Part shown: positions 1-64,000 of the stretch, in pieces
How the letters are laid out: each line of letters starts with the position of its first letter
How positions within the stretch are numbered: the first letter of the stretch is position 1
Assembly: GCA_951406725.2 (NCBI GenBank)
Contig: OX597827.1
Location: 84,010,001 to 84,074,000 of the forward strand
DNA: 64,000 nucleotides
Source of the DNA: Octopus vulgaris
Taxonomy: Eukaryota
Direction of reading: 5' to 3'
Program-made: the position numbers and the translations under genes
The notes under the pieces: generated by a model
Database searches by the model: none
Seen by the model: the letters and a program-made list of their open reading frames with translations, nothing else
Told to the model about the DNA's origin: nothing

Positions 1-42
1 AGGACTAGAACTGTTTCATTCAAGAGAAATCATCAGGAAGCT
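1..42 (-). ncRNA. Type I hammerhead ribozyme motif, truncated by the window edge
   Basis: The reverse complement reads agcttc-CTGATGA-tttctcttgaat-GAAA-cag-ttctagtc-ct, identical to 3343-3384. Confidence 0.65.
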
Positions 43-392
43 AGTTAACAAGAATTGTATTGGCATTTATACATTTAGGCAGGTTTAAAGGGGTGGTGGT
101 GGGGGACTTTTTGGGGGTAGGCATAGCGCAAAAATATCATACTTGGGGGAGTGGTCAAGGAGTCAGTGGTAAAATAGATAAAAGAATAAATAAAAGAATA
201 AATAAAATAAAAAAATAAAAAAATATATAGAAAAATATATAGAAGAATAGAGTTTTAGGTAAATAAGGAGATTCTCACTTATACATATACACATATGTAT
301 ATATATACACACACACGCACACATATACATACACACATACATACACACACACACACATATATATATACATATATGTATATATACACATATAT

Positions 393-431
<39 letters not shown>

Positions 432-586
432 CATATGCACACATATATACACACACATGTATATATACACACACGCCCACACATACATATACACACAAAA
501 AAATATATACATACACACACATACACATACACACATACACACACATATATCTACATACACACATGCACACACAAGTCCATATATAC

Positions 587-634
<48 letters not shown>

Positions 635-980
635 GTGTACCTATACATACCTACACATACACACATATACATACAAATACAAACCCATTCCCTAATTTTA
701 ATTTTATTATTATCTTCATTTATTACTTTTGTTATCTTTGACCGCGGGTCACAAGCATCTTGGCTACGACAGCAAGTCCATTTATCTTTCTACTCGAACA
801 CAAGCACTCACTCACGCACGCTCACTCATTAGCACGCACACTCACTCATTCGTACACTCATACACATACACGCACGCACGCGTTATATTCATACATACAT
901 ACATCTACATACATTCACATATATACACATACGTACGCGTACCTACAGATTCATGTCTACACGCTTAGAAGACTAGTCCA
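1..980 (-). mobile_element. Non-coding, microsatellite-filled interspersed element carrying a hammerhead ribozyme (copy A; cut by the window start, may extend to ~2900)
   Basis: Unique blocks 1-~200 and ~683-980 align colinearly with 7334-~7530 and ~7859-8150. In both copies they are separated by (TA)/(CA) tracts. No real ORF. Confidence 0.7.
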
Positions 981-1031
981 TACATATACACCAATAAATA
1001 TATACACACATACATATACACCTACATACAA

Positions 1032-1068
<37 letters not shown>

Positions 1069-1202
1069 CGTATATATACATACATATACATACACCCATA
1101 CATACATACATATATACACATACACACACCCACACATATACATATACATACATATACGCGCATACATACACATACATATACATACATATACTCATACACA
1201 TA

Positions 1203-1262
<60 letters not shown>

Positions 1263-1630
1263 CACACATACATACATGTACATACATACATATACATATA
1301 TACACACACATACATACACATATACATACACACACATACACATATACATGCGTACCCATATACACACACACACACGCGCATCCGTATATACACATAAGTA
1401 CACACATGCGTAAAAGTATACATATATCTATACATATGCTTACACATACACACACACGCGTCTCCTTATGTTCATATACTTACATGCATACTCAAAAAAT
1501 AAATAATAAAATATATATACGTGCAGTTATTCATATACATACATGCATACTCAAAAAATAAATAATAAATATTAAGTATATATTTACGTGCAGTTACCTA
1601 TTATACAGACGGATACATGCATATAAACTT

Positions 1631-1677
<47 letters not shown>

Positions 1678-1765
1678 CATACATATACATATACACACAT
1701 ACACACACACACATATATATATATATACTATATACACACACACATACATATACATACACACATAT

Positions 1766-1809
<44 letters not shown>

Positions 1810-1875
1810 GTGTGCATACATACATACATACTCATACACACACACACACTTACACATACATATATACACACACTT

Positions 1876-1920
<45 letters not shown>

Positions 1921-2092
1921 CACACATACACATACACACATATATCTACATATATACATACACATACACACACATACTCACACACACACATATATATACA
2001 TACATACACACACACATACATATATTATATACATATATATATATATACACATGTGTGTATACATACATACATACTCATACACACACACACAT

Positions 2093-2152
<60 letters not shown>

Positions 2153-2366
2153 GTATATACACATAAGTACATACATGCATAAATGTATACATATTTCTAT
2201 AGAGGTGCATACACATACATACGCTCACGCGCCACCTTATATACATAAATACATACATGCATACCAACGCATACTCAAGTAATAAATAATAAGTAATAAG
2301 TAATAAATAATAAGTATATATACATGCAGTTACCCTTTATACAGACGGGAACATTCATATAAACAT

Positions 2367-2430
<64 letters not shown>

Positions 2431-2556
2431 ACACACATATATACACATACACATATATATATATATATATTCATATACATATATACACCTATCTACATAT
2501 ATGCACACATACACACACACATGCATATACGTATAACTCTACATACCTACACATAC

Positions 2557-2641
<85 letters not shown>

Positions 2642-2763
2642 TATATACCCATCTACAATCTGTATATACACACACATACATGCACATACACATAACTCTA
2701 CATACCTACATATACATCGACATACTCGCGTACACTTATATATATATATATATACATATCCAC

Positions 2764-2796
<33 letters not shown>

Positions 2797-2844
2797 AATA
2801 CACACACACATATATACATATATATACACACACACACATACACG

Positions 2845-2902
<58 letters not shown>
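280..2902. repeat. Compound (TA)n/(CA)n/(TACA)n microsatellite field with internal duplications
   Basis: Seen directly. Short unique islands recur, e.g. gcatactcaa..aataaataataa..gcagtta at ~1486, ~1545 and ~2269, and cgtatatacacataagtac at ~1383 and ~2152. Confidence 0.95.
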
Positions 2903-2905
<3 letters not shown>

Positions 2906-3173
2906 AATTGAGGGTAAAGTTAATTAGTTATTAATCAATTTCACCAAGTATTCAGTATGTAAAAGGACCATTATTTTTGAGTAAACATTGTCTGAGAGAA
3001 ATTTTCTTTAAGTAGTGGAAATGGCTAAAAAACTTTTTTGGCTGCTATTTCTAGAAAGTTCAGTATGTGGCAAAGTAATTTATTTTACTAAGCCCTAATT
3101 ATATAATATTTTATATATACATACATATATATACACACATACATATACATATACATATGCATCCACACATATA

Positions 3174-3234
<61 letters not shown>

Positions 3235-3342
3235 TTACATACATACACACGCACACACACATAATACATGCGTATATTCCTACTATACCCATACATTTCT
3301 ATACATATATACATATACATGCCAATACAATTCTTGTTAACT

Positions 3343-3393
3343 AGCTTCCTGATGATTTCTCTTGAATGAAACAGTTCTAGTCCTGTAGAAGCT
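3343..3393 (+). ncRNA. Type I hammerhead ribozyme motif
   Basis: Stem I agcttc/gaagct (6 bp); core CTGATGA at 3349-3355; stem II ttc-tctt-gaa; GAAA at 3368-3371; stem III acag/ctgt; GUA cleavage triplet at 3385-3387. Confidence 0.8.
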
Positions 3394-3429
3394 CCTTCTA
3401 TATAATAAATATATATATATATATATATA

Positions 3430-4886
3430 TAACTTAAATATGTTTCAACCAAAGATTGGTCCAAGCCATATCTAACTTCGTAGCCCCACCTGATAGGATT
3501 ATCTAAATCCTTTTTAAGTCAAGTTTCGTGGTGTCGTGGTCCATTCGAGTAGGGAGTTCTTGTTGAGTGAACTGTATCTAGGTAAAGTTTCCGTTTAAAG
3601 GTGATGGGATCCTTTTCCTCTTTGATTTGTTTCGGGACAATGTTAAATAGGGCAGGGCCGATTGAGGAAAAGAAATTGTGTTACAGTGTATTTATGTGTT
3701 GTAATCTTGAATTGTGTAGGGGACGTATGGCCCGTGGTCCTAACCTTGGATGAATTTTCAAGCTAATGTTGAGGTTGTTTGGGCAATGCTGGTCGTATAT
3801 TCTCCACATCGTGTAAATGATGTATCACTCGCGGTGGCGCCGGAAAGAATAGAGTTTCAATGCTTTAAGGCGGTTCCAATAATCGAAATCAGTCATGCCC
3901 TTAATTCTTTTTGCGAACGATCTCTGGGATGATTCAATTTTCGAGATGTTTTGTTTTGTATGAGGAGACCACAGGGGGCAGCAGCATTCGAGGTATGGCC
4001 GTGCAAAGTAGGAGAAAAGAGGAATGATGACACCTTGTTCTCTGGACCGGAAGGATCTTAGGATCCAGGAGCTCATCTTACGAGCTATATCGACCTTAGT
4101 GTTGATGTGGGCACTCCAGCTAAGATTGTTATCAACAATTACTCCTAGGTCTCTGATATTATTACAGGCTGTGAGTGGTTCCCCTGAAGGAAGAGAGTAT
4201 GGTTGTTTTAGCATAGTCTTTCTTCCAAAATGCATCAGCTCAAATTTTCCCTCGTTTAAGTTGCATTTTGTTTCTGTCTGCCCATTGACTCACAGCATAT
4301 AGATCAGACTGGAGTTCAGTTCGGTCTTCTTCAGCGAATATTTTCACTTTGCTGTGTTTTATGACGCTAGAAAAGTCGTTTATATAGACTATAATGAGGA
4401 GCGGGCCCAAGACAGTCCGCCGAGGGGAACCACTGGTGACTTTTACCGGGCTTCAGTGGATTCCACCGATCACAAGATTTTGTGTTCTGTTCTCCAGGAA
4501 ATACTCAATCCGGTGTTGAAGTTCTCCACGGATTCCAACATTTGACAATTTTGACAGTAGGATATTATGGTCAACATTGTCGAACGCTTTACTGAAGTCA
4601 AGATATATGACATCAGAGCTCGAACTTGATCCCAAGGTTTTAAGGATATCATCGATGTGGTATAAGAGCTGTCCTATTCTTATTTGCAGATGAATGAAAC
4701 GCTTTTTGGTTCAGTTTGATTTTTTTTTATTACCCTGTTCCTCTGCAGCTCTTTGATTTTTCAATGCTGGTTTTCATGTTTTCCAACTCCAGCCTTTTCA
4801 TTGTTGTTGAATGTGGATGTTGCATGTGGGAGTATTTTGATTGATTGATTGATTTTTTTATTAAGTCTTTTGATGCGTCTGATGAG

Positions 4887-4960
<74 letters not shown>

Positions 4961-5563
4961 GGAGCCTGTTTCTGTTTGTGTAAATGGATTTCGTAGGAGC
5001 GTGTTTTGATCATGTATAGGTGACAATGTCCTCAAAGTGCTGCCATGTGGTTTCAGTGTCAGTGGAACTGAGAATGAAGGACCAGTCGATAAAGGACAGA
5101 TCCTTTCTGATTGATCCCCAATCCGCTTTGTGGAAGTTTATGTTGTCAAATAAGTGCAGTGGAGTTGGACTGGATGGTTTTGTTTTGATATGCCGGAAAT
5201 TAAACTTGCAGAGTATCATGTTATAATCCGAGAGGAGAGTTTTTCAACTGAAATACTATGAATGGAACTCGTGGTTTGTTAATATCAGATCTAAGATCGT
5301 TTTATTCTGTCTTGTTGGTTCGACCAGTAGCCGTGTCAGAGAAAAATTCATCCATTAGATTAAAGAGTAATTCTGCTGCTGCTTTGTCAGGTGTAGTGCA
5401 TTTGCCCCACTTCAGACTATATGTGAGCCAGTTTATTTAAGGGAAGTTAAGATTACCCGTCACCAGCATGTTTCCGGAGTTGTATTTCTGAAGGAAGGAG
5501 TTGATTTTGTTGCGGCATTTGTAGTGGATCTTGCAGGCATGGCGTGGATTCGATCCTCGATAG
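3430..5563 (-). mobile_element. Degenerate CR1-group LINE ORF2 (APE C-terminal part plus RT), 5'-truncated and internally deleted
   Basis: Minus-strand fragments LVTGNLNFP*INW (APE), NFHKADW, DVIYLDFSKAFDNVDH, TVLGPL, IFAEED (YADD position), RDLGVIVD and RPYLECCCPLWSPH. Many stops and frameshifts; ends at (TA)n. Confidence 0.85.
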
Positions 5564-6467
5564 CCAAATTTAAATTAACAGTCCAACGGCACTTTTCTCA
5601 CGGTAAAACTATAGTTTTTCTGTGAGTGACGGCAGTTACATTTACCAGATATCTTTGCTGGTCCGGAATAATGTCTTGGCCACTTGACTCTTCTGACCTC
5701 TTCTATTTCTAGAATAGAGATATCACAGACCTTCAACGAAATCTACTGCTCTCAACAATATGTCCATCTTTCTGGCTAATTGTGGATAGTTATAAAAACA
5801 AGAAGACAGGCAGGCGGTGGACCGGCTCCAGCAAAATGCTGTCTTGACTGAGGTAACTTCACAGAGTGACAACTATGGAATTAACCAGCGTAGAATCTGC
5901 TTCGTCCCACATTCTCTTGCTTTCATTAGCTCAATTTCTCTTCTCTGCAACATTATCATATCTCTCGCTAATACTACTATGAAATTGTGTACACCCATAT
6001 ACAGGCCGGAATTAACTTTCTTTACTTTGCATGCTTTACGAACTGTGTCATATACTATTACACTAGCCTAGCCGTCGTGGTATGGCATATATCAAAGAAA
6101 CGGCAAATAAGTATCTCTTTACAACTTCATTCACTGTTCTTCCTTCATCTTACATAATGGCAATCAACTAACAACAAACCATTACAATTTGATGACCCTC
6201 GACTTCAACGAAGAACCAACCGTAACAAACTGGTGACATCTCCGATGTTCCATCCTATTGCTTATCAATTATTGTTTGCCAATTAATTTCTGCCGTTACA
6301 CATTCTTCAAAGCACTTTAGAGATGCTTGGGGAGGCCTGTAGAGAGCAACAATGATTATGTCGCGTTGGCCTTGTTGAATAGGGATTTGGGTTCACAGTA
6401 GCCATAGGAAAATATGTCCTTGGCATCAGCTGAAAAGGAGTCATGGAGAAAGACGGTTGTTCCTCCT

Positions 6468-6514
<47 letters not shown>

Positions 6515-6982
6515 ATGGACTCTCCCGTCATTAGACGACGTATGAGGGTCTGGCAATTTCTTGCCGAACAACCACACAGATGATTTGTTTGTGTACGCAT
6601 AAACTCCCTCCCTCCATCAAATCGACATTACCTGTACAGATGTACTATGTGCCACATGTCAGATGATGAAATTATTGCTTCATAGCTACTAGAATATTAT
6701 CTGAGAGAAATTTTCTTAAAGTAGTAAATGGCTAAAAAAAATTTTTTGGCTGCTATTTCTAGAAAGTTCAGTATGTGGCAAAGTAATTTATTTTACTAAG
6801 CCCTAATTATATAATATAATATTTTGAATTCGCCTTAAATGGTCCTTTTACATACTGAACACTACTTGGTGAAATTGATTAATAACTAATTAATTTTTAC
6901 CCTCAATTGTTGATATTTGTTTTGTTTGTTTTTGTTTTTCCAGTTTCAGCTCTTGAGCTGTGGCCATGCTGGGGCACCGCCA

Positions 6983-7145
6983 TTGTGGTGAAAGAGTACA
7001 GCAGGGATCACCACCCCCTGCCGGAGCCTCGTAGAGCTTTTAGGTGTTTTCGCTCAATAAACACACACAACGCCCGGTCTGAGAATCGAAACCGCGATCC
7101 TGCGACCGCGAGTCCGCTGCCCTAACCACTAGGCCATTGCGCCTC

Positions 7146-7146
<1 letters not shown>
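6983..7146 (-). mobile_element. tRNA-derived SINE (partial), same family as 47390-47745
   Basis: Minus strand gaggcgcaatggcctagtggttaggg (A-box-like) ... ggtttcgattc (B-box-like). The body aligns to 47392-47527. Confidence 0.75.
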
Positions 7147-7238
<92 letters not shown>

Positions 7239-7241
<3 letters not shown>

Positions 7242-8146
7242 GGTCCCGGGTTGATTCGGGGTTAACCACAGTAAGTAAGGTACTCAATACATAGCAGAGT
7301 AAAATTAATTTATTATATAGAAGGAGCTTCTACAGGACTAGTACTGTTTCATTCAAGAGAAATCTTCAGGAAGCTATTTAACAAGAATTGTATTAGCATT
7401 TATACATTTAGGCAGGGGTTTAAAGGAGTGGTGGTGGGGGACTTTTTGGGGGTAGGCATAGCGCAAAAATCATACTTGGGGGAGTGGTCAAGGAGTCAGT
7501 GGTAAGTTAGATGAAAGAATAGATAAATAAAAAAATAAAATAAAAAAATAAAAAAATAAAAAAATAAAAAATATATATTCATACGCACATACACTCATGC
7601 ACACACAACACACCTAGTTCCCTATATACACATATTTACACCTATATATACATACACCCACATACACTTATGCACACATATATATATATATAAACATATA
7701 CACGCATACATATATATACATGTGTGCACATACATACATACACACATATATACATACACATACACATACACATGTGTACCTATACATACCTACACATACA
7801 CACATACATACATACAAATATACGTATACATATATATATATATACAATCCAATACAGGCCCATTCCCTAATTTTAATTTTATTATCTTCATTTATTACTT
7901 TTGTTATCTTTGATCGAGCTAAGAATCCTGGCAATGGCTGCATGTCCATTTGTCTGTCTACTAGAAGGCAAGTACTCATTCCCGCACGCACACTCATTAG
8001 CGCGTACATTCACCCATTCGTACACTCATACACATACACGTACGCACGCGTTATATTCATACATACAAGCATCTACATACGTTCACGTATATACACATAC
8101 GTACTCGTACCTACAGATTCGTGTCTACACTTTAGGAGGCTGGTCT

Positions 8147-8150
<4 letters not shown>
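7239..8150 (-). mobile_element. Non-coding, microsatellite-filled hammerhead-bearing element (copy B)
   Basis: Colinear homology with 1-980; flanked on both sides by (TA)n; hammerhead about 85 nt from its left end. Confidence 0.7.
7325..7375 (-). ncRNA. Type I hammerhead ribozyme motif
   Basis: Minus strand agcttc-CTGAAGA-tttctcttgaat-GAAA-cag-tactagtc-ctg-TA-gaagct. It differs from the 3343 copy only at core position 7 and in loop III. Confidence 0.8.
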
Positions 8151-8202
<52 letters not shown>

Positions 8203-8321
8203 ATCTTGCAGGCATGGCGTGGATTCGATCCTCGATAGAAATACTTTGGAATTCATATTTACAAATATATATATATATATATAGATAGATAGATATAATG
8301 TGTGTGTGTGTGTAGGGGGGT

Positions 8322-8635
8322 GAAGACGCATGGATCAGTGGTTAGAGAGTCGAGCGTGAGGTTGTGAGTTGGATTCCCGGACCTGGCTGGGTGTTGTGTT
8401 CTTGAGCAATACACTTTATTTCACGTTGCTCCAGTTCACTCAACTGTAGGAATGAGTTGCGACATCACTGGTGCCAAGCTGTATCGGCCCCTTTGCCTTT
8501 CCCCTGGATAACATCGGTGGTGTAGAGAGGGGAGGCGACTGCTGGTCTTCCATAAACAACCTTGCCCGGACTTGTGCTTGGGAGGGTAACTTTATAGGTG
8601 CAATCCCATGGTCATTCATGACCGAAGGGGGCTAT
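8322..8635 (+). mobile_element. tRNA-derived SINE, same family as 30027-30262
   Basis: Head gcatggatcagtggttagag...gagttggattcccgg. The body and tail (ggcgactgctggtcttcc, catggtcattcatgaccgaagg) are shared in reverse complement with 30027-30262. Confidence 0.7.
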
Positions 8636-9020
8636 CTCCTTCATATATGTGTGTGTGTGTTTCATAGCTGCTAGAATTTAAAACATGTAAACGAGTTATC
8701 CTGATGAGCACGAAATATCATCCGAAACTAGTAGTACGAGTGTCGCACAGTGTTTAATATAACCTTTAAAATTTACATACCTACCCACACACTCACACCT
8801 CTCTCTTTATCTCTATTATGCACTCTCTATACCTCTTTACTCTCTTTACATCTCCACTCTCTGCAAGAGCGCTTACTTCTTTCCATCTTTCCTCTCTAGT
8901 TTCTAATATTTTTTCCTTTCCATTTCCATCTACTTTTCACTCTCCGTTCGTCTGGCTATTGGATGACTTCTCAGAATTTTTCTGTCTTGCACCGTACCAC
9001 ACTTCTAATCTGTCTGTCTT

Positions 9021-9067
<47 letters not shown>

Positions 9068-9339
9068 ATCTGTTTGTTTGTGTATCTAATACGTTCGTTC
9101 TCTCTCTTTATCCACTACCCCACTGTCTGTCTGTCTGTCTCTCTCTCTCGTTGACTTTCGCTTTTTCTTTTACTTACTCCCAACGCAGCCACTTCTTTTT
9201 CTTATTAAATTTAGTGAAAAAAAATCTAACACGTAATTCAGCGTTTTATATATTAAAATTATTCCCATGCTTTATAATGACCACATCCAGAAATCAAAGC
9301 AATCCACAAGAGGAAATGATGGAGTTGATGAAGTCCACG

Positions 9340-10128
9340 TTTTGTCGACTCCACACTATAGCACGGTCCGCTGGGCAACGTCTGAGAGGAAAACTGCACC
9401 ATGACGCAATTCACTCAGCCAGAAATTTGGAAACGACATGCCGGAAGTTCCAATACGAACATTTCAGTGTGTTTGAGTGTCAATCTGAGGACAATGCATC
9501 TACCGAGAGTGATAAACATCAAACATCCAGTCAGCATCATGGTGTTTGGAGTGATCACTATAGTGATGGGAATATTATGCCACTATTCGTCTTCCCACGC
9601 GGCATCAGACTTAACACGGAAGCCTACATCAAGTGCCTGGAGGAGGTAGTACTGCCCTGGCTCAAGAGAGTGGCTGTTGGAAGACCCTATGTCTGACAAC
9701 AGGACTCCGCACCATGTCACACAAGCAGGAGAATCCAGTCATGGCTGTCAGACAATTTCTGTGACCACATCACTCCTAACATCTGCCAACTAATACCCCA
9801 GACTGCAACCCTCTTGATTATTATGTGTGGGGCACAATTGAGCGAGAGACCAACAAAACTCCTTGTAACACCAAAGATGAACCGAAGACAAGAATTATAG
9901 AAGCATTTACCAACTTAAACAAGGAGACCATCCAGAAGAATTGTAGGAGATTCCAAAGTCGTCTGGAGGCCATGGTTGAAATCAATGGCGATTTTATTGA
10001 ATAAATTTACTCTTTAGTATTTCAAGATATTTTTGTGTAATTTTGGTAAATATATCTGTTAAAATGAGATGTCAGTGTTATTTTCATTTTTGCGTAATTT
10101 AAAGGACAGTTTATTCACCGCACCCTAT
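9340..10128 (+). mobile_element. Tc1/mariner-superfamily (maT/DD37D-like) transposon remnant, internally deleted
   Basis: Fragments MTQFTQPEIWKR, KHPVSIMVFGVI, YV*QQDSAPCHTS, PDCNPLDYYVWG and RLEAMVEINGDFIE. Right terminus ttattcaccgcacccta-ta. Confidence 0.85.
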
Positions 10129-11268
10129 ATATATTAATGAAACACACACACACAGCTTCTCTCTCTCTCTCTCTCTCTCTCTCTCCCCTCCCTTTCTCTC
10201 TCTCTCTCTCTCTCTACATATATGCTTATGAAACAGATTGATATTTTACGCACAGATGTATTTATGTAAAACCCATTTATATATTTTCAAAATACACATA
10301 TTTACGAAACACTTATAGTCATAAAACACATATACACGCAACCGACATATTCATGTAATACACACATATATTTATGTAACACGCTCGTATATTTTTACGT
10401 TCCTTATAAATGTATTCGGCCAACAGCCAGATCAGGTTCGAACACTCATAATCCATTGTACATACAACTAACACCAACACTTTTAATAGTTGGGTTTCAA
10501 AACCAAATAAGGTACTAAATAGTTATGTGGACTTCTTTTCACCCGCTTCATTTCCATCCAAACTAACAATTAGTTTTAGTATTTGGGTCTTGCTATGTTT
10601 CAACTATTGTGTTTGTCATGTAGTACCATGTATTGTAATATATATTACCTTTTAATATGGTATCTGACGATCACACTCCTTCATAAGCAGGCCAACAGAG
10701 CAGAACTACCTTAAATTTGGTGTTCATCTAGAGCAGCTACGTCGTTAAGTTCGCTGTAGAAGTCGGCATCCTGAGATTTGTTTAGTCTTTTACAAAAAAA
10801 TAATAATAAATAGAAAAAAGAAAAAAACCGAGAAACTGCGTCCGACGAAGAAAGCGTTCTTTCAACGCTTCGAGCGAAATCATTTCGATTGACGAAATTG
10901 AGTTGCATAAAAACTATGGCCTCTTCTTAGCAGTGAGCGTTCAGCATCGAAGACAAATGCAATTTGTTTGAAATGATAATTAGAGCAAACAGTTGAATGG
11001 TGTTTCTGGTTGGATTGAGTGGAAAGTTGATTGGTGAGCAGACGGAGCTTGTTGGATGTGTTGATAAAACGATCGTCATAGAGTTTGTTAGTGAGAAAGT
11101 GGGGAGGAAATAGCGGTGGTAAGTGATGCCCCAATCCGCCGTATTCTCTGTTACAAATCATAAAACCCCATTGATCGAACATATCTGTCTGATATCCCAT
11201 TGATGAAATTTGACAACTAAACGCTACTCCGTAGCCACTACCATTTAACCACACACACACACGCGCGC

Positions 11269-11337
<69 letters not shown>

Positions 11338-11504
11338 CTCTCTCTCTCTCACTCTCACTTACTCACTGTCGCTGAAAATGGTATTCAAAGTTTAGTGTTC
11401 CCTGAAATTCCATTCTGAGCCGGAAAAGTTTTGTTTTCCTTGGGAACAGTACAAACATGGCCAATACGCATCAACCTTTCCACTTTCTACTTAATGTTAT
11501 GCAA

Positions 11505-12120
11505 GAATCGTTAGCACGCTGGGCGAAATGCTTAGCGGTATTTCGTCTGTCTTTATGTTCTGAGTTCAAATTCCGCCGAGGTCGACTTTGTCTTTCATCC
11601 TTTCGGGGGTCGATAAATTAAGTACCAGTTACGCACTGGGGTCGATATAATCGATTTAATCCGTTTATCTGTCCTTGTTTGTCCTCTCTGTGTTTAGCCC
11701 CTTGTAGGTAGTAAAGAAATAGGTATTTCTTTACTACCCACAAGGTCGACTTTGCCTTTCATCCTTTCGGGGTTGATAAATTAAGTACCAGTTGCATACT
11801 GGACTCGATCTAATTGACTGGCCCCTACCTCAAAATTTCAGGTCTTGTGCCTAGAGTAGAAAAGAATATTCGAGTTAGTATTATCAAATTTAATGCTGGA
11901 AATATCAAATATTAGTTTCAAATTTTGTCAACAGACCAGCAGGTTTAGGGAAAGGCTGTCGATTGCATCGATCCCCATTGTTCAACTGGTACTTATTTTA
12001 TCGAAAGAATGAAAGTCAAAGTGGACCCCGACAGAATATGAACTCAGAACGTAAAGACGGACGAAATGCTGCCGAGCATTTTGCCCGGCGTGCTAACGAT
12101 TTTGCCAGCTTGCCGCCGCC
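11505..12120. mobile_element. Cluster of an abundant SINE family: two plus-strand copies and one inverted copy
   Basis: Recurring gttctgagttcaaattccgccgaggtcgactttgcctttcatcctttcgggg..gataaattaagtaccag. Reverse-complement copy at ~11920-12120. Confidence 0.8.
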
Positions 12121-12153
12121 GTGGGAGCGTTAAATATTGAAGACATTTATAAT

Positions 12154-12314
12154 AGGCGCAGGCATGACTGTATGGTAAGAAGCTTGCTTCCAAACCAATG
12201 GTTCTGGGTTCAGTCCCTTACGTGGCACCTTGGTCAAATGTCTTCTACTATAGCCTCGAGCCGACCAAAGCCTTGTGAGTGGATTTAGTAGACGGAAACT
12301 GAAAGAAGCCCGTC

Positions 12315-12315
<1 letters not shown>
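12154..12315 (+). mobile_element. tRNA-derived SINE (third family)
   Basis: ggcgcaggcatgactgtatggtaagaagcttgcttcc...gggttcagtccc head, ending at (TA)n. A degenerate relative lies at ~56430-56580. Confidence 0.65.
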
Positions 12316-12357
<42 letters not shown>

Positions 12358-12559
12358 ACAAATGGTAGACACGGAAAATGGAATATACAAGAAACTTTAC
12401 AACGTTTTTCGTATGCTTCATTTTCCGTCTCTGTCATTTGTAAGTCCAACGATAATTGTCTGACTACCGTTGATGACGCCAGGTAGCCATTGGCAGTAGA
12501 TGTGCTTCATCGGCTAACTACTAGGAACATACCCAACATCTATATATATTCTTTTAGTT

Positions 12560-12760
12560 TTTTTGTTTTAGTCATTTGCATGCGGCCATGCTGGAGCACC
12601 GCCTTAGTCGAACAAATCAACCCCAGGACTTATTCTTTGTAAGCCTAATACTTATTCTATCGGTATCTTTTGCCGAACCGCTTAGTTACGGGGACGTAAA
12701 CACACCAACATCGGTTGTCAAGCGATGGAGGGGGGACAAACACACATAAACACAGACACA
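12560..12760 (+). repeat. Interspersed repeat, second copy at ~61580-61790
   Basis: Shared ttttgtttagtcatt..gcggccatgctgg(a/g)gcacc...gaac..cttagttac.gggac.taaa.acaccaaca...gggacaaa. Confidence 0.65.
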
Positions 12761-12797
12761 CAAATATATGTATATATATATATATATATGTGTGTGC

Positions 12798-12861
<64 letters not shown>

Positions 12862-12879
12862 ATGTATATATCTATATAT

Positions 12880-12914
<35 letters not shown>

Positions 12915-13051
12915 CATACATATATATATATATATATATAATCAGAATGAACATTTAACATTCTATTATTTTATTTTATTTTATTATATTATATTATCTT
13001 ATATCATTGTAAATAAAACGTGAAAATCAGACGAGGTTGGAATTCCTTTTA

Positions 13052-13091
<40 letters not shown>

Positions 13092-13102
13092 CACACACAC
13101 AC

Positions 13103-13184
<82 letters not shown>

Positions 13185-13535
13185 GCACACGCATATACTC
13201 ACACATATACATACGTCCACACGTACACAAATCCAAAGGTATATTTTTTCTCTCTGAAGATATTCTGCTCAGGTCATATAAATTTAATATTCATTGAATA
13301 TTTATTGAAACAGCTGTAAGCATTGATGATTAATTTGCTGTTAATTATAAACAATTAGTAACTTCCCAATTTCCATTTTCTTTTTCGTTTTTTATATGAA
13401 TATTTTTATGAAGGTTTTTATATATCCACCTATTAGTATAAGGAAATTACTAGGTATTGAACCAGAGATACTAGGTATTGAACCAGTATCTCTTTGGATG
13501 AAACTATCCCTTCATGAGGTTAACACACCCTCTAA

Positions 13536-13586
<51 letters not shown>

Positions 13587-13954
13587 GAGAGAGATGGAGG
13601 AAAAAGTCGACCATCACTAATCTGGCTACCAATGATAATTCGATTCTGTCCCTAATTTGGATATAATTTCCGGTTCAGTGGCCTACTAATGTAGGAGTTG
13701 CCAAGAGAATTACTGTAGCTGTACGTTTTTGTTTCACAGACGTTTTACATTAAAATATTCCTTGGTTTTCATTTAAGAATTCTTTTCTCTTGATTAACCA
13801 GCTTGGACTGATTTACAGAAGATTTTAAATGTCAGAGGCGGGGTTAACTGCTGGGTGAACTGTATGTGCAAACCTAACTCCAGCTGATCTGGCAAGCCCG
13901 ACTGGCATTCCAGAGGTCACAACAATGCCGGCTTAGTCAGGGTCGACTTACCGA

Positions 13955-15164
13955 ATGCGGATCCTGCATCTTACGTCACGCGACTCAGGTCATTCTTTGC
14001 TGACCTGCCACCAATGCTTCCTTGCGCCCAGTCTGTTTCTTCTGCAGTACCTCCGGATATTTCTACTTAAACTCACGTGTTTGTAAGGAATGATGCCGTC
14101 AAGGGACCGCCCACACCTCCCTACTCTGGTCCCCATCGTGTTCTTAGGAACTCACCGAAGCTGTTTACTGTGGACATTCACGGAGAAAAAAAAATGAGAC
14201 TGTCTCTATCGACAAAGTTTTAAAAAATCCTTTTCTGAAACCTTTATGCCACTTGCTGACACACCCATCATTCCACAAGCACTGCTAACTCCATCCCCAC
14301 AAGCACCACCTCCACTCACCAAAACACCAACTACACAAGCACATTCTTCACCCTACAGGACACCTTCTGGCAGATCTGTTCATTGGCTGAAGAAATTGTC
14401 TCAGACTATTTACATTCCTTAACTTTGACTTACCAGTGACTGCTCCGCAGAATAGACTCATGTTTCTTATACACACCGCACTCATAGTTCTCCTCTTTCT
14501 CTATCATTGTGCATTTTCACACGTTTCCTTACAAAGAAACACTATATGTACATACGCAGCATACACGCACATCTTTCAACAAGATTTTTCTATCATACTT
14601 CGTTCTGTTTGATTGGACATCTTTCTTTGCTGAATGTTTCTTTCTTTGTACACATTTGCAAATGTATTTTTTCAATTGTTCTGCCATAGTTCCGATTCTG
14701 TCTTTCATACATTTCGTTCTCTACAAGAACATACATTTTTTTCTGCATGTTTCTTCCATGTTTGTACTCTTGCATTGTTCATACAACTGTCTTGCCGTGT
14801 TTCATTCTTCTGTACCCTTCTGTTGCACACGTACGTTTCGCCTACCTTCCTTTTGTTAGACCGTTTGCAGTCTAAGGGTGGGGGATGTAGGCGCAGTTAC
14901 CTCCCCTGACTAGCTGTCTAAATAGTTCGCCACTCGGTGGCAGCACGTGAGGCTCCGGCACTCAGTCCTTTCTCTTTGTCATCGCGACAGCAGCGTGCGA
15001 GGACGTGACCTCATTAGCTCCTGCATAAGACACGCAACAGCCAATAGACATTGGAGCAGATATGACGTAGGATACACGGAAGCTGAACACTTCTAAATAA
15101 CTTTCATGATTTATTCAACTTGTATATATTTGTGATCGAGAGTAAAAGGCATTTGAAAGCTACA
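13955..15164 (+). mobile_element. Ty3/Gypsy 3' remnant: integrase C-terminus (GPY/F), polypurine tract and 3' LTR (14886-15164)
   Basis: Translation DPASYVTRLRSFF...THVFVRNDAVKGPPTPPYSGPHRVL...ETVSIDK. The purine tract aagggtggggga directly precedes TGTAG at 14886, with the matching CTACA ending at 15164. Confidence 0.7.
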
Positions 15165-15709
15165 GCTTGGTTCTGTGGATATTCGTTGTAAAGTGTTCTT
15201 TCTTCGAATGACATTCCAGCTTTCCGAACGCAGTCGTTATTAGATGGTTTGACCACGTGACACCACGACCGTCCATTAACTAAAGCTACTGAGACTAACC
15301 GCTATACATGAAATGATGTAGTCCTAGATTTACTGTGTCTAAATCCAAGACGGGGTGTTCAAACGGGCTGAAACTTCTTTGATCACAGTGCAGGATCCCG
15401 ACTGATCTGGAGCAAACACCAACAACGTCCACAGCTGTATTTTTGTTACATAATTAATCAAAGATCAATAAATACCTGGCTGATTGATGAAAGAGGAGTC
15501 GAGTGACTTTTCTGTTGCTAAGCAACGAAACAACACTTGATCTCTCCTCCCCTTCCTCCCCTCCTTTTCCTCCTCAGACACTCCCCCCTCTCCTATCTCC
15601 ATTCTGCTCTTTCCTTTCCTGTCTCCTACCTTCCCTCTCTCTGTCTTAGCTTTCCGCAACTCTTCCTTTTTCACTTATGCTGCCGGTGGTGTGAGCAGTT
15701 GAGTTTAGG

Positions 15710-15740
<31 letters not shown>

Positions 15741-15747
<7 letters not shown>

Positions 15748-16650
15748 CTTTATTCACCATAAGTTTGAGAAAAAGAGGGGACAAAACAAACGTTGGGGTC
15801 AGGGTACCGAATGAGACGAAACGTATGAATAAACAAACAATTAAAATATATACAATTAAATGAGAATGAGTGAATAACAAAAAATGAAGCGGAGGACGTG
15901 GTTGACCCCACAAACCACAGACTCACACTGAAGATCCTGCTTTCTCCGTTTTTACGTTCTCGGTTAAACAGGTTCTTTCACTCGCAACATACTTGCTATA
16001 GACTTCCATCTTTTACGAAACACACTTTGCGACAGGCATTTCTTCTCCAGCCTTATTTTCCGTTTCATGTGGAAAACGAAAAAGTCGATTAGCTCGAGAC
16101 TGGAGATAAACATGCCTGTTGCAATTCCTTTTACTCTCGTCTTCCACACTACTTCTTTCGCCATAGCAACTACCGAGAGAAAACAGGCTCGCTCCTCCCT
16201 ATTCGGCGGAACTATCTTAATTACAGATTGACAGCAGGTGTTCGACATAAGCCCAGAGTTCAGTCACCTTGGGGCATTGCACAATCGCGTGCAGGACAGT
16301 TTCACTGTCCCTCTTACATCTTGCACAAACCGGCGAAGGTGCACACCCATGTCTAAAGAGCTTATCTCGAACCGGTAAAGCTCCTCTGTAACATTGCCAG
16401 GCCAGGGACTTTTGGTAATTATCCATAGGCCCCGGACCGAATGTTCTTTGGAACAGGCTGGCCAGTTGATTTTCGTCGAAGCCCAGGGTTTCTCCCAGGA
16501 CGACGTCACACTTAAACTCTACTAACCCTATATAGAAGAACGAGGTAGTACCCCCGCCACCGGCGTTGCCCGACTGGGAGAGAAGCACGAGGCCTGATGG
16601 CACTCTAGATGCCACACGCCAACCTCGGTCGACACTTGATCCTGAACAAA
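15741..16650 (-). mobile_element. Tx1/L1-like LINE 3' end (zf-RVT domain, 3' UTR)
   Basis: LAWQCYRGALPVRDKLFRHG..CARCKRDSETVLHAIVQC (CCHC zf-RVT) and AMAKEVVWKTR. Minus-strand aataaa is followed by (CT)n. Confidence 0.8.
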
Positions 16651-16676
16651 GCAGCACGGAAACACACATACATACT

Positions 16677-16679
<3 letters not shown>

Positions 16680-16710
<31 letters not shown>

Positions 16711-16746
16711 TGTATGTATGTATGTATGTATGTGTATATTTATATT

Positions 16747-16779
<33 letters not shown>

Positions 16780-16860
16780 GTATGTGTATATTTATATATA
16801 TATGTATGTATGTGTATATTTATATATATATATGTATGTATGTATGTATGTGTATATTTA

Positions 16861-16895
<35 letters not shown>

Positions 16896-16904
16896 GTATA
16901 TTTA

Positions 16905-16940
<36 letters not shown>

Positions 16941-16952
16941 TGTGTATATTTA

Positions 16953-16985
<33 letters not shown>

Positions 16986-16994
16986 ATATTTATA

Positions 16995-17025
<31 letters not shown>

Positions 17026-17034
17026 GTATATTTA

Positions 17035-17065
<31 letters not shown>

Positions 17066-17074
17066 GTATATTTA

Positions 17075-17105
<31 letters not shown>

Positions 17106-17112
17106 GTATATT

Positions 17113-17146
<34 letters not shown>

Positions 17147-17162
17147 TGTATGTGTATATTTA

Positions 17163-17193
<31 letters not shown>

Positions 17194-17204
17194 GTATATT
17201 TATA

Positions 17205-17235
<31 letters not shown>

Positions 17236-17522
17236 GTATATTTATATATATATGTATGTATGTATGTAGGTATGTATGTGTATATTTATATATATATGTA
17301 TATATGTATGTATGTATGTATGTGTATATTTATATATATATGTATATATATTATATATGTATGTATGTATGTGTATATTTATATATATATATATGTATGT
17401 ATGTATGTATGTATATATGTGTATATTTATATATATATGTATGTATGTATGTGTATATTTATATATATATGTATGTATGTATGTGTATATTTATATATAT
17501 ATGTATGTATGTATGTGTATAT

Positions 17523-17559
<37 letters not shown>

Positions 17560-17571
17560 TATATATATATG

Positions 17572-17603
<32 letters not shown>

Positions 17604-17798
17604 TATGTATGTATGTATATGTATGTATGTATGTATGTATATATATATATATGTATGTATATATATATATGTATGTATGTATGTATATATATAAAATGTA
17701 TGTATGTATATATATGTATGTATGTATGTATGTATATATATGTATGTATGTATGTATATATATGTATGTATGTATATATATGTACGTATATATGCATG

Positions 17799-17829
<31 letters not shown>

Positions 17830-17830
17830 G

Positions 17831-17866
<36 letters not shown>

Positions 17867-17875
17867 TGTATATAT
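16680..17875. repeat. (TATG)n/(TA)n compound satellite with a higher-order unit
   Basis: The anchor tgtgtatatttatatatat recurs about 20 times between ~16731 and ~17530. Confidence 0.95.
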
Positions 17876-17932
17876 TGTTGATTCGCTAGCCTCTACACGC
17901 ATTTTTTTCTCTCCTTGTTTCTTCTCTGTGTA

Positions 17933-17970
17933 TCTTTCTGTTGAAGAGTGTAGGCTCGAAACGTAAAAGA
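17933..17970 (+). ncRNA. Minimal type I hammerhead-like motif of Penelope pLTR type, with one core substitution
   Basis: tcttt-CTGTTGA-a-gag(tgtagg)ctc-GAAA-cg-TA-aaaga. Stem I is 5 bp, stem III is the palindrome ACGT, and core A6 is changed to T. Confidence 0.55.
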
Positions 17971-18096
17971 CTTGTTTTATTTATATTCCTGAGCGCCATA
18001 CTAATACAATTGTTTGTTTGTATTCCACCTGCCTTCGTCTTTTGTTTATGTTCATAAAGCTTCCCGTTATATATATGTATGTATATATATGTATGT

Positions 18097-18145
<49 letters not shown>

Positions 18146-18423
18146 GGTATATATATATATATGTATGTATGTATGTAAATATATATGTATGTATATATAT
18201 GTGTATGTATGTATATATATGTGTATGTATGTATATATATGTGTATGTATGTATATATATGTATGTATGTATATATATATATGTATGTATGTATGTATAT
18301 ATATGTATGTATGTATGTATATATATATATATATATGTATACATATATATATGTGTGTGTATATATACATATATGCATGCACAGGTAGATTTGTAAACAT
18401 GCTGTTATATAGGTGAAAATATA

Positions 18424-18985
18424 TGAGGTCTGATCAATAAGTATCCGGACTGTTGCTATAGTAATGAAGCTAAAGCACGCAAAGTGCATGCGCACTCAGT
18501 TCTAACGTTCTGGCTCACTTCCGCTGTTTACAGCAGTGCCTGGAAGAAACATGTGTAGAGTGGAATCGTCGCATTGACCATGACAGAGAAAGTTGTTATG
18601 GCGATACCTTCTCAGAGGCCAACGCGAAGTTGCAGAAAGTGTATGGAGAGGAGAGTATGAGCCGCAGACGAGTGTACGAGTGGTTCAAATGTTTTCAAGA
18701 TGGCCGAAAAATGTCGATATTTACGGACGTTCTGGGAGACCCGCAACCAGCAGAACTGAGAAAAACATCGCAGATGTGCTTGCAGCTATGAGGGGAAATC
18801 GTCAAATCACCATCCGTGAGTTATCAGAGGATGTGCAGATTAGTCACGGTTCAGTTCAGTCCATTGTTACTGAAGACTTGGGTATGAGACGCGTGTCTTC
18901 CAAGTTTGCGCCAAAACTGCTTTCAGCTGACCAAAAAGACATTCGGGTTTCAGTTGCACAAGATCTCCTTGATTGTCTGAATGTG
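18424..18985 (+). mobile_element. mariner transposon 5' half (TIR plus HTH region)
   Basis: TA-tgaggtctgatcaataagtatccgg terminus; LQKVYGEESMSRRRVYEWFK, then RSGRPATS...RQITIRELSE...LGMRRVSSKFAPKLLS (variant of the WVPHEL motif). Confidence 0.85.
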
Positions 18986-18990
18986 TGAAT

Positions 18991-19023
<33 letters not shown>

Positions 19024-19179
19024 TGGTAAAACGGTAAGATAACAAAAGGAAGAAAGAGACCTCAATATTATGTAAATAGAGGAAATTTATCTATAAATTA
19101 ATGTTACATTACTCGATAGTCAAGATAAAAATCAGAGTTTTATCTTGAGTATCGAGTAATGTAACATATTATTTTATAG

Positions 19180-19226
<47 letters not shown>

Positions 19227-19296
19227 GCATCCTCAGACACACACTACGTTGGCCGTGTGTTAATATGTAAAGCCATCACTAAAAGTCATATGTATG

Positions 19297-19330
<34 letters not shown>

Positions 19331-19776
19331 TGTATGTATGTATGTATGTATGTATGTATGTATGTATGTATGTATGTATGTATATGTATGTGTGTGTGTG
19401 TGGGGGGGTACATGTGTATGTACATATGAACGTATGTTTATGTACTGACATGTGTTCAAGTTGTATACATGACTGTTACCATGTCGAAAGTTGTACACAC
19501 ACACACGTGTGTCCCTCTCACCACCGTCTAACGGTGAATGAATGCAATGTCTTAGATACATACATGCAAATATAAACCTACCTATACATATAAACAAGCA
19601 CACACAATCATATAGACACTTATACACACTCACATATATACGTATAATCTTAAAGTATACATCCCTATACGCTTATCCATCTACACATATACGTATTTGT
19701 CACTATTATCGCGGACAACGGTTAAAATTCAAATTTGTTTTTTTTCTTTTCTTTTCTCTTTTTTAAAAAAAATATT

Positions 19777-19824
<48 letters not shown>

Positions 19825-19826
<2 letters not shown>

Positions 19827-22800
19827 GGCTGCCCCCTCGTTATCGAGTATGGCCATTGCACGAAGCTTAACTGTTACTGGTGCTGTGATCGAATGTGACT
19901 TTTTAGCCCAGCTAAAGATCTACAATGTACAGAATTGGCAACTAAAACCTTTACCGGTAATAGTCGGCTGTAGTTGTAACTGGGCTTCATGTATCTTTGC
20001 ATGTCGTTTAAGTCCTTCTGCCAAATTACACTCTCTTCCACATGCCCGACAGATATGATTAGTATGGTGTGTTACACCACCACCAGTGGCCAGGTTGTCA
20101 CTCATCTGTCTCGCTTTATGACTACGAAGATGACTCTTGAGTGCAGCTTTACTGAGGCAGGGTCTTGCACAGACATTGCATGTCAGCATCAAAGAAAGAC
20201 CCTTCCCTTCTGGAAGTGTAACAGCGATGCCCTTCCTGACATCCCTCCTTACTTTCTCATGTGCAACTCGAGATTTCTTCAAATTGGCTGTCCCCTCATG
20301 CACAATCCTTCTCCACCTGCTACGATCAATAGCTATGCCTTCCCATGTGTCAGGAGAGATGCAAGCATCTCTTAAGGAAGCCTTCAGCAAGTCTTTATAC
20401 CTCTTTTTTGGTTTATGTGGAGGTCGTTCTCCTTTAGCTAACTCTCCATAAAAGAGTTGTTTTGGCATCCTTGAATCCTTCATCCTGACCAGATGACCAC
20501 TCCATCTGAGCCTTTGCTTTAACACAAGAGCTTCTATACTTTCACACCGAGAGCCTTCCAATATTTCAAGATCACTGATGCGGTCCTTCCACTTAATGCC
20601 ATAGATCCGTCTGAGGCACATCTGATGGAAACGTTCTAGTTGTTTAAGGTGGTATCGATATGTGACCCACGTCTCGCAGGCATAGAGAAGGGAAGGGAGC
20701 ACACATGCCTTGTACACCTTTATCTTTGTCTTTCTGCATATGTCTCGCCGACTCCAGAGGCGCTTTTCTAGCCTTCCGAAAGCAACACTTGCTTTCCTAA
20801 TTCTATATGGAATTTCATCATCCAAATTGCTATATCTATTAATAGTGCTTCCCAGGTAGACAAACTGATCAACTACATCAAGTCGTTTACCATACACATA
20901 GATATTTGGTACACTATACTGCTTACCAGGGGTAGGTTGATGCATGACAACAGTTTTCTTGAGATTTACTGTCAATCCTAAGGCAGTGCAAGCATCAGAG
21001 AATGCATTCAAAATGTGTTGCATATCAATCTCTGTGTGTGCTACTAGCTCACAATCATCTGCATACAAAAGGTCTCTTATGATAGAGTTAAATACCTTTG
21101 TTTTTGCAGCCAGGCGCCTGATATTAAATATGCTGCCAGAGGTTCGATAATGGACGTAAACACCATATCTGCAGTTTCTGAATGCAATACAGAACATCAT
21201 TGCAAAATATATGGAAAATAGGGTCGGTGCCAGAATATCCCCCTGTTTCACTCCATTTTGTATTGAAATGGGCTCCGACATGTTCTCGCTAACATTCACC
21301 CTACCATTCATGTCTTCATGAAAAGACCTAACCAAAGCAAGGAACTTTTCAGGACACCCAAGTTTCTGGAGGACTTTCCACAATGCTTTTCTATTGACGG
21401 TATCAAAGGCTTTTGTCAGATAGACAAAAACCTGATACAAATCCAGACCCTGTTCCACACACTTCTCCTGAAGCTGTCTAGCTGAAAAGATCCTATCAGC
21501 AGTGCCACGTCCCACATGAAAGCCAGATTGACTTTCTGGAAGAACACAATCTGCAACGTGTTTCAGCAGACGATCCAGAAGTACCCTGCATAAAACCTTT
21601 CCTATGACAGACAGCAATGATACTCCCCTATAATTACCACAATCATTCCTGTTGCCCTTTCCCTTATACAGGACCACCATTACTGTATCTCTCCAGTCCT
21701 CAGGTACAAATTCACTAGTCCATATCTTACTAAACAAAGAGTGAAGTTTCTGCAGAAGTTTCTCACCACCATGCTGTAACAACTCCGCATGTGTGCCATC
21801 CATACCCGGAGACTTCCCATTATTCAACCTTGAGACAGCCATTGCAACGTCTTCCAACTTTGGTGGTTCTGCGAGTGCTGCCTTCACAGGTAATCCAGGA
21901 ATGAGATTGAGAACATCCTCACTAACTACAGACTGCTGATTCAAAAGTTTATCAAAGTGTTCTTGTCACCTTCGCAGAATTTCTTGTGAATCACGAAGAA
22001 GTTCTTTACCAACCCTGCTTCGAATTGGTGTCATCAGGGAAGATGTCGGTCCATAAACTTCTCGCAAGAGACCATACAACAGCTTTGTGTTATTGGAATC
22101 TGATGCTGCCTGTATCTCATCAGCCTTCTTACTCCACCACGTATCCCTCATCTGAGAGAGCTTTTGCCTCACACGTGATTTTTCGTCCTTGAGTTCCCTA
22201 TGCAACACTTCCCTTTCCTGTGGCTTTACTGACAAATAGCGTGACAAAATACGTCTTTTATCAGCCAATAAATCATCTATATGTTCATCATTTTCTTTGA
22301 ACCAATCTTGATACTTTCTTTGTATCAATCCCAGAACTTTCTTGTCTATATCATAAACTGACTTTTTAAGGGTCGGCCAATCCTCCCCAATATCTGCAGC
22401 ATTCATTTCCTCTCGTAAAGTTCTCTTCACACTATTATACCTAAGACGATCAACATTCAGTCTTTTAGGCAGGGTAATCCCTGCAGCTCGGATTTTATGT
22501 TTTGTGACTAATTTTACTTTTGCGCGTACTAAGCGGTGGTCATCCAACACTCAGCTCCACGAAGAACACGAACACACTGCACATCCTGTCTGTCACGCGC
22601 CCTAACTAGGATGTAATGCCATTCTTTAGATGTAGGGTGCATCCATGTAGTCTTAAGCTTATTCTTTTGTTGAAACATGGTATTGGTAACACACAGACGC
22701 AGCTCCTCACACATCTGCAGCAAAAGCATGCCATTACTATTACACTTCCCCACCCCATGCTTTCCAATTACAGTCCAGGTGTTAAAATCCCTACCCACTC

Positions 22801-23190
22801 TAGCATTAAAGTCACCCAGTACGATGACTCTGTCTGCCGAGGGATATTTCTTATAATGTCCTTCAAAGCATGGTAGAAAGAAAGTTTTTCGTCATCAGTA
22901 TAGCACATAGTTGGAGCATACACACTCACCAAGGTCATATAATTTCCTTTAGACAAAGAAATTCTCATGGACATAAGACGCTCATTAATTCCGATTGGGA
23001 ATTCTTCCAACTTGTCCACAAGAGTAGTCTTAACAGCAAATGCCACTCCAGCTTCTCCTCTAGACTTTTCATTCCTCCCTTTCCAAAAGAATGTATATTT
23101 TCCACAAGATTCTTTAAGATGACCATCTCCAGGTAATCTCGTCTCAGATAGAGCAACGATGTCAAGATCATAGCGTTGAAGCTCCTTCGC
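19825..23190 (-). mobile_element. Near full-length RTE-clade LINE (APE, RT and three C-terminal C2H2 fingers), frameshifted
   Basis: APE: ELQRYDLDIVALSETR, SVYAPT, KTTWMHP, DHRLV. RT ORF 19920-21944: KSPGMDG, NYRGVSLLS, KAFDTV, GVKQGDILAPTLF, LLYADD, RLRWSGH. The 3' stem-loop ctcg-ataa-cgag precedes (TA)n. Confidence 0.95.
19920..21944 (-). pseudogene. RTE reverse transcriptase ORF segment (674 aa open)
   Basis: Present in the ORF track with the RT motifs listed above. It is disconnected from the upstream APE by frameshifts. Confidence 0.9.
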
Positions 23191-23439
23191 ATATATATAT
23201 ATACCTACGCACATCCTCATACGTGCATGCATGTACACACTCATACACACACATATACTCACACGTACACACACACATATACTCACACGTACACACACAC
23301 ATACATCTTCACATGCGTACATACGTATCGATCTATGTACACTCATACGGTTATCTATAACTACATATATGTACCTCAGTATCATGCCTCTCAACATGTA
23401 TGTATGGATTTCTACATGTAAATGGGAGAAAGCAGTGGT

Positions 23440-24582
23440 TATAGATGGGTACTCCCGAGTGGAGTCTGGGTGTTACCCCATTCGGATTTACAGTTGAGAG
23501 TGAGTCTGTATTCTTGTATACAGACAGCTTTGCATCAGTGGGATGTGTAGATAAGATGTCTAACCTAAGTCTCCCTAAGGAGCTATTGTGACAGTCTGCA
23601 GAATGCTAATAGAAGATGGAGTTTTTTTTATCAATGTAGTTGTCCAGGTGTTCTTTGAACCTATCATTGATGCTGCTAGAGGTCTCACCAATATGATGAC
23701 TCTGGGATAATCGCGCAAGCCCCTTCTAAGGCACTTAATCTGGTATACAGTGGTTTTCTTTTTACAGTTCATATGTGGGTTTGTAGAACATACTGCACAA
23801 TTATTCTGACACGTGATTCTATCAAATGGGTATGATTTACTTAATACAGATTTGATAAATCCTAGCTGTCGTTTCTACAATTTTGATCTTAAGGCCAGTT
23901 GTGCACAGGATTTTCTTGAATGCCTTACTTAATTTGTTCCTGGGTGTAGCGTCAATAAACATTACACTGTGAAATTTCTTGTTACCATAGTAAGTATTAT
24001 TCTTATTTCTTTTGTTGGTGTCCCTCTCCAACCAATTCCAGAACTTGTTGCGGTATAGAGGGCATATACCATTTTCGTCATCTCTTAGAATGCGTTCGAA
24101 TCTCGTTTCCGCTCCTTTATACACTCTGATTCTATCGTACTGTGTGTATCCGGAACGATGCATTCGGAATGTGTAGTGCTGGATGTGTTGTTGTTGTTCT
24201 TGTGGTTGGCATAGTGGGGATACGTTCCTCATTACTCTGCCACGAGGATGTTGATTTTGGTAGTCCTCGACATTGCTGGGTGGGAAAAGCATATACAAGA
24301 TTATTGCATGACAGATATTCGCCGGTACAAGTCGGGGTCAGGAAGAGGCCTAGTTCATATACATCCACGTTTTTAAATATCATATTACTCTCACAAATTA
24401 ACTCGATAGCAATGGAAGTATATAGTGATACCACATCCATGCTATCTACGATGTGGTCACTGATGTCGCATGTGTTGTTGCATTCGCGGATCCTGTTAAG
24501 GAGGTCGTCAGTACTATCAGATACATCTGTAGATAATTCTATCATAGGTCGTAGGAATTGTGAGAGATATGATAGTTTGTGG
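23440..24582 (-). mobile_element. Penelope-like element remnant (RT fragment, Cys-rich linker, C-terminal GIY-YIG)
   Basis: STDDLLNRI...SMDVVSLYTSI (RT); SVMFIDATP..L; PFDRITCQNNCAVC...NCKKKTTVYQIKC; HIGETSSSINDRFKEH; LNCKSEWG, read across frameshifts. Confidence 0.8.
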
Positions 24583-24981
24583 CTGTTCCTGGCGATGGAC
24601 CTGATTGACTTGAAGCGATCTTTGCCAATCATGACCTGGATCTCACTAACAAATTCAGGAGTTCTTTTCTTATCAGAACGATCAGAGTGAGTTTTCCGAG
24701 CTGCCGTACCTTTGCCATCACCATTAGACTCATCCAACTCTTTACGAATCCTCCTCACCGTCCTCAGATTGACACCCAAACACTCTGAAATGTTCGTATT
24801 GCAGCGAATGCTAAGCAGAACTGCTCGTCGTTTCCAAATTTCTGACAGAGTGAATTGTGCCATGGTTTTCTCACAAACGGTGCCCTACTATACTCTGTAG
24901 TCGACAAAATCAAAACCAAACCATGCGCATGCGCGAAATTAAAAATATAAAATGGCGACAATCCACCCATCGCACAATGTA
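24583..24981 (-). mobile_element. maT/Tc1-like transposon 5' fragment, same family as 9340-10128
   Basis: MAQFTLSEIWKRRAV...GVNLRTVRRIRKEL...KSIRSIAR; shares ttttgtcgact with 9340; degenerate left TIR tacattgtgcg...ttgtcgcc. Confidence 0.8.
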
Positions 24982-25049
24982 CGATGGATAATTGTCAGCT
25001 GATTATAGCTGTCTCTTATGTAACTTTTAATAGAAGAATGAGAACATTA

Positions 25050-25745
25050 CATCATTATAAAAGACTGTAATCATCAGAGGAGAAGTAATTTTTCAACATA
25101 AAAGAATCTCCAAGAACACAGCCGGCCAATGTTGCTCACTTATCGACACATCCTGCCCGTTTGGTTCCAGGGTCGTAAAGAAAGAAGAAGAAGAAATAGA
25201 ACACCTTAAAATTTGAAATAGGAAGAATTTGGAGCATGGGAACATTAAAGGTCGTTCCTACAAAAATTGGTGCGTTGGGAACCGTAAACACAGATATATA
25301 TTTCTTTACTACCCACAAGGGGCTAAACATAGAGGTACAAACAAGGACAGACAAAGGGATTAAGTCGATTACACCGACCCAGTGCGAAACTGGTACTTTA
25401 TTTATCGACCCCGAGAGGATAAAGGCAAAGTCGACCTCGGCGGAATTTGAACTCAGAACGTGACGACATACGAAATACCGCTAAGCATTTCGCCCGGCGC
25501 GCCGCCTCACCGTAAACACAGATTTAGACAAATGTTTGAAGGAGATTGGAATAGAATGTCCGGTAGAGCGCCTATAAGAAGTTTGTCTCTTGGGGACAGC
25601 AAGGATTGTCAGGAGGGTTCTAAGCATTTGAAAGGGAGCTGAAAACTTGTGGATTCCTAAGGTTACAGTTAGTAACCCGCGACCCACATATATCTCCTAC
25701 GATGAATAAGACCCAACCTGAGACAAACCAAAATAATAAGAATAA
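25050..25745 (+). mobile_element. R4/Dong-like (restriction-like endonuclease) LINE 3' remnant, interrupted by a SINE
   Basis: LKFEIGRIWSMGTLKVVPTKIGALGTV matches the C-terminal motif seen at 59930-60020. Ends in aataataagaataat. Confidence 0.55.
25296..25508 (-). mobile_element. SINE insertion with a 15-bp target-site duplication
   Basis: accgtaaacacagat at 25281-25295 and 25509-25523 flanks a reverse copy of the 11505 SINE family. Confidence 0.85.
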
Positions 25746-25964
25746 TACTGGCTTCAATTTTGGCACAAGGCCAGCCATTTTGGGGGAGGGGATGTATCGA
25801 TTACATCGACTCCAATACTCAGCTACTACTTATTTAATCGACCCCGAAAGGATGAAAGGCAAAGTCGACGCCGGCGGAATTTGAACTCAGAACGTAGCAG
25901 CAAACGAAATACCACCAAGCGTTTCGTCTTGCATGTTAATGATGCTGCCAACTCGTCGCTTTTG

Positions 25965-26005
<41 letters not shown>

Positions 26006-26230
26006 CCTTCCTACTATGGGCACAAGGCCTGAAATTTGGGGAGGGGGATAGTCAATTACATCGACTCCAGTACACAACTGGTACTTAATTCATCGACCCT
26101 TAAAGGATGAAAGGCAAAGTCGACCTCGGCGGAATTTGAACTCAGAACGTAACGGCTGACGAAATCCTGCTAAGCATTTCGTGCTGCATGTTAATGAGTC
26201 TGCCAGCTCGCCACCTTTGATAATAATACT
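25746..26230 (-). mobile_element. Two tandem SINE copies separated by (AAT)n
   Basis: aaaggatgaaaggcaaagtcgac..cggcggaatttgaactcagaacgta occurs twice. Confidence 0.85.
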
Positions 26231-27449
26231 AATTACGCGGAAGATGTTCAGGATAACTTCAACCGCATCTCACTGCATCACCCAAGATGAGAGCTTGTTA
26301 TTTATTTTTCAGTTTTCTTTTTATTGTTGAATGTTATTAAATTTTGTTAACATTATCCCAACCGTGAAACAATATCATTATGTGTGATTAAAAATAGTTG
26401 CAAGCTGTTATTTGGGTTAGGATTAGGGGAACAACAAGGAGTCACCGGATGAAACCTATTTTTCCCTTATATACTTTTTCGCATTTATCAGCGATTTATT
26501 TAACACGTTGTTTTTAGAATCAAATTCCCGTGATAAACGAGGTTAAATGTATTTCAATCTCATGATTTTCAAATATCATCACACACACACACATTAAATT
26601 TCGTACTCTGCACATTATTCTTTTGCGTCTGTGTCCTGATAATTCATAAGTTGCAATAACGTGTGTGTATTTACATCCCTATCCTAGCAACAGTCGCTAA
26701 GTACTCACAGTGGAAACAACAGCACCAGCAGTAGTAGTAGTTGTAGTAGCAACGATGGTAGTGGTGCTGGTTGTAGCAGCAGTGGCAGCGGCGACAGGTG
26801 GTGGTTGCAGTATTAGTAACGTGTATCGTTTCTTATCGATCATTTTACTCTGCTGTCCACCATTGATCTTTGTTTCCCTGCCTGACGGCCAAGTTGTCGT
26901 CAGTTACTTTTCTTTAAAGTATCATTTATAGAATAAAATTGACCAACCGGATTTAGGTGAATGTTTCAAATAACAATATAACGTTTCTAATTGCCTGGCA
27001 GGTAGAAGGTACTTGAAAGATATTTAGAGCTCTGTGAAATGCCCTGTTTTGCCCCAGATGGCTTTCTCCATTTTAGGACTTACATTTTCATATTTTTTTA
27101 TATTTCTCTATTTCATATTTTTCAATACATGCCCCCACCACTTCGATTGTTGATTTCCATTCGTTCTGACCTCTTCCTCACTAGATTCCCCCCTGTCTTT
27201 GTAATGTCATCTACTCGTCGTCCTTCTTTCAAAAACATTAATGTTATTTTTCCGTCCTTCTATTGTTATTTCGTTCTTCCACGGCACAGCCGAGCGTAGG
27301 TGTGTGTGTCTTGTTTTGCCTGCTGCATATTCTGTTTTGTTAAAAGTATTTTATTTGATATATGTGCAATGCTTGTTGATAATATCGACATAAGAGCAAC
27401 CAGACAGTGAATGAGGCTAACGTAACTAAAGACTAACATCTTCACTATT

Positions 27450-28120
27450 ACGACAACGAAAACGGAGGCGATCTCATCTTCTAGGTTAGTGGAGGAGACA
27501 ATTGCCTGTAAGCTCTCCTGACCGTCGACGAGGAGAAAATGGGCATTTTTTTCTGATGACTCTCAATTCGGTAACATTGGAGAACTTGCAAACTTCTTTG
27601 GTATTGCTAGTGCTACGATAGAAAGGCATCTTCTGTTCGAGAAAAGCTCTACAGGAACAGAAGTGCCAACTGCTGGATTTGTTCGAGATGCGCACAGGGC
27701 AACGAGATCCTCTTGTACAGGACCCAGGCATCACCGATTTGATTCGTGCGTTGAAAAGCTACTGTTATGTGTGGGATGAATTCAGCTATCGACCCGCCAT
27801 CTTTGTTTAACAAGGAAGAACAGCTAGTTTTCTATCACCTCGTGGCTATCACAAAAGAAGTGGTGTCATGGACTTACCTGAAAGATTTGAAGATAAACAT
27901 TTTTTTTTATCTCTGATTAAGCTTCCCACAATTTTTTTCCTATGAAGAAAATAAGACTGGAGAAGGAAGTGTTATTTTCTAATGTGTTTAACGAAAGTTG
28001 ACTGACAGTGGTAAGACTAGCAAGGAATTATCCTGGGTGGTTTTCCACCCTAGTGTGAAGTTTTACATTTTGAATTTTTGTTGTTATGTTCCTTGTTTTT
28101 CTTGGTCTCTTTTTAGTTTT
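27450..28120 (+). mobile_element. Highly degenerate Tx1/L1-like LINE 3' remnant
   Basis: VREKLYRNRS..ICSRCAQGNE and FNKEEQLVFYHLVAITKEVV parallel VRDKLFRHG..CARC and PNREERACFLSVVAMAKEVV of the 15741-16650 element. Confidence 0.55.
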
Positions 28121-28631
28121 GTAAACGTCACACTCGTGAGTTTGTGTTATCTTGAGTATCGATATAAGCCAATGGTAAAACACATTCAGTTGGATCAAAA
28201 CTGAGCTCTTATGATTGCAAAACTTTCCACGTAACGATTGAGCCATGGATTGAATTTTTAAAAAACCGTGACTACCATAGTCCTATATTATTTGTATTTA
28301 ATAAGTTTGATGTGCTGTGATTAGTGTCTTTTTACTTGTAACTTTTCCGTTGATAAATTAGTTTTAAATGATGAAATCAGATCCATTCCAGGGCAAATAT
28401 CCAAAGTGATTTCGGACATAAGTCTATCTAGGGATATATTTCTATGAAAATGGCTTCAGGTAATTCTGCTGGACTCTTGCGTCGAGTTCTCCCTAAAGCA
28501 TCTGTGTATGTACTAATGTACATATTTTGAATAATATTAATCTTTACACACACACACACATACATACATACATGTATGTATTTGTATATAGACATTCATA
28601 ATATACATAAGGAGAGAGACTTATGCATGCG

Positions 28632-28663
<32 letters not shown>

Positions 28664-29639
28664 TGTATGTATGTATGTATGTATGTACGTACGTACGTAT
28701 GTATGTATGTATGTATGTACGTATGTATGTACATGATTGTGAACGTGTGCATGTGTGTTTGTATATTATGTGTTATATATCGATACAATCCATTCTTAAA
28801 AGAACAACATGGTTGGGTAGCAAGCATTTTCTTCTGGCACAATGAAATCAATTATTCCAGCTTTCGTAGAGCGTTAGGAGTGTTCATGATTAACCTAGAA
28901 TTAAGCATCACCTGATCATCTGTATAAGATTTGCCAGATTATTAACCAATAACTATAATTCTTGTATTAACTCGGCTCGCTTTAGTCCGAGTCCAGAGAA
29001 AATAACAATCCCAACATATTTAAGAGTTTTCCTTCTCTAAGTCATGACTTCATCAAAAGCCAAACAGCAACCCACGTGTGCAATTTGCAATAATATTTGT
29101 CGGAACTAATTAAACTTGACAAGATTATTGATCAGACAGACACATGTAAAAACGTCAAAATGACAAAATGCTCCATTGAAGGTGACTGTTAGACACATGG
29201 CTGAACAAAAATGTAGGGCGGCGCCTCCCCCACCTCGATCACATTCTTATCGTTTCTGTTCCTTTCTCTAAAGTGTGTAATTGACTTGTGTGGAGATATA
29301 CTTGACAATCCTTCAATTGTTTGTTGATGTTAGAGGTTTGGTGGAGGACGATATCTACAGAGGAAGTATGTCAGACAGGTGAGTTACAAAAGATCACTGC
29401 TTCCTCCTTCTCTACTCCAGTCCCAGCCAGTTACTTTAACATTTACATAGCGCAAATAGTTAGCAGCGTCATTGGAAAATAGTGAAGTTACTGTTAACAA
29501 CTTGTATGAATTTGTAGTTTAGAAGTTCGCTTCGTAATCACGTGGTTTCCAGCTCGTTCCCAGTATGCATTGCACAAGCGCCCGCTATCATAACCTTTAA
29601 CGCTTATGTAAATATATTTGCAGCACTTAACGAATTTCA

Positions 29640-29935
29640 GTCATGATCACATTAACTCGCCTCAAAAGAGACAAGAATCTCCACAACCTTCTAGTTAGAA
29701 AGCTGCTTAGCCTCGCCACCCCCAGCCATACTCAACCAGCTGTTTTCAAGTGGGTTCGCTACACGTTATGTCAACCAATAACGCCACAATGCTAATGCCA
29801 GCACCCTGTATCGAATCACTCAAAGCCTCAGCTCCATCTTCATCAACATAATATGCAAACGCTGCGATGGCATATATAAAAACTGGTGAAACGGTCGCCT
29901 GAATGATCGCTTTAATGCACCTTCTTCACTAAGTT
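29640..29935 (+). mobile_element. Degenerate Penelope-like GIY-YIG endonuclease remnant
   Basis: KRDKNLHNLLVR...YRITQSL...NIICKRC...TGET..LNDRF, read across frameshifts. Confidence 0.45.
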
Positions 29936-30026
29936 TTTCAATGAATTCTCGACTAACACGTGCTCTTCAAAACATTTGCTCCCTCTGTATACCATCTTTC
30001 AGTATTTGATATGGAAACGAGTAAAG

Positions 30027-30262
30027 ACCACCTTCGGTCGTGAATGACCATGGCAACCCTCTGAAACACAAACCCGGGCGTGGTTGTTTGTGGAAGACCA
30101 GCAGTCGCCCATGCAGACCAGCCTTCCCTCACCACATTGGACTGATGTTGTCCAAAGGAAAAGCAAACGCCAACACAGCTTGGCTCCAGTGACGTCTGCA
30201 GCGGATTTGGACTCACTACCTCATGATTGTCAACCCGACATTCTAACCACTGAGCCATGCAT
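30027..30262 (-). mobile_element. tRNA-derived SINE, internally deleted
   Basis: Minus-strand head gcatggctcagtggttagaatgtcggg; body homologous to 8322-8635. Confidence 0.7.
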
Positions 30263-31777
30263 ACTGGCATATTTGTTAATATTGCCTTAAATCTACCATT
30301 CCTTTGCGTTCAACACTCCTCTCCTTCGTCGCTCTTATTTCCTTTCCACTCCCCTCCCAAATTCTTTCCCCACTTCGTACAATTACTAATTCTTCGCCAT
30401 TTTCTATCATTCTCCTTTATGTCCAATCTCTCATGCACTAAGGGCGATGAAAAACCCCTCTCTCTCTCTCTCTCACACACACACAAAGAAGGGCTTTATC
30501 CGAAATGTCATATTCTCTTCTCGCTATTGCACACAAACTTAAGAAACTTTATATACATTTTTTACCAAAGTAGAATACCACAAGTCTCGCCGCATTCTAT
30601 TATTTTATCATTATATAAGTACAAGTTGTAAACTTCACGACTATAATTGTTCTATTTACCACAAAAGCTCGTTGGTTTACCATAAATATACGAGTAATTG
30701 TAAAGCATTACACCATTCGGTACAATACTTTAAAAACACTCTATTAAACATCACGTCTGTTTTTTACGGAATTCCCCAGAAAACTTACAATTAATGATGG
30801 ATACAGTACTTTTAGTAAAACATAATACTAAAATAAACAGGCAACATTCGGTGGTCACATGCAAAAATAGACGTCTGATGGATGACATATAATTGGTTTA
30901 ACTTGAAATTCAGGTCGTAATGTCTACACCAATCACAACGAACTTCTCTACCATAATGATGCGGTAACACAATGCAACATCACTTCCTTCTGAAGATGAA
31001 ACAGATCTAGAAACATTGATGACTGGTTGAAGAAATTTTCTGTTGCAGGCAAATTGTAAGATACTTGTAGGAATATATGAACAAAATTTTGATATCAAAA
31101 TAAGCAAGAACTCGGTCATGTTTCAATAAATGTTTAAAAGAAAGATGTGTTTGTTAAATGTACTTATAGGTTGAATTGCAAGATGTCTGACTTAATGATA
31201 TGCATTTTACAAATAGTGCACTGGTCACATGTGTTGTCTCTGGATTTATTAGCTTGTCAAGACACACACACACATAAAGAAAGAGATGGGGAGAGAGAAA
31301 ATTGATACTATTCCTTACAAGTATAGGTTTGTGTATATAGATAGGTATTTTCATGAATAAATGTGTGAGTACTCTCACATACACACACATACACACCATT
31401 TAATATTCGCAGAATTTAAATGTGAGCTACGGTCCACTTCCCGTTATTACTGACATAAATGACATTAGAAATGTCATCAAACACAGTAAACGTTTCTTTC
31501 ACAATACAAAATGTCATCAATGGTCCAGGTACCAGACAAACTCCAGTCTTACCTGTGTGCTACGATCCAATGAGAAACTCTGCTAAACGAGGTTAAAACT
31601 TGTGCTATTCCATTCTGGAAGAGACGATTACTTAAACAATTCTATTCTCTTCCACCGGGAGAGATTCTAATAACGTCAAATGTTAGCTGTGACCTAGATA
31701 TAACTATCGACAAAAACCTAAGCTATATGTACACGATATTGTTTACATCCATCGAAGTGCTTCTAATTCTTATTTGA

Positions 31778-31836
<59 letters not shown>

Positions 31837-32523
31837 CGTAGGCAGCCACAAGGTCTAAAGACCTGAAGCTGACTGTGGTGTTGTGCTTGACTGCCCTAGC
31901 CAGACATCAAAAGCTTACACACGCTGGAGCTGTTCAATCTAATGCCCCTCCGTATTCGCAAGATTCTTTGTAATTTTTACTTTTTTTGTAACAATGACTT
32001 ATTCACCACAAACGCCCCCCAGCCCGATTCATCTTAGATGCTTTGTGTTTTTATCCTTTCATTTTCTTCTTAACCAATTCTTTCTCACTGTAACAAATAG
32101 ATCTGAACTGCTAGAATCTCTCATCACCAACAATATTGCTTGAAGCGAAATCGAAATGTAAATTTCTGAACTTGTGAAGCATCGCATGTCACCTGAGGAG
32201 GCTCTTTTGCACTGTGCGGTGCATCTGGTGTTATTGCATCGTTCCACGCCTGCTAGGGAGCAGTGCAGTATGAAGCCGAAATGACTGTCGGACTAATAAA
32301 TGCTTCTTTTAAAATATACCCTACGTGCACCTCGAAATTTCGGACATAGATCCGACGACGGACGCACGGTATCGCTGATGACGCCTGATAGCCATAAGTG
32401 GTGAACGTGCTCTGCAGACACACTACCTGGAGCTTACCCTGAAACAAGGTTTGAATACTGCATTTAGCACCTACTTTCTAAGCCTTAATTCTTTAACTTT
32501 AAATTCGACTTTATATATATATA

Positions 32524-35500
32524 TGTTATGTGTTATTTCGTTCTAATGGGATAGACAACTCAATACGAAGCATAGTTATTATTTTACGTGTTTATTTACT
32601 TTTCCATGTTACACGAACTGCGCTACTTTCAGCGCAGCGACACCTATATATCATTAGACACAGCGTAGTAATACTGTTTACTTTAAAACACAGTTCGTAC
32701 TGTTCACTAACAAATTCTGCTGGGGATTTCATATCAGCTCTCAGTGGTGTCGCTCGTAGGGACAGAAGTGCCAGGTGTGGGTCTTCCTTAGTCTCTCGGC
32801 ATTTGACTAGTGTTCTCTTCACTGTCTGCACCTGTCTTTCTATAAACCCATGACCTTTGGGGTAGTGTGGAGATGAGGTTGTAATATTGAACCCATACTC
32901 ATCGGCTAGCTTTTTGAATTCTTGTGATGTGAACTGGGTTCTGTTGTCACATATGATCTGCTCTGGTATTCCTTGCTCTGCTAAAAGTCCTCGAGCCACT
33001 GTAGTGATTGTTTTGGCTCTCAGGTCTTTCACTTTTCTCACAAATGGAAATTTGGAGTAGTAGCAGACCATAATCAAATACCATTCTTGGCCCTCTGTGA
33101 ACAGATCTACTCCAATAGTTTGCCACGGCCTTCTTAGGATGTCACTAGATATCATTTCCTCCTTTTGTTGTGAGTTTCTGTACTTCTGACAGATGTGGCA
33201 TGTAGAAACTGTCTTCTCTATGTCTTTGTACATGCCTACCCAATATACTGCTGACTTGACTCGGAGCTTGCATTTCTCCATTCCGAGATGCCCTTGGTGG
33301 ATCTTGTCAAGAATCTCTTTTTGCATTGACTTGGGTATAATTATTCGGGATCCAGCCATCAGGATTCCATTCTCCACTGATATATCATCATGGATGGCCC
33401 AATATTCACGAATTAGGGGCTGCACCTGATGTCTCTTTTCTGGCCACCCCTGAATCACCATCTGAGTAAGGAGCTGGAGTTCATCATCTTTGCTGGTCTC
33501 CTCTTTGATTTCTGCTAGTTTTGTGGTTGTTACATTCACAATGTGGTGGACCTTTGTGCTTAGTCCTTCCATCTCCTGTTTGTCATGTGATGATAGTCTG
33601 GAAAGAGCATCCGCCAATATCAGGTCTTTTCCTGGCTTGAACCTGATATCGTAGTCGTATGTTTGAAGCCTTAACAGTAATCTTTGCAGTCTGGCTGGTG
33701 CTTTCATGAGGTTTTTTTCTATGTATTTGTTCTAGCGGGCGATGGTTTGTTTCAATGTTGAAATTTCTGCCATACAGGTATGTTTGGAACTTTTCACATC
33801 CATATACTACTACCAGGAGTTCCCTTTCAATATTTGCGTACCTTGTCTTTGTGGGTGAGAGAGCTTTCGAGGCATATGCAATGGGTTTACCTTCCTGTAT
33901 CAGTGCTGCGCCAACTCCTCTCATAGATGCATCGACTTGGAGTATTATTGGTTTGCGTCTGTCATAGTATTGCAGAGTTGTCTCCTTACTGATGAGCTTT
34001 TTGATTGCTTTGAAATCCTGTGTGTGTGAAGCACACCAATCAAACTCTACGTCATCTCTGTTTAGTTCCCGGAGATTTGCAGTGAGATCGGCCAGCTTGG
34101 GTATGAAGGCTCCCATGTAGTGGATGAGTCCTAGGAAACTCCTGAGTTCCTTCTTGTCTTTGGGTTCTTTAATGTCTCAGATGGCTTCCAGTTTAGCGGG
34201 GTCTGGTTTAACTCCCTCTGCCGAGTATATAATTCCAAAGAATTTGCACTCCTTTGCTTTTACCACACACTTGTTTGCATTGAGTTTGATGCCTGCTTGT
34301 CGGGTTTTCTCCATAGCTTCATGTAAATTCAAGTCATGTGTGGTCTCATCCTTGCCATGCACTTGGATGTCATCTGCTATTCCTATTGCTCCCTTGCAGC
34401 CTTGGTAGGTCTCATCTATTTGGCGCTGGAAAACATCTTGGCTCACCTTCAATCCAAATGGGAGTCGGTTGAATCGATATCTGCCAAATGGTGTGTTGAA
34501 GGTAGTGAGCATGGATGACTCTTCGTCTATCTTTATATTCCAGTACCCATTACTGGCATCCAGTTTGCTGAATAATTTGGACCCAGCCAATGATGGTGTG
34601 ATTTCTTCAAGGGTTGGAATTGGATGGTACTCTCTTTTTAAAGCCTTGTTCAGGTCCCTTGGGTCGAGGCATATCCGTAGGGTACCATTGGGTTTTTCCT
34701 TGATTACGATTGAATTTACCCAGTCTGTTGGTCGTGTCACTTTGGTGATTATTTCTTTTTTTTTTCCATTTTGTCCAACTCTGTCTTCAGCTTCTCTTTT
34801 AGTTCTAGAGGGACGCGGCGAGGTGGGTGAACAATTGGTTTGATATTGGGGTCGACTGTTATATGATATCGACATTTCACAAAGCACCCGACTGTATCGT
34901 CAAAGCATTCAGGGTACATGCTTATCAGTTCCTCTTTGTTTGTGATTGGTGGTCGGTCTTTGATAGGCATATCTCTGTCAATCCTGCTCGGAGTTGCCTT
35001 CACTTCACCATTGATTGACACAATATTTAGCTTTTTGCAGGTATTGAGTCCAAGAATTGCTGGTCCTTCTGTTCTTGTGACATAAAAAATAACACTTGAT
35101 TATTTTTCCTTTGTGCGTCCCTGTAATTGTTGTTTTACCCAGTTGTGGAATCCTGGTACCTCCGTACGCAGTGAGGATTACATCACTTGGTGTGAGGATT
35201 CCTTCTTTGATTTTATCCTCTTGTGTCATGTGTTCTGGGAACATCTTGTAAAGGTTGACAGGCAAGATATCACTCTCGGCTCCAATGTCAATCTTCAGCC
35301 TTAAGTCAATGTTTATTCTTTTCTTGCCAGCCTTCTTTTGAATTCTTATTGTTGTGTAGGCCTCATTTTTTTTCTGGTCGTCCGTTCCCATCTCATGCAC
35401 ATTTATTGTGCCGACTGCCAAGAATTCCTCTTCTGAGGTGTTTTGTTCCTGTTGTTGTGCATGTATATCTCTTTTTCTATTTCCGCTCCTCTTTGAAAAT

Positions 35501-36636
35501 TGGGGCTTGTATTTCTGGGATTTTGTCAACCTACACATTTTTTTCCAGTGGTTAAGTTTTCCACATGCTTTGCAGTGTGTACCGAATGCAGGACATTTCT
35601 TCCGGTTATTGAATTCATGCTCTGTACCACAGTACTGGCATGTTCTTTGTTTGCGGGTATGTTTCGTCCTGTGCCTAGATACAATATCTACACTGCTGCC
35701 TAGTGAGCTTGTTTGTAAGGTAAGTGAGGTCATTTGTTTGGTAGTGGCTTCGAATGCTCTTGCAGTGTCTACTGCTTCTATCAACTGGAGAGCGTCCTTA
35801 CCTATGAGGGATTTCTGAACTTCTTTATGAGCACACCCCCATATTAATTGGTCAACAATTCTTTCGTCCTTATCTTTGAATTTGCATTTTTCGGCAACAT
35901 TCTTTAGTCTGGACAGGAAATTGTCAATCGTTTCTTGTGGGTCTTGTTTCAGGCCCTGGAATTTGTATCTGTGAATTCTATGGTTCGACCTGGGCTCTAG
36001 GTGCCTTTCAAATTTCTCTAAAAGTGTGTCTGGGTTATTGCAATCCGATTCTGACATGTCCCAGCTGTTGAATAGGTCTAGACCTTTTTCGGCCGTCCAT
36101 AAAAGGATATAGCTTACCTTTTCTTCTTCGGTTGTGCCTTTTAGGAAACTTTTGAAAACTAGTTGAGTTTTCTGTTTGAATTTCTTAAACGCTTCCACGA
36201 TATCACCGGAGTCCCAATTCATGGTTGGATGTAGATTCATCTGTACGGCGACGGGGGTCGCCATTTTGGATTCTCGTGTATGTGTGTCCGAAGACGAAGC
36301 GATGTTTTGTTTGTTAATTTCTGGTTCGTTGTGTTTCTGTTTTGTTGTAAAGGCACAGTTTCCAATTAATTATCCCACCGCTACCACCATGTTATGTGTT
36401 ATTTCGTTCTAATGGGATAGACAACTCAATACGAAGCATAGTTATTCTTTTACATGTTTATTTAATTTTCCATGTTACACGAACTGCGCTACTTTCAGCG
36501 CAGCGACACCTATATATCGTTAGACACAGCGTAGTAATACTATTTACTTTAAAACACAGTCCGTACTGTTCACTAACAAATAGTGCCAAAAGTGGGGATG
36601 TATTCTACACACGTATACACATAGATATGAATGTGT

Positions 36637-36640
<4 letters not shown>
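32524..36640 (-). mobile_element. Ty3/Gypsy (Mag-like) LTR retrotransposon, frameshifted, with a 3' deletion
   Basis: 5' LTR 36390-36640 (TGTTA...TAACA) and partial 3' LTR 32524-32715. Gag has the double knuckle CQYC..H..C / CKACGKLNHWKKMC; protease KIDIGAE; RT LRICLDPRDLN, RLPFGL, GIADDI; RNase H QVDAS, YANIERELL; integrase H-H-C-C and HGFIER. Domain order is PR-RT-RH-IN. Confidence 0.95.
36372..36389 (-). promoter_or_regulatory. Primer-binding site complementary to the tRNA-Leu 3' end
   Basis: Minus-strand TGGTGGTAGCGGTGGGAT abuts the 5' LTR. It matches the recalled metazoan tRNA-Leu end ATCCCACCGCTGCCA-CCA at 17 of 18 positions. Confidence 0.8.
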
Positions 36641-36691
<51 letters not shown>

Positions 36692-36840
36692 GGTTAAGTA
36701 ATTGAGATTCTAGTGAATTCTAAAGAATTCACATGAATATGGTCCTTAACTAGGATGCACCGGATATCTATATGGTGTTAACCATACGACAAGTGGGGTG
36801 ATTATAAATAGGAAAAAAGCAACAAGAATGGATTAAAATC

Positions 36841-36924
36841 TCGGTACGATCGTTTCGTACGAGGACATCTTTAATAAGCTACAAAAAATGCAGTGAATAC
36901 AGATGGCTCGTACTCGTCAGCCGA
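36841..36924 (-). ncRNA. Type I hammerhead ribozyme with an intact core and extended stem II
   Basis: Minus strand tcgg-CTGACGA-gtacgag...ctcgtac-GAAA-cgatcg-TA-ccga. Confidence 0.85.
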
Positions 36925-38899
36925 AAAAATATCAGAGAATTCCCAAACATCAAAAGGGGTAGATACAAAAGAGGTTGTAAGATTAACTGCATTGAAGAAA
37001 GTTCGATTCATGGAGATCCGATGAAAGGTTTTAAACCTATAGAATTTATGCATGTCTACATATAGCTCATATTGAATATTTGATCAAGTTGTATGAAGAA
37101 ATTTTCGGATACAGTCATGCAAAATTTCTGAAAATCCGAGTAAGAGGCAAAGTGACTGCCACATCATGTAGAGGAAAGTCTGAGTAAAAACATAGTAACT
37201 GTCATATCGTGTAGAGGAACAGATTGTTATTGAAATTTACAAGAATCGCAGATAAGTTCGATTTTTTTGGAGATCCGATGAAAAAGTCTTGAACTTACAA
37301 TATTTGTGTATGCCCTTATAGTTCCTATTGTGTTTCATTTCACCCATATGTTGTGTTGATTCTTCACACCACGAGATTTACTTCACCCGCGTGTTTGGTT
37401 AAAAAAAAAAATTATATTTATCAATTAGAATTTTATTATAGATATTTTTCGTCAATCGTCTTAATATTCTACATAATTTTCATATATAGCAAAAGCTGTT
37501 TGCGATGTTTATACAGGTTCTTGGCATTAGGAAGGCGAATGGAATATGTGAACTCAGTACACAACCGCACACCTACACTTCAAGCACAATATTGACAAAG
37601 CATCGGTGACTCAACGACTCAGTATTGCCAAGCTTCAGGGACTTATTGACTCAGATAGCTGGATTTATGATTTCACTAGATTAATTCTATTCATAAACAT
37701 TTAAATTGGGAGTATTTCTTAAACCGTTAGCTTCACATTTCGACACCTTAACTAAAATTTAGTCCACGTAACAGGAACCAAGAGGGATATCGTGGAACAG
37801 AGAAACTGTGGATGATACAGATAATTTGACATTATTTTTGAATTCTGCATGCAAAAACATAAGAGAAAGGTATTCTTCTTGGGACAAATTCTTTGTTGAC
37901 CAGTGTTATTCTTATCGTAGTTTACAAATCCAAGCATGAAAACGTTACTCAACTTTGGAGTTTTGGAGACAGACGCCCCCTTTTCACACACACACACTCT
38001 TATATATTAATGATGTACGCAAATACACGACAGGTATACATAATACTGAAATACGTATAAAGTAAACACGCAAATATAGCAAATTCAAAAATAATTTTTA
38101 AAACATACAATCAATGAAGAGACAAAAGAAACAGTAAGGTGATCCATGTTGATTTTATTAGGTATTTCTGTTTATTTAGAAACCTACAGTGAACAGGGGA
38201 TTCCACATACGCTAAACTATAAATTTCACAGGGTACAACCTTACAGTTGACACTGCTCCGCTAAACGCAGAAAATTTCTATCTCGCTAATGGCTAAAAAT
38301 ACACAGTTTTTTTCGATTTCTAAACCTCTGTAACTTTTTCCTCCAGTTTTTTTCTCCGCAACATCATACCTCCATAGCAATAAGATTGGAAAACTATAGT
38401 ATTATAGCAGATTTTCAGATTTTTTTACTGTCTTTTTAAAAATGCATATTTTGCGAATGAACGAAAAAACTAGATCCTGCATGCCCCGCATCTAATTACC
38501 CATCTCGGCCATGTTCTTCATGTCAGAAATCATACGGGGTAAATAGTGCCGCAGCATGATATAATGATCAAAGAACTCAAACTTATTTATACTTATAAAT
38601 TGAGGATATAATCAGTTAGCATGATTTGATCAGTGGCTAGCATATAAGAAACGACCATATCGGTAAAATTAATTTTCAAGTACATAATTATAAAAAGTAT
38701 AATTATAATTGAGGGCACGGGAGTGCCAGCGCTTATACGCTAGAAGTAAATGTAAAATACCTACAATCCACTCTAATTTATTCTCTATTTATAACCCACA
38801 TGTTAATTGGGTTATAAATTTCTTGCCTATAGAGAAAGATCCAGTTTCTGACCTAGATCCAAGGCTCCTTTATTGGAATTTCAACATCAACAACAGAGA

Positions 38900-38959
<60 letters not shown>

Positions 38960-38961
<2 letters not shown>

Positions 38962-40170
38962 CATCCACTCTGGATGGGAACGACTCCCCATCCAGAGTGG
39001 AGTGAAACAGGGTTGCGTTATGGCGCCGACGCTCTTCGGAATTTTCTTCTCCCTTGTCCTGTCCTATGCCTTCAGAACGTCCGACGACGGAGTGTTCCTC
39101 CACACCAGGGCTGATGGTGGATTGTTCAATCTTGCGCGCCTCAGAGCTAAGACCAAAGTCCGTCAGGTGCTGATCAGAGAGATCCTCTTTGCTGACGATG
39201 CCGCCCTAACATCACACAACCAGCCGGGTCTCCAGAGGCTGGTCAGCTCCCTGGCGGATGCCTGCCAAGAGTTCGGCCTTACCATCGGCCTGAAAAAGAC
39301 AGAGATCATGGGCCAGGACGTCGGAGGGGTCCCCAGCATCAGTGTCGGCGACCACAGCTTGCAGGTGGTGAACGAGTTCACTTACCTGGGATCGACGGTC
39401 TCCAGCAGCCTGTCCCTCGAGCCGGAGCTGAACAGACGGATTGGGAAGGCTGCTGCTGCCATGGCTAAGCTCTCCAGGAGAGTGTGGGAAAACAACATGC
39501 TCACAATAACCACCAAGATCGCAGTGTACCGAGCCTGCGTGCTGAGCACCCTACTCTACGGCAGCGAGAGCTGGACAACATACACCCGGCAAGAATGCCG
39601 CCTCAGCGGCTTCCACATGCGGTGTCTTCGACGGATCCTTGGCATCTCCTGGAAGGACCGAGTACCAAACAGAGTCATCCTAGAACAGACTAATATGCCA
39701 AGCATGCATGCCCTCCTCGTGCGGAGACGACTGCGCTGGCTCGGGCACGTCTGCCGCATGCAGGACGGTCGCATGCCTAAAGACATCCTGTACAGCGAAC
39801 TCACCACGGGATCCCGACCCAAGGGACGTCCACAGCTACGATACAGGGATGTGTGCAAGCGCGACCTGAGGACTGCCAACATCTGTGTGGACACGTGGGA
39901 GGTAACAGCTGCTGACCGCTCTGCCTGGCGTCGGACAGTGAGGAAAGGCGTTTCCATGGCTGAGGAAAGGAGAGCACAGCTGTGGTCGGACAGGAGGAGG
40001 ACAACTGCAGCAACACCCCACACGTACCCATCGATGTTCGTGTGCAGCAACTGTACCAGGGACTGCCACTCTAGAATTGGACTGTTCAGTCACAGCAGAC
40101 GCTGCTCATCATCAAAGTAGGCCCCACCCTTGGCGCGACCCATTGTCTATCAAGACAGACGGGAGAAGAG
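38960..40170 (+). mobile_element. 5'-truncated RTE-clade LINE (second family) with an open, GC-rich ORF
   Basis: SGVKQGCVMAPTLF, LFADD, FTYLGS, LLYGSESW, RLRWLGHV, CSNCTRDCHSRIGLFSHSRRC*. 3' hairpin tgtct-atca-agaca; the 5' end abuts (TA)n. Confidence 0.95.
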
Positions 40171-40372
40171 AGATATGCACATGTGAATATGTGCATAAAT
40201 ATATGTGTATGTGTATATATGTATATATGCCTATATGAATGTATGTATATGTACATATATGTATGCATGTATACGCACGCACACACACATACATACACAC
40301 ACATATTATTTGGACGATATTTTCAACCGTATCTGATTCTTCAAGTGCTTCAGTTCTGTGTATATACATATA

Positions 40373-41625
40373 TGTGGTGTATGCAGGAGATTTGAATTAA
40401 GGACATCCACCTTCTCTTCGTCGACGCAGACCTCTCCGATGGTAATGCACCCTTCCACGTGGCCAGGCACCTCGTTCTCAGGCCAGGCACCTCGTTCTCC
40501 CCCTCTCCACAGTCGTCATCCGACGAAGCGACAATCCTGCGAAGGTCCAAGACATGTCGCAGCATTTCATCCACGGAGACGTTTCTGGAATTGACCGTCG
40601 TCACCTTTCCTCTGTTCCATTGAGACGTACAGCGCACCTTCGGTGGCTTAACCCAGACTTCCTCCACTATTTTCACGTAAGCGGGTCCCTTCTCTTCCTC
40701 GTGGCCCTCCGGCGCTTTACTGGGGATACCTCCATACATATTTAAATACCGCTCTGTGCGGCACAGATTCTTCGGCTTGTCCAGATCGGGGAAACATCTT
40801 GTACCAGAAAACTGATTCCAGCGGCGAAATGTGCTCTCTTTCCGCTATGGCGATTTCAAGTTGACAATCGTCGCTGCCTTGGTCGACTGTCTCCACGCAC
40901 GTAACGCCTCGCCACAAACGTCCGTCGCCTCCCGTCTGGCATGATATATGCTCGTTTAGCTCACTGAAGTCCAGCACCGGTTTCACTTTTCCCTTCGTAG
41001 GCTGCACCACCTCCATCAGGGGTAGCACTCCACCCACTACCTCCTCTTCCCACGGGACAAGGACCCCTTCCTCGATCCACCTTTCCACCTCGTCATCAAA
41101 CTCGACCCTGGCGTGACCTTTCAGGGTATACTGGTAGCAGCTCACTCTGTTTTTCAGCATTGGGGGCTCGTCCTTCCATCGCCACTCTAACGTCCACCGC
41201 TGACCATCGAACGCCGCCTGAAAATCTTTGTCCTCGATGGTGTAAGCAGCGCAGTCTCTCGCGGGCTCTGCTCTCTCTAGCGATCCTGACTCACAGCGCA
41301 CGACGCCCCCACGCTTCTGAACGTGACCTCATCTACAAAACTGACGCCGCCGAGGCGGTTGATGGTGTGGTGTATGCAGGAGATTTGAAATAAGGATACT
41401 TATCTTCTCTTCGTCGACGCAAACCTCTCTGGTGGTAATGCACCCTTCCACGTGGCCCGACCCAAACGCTAGAAATAGCAGCTGCTTTTCCCCTACCTTG
41501 ACAAAGCGCTCACACGTCCTACTCTGTCGGTTGCCCCGCTCGAAAAGGCCCAATGCTCCCCTGCCTGCGCGCGCGTCACTCCTGCCCTTTCCGGTCAGCT
41601 CCCCAGCTGCTGACGTCATCCCACA
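40373..41625 (-). mobile_element. Small, internally deleted LTR retrotransposon with a 5-bp TSD
   Basis: Full LTR 41366-41625 (TGTGG...CCACA) and partial LTR 40373-40464. ATATA at 40368-40372 and 41626-41630. Pol scraps VLPLMEVVQPTKGKVKPVLDFSELN and VWVKPP..RCTSQW..G.VT. Confidence 0.8.
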
Positions 41626-43049
41626 ATATAGATTGCAGACATTTAGCAATGATTTCTCCCATCGTATGATGTACAATTTTCTACCATTGATAAAACCGTC
41701 GGCATTTTTCATGGTACGGGTGTGATAGTATCTTAATAAACGAATATTGTTGCCTTTAACGCAGTAGAGAACTAAACGGCATTAAAATAATAATGATTAC
41801 ACCTAGTGGAAATCACATACACACACATTCGCATGTTTCTGTATATGTGAAATACACTCTTGTAATATACTTATGAACACATACGCGCGCGCGCACTCAG
41901 TTCTGGTATATATATAACAGCCTCCACCTAACAATTCTACGCAAACAGGTGCTGGAGGCAGGTGGTAGCAGGTGTTGAGACTGTCACCATTAAGCCAACA
42001 GTAATTACTTAAATAAACACGAGTCCAGAAAATACAAAAGCAAAGTTTCGTGTGTGTATTCTGTATTGGTTAACTAATCTTTAACTTTCATAATAAGATT
42101 GGTGATGTTATGGTTGTTCAGATCCGCCATGAGTTATGAGGAGTTATGAGTTAAGAGAGGTTATGAAGCAGAACTCCGCCAATATTTCATTTGTTTACAG
42201 TTGACAACACATGCTGTCACGCACAAAATGACATCTTCCAAATCCTATTTTCCGACTGGGCAAAAATGATCAGACTTGAAACCTCTGTAACTTTTTTTTT
42301 TTAATTTTTGGAAAAAGCGAATAAACCCCTGAGATTCAGCGTGGAAAATTACATTAATACAGCAATTTTTTTAAAATTTCACTAAACTTTAAGATTTCCA
42401 TAGATGCAGCCAAATGGAAAAGGTCTCAGTCATCATCTGACAGACCTCTGTGGGTAGTTGGCCGAACAACGTGTGAGTCACTGATGGACAGCCTCAGATA
42501 AGGAATAATTTCATAAGTCGGGGTCATCGTAACTCATTTGAATATGCTTCCTGTGTTTATGTATCATTGAATCAATAGCTACAGGGAGCGTGTCGTTTGA
42601 TTGACAACGGTCTCTGCAGCATAGGGACAGTTCCCAGTTGGGCAAACTTCTGGACAGTATAAATGTTGATGTTGCATAGGATACGGTTGGCGAACTTTTC
42701 CATTTCCTCTTTCATGGATGCAAGAGGTTCGATGACTACTGATATCAGTGCATTGCAGAAGACGCTTTAGATGCTCTTGACGAGCAAGGAAAAAAAAAAG
42801 TAATGAAGCACCTATTCAAAAGATTCAGTGAGGCTGATAACGCCTTTTATGTAACACGAGATGATGATGAGGTTGACGTACGAGTAGAAAATAAATGGCT
42901 CCAAAACATTTTAACCATTGTTCGTCTTTGTTATCACGGTGGTGATTGTGACCCCGCTTGCCTAGATTTCTACACGAAGCAGCAACCATTTCTCCAGTAT
43001 GCAAACCGACTATGTGAATATTTTATACACGGTAAAAGTCAAAAATGGC

Positions 43050-46000
43050 CACTTTATCTTTATGCACTGAAGATGATGATAGATTGGAGATATCTGGTGT
43101 ATACGTGGTTGATGAAATCCTAACAAAAACAACACAGATTTGAGCAAATATGAACATCTTGGTGATATTAGCTTGCTATATTTTGATAGTTCTTATCAAG
43201 TAGATCTATTACTAGGTCAAGATCATACAGAAGCCTTTATACCATTGGAGGTACGTAAGGGTAACAAAGGTGAGCCCTTTGGTTGGGGTATCAATGGCCA
43301 GTCACTAGTTAAAAAGGTTAGTGGTCAAGACATATCTAGCTTTGTTACTATGTCTCCCCCTGTAGTTACAAATGACATACATAAATTATGGAAATTCGTA
43401 AACGATGGGATTTATAAAGTTGGTTGGTGACAAGATGATCCTTCAGTGATTGAATTATGGGATAGGGAGTGTTTGAAAGTGGATTGTCATTATCAGTTAC
43501 TGATTCCCTGGAAAGATAGGGATGAACCATTGCCAAATAATTATGCTAAATCCCGGTTAAAATCTACATTCAGGAAACGTGAAGGGGAAAATCTTATTCA
43601 AAGATATGACTTAGAAATCAACAAGTTAGTAATGGATATGCTGAGGTTGTTCCTCCAGAGCAAATCCGTGGTGTTGAACGTATATGGTATCTTGCTCCTC
43701 ATGCAGTCATTTCTGATAAGAAACCTGGCAAAGTGCACATTGTATTTGATTGTGCAGCGAAATATCAGGGCAACTCTTTCAATGAACGTTGCAGACAAGG
43801 TCCTAATTAAGTTAGCAAATTATTGCATGTATTATTGAGATTTAGACAGCATCACTATTCCATTCTAGCTGATATTGAATCTATGTATCATCAAGTCAAG
43901 ATTCCACTGAAAGATAGAGATGCTTTGAGATTTTTGTGGTATCAGGGTAGGGAAGTTGTTCACTATAGCCTGACGTCACATTTGTTTTGGGGTGTGTGGT
44001 GTGCTATTAGTTCTCCCTATACTCTTAAACGGATTGTTACAGAATGTGAAGATGCCAGTGCATTCGCAACTGACTCAATTGACAAGTCATTCTATGTAGA
44101 TGATATTTTGAAATCTGTAGAAGATAAGACGAAGCTAGAATAATTCTGCGTGAAGTTCCCTTGGTTCTAGCTAGTGGTGGTTTCAATCTCACAAAATTTG
44201 TTGTCGATGATAGTTGTTGGAAGAAATTCCAGAGAATCATAGTGCAAAAGGAGTGAAGAGCTTCAGTACTGATTCATCGGGAAAGGTACTTGGTGTAAAA
44301 TGGAATATCATGTCGGATGCTTTCGCCTTTGAGATCAGCGTAGAGAGAAATCAGATAGCCACGAGGAGGAAAATGTTGAGCATTGTGTCATCGATATATG
44401 ACCTGCTTGGGTTTGTTGATCCCCAGATATCACTGGGCAAGTTAATGTTTCAGGATGCTACTCGTTGCAAATATGATTGGGATGAATCAGTTTCTTTGAA
44501 ACTTTGCGAACAGTGAAGCAAATGGTTGGAAACATTGGAGTTTCCCAATCAAGCACAAATTCTGCGCTGCATTAAACCACTGGGTTTTGATGAGGCATAT
44601 TTGAAATTACATCATTTTCCAGACGCAAGCCTGTCAGCCTACGGTTGTTGTAGCTATATCAGGTGTATCGACAAGTTTGGAAAGATCCATACACAGCTTA
44701 CCATAAGCAAAAGTAGAGTTTCACCTCTCAAACAATGTACTATCCCATGACTGGAATTACAAGCAGCCGCTTTGTCAGTCAGAGTTGACACTCTCTTGTG
44801 AAAGGAATTAGAAATCAGAATTGATCGAACGTTCTTTTGGTCAGATTCGAAAATAGTTTTGGCTTACATTACAAACGAAACCAAACGGTTCCAGATATTT
44901 ATAGAAAACAGAGTTAGTCTTATCAGAGAAGGGTCACAATCTGATCAGTGGCGTTATGTGTCAGGCAGAAACAATCCTGTGGACATTGTTAATCGAGGTT
45001 AGGTGTTTAGCAGGTTAGATAGCGAGTTGTGGTTCACTGGACCTACCTTCTTGAGGTAACACAAAACTGATGAATGGCAACCATACAAGAATAGTGGGGA
45101 ATTGTTATTGGGTGATATGGAGATCAGAAAAGACCCAATTAGGATGTGCAATGCTCTTCAGATAGGTAGTATGAATCCTATAGATGGGATCATGGAACAT
45201 TATTCAGACTGGTGCTTCGATTTGCAAAAATGTGCGGAAATAGAAATGTCAAAACAGGGACCTTTATGTGTTGAAGAAATTCAGCATGCAGAGTTGTCTC
45301 TGATTATGAGAGCTCAGTGAATACATTATGAAGACGAATTAGAAAGGTTATTAGGGGGGAAAATGTATCAGCAAATCCAGTCCCCCAGATCACTCCACCC
45401 GTTTCCGGGTGGTGATGGTATTCTCAGAATGGGTGGTAGATTGGTTGAGTCTACAGTTGAAATCAAGAATCCGGTTGTAGTTTCAGGTAAACATGCCATT
45501 GCTGAGTTTATTGCTGCTCATTTTCACAGAAAAGCTCATGTGGGGAGAGAATGGACTTCAGAACTTATCAGACAGCATTATTGAATTACAGGGGGTAGAT
45601 CTGTTGTCAAGAAAGTTATCCGTTCATGTGTTGCTTATAGGACGCTATTTGCCAAGTCAGCTTCTCAAATTAGGGCAAATCTCCCTAGGAAGAGAGTTGA
45701 AACAGACAAACTTCCTTTTACATACATTGGCGTAGATGTCTGGATATTTCACGGTCAAAGTCAACCATTCAGAAGTAAAGCGTTATGGTTGTATTTTCAC
45801 GTCTTGTGACGAGAGCAGTACATATAGAGATGTTACATAGTCGAGACACTGAATCTTTCATCAATTGTTTCCGCAGATTTATATCTAGAAGTCACCCGGA
45901 GATATTTACTCAAACAATGGTACAAACTTTGTTGGGGCTAGAGCTGAATTAAAAGGTGGGGGGGATTTACAGGAGTTATCTCAGACTGATATCCAAACTC

Positions 46001-47160
46001 ATGCATTGAATCGAAACATAGATGGGAATTTTAACACACCAGCAGCTTCTCATATGGGTGGAGCTTGGGAACGTACGATAAGTCGTGCTAGGAGAGTTAT
46101 GGAAGGGTTACTGTCTGGTCCTGTTAAACTCACTGATGAAATTCTAGTGTTTGCAGAGGTTGAATCTATTTTGAATCGTAGGCCGCTAACGAAATTAAGT
46201 GACGATCCACAGGATCGTTCTCTGTTAACACCCAATCATTTACTTTTGCTTAGGGACGGCTCAACAGTATCTCCAGGTAAATTTGATGAAATGGAAGCAT
46301 GTACAGCATTTAGCAGATCAGTTCTGGTCTCAATAGGTAAAATTGTATTTACCTGATTTACATAAACGGGTCAAGTGGATAGAGTTGTTACGTAGGAATA
46401 TATTAGTTGGAGATCTAGTGTTCATGTCAGAAGAAAACACTCCAAGGAATTTATGACCTCTTGCAGTAGTTCAGGTGGTAGTGAAAGGAAGGGACGGACA
46501 TGTTAGATTTGTTAAGTTGAAAACTAAGTCTAGTCATTTAGGGCGACTGATTTACTTGAGGGGGCTGGCGAGCATCTGAGTAAATAGTTGTACCGTTGCA
46601 GTGTGTTTATTATCTTTGGAGTCAATATACATATTTCCATTTGCATTATTCAGTAAATTACCTCATGGTTTATGAGGGCAGAGTGTTAACTCCGACGATA
46701 AGTCTACTGTATTACTATTTAGTAATTGTTTCCACAGCTTGTCGGAAGTGATTCACTTCCGGGTTGTATCTGGGATTGAGGTTATTATGTTTTCAGAAAA
46801 AGGGGTGAGGTCCCTTTTTGTGTCCGTCTATATCTCAGAAAACCCGCTGCCATCCTTGAATGTTCTTCTTTAGTTATTTCATGTTACTACGAACGTGGCT
46901 TTGTACCAGTGGGGTCAATTTTCTGCTGCTTCTAGAATGGTGAACCGACAAAGTCTTTGTATGATAATTTAAATATATCTAATTATTTTCCTTACATTAA
47001 CCTGAGACATATAATGATGTGTAGATAATTGTATATCCATGGGTGAAAGTGTCCCCCCCCTCCTTATTCTGTACTTTTCGCCCGCATGTGTCAGTCATAA
47101 TAAACATGTTGAATGTATTTTGTAATCAAACTTTATTACAAGAAAGTTAGTTGTATAACA
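43050..47160 (+). mobile_element. BEL/Pao LTR retrotransposon remnant (pol plus putative 3' LTR at 46684-47160)
   Basis: VDLLLGQD, LADIESMYHQV, FYVDD, KVLGVKW, LHHFPDAS..AYG, FWSDS, ASHMGGAWER, ILNRRPL, LTPNHLL. Purine tract gagggcagag, then TGTTA...aataaa...TAACA. Confidence 0.9.
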
Positions 47161-47389
47161 GGAAGCCAAATATCAGTAAAACCCTGTTCAAATAATTTTT
47201 GTATTTAAGTTTGTCTTATTTTTGTATTTTTCTTATTTTGTAGTCTATCGTACACTTGCCATACATTTGTGTATACACACAGTACACCTGCAAATGTATA
47301 GACGTAACAATTGCTGTTTATTTTTATTTGTTTTGTTAACTGTAGTTTTCGACCTTCAAATTTCATGTCAAACATGTATTACCACGTAT

Positions 47390-47745
47390 AGGAGGCGCAA
47401 TGGCCCAGTGATTAGGGCACCGGACTCGCAGTTTCGATTCCCAGACCAGGCATTGTGAGTGTTTATTGATAAAAAAAACCTAAAGCTCCACGAGGCTTCG
47501 GTAGTGGGGTGTACTCTTTCACCACAACTTTCTCTCACTCTTTCTTCCTGTTTCTGTTGTACCTGTATTTCAAAGGGCCGGCCTTGTCACACTCTGTGTC
47601 ACGCTGATTCTCCCTGAGAACTACGTTAAGGGTACACGTGTCTGTGGCGTGCTCAGCTATTTGCACGTTAATTTTACGAGCAGGTTGTTCCTTTGATCGG
47701 ATCAACTGGAACCCTCATCGTTGTAACCGACGGAGTGCCTCGACA
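47390..47745 (+). mobile_element. tRNA-derived SINE
   Basis: ggaggcgcaatggcccagtgattaggg head; homologous to 6983-7146. Confidence 0.75.
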
Positions 47746-48039
47746 ATGACCACTCCGTATATAAATCTTGCAAGAAAGCAGTGTTCAACTTTCTGGCGTT
47801 CACCTTGTGTATCTCTCATTCATAACCTACACTCACAAGCAGGCATCGTTCGTTTCGTCTGTGTGCATGCTTCCATGCTGTCTTTTCCCACCTTTTCTTT
47901 TTGTACCAACCACAATGCAATCGCACTACCAGTGGGTGCAAGCGCAGCTCCCCGGATTTTTGGGGAGATGGGTGGAGGTGTTGATGAAAACGCTTCAAAC
48001 TTCTTGAAAAATCGAGTTTGCAGAGGACATGTTCGCAAA

Positions 48040-48830
48040 TGTGGGCTGTGACTGCAGAGGACATGTGAAAATTTGAATGCAGTGAAACCAGAATACTACA
48101 CTGGATGTACAATATCAGTGTGCATGTGTGACAGAGAGTGTGTTGAGAGTGAAACTGGGCATTAGAAGCATCACATGTGGTGTGCAAGAGGGCTGAATGC
48201 ACTGGTTTGGTCATGTGTTGCTTTATGAACAAGAACAGATGTGTAAAAAAAGTGTTGATCTCTAACTGTGGAGGGAATCTGAGGAAGAGGTAAACCCAGG
48301 AAGACGAGATGGTGAAGCATGATCTTTGAATGTTGGGCCTCATGGAGGTGATGACTTGTGACCAAGACCTTTGTTGATGTGTTGTGCTTGAGAAGACTCA
48401 TCAAGCCAAGTGGAATTGTAGTCATCGCCATTGCCAGAGTCATGTAAATGACACCCATGAACTCATGATCGAGGCCATTGCTGATAGCATGATCTTCGAA
48501 TGTTGGGCCTCAAGGAGGCGAGGGATGAGGTAGTGAAGCATGATCTCTGAATGTTGAATCTCACCAAGGCAAGTGACCTTTGGTGATACGCTGGGCTTGA
48601 GAAGGCTTGTCAACCCAAATGAAAACCATAGTGGTGGCACCTGTGCCTGTGGCATGTAAAAAGGAAAGCCATTACACACTCTGGAGTGGTTGGCATTAGG
48701 AAGGGCATCCAACCGTAGAAACCATCTCAAATCAGACTGGAACCAGGTGCAGCTCTCTGGTTTACCAGTTCTAGTCAAACTGTCTAATCCATGCCAACAT
48801 GGAAAGCAAACATTAAATGATGATGATGTA
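48040..48830 (+). mobile_element. Degenerate RTE-type LINE 3' end with a tandemly duplicated tail segment
   Basis: ETRILHWMYNIS...KLGIRSI...HWFGHV. agcatgatct..gaatgttg is repeated at ~48316, ~48486 and ~48537; ends in (gat)n. Confidence 0.5.
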
Positions 48831-49103
48831 TTACATACAGAAAATGCATGCAGGGATATGTGTGTTTATACAAAAATCAATATTTATTTACCAGCAATTC
48901 CAACTTTGTTGGAAGGAAAATTGAATCTTTGAATAATAACTTTTGGTACACTACTAGCTTTACTATCTCACCATAAACAGCATTCAATAGAGCAACATTG
49001 TATTTAAAAGACTACTATTTCTACAGCTCTTTCAACACTGATGAGATTGAATGAGAAATTGAAACATCACCATTTTGAAGTAATTGATATATAATACTAA
49101 TTA

Positions 49104-49320
49104 TGGCAGAGAGCTGGTAGACTCATTAGTATGCCAGGCGAAATGCTTAGTGGCATTTTGTTCATCTTTACATTCTGAGTTCAAACTATGCCGTGGTTGA
49201 CTTTGCCTTTCATCCTTTCAGGGTCAATAGAATAAGAACTGGTTGAGCATTAGGGTCAATGTAATCTACTTGCCCCTCCCCAAATTCCTGGCCTTGTGCC
49301 AAAATTTGAAACCACTATTA
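49104..49320 (+). mobile_element. SINE (11505 family)
   Basis: ggcagagagctgg...gaaatgcttag...ctgagttcaaa...gactttgcctttcatcctttc...ggccttgtgccaaaatttgaaacc. Confidence 0.8.
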
Positions 49321-49757
49321 ATGCCTGTATATACTGTATATATAAATTTGTAGTTACATTGTGTAGGTGCGTCAGGCAATGTACCTACAAATTTATAGAA
49401 AAACCTAGAAATACTAGGTTTTCAAAGAGATCTATTAGCAGTGCAGTGAAGATTTCTAAGACATTGCAAAGATTTTCCACCTGGGATTCTTTTGATGAAT
49501 TAATGCATACATGCTAGCATGTGCATCTGCAGCTCAACCAACTGAAGCAAATATATATAAACAGCAAGAACTTTCTTACCTCAAAAAGTCTTGTCACTTT
49601 GTTATCCACTGGCTTGAACTCTCTTCAGAACTTAGATAAAACTTGAAGAAAACATACCTACATAATACATGCATATGCACATGTATACATCCACATACAT
49701 GCATGCACCTATATACACATCTGGCTGTCCATGCATTTGTGCATATATATGTGTGTG

Positions 49758-49800
<43 letters not shown>

Positions 49801-52017
49801 TCTCTGACCTAAGAAAGGATGTTATTTTTTTATCCTTATCTCAGCTTTGATGCAGCAGGTATATACTGAAAAATATTCAAGCTGTGATAATCCTCTGATT
49901 AACTGATTCATGTAGAATTACATCATCCAATGTGTCCTTTCCCAACACATGATAAGCTGTGGTTTGAGATATATTTGGTGGTTATTTTTAGCAGGTTGTA
50001 TGACTATATAGGGGTTTCCCTCATTGATTCAATCAGCAACAAGTTAATGGTTGATCAAGTCTGTGATGTAGGCTCAATTTTGGGTTAAATAATTTTATTG
50101 TTTGGTTCCTGTGGAAGAAAGGGGAATGCCATATTGGGCTGACAAGTATTACTGGTGGACGAAACCGAGAAACTGATCACTCGCTCAGATTTCAGTGTTT
50201 AGACAAAAAGAGGAACAAATGTGAATTGTAATCTTGTTGCGAAATTGGCTGTAAATTAATGAAGCCAATGGGGGAAATTCTCCTTGGCCACGTGGCCTGC
50301 TAGCAATAACTTGTTAAATCACAACACACCTTCTTAAAATAAGAAGTACAGATTGTATAAAAGTTTGACTGAATAAAAGATGAGATGGTCATGTATAGAG
50401 TGCCTTTGATCATGAATCTGCTGGAGCAGGGTTTCATGTAATTTACGTTTGTGTGAAACGAAGTAATTCATTGAATCACTGTTTACTTTTAAATTGTTCA
50501 CTCCACAGTGTATTAAATAATTTTTCTGTACACATATTAATATCTGTGTGAATGTGTATGTATATAGCTGTTACATCATAGCAACAGTCATATTATCCAT
50601 TAAAGAATATACAGAAACCATTTTATTAATTTCTGTAGCACTATGTATTAAATTGTTGTCATTGTACTGTGAACATCTTCAAATGTTCACCCAACCCATG
50701 AGAACTACTATCAATAAATATGATAATATAGGTTTTGATTTGCTTCAAGCACTGAGTAATTTCAAGACTTGTATTCTTAAGCTGCTGCTCCAATACAAAT
50801 GAAGCTATAGATAAATTGATTATAGCTCATAAAATACTCTGTAGCAGATTCTCTTGTTCTATTATATATACACAAGTACGGACGTAGTAGATAACAACTA
50901 GCCTTTGGCCGCTTGGAGCCAGTTGTGTCCATTACTCTGATTGGTTGGTATTGGCGCAATTTGTCTCTTGCTCTACTACATGCTAATGTGCAACCCAACC
51001 AATTGCAGCCTTCTGGTAAGGTCCTGTGACACAGTCTTTTCTAAATCTCCATTTGCATGCATAGCTTGCTATAAAACTTCAGCGATTCATCGAGTTGAAG
51101 TCTTTTGGTTCTAGACTTTCTAAGGTCTAACTACTGACCACAGAGCACACAGCCAGTTCCAGCGACAACACCAGCAGCCACATGGAGAAACATCAACACT
51201 TCGTCCAGCAGCATCAGGACCTCCATTTCTGTCGCCTTCATCTTAATGTCAACAACATTTCTCTACGTACACCCAGGTTCTATCTCAACACTGTTCATGA
51301 ATTACTTCACCATAATTAACACCAAATACAACCTGCGAGATCTTCCTGTATCACGTGAGCGGCATAGTAGCCACAACTTCTTACATGACATGTGCCTCAA
51401 CCAGCTTTGCTTTTTCACCTCAACTTCTTGTTACAGCACTTCAACTATTGTGTACCTTACTACGAACCGGTATTTACCTTCCTTGTGTCTGAACATTCTT
51501 CTAGCGTCCTATTATAGACTCTTTCAATGCTCTGTACTTATCGCACACACATACACTTTGTATACTTGATGGCCTGTCTATTATTATTATTATTATTATT
51601 ATTATGTACTTGACACATACACAGACACACCTTAACCCATCAATAATATCTTTCTCTTAAATATTCTATCGGCTGTGTCTCTTTCTTTCCCTTCTGGCAC
51701 TTGTACTCATTTATCCTTTTCCGTATTTATTGTAATTGACCATGTGATGTACTAAAGGAGCCATTCTTTATCACTTCCCCTTCACACGGTCGTTCTATAA
51801 CTCCTTAGAACACCAAGTGAATCAAAACAATCTTGTTTTTGCTTTCTTGCTTGTACAGATATTAAAGCTTCTAATTTAATGATCAAAAATGTTCAGGTCC
51901 ACTTGGTGTAATGGCAATCACAGCCACCCAAGTCACGGCAGGTATATGGCTCTGTTCATCTTGTTGGAGCTGTTCACTTTTCTATGTGTAAGGAGAAGTT
52001 ACTTAGGTAGATAAAAG

Positions 52018-52066
<49 letters not shown>

Positions 52067-52748
52067 CACACACATACACACATACATATATATATCTACT
52101 ATACAAATAGCAAATTAGAATGAGTGGTGGAGGATGAAAGGAAAAGTGGAAAACTCATCCTGAAGGAAATAATTTACTCACAGGTTCAAAGTTCAATTGA
52201 AAAGAACAAATGTATATATAAATCCACTCAGAAACAAAAGCACAAATGACAAAAACTGTTGTAATTAAAGAAAGAAAAATGAAGAAGTGAATGAAAGAAA
52301 CCGTTGCAGTTTAGAAATTTGATTAATTACTGAGTTTCAACAGATGCAGTGGAATTAATTCAGTGACCAGGTCAGAATTTCAACAAAACTTTTCTGATAT
52401 TTCTTAATAGACTATCCTATTAATAAATTATTGTGAAGGAAATAGAACAGTTTCAGTGTGTTTTTAAAAGGTTAAAATAGCTGTTTTGTGCAGTAAAGAT
52501 TTCAGCATTTAGTTTCAGGGCCAGTCATTTTTCAAACAATTGCAACTCTCTAATGTTTTTGTGTGTGTGTGTGTGTGCGTGTGCATGTGCACGTGTGCGT
52601 GCTGAATTCTATTCTCCAAACCAAATAAATAAACAATCCTAGTATGTTATTACATTTATATTTACACAATTTCTTGAGTGATATCATTCTGATAATTTTT
52701 GACTCAATAAGTCCAGCCTTCTGGAAGCTTCTGTGCTTTATTCCAAAT

Positions 52749-52917
52749 CTAATTTGAGTTCACCAAAACAGTCACCTCCCTGACGGCATCAGCTGCTGCA
52801 ATTGTGTTGCAATGTTCAACTCCAAGAAGACACTCAAAAACCTTCACCGCTTCTTGCCACTGGTATTTTGCTCTGGCAAAATGGTTAGAAGCAAAATAAA
52901 CTGTTCCTAGATTGTAC
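52749..52917 (-). CDS. TPR-repeat protein, terminal coding exon
   Basis: Acceptor tttcccaactcag, phase 2. (R)YNLGTVYFASNHFARAKYQWQEAVKVFECLLGVEHCNT...NSN*. Minus-strand aataaa follows the stop. Confidence 0.85.
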
Positions 52918-54117
52918 CTGAGTTGGGAAAATAAAGAAAAGTAAAATATAATATAATTGAAATAGGAGGAGCAGAGAAAACACAAAACTGAGCTTCTGTT
53001 GGAATAGAAATTCTTGGAGCAATTTTGCTCTACTTCAGGCATGTGAATGTATGTTCCTGTGTGTACACAGTGTACACACATACACTGAAACTTTACTGAT
53101 ATGATTGCAGGTGTGTATGTGTCTGTGTGTGCAGCATCTGCTACAGTTATTTAGCAAAGAACACATTTGTATATTGCATATTACAGATGTTAATGTAATC
53201 TATAACAAATATCTGCTTCCTCTTGTAAATGGAACCCTGTTCCTTGAGCCATGTGACCACATTTCTCCCCTGAGCTAATGTGATATACCTACACAGTTAC
53301 TTGACCTGCTAGAAACAGCTACCAAATTGCTAGTATTTTTTCTATTTCTCAGTTAGGAGAGAAGGTGTTGCCCATGGCCCTTTACACAGTTTTGAAGCTG
53401 GTCAGAGAAAGGGAAGATGATATTCTCAAGCTGGAAATCTAACTCAAATGCTTGCAACAAAGAGAACTCCACCGCTTGATACTTACGGGGCCAAATAGTG
53501 ACAATGAATTAAATCTATCACCCAAGTAGGTCATTGCAGGATTTGAACCCAAAACACAGAGAACTGGAAGAGGCAATATGAGTCTTCAGATTTGAGATTA
53601 TTACATTTCTACCAATCCTTCACTCTGGAGTGGAACTTTTTATTGATTCGTAATAATAAAAGATGAAGTCAATTTAAGGGTTAGTGGAAGTTGAAATCTT
53701 ACCCTAGTTCTGCTGGGTCAAACCTGACTTGGGGCTTAACTACAGCCACTAATGCTAACTATTGTACTATACTTTAGATAATGTAACCCTAAATACCCTA
53801 TACATGAATGAAGAAGAGATGGTTATAGTTGGACCCCCTTTGTTCATAGATGTTGTGGATCAAATCTGAGAAGGAATTATTTAGCACACACAGACACACA
53901 CCTGCACACACAGACACACACCTGCACACACAGACACACACAACCACCTTCTCTCATTCTTTTTATTTTTACCGTCACTTTTCCTCATTCTTTTATTTTC
54001 TTGATGAAGGACTGGCTTCTGAAACGTCAGGATATTTTCCTTTTTTTTTAAGCATTACACTAATGCAACATTTGTTAAAACTTATCGCTCTTCAGTTGCC
54101 TTCATCACCTAACACAA

Positions 54118-54159
<42 letters not shown>

Positions 54160-54416
54160 GACAGGAGTGCCATGGCTGAAACTTCTACATGACACATCTG
54201 CTCAACAACAACTATAGTCGCTAATATTAATAACAGTATAATTCTATAAGAAACTACATCTGAATAAAAGTCAGGTTGGTCATGGATAGAACACTTTTCC
54301 TCATTGCTTGCTTGTTCCCTCAGAACTTGGTGCTAAACAACAACAGCAGCTACAGACAGAAGCCAGTGCATCAATAACTTCTCTGGTCAAAAGTCAGATT
54401 CAAATAAGTTGCTCAC

Positions 54417-54658
54417 CTTATCATTGCAGTGTCCACGTGTTGAGTCCCGTACACGTTCAACATAATGGTCAAAGCACACTCGTACAGTGTTACACACTCC
54501 TCAAGGTTTTTTTCATCATAGACCAATGCCACATTGTTAAGGATCTCAGCTAGTCGTGGATAATTCCAGCCTGCATTATTGTAGGTCAATCTGAAATCTT
54601 GGAGGAAATAACAGAGAGCCTTATCCAGTTGACCCTGCTGGAAACAGAGTTGACCAAG
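54417..54658 (-). CDS. TPR-repeat protein, exon n-1
   Basis: ttctattttag / gtgagc, 242 nt, phase 0 to 2. LGQLCFQQGQLDKALCYFLQDFRLTYNNAGWNYPRLAEILNNVALVYDEKNLEECVTLYECALTIMLNVYGTQHVDTAMI. Confidence 0.85.
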
Positions 54659-55268
54659 CTAAAATAGAAGAGGTAAAAGAAAAATTGTCTCTGTTATTCT
54701 GTATTACTTTAATTATCCCTAGAGATTTTGAAGAAAAACAGATAACAGAATTTCTAATGAAAGGTGAAAAAGTCAAAGATTGATAGGACTGACCCCTCAG
54801 AGACTGAAAGATCATGCAGTATATTTGACCTTACCTTTTTAATTTTTATTGGATTACTTTCAGAAGTCAACATATAGCACTGGCCATTATTATGGATCAC
54901 ACAATTCAAAGCTGAGAGCTTTATTGTGTTGGAACATTTTTGTGAATGACATTTCATATATTAACGAGGATTTAGCCAGATGTAATGTTAGATTAATTGA
55001 AGCTGACCTTGCCATGGAGAGGAACTTCGTTGGTTTGAGGCAACCAGAGATTAAGCATTTATGTGTATGTAGTAGAGGTGAGAGAGTTAGTCTTGGAGGG
55101 AATTTACAAAGTGTGAGCAATCTGGATAGATAGGAAAATAGGTTGGTAAGTGGTGAGTTCAAACGATCACTTATGTGGATGACAACCACATAGGGAAAAG
55201 GAGGAGGCTGTCAAAGTGTGAGAGAAAAGGATGAAGATAGGAGAGAGAGAGAAAGGAGAAAAGTTTAC

Positions 55269-55415
55269 CTTATCAATTATGGCTGCTACATAATGATGTT
55301 TGGGACCAAACACTTCAGATGCTAACTCTAGAGATCGGAGCAACAATTTTTCAGATTCTTTTGTGTTGTTTTTCATCTGAAAAACTGTAGCCAGACCCAG
55401 GGAGCCTTTACACAG
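55269..55415 (-). CDS. TPR-repeat protein, exon n-2
   Basis: ttctgtttcag / gtaaac, 147 nt, phase 0 to 0. LCKGSLGLATVFQMKNNTKESEKLLLRSLELASEVFGPKHHYVAAIIDK. Confidence 0.85.
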
Positions 55416-56127
55416 CTGAAACAGAAATAAGCGTTAATCATTATTGTTTATTGAAATCTACCCTAACCTTAAAACTAATATTAACCCTAATCCAAACATT
55501 AACCTTAATCCTTAGCCAAACTGTAGCACAAATCCTTTCTTTAAATGCAATCCTATTTCTAAAGCTAAACCGTAACCCTAAATCTGTCCTTAAACTTAAC
55601 TAAAAGTTTGCTCTAAGTCTAACTTTAAACATAACACTAACCTTAGACATAATCCTAAAGATTAACATTAAAGTTAAATCTACAGCTAATCCTAATCTCC
55701 AAAGACAGTCTTAGATATTTAACTTGACCTGATGACCTACCAATCAATAAATGAGTCAGTAGTTCATAGTTTGTCACTGAAGTGTGTCATGTCACACAGA
55801 TCAAGACATTAATATTTCAAATGATTATTCACTTTATCAGAGTGTATTAATACGTAGCACAAAGCAAATAGACTTTATTATATTCATTTCCTAAGCTTGC
55901 AACCTAAGCTTATCCATTTAATTATAACATATTAGACAAACACGTATTCCATTTGACTCATTTGTTATTGATACATGACTTGGAAGATAGTCTTTGAAGG
56001 GTTTTTTTCTACAACCCGGTGGTTTATAGACTTTAGAGTCTGTATCTCTTTTATATACCACATGTATGTCATATGTTCCATGATATATCCCAGGTATGTT
56101 CTAGACATGAACATTTTATAACAAGAC

Positions 56128-56247
56128 CTGAAGTTTCTGTTTCCATGTTTTCGCAGTGTTCAATCTGTCCAGAAGTTCTCGGTAATAAGTTTCTGCTTGT
56201 TCCAAATCATTCTGTTCAGTGCAAACACTTGCCAGTAACTGGAGCAG
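56128..56247 (-). CDS. TPR-repeat protein, exon n-3
   Basis: cttcttctcag / gtcttg (weak donor), 120 nt, phase 0 to 0. LLQLLASVCTEQNDLEQAETYYRELLDRLNTAKTWKQKLQ. Confidence 0.75.
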
Positions 56248-58285
56248 CTGAGAAGAAGAGAAAGCAACATTAAATACACAGCAATTCTACAATGTTTCTG
56301 GAGAGATTTGCCAATAAATTATTCTATGCGATAAGCCTTCCTCCCTGGAACCTGTTGCCCTTTAAGTGAGACAACAGATCAGTGCTCCATCAGTTTTAGG
56401 CCATCTTTGACAGCATAGATTCAGATGTATCGAAGTGGTTAAGAAGTTTGTTTTACAATCATGAGTTTTCTGCTTTGACCTACTGTGTGAGTCCTTGAGC
56501 AAGTTCTTTTACCATAGCCTTGGGTTGACCCTTAACTTGAAAGTAAAACTGGTAAATAAACACTGTAAAGAAGCTCATCAAATAGAGTGTGCCTGTAATT
56601 CAAAGATCCAGCCTTGTTACATACTGTTTATATTATGTTTGGAGTACATGGGTATGTGGAATATTCGGCCACAAGCAAATTAACATCTTGTGTAGAAAGT
56701 TCAGTAAAGTGACAAGTTTGAATGTTTATTGTGAAAACACTACAGGCAGTGAATAAGCATCAACTCTTAGCCATCAGAACCAATTGGGTGGGAGGTCAAA
56801 ATTATCCTTTTACTCATATCCTTTCACACCCCACTAGCAACCAAAAGCCATGACCCTAAATTCTCTCAGTGTTTCACTTATAATTCTATTGCACCTGTTC
56901 AGGTAAAGAACATACTTGCAGAAAACACTCAGTCCATCACCACAACTCCTGCACCCCCCCCCCCAAATGTGAAGAATACCTCTGTGACATTGCATCTAAC
57001 GAATCCGCAGTCCAACTATTTCATAATTCTCCTACAGAAAAGGACCTTCCTGTATGCTTGACCATTTTGTTGCTAACTCCACATCTCTCTCTCTCACTCT
57101 CTTTCTCTCTTTCACACACACACACACACACACACAAAGTAAATCTCCTCCAAATGTTTCTCTCTCCCCACTTTTCGCGATCTCTGAAACTCCTTCAGGT
57201 TTTTCGTTTCCTGCAGCCGTCAACTTGCAGTTGTCTCTTAGAGTGACCTTGTACAAAAGTCACGGCTGTTGGAAGTTCTGTGAAGGCCAGAGGCACTGCT
57301 CTTTCATCGCAGCAAAAACTGATTTAAAGACAGAATGAATAAACAGGAGCAGCTAATATGACAGGAAAGGGAAGCAAGAATGTGAAACACACAACATGAG
57401 TAACAACAACAACTACAGCAACAATAACAACAAAAACGACATCTGGTGCATCGTGCAAATATGGCAGCATCTAAACAGTTGGTCTACATGCTAGAAATAG
57501 TCACCCGATTTTTCTCAAATCATATCCGAATGTGTAAGGAGGGATGTATTGAATAATATAGTCCTGATGTATGATTAGTTAGGAGGGTCTTGAGGTGAGC
57601 ATCTTGGAGCAAAGACCTAAAGAATTTAGAGTCTGCTGGGGATAGAAACAACTCTTACTGCTTTTATTATTATTATTACTGAACAGGTGCAGAAAAGTGA
57701 GTTCTAAACTCTATCAGGGAGGGACCGACACAGTCCTTATTCCTTGATGAAAGAATGCCAAATAAGTATCCCTAATTCTAGCGGGTATCAACTTTGAGAT
57801 GGAATGTCTTTGCTTTTGTGGTTCAGATTAGTTTTGAGACATCAAAGACCAACTCCATTTTATTTGGATTTAGTGTATTTAGGGCTACTTCATCTAAGGT
57901 ATCTGCTGGACTATGAATAGAAGGAAATTTGGTTGCTATTTCTAGCAGCCATCATCGTCATATTCATCCCACTAACATAAAAATATAATGTATCAGTTTC
58001 TTCCTAATCATTGTCTCATTTGCTTGATTTGAAATTGCTTGGATCTCATTTTGCAGCTTTTCAATGTCTTTCATAAAGGAGCCTCTACACGATCACTCTA
58101 CCTGCTAGATATAGCAGCCAGACCATAACCTTCTATCTTAAATAAGGAAGGAATATGGTTCAAGGTACACTATGCCTGAGTTAAAGTGATGGAATTGTTT
58201 TGATCATAGGCCTGCTTGGTTAAACCCTAATCATCTGGTTTTCCCCAGACTGAAAGAAAGTACTGTCCCTCATGCCCAGACTTAC

Positions 58286-58409
58286 CTCAATGACAGTCTC
58301 GTGACAGCACCGGCTCTTCCAAGAGAAGTTCCATGGACAATATACAATTGTAACAAACTCATCACCATATTTCTTCTCAAAATCATGCAACAAAGATTCC
58401 AGGAGTTTC
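58286..58409 (-). CDS. TPR-repeat protein, exon n-4
   Basis: tattggcag / gtaagt, 124 nt, phase 2 to 0. KLLESLLHDFEKKYGDEFVTIVYCPWNFSWKSRCCHETVIE. Confidence 0.7.
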
Positions 58410-58449
58410 CTGCCAATATACAACATAATACGTAAACTACTATTGATAA

Positions 58450-58572
58450 TACATTTTTCAACTATAGGTACAATTTTGAGAAAGGGGCCCAGTCAATGAC
58501 GTCAACACCAGTGTTTCACTGGTACTAAGTTTATCAACACTGAAAGGATGAAAGGCAAAGTTGACCTTGGCA

Positions 58573-58603
<31 letters not shown>

Positions 58604-59400
58604 CCTTTGTACTATAAGCACAAGGCCTGAAATTTGGCAGGAGGGGTCCAATTGATTAGATCAAACCCCAGCACTCAACTGATACTTAATTTATTGACGC
58701 TGAAAGGATGAAAGGCAAACTCAGAGGAATTGAAACTCAGAACGTAATGGCAGACAAAATACCTATTTCTTTACTACCCACAAGGGGCTAAACACAGAGA
58801 GGACAAACAAGGACAGACAAACGGATTAAGTCGATTACATCGACCCCAGTGCGTAACTGGTACTTATTTAATCGACCCCGAAAGGATGAAAGGCAAAGTC
58901 GACCTCGGCGGAATTTGATCTCAGAATGTAGCGGTAGACAAATACCACTAAGCATTTCGCCCGGTGTGCAAATGATTCTGGCAGGTCACTGCCTTAATAA
59001 TGATAATAATAATAATAATAATGGATTCAAGTTTTGGCACAAGGCCAGCAATTTTGGGGGTGGGGATAAGTTGATTACATTAACCCCAGTCCTCAACTGG
59101 TACTTATTTTATCAACCCGAAAGGATGAAAAGCAAGTCAACTTCAGTGAAATTTGAACTCAGAATATAAAGCCAGAATAAATGCCACTAAGCATTTTGCC
59201 TGGCATGCTAATGATTCTGTCAGCTCACTGCCTTAATAATAATAATAATAATAATAATGATAATCCTTTCTACTATAGGCACAAGACCTGAAATTCTGGG
59301 AAGTGGACTAGTCAATTACATTGACCCCAGTGTATAACTGGTACTTAATTTATCAACCCCAAAAGGATGAAAGATAAAGTTGACCTTGGTTTTAATAATA
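58450..59400 (-). mobile_element. Head-to-tail array of about 5 SINE copies or fragments separated by (AAT)n
   Basis: The aaaggatgaaag...aaagt motif occurs at ~58545, ~58703, ~58881, ~59120 and ~59362. Confidence 0.85.
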
Positions 59401-59409
59401 ATGATAACA

Positions 59410-60150
59410 ACTTAAAAGATCAGGAAGCATCATGGAGATGGCTCAGCAAGGATGACCTAAAAACAAGAATACTGATAGCATAATCATTGCAGCCCAGGAT
59501 CAGGCATTGTGTACCAACTCTGTGAAAAGGGATATATACCACACAAGTGCAACGAACCCCTGAAGAATGTGTAGGAAGAGGGTCAAAAGCATGACTCACA
59601 TTGTTAGTACTTGTGAAAGTCTTGTGCAGAAAAGTACAAGCGCAAACACAACAAGGTAGCCCCAAACCTTCACTGGCCACTCTGCAGGAGTGTGAATACG
59701 AGATAATAGGTGCTTGGTACCAAAATACACTGGAAAAGGTAATGGATGAAAAATAGAAGGCAAAAATCCTTTGAGACTTTGATTTCCAAACAGACAAGGT
59801 GTTAGAACACTGAAGGCCAGATATAGTAACCTGTAGGAGGGACAAACAAGAGTGCCTAATAATCAATGTGGCAGTGCCAGGAGATCAACATATTATCATG
59901 AAAGCAAGAAAAAAGTTGATAAATATGGAGACCTGAGAATTGAGATGACTAAACTGTGGCAACTACGAGAATCAAACATAAAGGCAATTCCTGTTGTTAT
60001 TGGAGCATTGGGTTCAATATCACCCAAGCTGAAGAAACATCTGGAAACTTTAGAAATACCCTACAATCTGGGTGTTAGACACAATATTTTTACTCAACAT
60101 CACGATATTGGACACCATGCAACATCTTAAATAATAATAATAATAATAAT
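59410..60150 (+). mobile_element. R4/Dong-like LINE 3' remnant (CCHC plus restriction-like endonuclease)
   Basis: IIAAQDQALCTN, RMC...THIVSTC, KIL*DFDFQTDKVLEH*RPDIV, LIINVAVP, KVDKYGDL, IPVVIGALG; (TAA)n tail. Confidence 0.85.
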
Positions 60151-61919
60151 AGCAACAAGAGATCAAACATGCAACATAAATCATGTCCATCAAAAAAGGG
60201 ATTTTAAAAAATGTGTGTAAGTGTGTGTGTATATATATGTGCATACACCCACTTATATAACCATACCTACATAATATATACAGAGATAGATTACACATAT
60301 GAACTATCTGCCTCTGCACCATCACTGACTTCTTTCTTGCAATGTGGCATAACTCGTTGAAACCTTTGTGGTCTTCAAATGTTATCATTGATCTGCTTGT
60401 ATTCTATTGTAAGACTATAAGCCAAGAGCCCACATCAATATCTTTGTCCATGATCTTATATTTTTTCTATCCATGTATTACAGTGCCATCTTGTGGGAAG
60501 CTAAATAATACCTGTCCTGCTGGCCTTCTCTCTCTTTATATTCAGTTTTAAATAATTGGCAGATACTTCTGTATTCCTTGCTTCTGTTGAGGGATCATTT
60601 TTCCACACATGGGCCATGGTTCATTCTAAGTCCCATGGAGATAATACAAAAACCTCTCCATCATGTTGCTGTCAAATTTCTGTTGAAATACACTGCCTTC
60701 AATTAAGTTGCTTCAATTAATTTTGAAAATAGAAAAGGATTTGGTCAAATGGCTATTATTAAGCTGGTGTTTGGAACACAAATTAGCATGCAGTTTTGAT
60801 TGCAGGTTTTAATTTTGGTCACTTTAAAACAGAAAGTTTGCATCATAAGATTAAGGATGATCTCAAACAGATTGCTAACAAAAGCGTGAAATGTCATATT
60901 CCTGCTTTCTATTATTTCTTGAGTATATTCCTCAGGAGAGGAGAATCTCTTTTGTAGCATTTTTTCTTTTTACTAAAGTTGGTCAATATCTATTAAGTCT
61001 TTTCATTTCACAATGCTAACAAAAACTGAGCTGTTCTGGTAATGGTTTATTGTAATTCAAATTTATTTTCACCAATCTCTTCTTTTACGCTTTGCAATTT
61101 GTAGCTTCTGTTTCTTCTTTTTTTTTTATGAGCTGTTATTTTTTAAGTGACATTTTTTCCTGTCTTTTCTATTAAAAAAATACTGTCTCTGCAAATTCTG
61201 GGGTGTTTCACTGCATCTTCTATGAGTCCATATGTAGTCATATTGGACCATTCTGACAGATGTCTGTTCCCTTTGTTTAATAATAATAATTTATGATATC
61301 AGCATAAAGCCAGCATTTTTGAAGGAAGCTGGTTGTCCAGCATTTTATTTTATCAACCTTGAAAGTATGATAAGTGAAGATGATCTCAGTGGAATCAATA
61401 ATAATAATGATGATGATGTCAAATTTTGGCACAACGCCAGCACTTTCAGGGGAGGGGTTGATTACATGAACCCCAGTGTTGACCCTGAAAGGATGAAGGG
61501 CAAAGTCAACGCCAGTAGTATTTGAACTCTGAACGTGAAGACAGACAAAAGGCCATTAAGCAAGCTAACAATCTTTTATCTTTTGTTTTAGTCATTAGAT
61601 TGTGGCCATGCTGGGGCACCACTTTGTAGAATTTTAATTGAATGAATCAACTCCAACCTCAGTACTTATTTTTTTAAAAGTCTGTTACTCAGTCTTTTGC
61701 TCTTTTTTGCTGAACTGCTAAGTTACAGGGACATAAATACACCAACACTGGTTTCCAAGGGGTGGTGGGGACAAATGCAGTCACAAAGACACACATCATC
61801 ATCATCATTATTGTTTAATGTCTGTCTTCCATGCTAGCATGGGTGGGATGGTACCACAAGAGTCAGTCAGGCCAAAGTTTGCATCTGGGCTTCTGTGACT
61901 GTTTTGGCAAAGTTGATGT

Positions 61920-63400
61920 TACCAGGGAGAAAATTTTCTGAATAGCAAAATCTGTTCCTTCCCTAGAACCTGAAAATCATTTCATTCCAGTCTGGTCAGA
62001 GGTTTCTTGGAAAAATGTACAATGACCAGCTGGTTGTATAGCACTGAAGTGATGTAGTCACATCAGATCTCTCTGGAACAACAATCACTCGTCCCATTTC
62101 TGAGAGAGACTGGCTAATTTGCTCATGACCTTTTCCCCAGTTCTTATCTGTCTGAAGGTCCAGTCTTAACCCTAACCCTAGCATCTTAACTGAGCCCCAA
62201 ATCAAACAACAGAAACTGGCTAGCTTGGAATTGTCTCTCCAGATGCTGATTAAACAAACTTGATCCAATTAATGTGTGCTTCTTTACACTCTGCTATTCT
62301 TCCGGTATAATGCTAAATCTATGACAGTGCCATCATCTACCAATGCAGACATGACTCCCCTGTGACCCATTTTGAGAAGGTTTCCATTAAAATATCCAAC
62401 CTATGCAAGCAATAACGGCTCCAGTGCCAAAACATACAGCATAATGTGGAGGAGATATATTTGATGGACGAAGAGTTCAAGAGAAATTATTTCAAGATGG
62501 GACTAGTTTAATCATTGGAAAAATACTGCTGTATGTTTTTGTGATCTTGCCTCTAATGATGGAACCAAAACTGACTGCTCGTAGCATAATTGCTGGGTAG
62601 CAATGGTTCACTCTGACAAACACTTTGAACTGATCAAAATTGATCAGCATTCTGCTAAAGTCAAATTCATTCCCAACACAATGATATATTACATAGAGTT
62701 AGCAGTGTATAGGCCTGCCTGGAATTACATAGATTTGCACGTCTCTGACTACACTGTCAATGACAATCTCTTAGCAAAATATCTTTTACTCTCTATTTTG
62801 TAGAGTTATGGGTTCAAAGTTCTCTCTCACATCCTCTTTACTTGAGTCCTCCCTCAGTAGCATCACCATTCACCAACTCATTTGATTGGAACTACCCACA
62901 GTTTGCTGCCAGCTGCAGTAGATGGTTATCACCACAGCAAACAAGTCTGATGCGTGGCAGTAAGACTTATAGAGAACACCATCTAATTCTGATGATTTGT
63001 GCTTCAGGCAGCAGCTCAGCACATCAGTTACTTCATTAGCTGAAATCAGTTTCTCATGCACAGCACCTCCCTGCTCAGGTGTTGTGGTAAGCCATCGACG
63101 TAGACATCAAGATTCATTGTCTCTCACCTGCTGCTCATCAACAATAGTTCAGCAAAGTGTTGTTGGAAAACTGTTCTCATCAATTTGGAATTGGAGAGTA
63201 TGGGTCCTCGGTAGCATGCTGAAAGCTGAATTGTGCATTTGTTACCACACTGCACTTCTTTCACACAACTTTCATGCTTTTGTATTTCAGCATATGCAGT
63301 CTAACTCAGCCAACGCATCTTTTCTGATTTGCTAGTGCATCATTTGTGATGCCTCTTGCAAGCAATGAAATAGTTTTGCCTCTGAATTGTTGTTCTTTTC
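61920..63400 (-). mobile_element. Highly degenerate Tx1/L1-like LINE RT remnant (intronic)
   Basis: LDGVLYKSY...DLF...WQQ, VIPGRPI, DQFKVFVRVNH (DQSKAFDRVDH-like), ALVDD. Confidence 0.55.
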
Positions 63401-63677
63401 TGCCCTTTCTGTGATAAAGCTAATGGATGCTTCTTGAATGCTTCACTTTGGAGAAATCCACCATCTGTTCCTGAAGGTGGCCTTTGTCAATTCTTACTTG
63501 ACTTATATGCAATTCTACCACTGTTTACAAACTGCATCCAAGATGAAGTTCATAGTTCAGAAAAAGTGCATTTATATAAAACTCATCTGACAAACATTTA
63601 AAAAGAGACAAAGACTATAAAATGATTAGAATAGAAACAAAAAGTTGGATTAGAAAATTTTGTTGATAATTCCTTAC

Positions 63678-63820
63678 TTGGCATCGTCTAACAAAGACAA
63701 ATCAATGAATAATTGTGCCAAAGATTTTGATAGCTTTAAGAAATCTTCACTTTGTCTGTTACCATTGAAATATTCAAGTTGTTCTTTATAAACTTTGCTG
63801 ACTTCATTGAAATCATCAAA
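63678..63820 (-). CDS. TPR-repeat protein, exon n-5 (the gene continues beyond the window)
   Basis: attttcctag / gtaagg, 143 nt, phase 0 to 2, matching the phase-2 start of 58409. FDDFNEVSKVYKEQLEYFNGNRQSEDFLKLSKSLAQLFIDLSLLDDA(K). Confidence 0.7.
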
Positions 63821-64000
63821 CTAGGAAAATGAAAACAAGAAGGGATATTGAGGATTTAGACAACCATGATAATTATAGTTTAACATTAAGTGTGTGTGTG
63901 TGTGTGTGCAGGTCTGTTTGTCTTTTGATTTGTTGTGACTTGAGGAAGGGGCAACAGTCGTGGTCATTGTAGATCCTCCCAGACTGGTGACACTGATGTC

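Follow-up and report, generated by a model that had tools for sequence, protein, structure and literature searches.

Two microsatellite-rich copies, A and B, lying in a 64,000-nt stretch of Octopus vulgaris DNA (contig OX597827.1, positions 84,010,001 to 84,074,000; hereafter the window), derive, judged by sequence, from a Hydra-clade Penelope-like element (PLE) that is autonomous, both being insertions that were cut short at the 5' end. The complete unit is 5.19 kb long and comprises a 713-aa ORF for a reverse transcriptase (RT) and a GIY-YIG endonuclease (EN), about 3 kb of non-coding DNA and a hammerhead motif at the end. The reading preferred here, with a probability of roughly 0.8, is that of a Hydra-clade PLE with a mostly microsatellite-like 3-kb UTR, whose copies are made by twin priming on one uncleaved RNA. 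Features in the window are collected in Table 1.

Table 1. Parts of the element and adjoining (TA)n tracts in the window (positions as in the window; a dot marks features given no strand)
Feature	Position	Strand	Remark
Copy A, long arm	1..3313	-	subfamily A; nearly entire 3' UTR/pLTR
Copy A hammerhead, 5' part	1..42	-	CUGAUGA variant; cut site just beyond window edge
TATAAAT of copy A	65..71	-	stem I of the hammerhead follows after 29 nt; candidate pLTR promoter
Insertion A, inverted short arm	3314..3410	+	terminates at site 1 and lacks a tail
Complete type I hammerhead in inverted arm	3343..3393	+	predicted cut after 3387; layout as Hydra HHR table
(TA)n target flanking insertion A on the right	3411..3431	.	
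Separate internal UTR fragment	6693..6916	.	small inversion, without ends
(TA)45 target at 3' end of copy B	7149..7238	.	
Copy B	7239..8146	-	single-armed, 5'-truncated, subfamily B; ends at site 2
Copy B tail between end sites 1 and 2	7239..7307	-	about 70 nt
Copy B type I hammerhead	7325..7375	-	CUGAAGA variant; predicted cut after 7331
TATAAAT of copy B	7398..7404	-	stem I follows after 29 nt; candidate promoter
(TA)27 at 5' junction of copy B	8146..8200	.	

The original prediction, made from the letters of the window, had described A and B as a mobile element without protein. Their unique blocks do follow each other in identical order (89% identity over 897 aligned columns), and neither copy holds a real ORF, the frames of at least 70 aa being repeat-derived or else short and featureless. 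Copy A, first placed at 1-980 or somewhat beyond, is real, but its true extent is -94 to 3313. Because of its 5' truncation it begins about 130 nt past the stop of the ORF, and its 3' end (site 2 of the two end sites described below) is at -94, outside the window (G000:C14:84009906), with (TA)n next to it. The exact reverse complementarity reported between 1-65 and 3320-3384 was recovered with 0 mismatches, the exact run at the latter position being 66 nt, and the single insertion with a Penelope-style inverted arm was borne out, with bounds of -94 to 3410 instead of 1-3410. Copy A is collinear with, and 95-97.6% identical to, ORF-linked copies (L073, L074, L167, L175 and L177). Copy B differs from the 1-65 stretch at exactly 4 of 65 positions, as noted earlier; it is 98.5% identical to two copies with intact ORFs (L067 and L072) and, compared with L033, lacks an internal stretch of about 420 nt. 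Between its stem I and its 3' end lie 85 nt, and (TA)45 follows the 3' end, again as first described; two small hairpins are predicted in the tail (folding z -1.5, weak).

The two copies had been assigned to a non-autonomous retrozyme or PLE satellite. This assignment fell, because the same UTR, tracts included, sits 3' of an RT/GIY-YIG ORF in this genome. The proposed check for such linkage gave a stop-to-ribozyme distance of 2.9-3.4 kb in 12 of 13 measured ORF copies; in the remaining one the UTR is interrupted by a stub, as the short insertions of about 200 bp are called here. The tandem unit measures 5,193 nt, and alternating purine-pyrimidine (RY) tracts make up 56-63% of its non-coding part. 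An autonomous element of which A and B are UTR copies had been named as grounds for rejecting the earlier view, on the understanding that its copies would lack internal microsatellites; the autonomous element was found, and its copies do contain them.

The 713-aa frame is intact in L067 and at G000:C4:75.25 Mb. Its motifs (YRDD, LVY..YIG) indicate a single ORF with a telomerase-like RT and, at its C terminus, a GIY-YIG endonuclease, and the best fold matches of a protein model are telomerase RTs (TERT). A Pfam search of the ORF gave nothing above the cut-off; PF01541 was found in some homologues. By its motifs the protein is placed in the Hydra clade: DKG is replaced by DKT (SDKT), the RWK-type N-terminal motif occurs as RIRWR, the linker motif CxCX5C as CNC-X5-C, and the EN motif CxxC..E..N..CxH as CDLC..E..N..CMH. 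A canonical hammerhead lies close to the end and insertion is in (TA)n; only the shortness of the clade (less than 3 kb, typical and not diagnostic) is exceeded by the 5.19-kb unit. Between subfamilies, pN/pS is 0.03-0.09 for RT and 0.04-0.13 for linker and EN, values that point to purifying selection on both domains. Contigs from four presumed-RNA runs cover the ORF start and the pLTR; they carry no information on ends, strand or level.

A C run in the linker is one base short, separating RT from EN, in 116 of 147 exact linker matches, two bases short in 4 and in frame in 27. With about 80% of linkers out of frame, full-length tandem copies included, many of the copies that served as sources may have relied on help in trans. 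Carried further, this would mean that most recent copies of the same element arose in trans from frameshifted sources, through the action of either a few intact copies or a second Hydra family, which has at least 61 open ORFs in the genome. Such an origin is considered unlikely. On the tree, in-frame and out-of-frame copies are intermixed (13 changes of state, at least 6 forced), the two arms of L059 differ in frame, EN is under purifying selection even in mostly out-of-frame lineages, and the second family is just 44% identical with different end sequences. Slippage or base-calling error at the longest C run of the ORF is a simpler account.

The element is abundant. Its ribozyme end is represented in G000 by 8,165 exact matches to one 26-nt piece (reversed control, 0), which rules out chance and also the local duplication that had been named as an alternative for the blocks of A and B. 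An estimated 5,800 or so insertions are present, about three quarters of them stubs. The first samples were skewed to long, young copies, and a sample taken in genome order was used as a correction; in it, 40 of 42 insertions do not reach the ORF. Truncation points of long copies are scattered along the whole unit and into the ORF, and internal tracts vary in length among near-identical copies.

The hammerhead of copy B consists of stem I (6 bp), CUGA[A/U]GAU, a 3-bp stem II, UGAAA, stem III with an 8-nt loop, and GUA. The type I core and all three stems are present and catalysis is predicted. Among 116 motifs, a set chosen for likeness and imperfectly de-duplicated, common variants are confined to N7, loop 2 and loop 3. 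An Rfam search returned no hammerhead match, only low-complexity miRNA look-alikes, and folding z-scores were not significant for either the ribozyme or the tail; for the small hammerhead motif such outcomes are usual. The spacing of TATAAAT to stem I is constant across subfamily variants. Processing by the ribozyme, as first proposed, finds no support in the 3' ends, none of which (0/60 sampled) lies at the cut site, 57 being 20-27 or 91-96 nt past it, and stubs retain the entire uncleaved ribozyme. A separate, ribozyme-processed satellite or retrozyme is largely refuted and scarcely credible: most insertions lack the ORF and retrozymes have been proposed to originate from PLE pLTRs (bioRxiv 2026.07.22.740005, in the part available), but the 86 mapped regions contain no tandem unit lacking the ORF, tandem units there carry it, A and B are too close to ORF-linked copies, the 5' ends of long copies are not fixed, and the centres of stubs vary copy by copy.

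These 57 ends lie at two fixed positions separated by about 70 nt, which precede the ATG by 41 and 114 nt; the other three read through into the ORF. All 57 adjoin (TA)4 or longer (median 15 units), and the sites have a few TA letters in common with the target. The second Hydra family likewise ends at two sites with a spacing of about 70 nt, and target-like TA letters are weak at its site 2. In 65 of 66 resolved two-armed insertions site 1 is paired with site 2, the exception (L169) having two site-2 ends; in L253 and L275 the inverted arm begins internally. Arms of stubs start within 5 nt of stem I in 34 of 59 cases, 18 of them exactly there, and upstream in 5. This pairing, together with stub starts at the 5' edge of the hammerhead, fits twin internal priming. 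Insertions also display the structure expected of EN+ PLEs, namely 5' truncation, partial tandem pLTR, inverted copy and one-sided tail. One stub is inserted in (TA)n of the element's own UTR.

Arms resemble each other within an insertion. In 6 of 10 long pairs they are clearly nearer to each other than to any control arm, and in 4 (L143, L147, L150 and L164) they are no nearer, or barely nearer, than the best control; over the terminal 150 nt the comparison of long pairs did not discriminate. In 3 of 13 stubs the arms differ by one base. Inverted arms could be homogenised after insertion. Of 24 junctions viewed by eye, several lie in TA or palindromic stretches and several in unique sequence; promotion of arm joining by RY tracts was not supported either way. 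Near-symmetric junctions in L147, L148, L156 and L164, stubs meeting at palindromic AGCT and an earlier proposal of self-priming (PMC3846280) would suit an inverted arm formed by fold-back of one cDNA, or from an antisense template, instead of priming on both strands. Either arm can be the longer, however, with the site-1 arm longer in L152, L162, L163, L167 and L175, and the arms of L158 have no overlap at all, a pattern that fold-back from one fixed priming site could not produce; the explanation as a whole is very improbable.

According to the twin-priming model, the element's enzyme would nick each of the two strands within a (TA)n tract and prime reverse transcription internally, at two fixed sites, on a single uncleaved RNA. 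The transcript would start at the 5' edge of the hammerhead, 29 nt behind the TATA box, span ORF and UTR and enter the pLTR that follows. A cDNA primed within the first pLTR would reach the RNA 5' end after 70-140 nt, giving stubs of about 200 bp; priming in the downstream pLTR would copy the UTR, and the usual early stop would leave ORF-less copies such as A and B. The two cDNAs would then be joined head to head via microhomology or repair, and (TA)n tracts of the UTR could act as new landing sites. In vitro, another PLE was reported to use two internal priming sites on both strands, with the ribozyme dispensable (Frangione et al. 2024, PMC11167929, as far as available). The Drosophila Penelope promoter is described as TATA-less in the accessible part of PMC2377424, which stands against the TATA proposal. 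A more far-reaching version is doubtful: that the PLE is active, that each long insertion of its microsatellite UTR seeds its own (TA)n targets in a self-amplifying transposon-target loop, that TATA is the promoter and the hammerhead the first RNA fold, that twin priming at the two fixed sites is strict, and that RT and EN are perhaps linked by programmed frameshifting.

The protein-free appearance of the copies is explained by an ORF-linked element, and a false new non-autonomous class is removed. A young, high-copy PLE appears to record its own mechanism in two fixed priming sites, of which each strand uses one, in a probable start of the RNA and in a ribozyme left uncleaved, and exact predictions follow for the open question of PLE inversion and tail formation. 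Since the element carries about 3 kb of microsatellite-like DNA, such repeats are spread by its insertion. The suggestion that microsatellites are dispersed in this way stands for the cargo, which does move to new sites, but the element's share of such DNA in the genome is likely about 1%, too small to account for the microsatellite load. It is nonetheless an example of a retroelement bearing mature microsatellite tracts, its own target repeat among them. Other retroelements bringing simple repeats to new sites are mini-me and SVA.

The 27 listed Hydra-clade families, including Hydra-1_Obim, are 1.08-3.05 kb long; an inverted arm, insertion in (TA)n and a hammerhead at the end are published traits of the clade (Craig et al. 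2021, PMC8557442; this and the sources below as far as accessible). The octopus element shares with them a single RT and GIY-YIG ORF with DKT, RW(K/R), CxCX5C and CxxC/CxH, a canonical type I hammerhead placed some 100 nt short of the terminus and the (TA)n target, as well as copies that are 5'-truncated or in partial tandem, an inverted truncated copy and a tail on one side. In contrast, its 5.2-kb unit includes about 3 kb of RY-rich non-coding DNA, its tail is about 70 nt instead of 30-40, and its protein is, judged by eye, of a different family from Hydra-1_Obim (2,507 bp). A microsatellite-laden UTR is not a published Hydra trait, and a literature search found no paper describing a PLE UTR filled with microsatellites; the family may already be in the O. 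vulgaris library, Repbase or Dfam, 30 recently active Penelope families being listed for the species (PMC13282606). Like PAc, the Anolis Poseidon PLE, the element has an AT-rich target and would have two internal RT start sites bounding the tail, extension of both strands and insertion independent of the hammerhead (PMC11167929). In PAc the start sites are located within the ORF and reportedly lack homology to the target, whereas the octopus sites precede the ATG; strict one-of-each pairing is unstated for PAc in that source. Animal non-LTR retrozymes share the type I hammerhead, kinship to PLE pLTRs and the ORF-less look seen in the window, but they are ORF-less tandem units each with a hammerhead, while the octopus tandem unit contains an ORF (bioRxiv 10.64898/2026.07.22.740005). 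As in the birth of microsatellites from L1 and Alu, simple repeats are delivered on integration; unlike L1 and Alu, the octopus element carries kilobases of mature dinucleotide tracts as internal cargo, its own target repeat included (PMC3812793).

Longer copies of the element carry the same microsatellite-like DNA upstream, which leads into an open reading frame (ORF) for a reverse transcriptase (RT) and a GIY-YIG endonuclease. The unit measured at a tandem locus is 5,193 nt long, comprising an ORF of 2,141 nt and 3,052 nt of non-coding DNA, 56% of which consists of alternating purine-pyrimidine (RY) tracts of at least 12 nt. Thirteen ORF copies were measured: in 12 of them stop codon and ribozyme are separated by 2.9-3.4 kb, with 57-63% RY tracts, and in the remaining one a stub (an insertion shorter than 300 bp) lies between them. 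The 713-aa frame of one copy, L067, is intact. At E<=1e-20 its protein finds at least 1,080 homologues, among which the best matches are 37-53% identical, and its predicted model (mean pLDDT 83) finds telomerase RTs as first structural matches. Between subfamilies (copies A and B of the window belong to subfamilies A and B), pN/pS is 0.03-0.13 in RT and endonuclease alike, indicating that the lineage is maintained by its own protein.

The protein contains DKT, RWR, CxCX5C and CxxC..E..N..CxH motifs, by which the Hydra clade of Penelope-like elements (PLEs) is recognised in the literature (PMC8557442). All the motif and structural tests applied identify the element as a Hydra-clade member, a placement made from motifs and structure. 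The element fails the test for a retrozyme, one of the identities suggested in the original prediction: none of the 86 mapped regions contained an ORF-less tandem unit. A C run precedes the endonuclease; 116 exact matches are one base short, 27 are in frame and 4 are two short. This ORF linker lacks one C in about 80% of copies (e.g. L063 and L059), and the two arms of L059 disagree in the run. On a tree of 54 copies, from which 12 of 66 rows were removed for short coverage and in which in-frame copies are over-sampled, the state is scattered, with 13 changes (15-22 of 500 shuffles are as low). Slippage, base-calling or programmed frameshifting may be responsible for the short run.

Copies A and B lack a real ORF, as originally predicted, and a type I hammerhead lies on the minus strand in both and on the plus strand in the inverted piece. 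In genome coordinates the window is G000:C14:84010001-84074000. The inverted segment is indeed an exact reverse complement, to which copy B is mismatched at four positions. In the adjoining genomic DNA, copy A runs 95 nt beyond the window start and then into (TA)n, which sets the limits of insertion A (copy A plus inverted arm). Copy A begins about 130 nt past the ORF stop, and five ORF-linked copies align with it from end to end at 95-97.6%. Copy B shares 98.5% identity with L067 and L072, both of which have an intact ORF. The 3' block of copy B has 1,294 candidates in the genome; the 40 that were scored are all 99-100% identical. Coordinates are collected below.

Features in the window and at sampled loci (negative positions precede the window start)
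Feature	Position	Strand	Remark
Insertion A	-94 to 3410		(TA)n flanking both sides
Copy A	-94 to 3313	minus	
Inverted segment	3320-3384		reverse complement of 1-65
Copy B	7239-8146	minus	
39-nt duplicate	8200-8238		directly after (TA)27 at copy B 5' junction; may be a templated patch from integration
Its exact twin	5525-5563		2.7 kb off, close to old LINE remnant
UTR piece	6693-6916		internal, with inversion; no ends or (TA)n flanks
LINE RT	3825-4710	minus	decayed, several frames; unrelated to PLE
Second hammerhead-like core	8701-8750		CUGAUGA...GAAAC, unlike the element's own; probably a terminus of another PLE family
(TATG)n-rich tract	16677-18374		long; no unique block of the element
Two-armed stub	L063:3520-3715		200 bp
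PLE-like RT or GIY-YIG frames	L046:7048-8472; L048:8776-9971		different clades; close to sampled loci
Second Hydra family	L183-L192, e.g. G000:C27:15433926-15436052		young; many open ORFs

The genome contains 8,165 exact matches to a 26-mer from the ribozyme end. Taken in genome order, the first 59 of them, together with L165, yielded 42 insertions (a duplicated pair counted as one), comprising 31 stubs and 11 longer insertions; two extend to the ORF. Scaled up from this sample, the total is estimated at about 5,800 insertions, of which about 1,500 would be long. Another sample, picked by a 177-nt upstream block, contained 27 subfamily B insertions (copy B excluded) and 18 of subfamily A (17 taken from 40 hits, plus copy A). 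The ORF was reached in seven and four of these respectively, and truncation points were distributed along the whole unit.

Among subfamily B copies, seven anchored internal tracts differ in length, with ranges such as 22-70, 60-108 and 171-273 nt, which indicates that these tracts are unstable and are passed on together with the element. The stub in L063 lies inside (TA)n of the element's own UTR, and this one case shows that the cargo is able to become a target. With 3 kb for each of 1,500 long copies and a factor of 0.55, the microsatellite cargo amounts roughly to 2.5 Mb. Outside the element, RY tracts occupy 6.5% of the window, and in 120 kb from other loci they occupy 8.5%; if this background is typical, it amounts to about 180-240 Mb genome-wide. 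The element's share, counting recognisable copies, is therefore roughly 1%.

Two fixed end positions were found beyond the hammerhead cut site: 29 of 60 ribozyme blocks end 20-27 nt past it (site 1) and 28 end 91-96 nt past it (site 2), while three continue into the ORF. (TA)n adjoins all 57 ends, and a few TA letters are common to the target and both sites. Where a two-armed insertion has both ends at these sites, site 1 was paired with site 2 in 32 of 33 cases from the sample picked by the 177-nt block, the exception being L169 with two site-2 ends, and in 33 of 33 from the genome-order sample; these counts omit L151 and L174 (unclear) and L253 and L275, in which the inverted arm begins internally. 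Either arm may be the longer. In six of 10 long pairs the two arms clearly resembled each other more than any control arm; the other four showed no such clear difference. Stub arms start exactly at the 5' edge of stem I in 18 of 59 cases and within 5 nt of it in 34; elsewhere, 20 start downstream and five upstream. TATAAAT stands 29 nt ahead of the first base of stem I in nearly all variants. An older subfamily (L249, L265 and L269) agrees with the element in ribozyme, tail and TATA spacing and has a different sequence upstream.

Published accounts of PLEs already describe the hammerhead, the inverted arm, the tail and the (TA)n target (PMC8557442; PMC3846280). In the published table of Hydra-clade hammerheads, 26 of 27 listed families carry the (TA)n mark, and the layout is identical to that of the octopus element (PMC8557442). 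No published description of a microsatellite-filled PLE UTR was found in the papers searched; this UTR is one unusual trait of an otherwise known kind of element. A second Hydra family in the same genome (63 scored ORF matches, 44% identical to the first) shares the two end sites, likewise spaced by about 70 nt. Its UTR of about 1.05 kb contains just 9-11% RY tracts, which indicates that the repeat load is particular to the first family. A small tail hairpin (UACUC/GAGUA) just past site 1 is common to both families.

We infer twin priming as the likely route of insertion. The RNA would begin at the hammerhead, contain both sites, the ORF and the UTR, and extend into the next pLTR, the terminal-repeat-like unit. 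The GIY-YIG domain would nick both strands of a (TA)n tract, whereupon one nicked 3' end would prime at site 2 and the other at site 1, before any cleavage of the RNA. Stubs would result from priming in the first pLTR, and long copies, mostly ending within the 3-kb UTR, from priming in the last; the two cDNAs would then be connected head to head. Loop 3 of the hammerhead is a palindrome (CUAG or ACUAGU), a sequence that would fit the dimer idea proposed for PLE hammerheads (PMC4209133). For another PLE, in vitro results describe a tail bounded by two internal start sites, extension of both strands and a dispensable ribozyme (PMC11167929), and the scheme for the octopus element is an extension of those results.

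Follow-up and report, generated by a model that had tools for sequence, protein, structure and literature searches.

Results

A hammerhead motif carried by two insertions

The window, by which we mean the whole 64,000-nt stretch of Octopus vulgaris DNA analysed here, carries a type I hammerhead motif on its plus strand (Table 1), as an earlier note made from the letters alone had described. That note counted three copies, all of which are present; the one at the window edge is cut short there and is complete in the adjoining genome stretch. It and the copy at 3343-3393 are, however, two arms of a single insertion spanning window positions 1-3410, in which a 5′-truncated long arm on the minus strand is followed by a 92-nt inverted arm, so that the three copies record only two events. 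The remaining copy (7325-7375, minus strand) differs within the motif only at N7 and at one base of loop III, as the note had it; these substitutions do lie at N7 and in loop III, but they are subfamily markers of a very young family. Hammerhead numbering with C3 at 3349 likewise places the predicted scissile bond where it had been put before. The short arm of insertion 1 begins about 24 nt above the putative transcription start discussed below and is therefore derived from a longer RNA.

A generic type I scan of both window strands returned two whole copies and one weak, chance-like match. In the genome assembly (2.8 Gb, 227 contigs), a pattern of core plus stem III matched 7,681 times, against 33 for the reversed control, and the motif is not a chance match. 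No hammerhead family appeared among the 150 listed of 168 Rfam matches to the window; those listed are simple-repeat miRNA models only. The folding energy of the motif is no better than that of shuffled sequences (z 0.17 and -0.17) and is uninformative. A second plus-strand stretch at 8690-8765 has CUGAUGA and GAAA boxes without a closing stem I; a DNA search with its 8700-8760 portion matched only itself, and the stretch is perhaps a hammerhead that has decayed or is wired differently.

Table 1. Positions of the hammerhead motif, its copies and the associated element features in the window
Feature	Positions	Strand	Details and basis
Type I hammerhead motif	3343..3393	+	Stem I 6 bp, core CUGAUGA, U10.1-U11.1, GAAA, GUA triplet
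Stems II and III of the motif	3343..3393	+	II: 3 bp, 4-nt loop; III: 3 bp plus A15.1-U16.1, self-complementary 8-nt loop
Putative transcription start, first base of stem I	3343..3343	+	From other genomic copies (5′-end pile-up, extra G)
Predicted scissile bond	3387..3388	+	Hammerhead numbering; terminus of a rare class of copies
Predicted competing hairpin over cleavage site and 3′ strand of stem I	3384..3402	+	ViennaRNA
Short inverted arm, insertion 1	3319..3410	+	Starts ~24 nt above the putative start; ends at the upstream RT start site
(TA)n target repeat	3411..3431	.	Sequence; family ends abut (TA)n
Long arm, insertion 1	1..3318	-	5′-truncated; microsatellite-rich 3′ UTR and pLTR; tail ends ~95 nt before the window start
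Hammerhead copy 1, truncated at the window edge	1..42	-	Motif scan, adjoining stretch
TATA box, 29 nt above the putative start of copy 1	65..71	-	Sequence; subfamily variation table
Insertion 2, 5′-truncated long arm of another subfamily	7235..8199	-	Hammerhead 7325-7375, TATA box 7398-7404

The parent element and its assignment to the Hydra clade

The earlier reading of the motif as a hammerhead in a Penelope pLTR context was borne out by recovery of a parent element and by the hammerheads found beside homologous ORFs. At one locus (L087) a complete unit of ~4.78 kb lies between two pLTRs and runs from a leader through a 713-aa ORF (RT plus GIY-YIG) and a microsatellite-rich 3′ UTR to a pLTR, with a partial tandem copy ahead of it; the RT and GIY-YIG ORF was also found in loci around copies of the motif. 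A second copy of the 140-nt leader sits at the 3′ end of the element, and the ORF starts ~140 nt below the predicted cut. A Pfam search of the ORF gave nothing above the cut-off, and the protein motifs were read from the ORF itself: DKT, RWR (a site at which 24 of 30 aligned rows have K), a CxCx5C linker, and CxxC and CxH around E and N, with CCHH absent. Two listed homologues carry PF01541, which we take to be GIY-YIG.

A single ORF with RT and C-terminal GIY-YIG is the arrangement of EN+ Penelope-like elements (PLEs), and a partial-tandem pLTR, an inverted 5′ copy and a tail at one end are the Penelope-like layout. The protein motifs, insertion at (TA)n and a hammerhead near the 3′ end are those of the Hydra clade, to which we assign the element by motifs and layout. 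It does not fit the Naiad clade (N-terminal GIY-YIG, no canonical hammerhead), its endonuclease being C-terminal and its hammerhead canonical in order, nor the non-LTR retrozymes, which are direct tandem non-coding hammerhead repeats, the octopus copies being inverted pairs or lying 1-7 kb apart. No relatives were found in the viral contigs searched. A downstream anchor matched 8,313 times in the genome assembly, against 5 for its control (~8,000 pLTR copies), and both flanking anchors are exact in 1,951 copies; the family is very young.

The Hydra clade as described in the available text of Craig et al. (2021, PMC8557442) has the same protein motifs, the same (TA)n target and a sense type I hammerhead ~100 nt from the 3′ end. 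The octopus unit differs in its size and microsatellite-rich 3′ UTR (~4.8 kb, against generally <3 kb in the clade) and in its 8-nt loop III, compared with 1-3 nt in the rows of File S2, and the Hydra-1_oBim hammerhead given there is a different sequence from that in the window.

Several further repeats were noted along the way. Many ORF copies in the genome listing match from near query residue 92 and have two TAG stops in common, a pattern suggestive of a defective sublineage spread in trans. A ~200-nt block of the element 3′ UTR (2903-3099) recurs alone, partly inverted, at 6693-6929, and may be the stub of another (TA)n-targeting element captured by the Hydra-clade element. Decayed reading frames at 23837-24690 presumably resemble another Penelope-type RT. 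Element fragments lie at 3440-6700, 19920-23472, 32523-36586 and 38852-40120, including an LTR element with 198-nt direct repeats; we take their classes to be a LINE (minus strand), two RTE-like LINEs and the LTR element. A short interspersed repeat that starts after (AAT)n is present in several copies (12004-12117, 25376-26233, 58491-59423 and 61397-61551; families D11-D15).

Constraint on the fold

We aligned 127 copies from the first contig of the assembly (C1, 0.4-30.4 Mb), a non-random sample made up mostly of the first 100 downstream-anchor matches together with loci from anchor and core-pattern searches, and scored as subfamily variants those common to at least three loci. Such variants occupy 5 of the 13 free positions (N7 and the loops) compared with 2 of the 38 core and stem positions (Fisher p=0.008), and the two stem I positions that do vary are rarely changed (3/120 and 4/111) and sit in an error-prone spot. 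Of the 22 spacer positions above the motif, 13 have subfamily variants, as do 5 of the 86 tail positions and 0 of the 7 positions of the TATA box. The whole transcribed 140-nt leader is thus conserved, and the conservation is not specific to the ribozyme. The comparison of core with flanking mutation rates that the earlier note had offered as a refutation is valid for subfamily-level changes only, because dead copies mutate freely after insertion; at that level changes avoid the core and stems, although core mutations do occur among the 100 copies listed.

The hammerhead core is present in full (C3 U4 G5 A6 N7 G8 A9, G12 A13 A14, A15.1-U16.1 and H17), as is a three-stem layout (6, 3 and 3 bp) with open ends in stem I, which is supported by pair variation. 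The usual G10.1-C11.1 pair is absent, with U-U in 108/108 and 117/117 copies covering the two sites. This had been read as a non-canonical variant or a sign of weakness; the pair is indeed not the usual one, but it is no oddity, being a clade-wide published variant and, reportedly, the mispair with the highest activity. Many Hydra hammerhead rows in File S2 of PMC8557442 have U at both positions, and the U10.1-U11.1 hammerheads of Perreault et al. (2011, PMC3088659) share the mismatch, described as the best-tolerated mispair, in an account whose available parts describe no retroelement mechanism. Among 31 non-redundant motifs, that of the window included, the 10.1-11.1 pair is U-U in 15, G-C in 9, A-U in 3, G-U in 3 and C-A in 1. 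Small PLE hammerheads are reportedly treated in Lunse et al. 2017, which may already cover the activity of the U-U variant.

Alignment of copies had also been proposed as a source of covariation. The 127-copy alignment of the family contains no compensatory stem change, whereas stem pairs do vary as pairs among the 31 non-redundant homologous motifs. Homologues with ~40% protein identity have a sense hammerhead beside the ORF in 50 of 77 loci, and hammerhead matches outside homologue ORFs number 63 in sense and 3 in antisense. The search required the core and stems to be present, so that the evidence here resides in strand, position and pair variety, with the antisense count as the real control. 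Self-complementarity of stem III among homologues is 0.88, compared with 0.53 for shuffled sequences.

Copy ends define a class of short head-to-head stubs

The 3′ ends of the copies abut (TA)n and cluster at two sites, 306 (64 copies) and 233-237 (55 copies, including one at 232) in the coordinates of copy L050. Some 88 of the 127 sampled copies form 44 tight head-to-head pairs, which we refer to as stubs. These are ~200 bp long, combine one long and one short arm in 44 of 44 cases, and are the commonest form of the element, numbering ~2,900 by extrapolation. Their abundance is what might be expected if the palindromes were a self-propagating non-autonomous element, a MITE or a retrozyme, rather than repeated dead-end products. 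We regard this as extremely unlikely: the junctions vary between copies, with an overlap or gap of -10 to +19, stubs were found in every subfamily sampled and are without a TATA box, and they are not tandem arrays.

The 5′ ends of the 127 copies pile up at stem I. Measured from C3, 68 lie at -7 to 0 and 90 at -7 to +28, with 8 at -60 to -8, 27 in longer copies and 2 far downstream; none is within 3 nt of the scissile bond. Contigs of three public sequencing runs have loose ends at the same stem I boundary; contigs from runs guessed to be of RNA cover the pLTR and ORF and are uninformative on starts or expression.

Manual merging of 98 matches gave 77 loci at which copies join (TA)n directly at the first base of stem I. 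Just before stem I, a position with T or C in the template, 45 of these loci have G, 13 T, 12 C and 7 A, and the extra G is found in 0/20 and 0/11 cases at two control positions (p about 1e-9). Twenty extra-G loci were retrieved, comprising 21 copies of which 10 are long arms and 11 short. The partial tandem at L244 has a second unit that also starts with an extra G at stem I. Two other readings were considered. The extra G is not the first base of the opposite long arm, being found in long arms too and absent from the controls. An intron ending at stem I, as in Drosophila virilis, was entertained because an AG lies directly before the octopus stem, and was tentatively set aside since the copies begin at the A of this dinucleotide plus an added G. 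Untemplated G in L1 and SVA marks a capped 5′ end and has been read, in the relevant part of the published account, as a copied cap (PMC4859970).

The element RNA probably starts, with a cap, at the first base of the ribozyme

Three features, namely the pile-up of 5′ ends, the extra G and a TATAAAT box 29 nt upstream of the first base of stem I, indicate that the RNA likely begins at the ribozyme's first base and is capped there. The generality of this arrangement is weak, since only 6 of the 27 homologues examined have a TATA box about as far upstream. Searches of the openly available literature turned up no PLE hammerhead to which a start site had been mapped. The promoter of D. virilis Penelope (PMC2377424) also lies in the pLTR but is internal, TATA-less and accompanied by an intron, and that of the Adineta Pen2a pLTR (PMC3846280) has a putative TATA box and initiator, with an inverted pLTR and a tail; the available parts of neither paper tie the start site to a ribozyme.

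Could the motif instead be a catalytically dead relic, conserved through the youth of the family, with the pile-up at stem I produced by palindrome microhomology or a stall of RT? The family is nearly uniform, many junctions use a 4-nt palindrome within stem I, and folding prediction gives weak stems. We nevertheless consider this very unlikely, because copies that join (TA)n directly, and so have no second arm, show both the pile-up and the extra G, and because changes avoid the core and stems and leave the TATA box untouched beside a divergent spacer.

Most templates appear to have been uncut

In ViennaRNA predictions, stem I forms with a probability of 0.99 when the RNA is 51 nt long but of only 0.12-0.29 when it has reached 68 nt, by which length a hairpin with a pairing probability of 0.71-0.88 covers the site; weak stems and this competing hairpin are thus predicted to keep the ribozyme mostly off. 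The dimer potential raised in the earlier note held up in the same type of calculation, a two-RNA duplex through stem III being strongly favoured at -12.8 to -15.2 kcal/mol compared with -1.4 for the hairpin.

The ends of the copies point to templates that were, in most cases, likely uncut. A search for head-to-head junctions near the cut site gave 81, against 13 for the control. Among the first 50, 44 were typed as long plus short, and in 11 both arms lie within -2 to +1 of the scissile bond; one of these, L298, proved to be a false call from mutated arms, leaving 10 that are mostly filler-joined. Junctions lacking microhomology supply 36 arm ends, of which 14, including two from L298, fall at 0 or +1, 11 at -1 or -2, 7 at +2 to +6 and 4 further upstream, with the caveat that a uniform null for these positions is crude and that AT-rich filler blurs -1 and -2. 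Ends joined to (TA)n at the scissile bond are not significantly enriched (20, against 11 at a control position; p=0.15). Taken as they stand, the scissile-bond ends hint at rare cleavage in vivo, affecting ~1% of stubs or less, but stalling of RT where stem III begins could produce them as well. In 14 of 125 stub arms a deletion is present at one position close to the cut site. We considered these deletions as scars of RT crossing a nick and rejected that reading in favour of a probable assembly error, since neither the 100 long copies listed nor the public-run variant tables, at 2%, contain them.

Discussion

The motif is probably the pLTR hammerhead of a young Hydra-clade PLE whose RNA is likely capped at the ribozyme's first base and mostly copied uncut, with slow self-cleavage predicted and probably aided by dimerisation or protein. 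Absent from the earlier note were the parent element, the common origin of two of its copies and the evidence for copying of mostly uncut RNA. In the scheme that we favour, the TATA box would direct Pol II to initiate at the first base of stem I, and RT would start at two internal sites, ~23 and ~96 nt past the scissile bond. We propose these internal starts because of the two clusters of 3′ ends and by analogy with the Anolis Poseidon element PAc (Frangieh et al., 2024; PMC11167929), where likewise two internal RT starts define the tail, the template is uncut and the target is AT-rich. Priming would take place from both strands of the nicked (TA)n target. With RNAs that begin at the start site, both cDNAs would reach the cap, after ~68 and ~141 nt, and join head to head to give the ~200-bp stubs. 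The analogy has limits, as PAc belongs to a different clade and its RT starts lie inside the ORF, compared with the leader here. Unprocessed RNA is its main substrate and cleavage requires protein; the available text mentions neither RNA reads that end at its cut site nor a start site located at its ribozyme.

A different emphasis would be that the fold is kept mainly for RNA pairing or protein binding, stem III joining two RNAs for two-sided priming with catalysis incidental. Both arms of every stub (44/44) copy the same segment, which requires two templates or two passes, and in 4 of 43 informative stubs (L100, L116, L119 and L153) the arms differ at a subfamily marker, such that two different RNAs may have entered one insertion. 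The predicted preference for the dimer duplex and the self-complementarity of stem III kept across the clade are also in keeping with a pairing device. The discordant pairs rest, however, on 1-2 bases each and might be mutations or assembly errors, and pairing alone would not require the catalytic core that is kept beside ORFs only ~40% identical. On balance we judge this explanation unlikely.

What the proposed capped, mostly uncut RNA gains from cutting at all is the least certain part of the mechanism. Whole copies have their upstream 3′ UTR restored and the putative promoter lies outside the transcript, and therefore a circle, a cDNA jump or a read-through RNA is needed. The ribozyme, when it cuts, might trim a two-pLTR transcript to unit length for circle closure, and longer-than-unit cDNA made from the circle would then rebuild the promoter. 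As between a circle and template switching, we slightly favour the circle, at about even odds. Alternatively, the main role of cleavage might be self-limiting: a cut at +1 would remove the cap with a 45-nt fragment and destroy or silence the mRNA, and an LTR-like transfer of cDNA to the downstream pLTR, rather than a circle, would restore the promoter. The coincidence of the putative start with stem I, an ORF that begins below the cut and the leader repeated at the 3′ end would all suit such an arrangement, as would the finding that catalytic mutants of PAc still insert in vitro (PMC11167929). We think it rather unlikely nonetheless, since cleavage looks rare and the brake would be a weak one.

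Returning to the favoured scheme, a more specific form of it makes the hammerhead a switch at +1 of a capped, TATA-driven RNA: most molecules remain uncut and end as dead stubs, whereas an RNA dimer primes both strands and occasionally cuts, with the cap-G ends and the filler-joined scissile-bond ends as fossils of the two states. We put this forward tentatively, and lean somewhat against it.

Much of what is described here has precedents. The ribozyme, the U-U variant and the type of element are already known. Earlier-described PLE hammerheads have the same pLTR location, a palindromic stem III, a dimer model, low activity and a circle model (Cervera and de la Pena propose a circle); those descriptions, which come without in vivo evidence, put weight on a conserved G10.1-C11.1 pair and on a bulge that follows A9, in contrast to the U-U found here. 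The animal non-LTR retrozymes (Li et al., 2026; 10.64898/2026.07.22.740005) share a type I hammerhead derived from PLE pLTRs but, in the available text, are direct tandem arrays, whereas the octopus copies are inverted stubs or truncated elements. The octopus family is not among the Hydra families in the lists available from PMC8557442, whose accessible text describes neither a start site nor a stub class for the clade, and the main text of the octopus repeat annotation, as far as it is available (PMC13282606), is without mention of ribozymes or Hydra. What is new is what the copy ends show, namely the probable start site, the extra G and the structure of the stubs.

The function of PLE hammerheads has been called unclear (Craig et al., 2021; PMC8557442). 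In the octopus genome, the copies amount to thousands of naturally made reaction products, which locate with single-base precision the start site, the two RT start sites and perhaps also the site of cutting. The stubs argue for two sense templates, over the antisense self-priming favoured in the available part of PMC3846280, as the source of head-to-head insertions, and they indicate that apparent MITEs in such genomes can be dead-end products of PLEs. If the reading of the hammerhead as a switch at +1 is true, the copies would document for the first time that a PLE hammerhead of an animal cuts in vivo, and the circle would account for the restoration of a promoter that lies outside the element's transcript.
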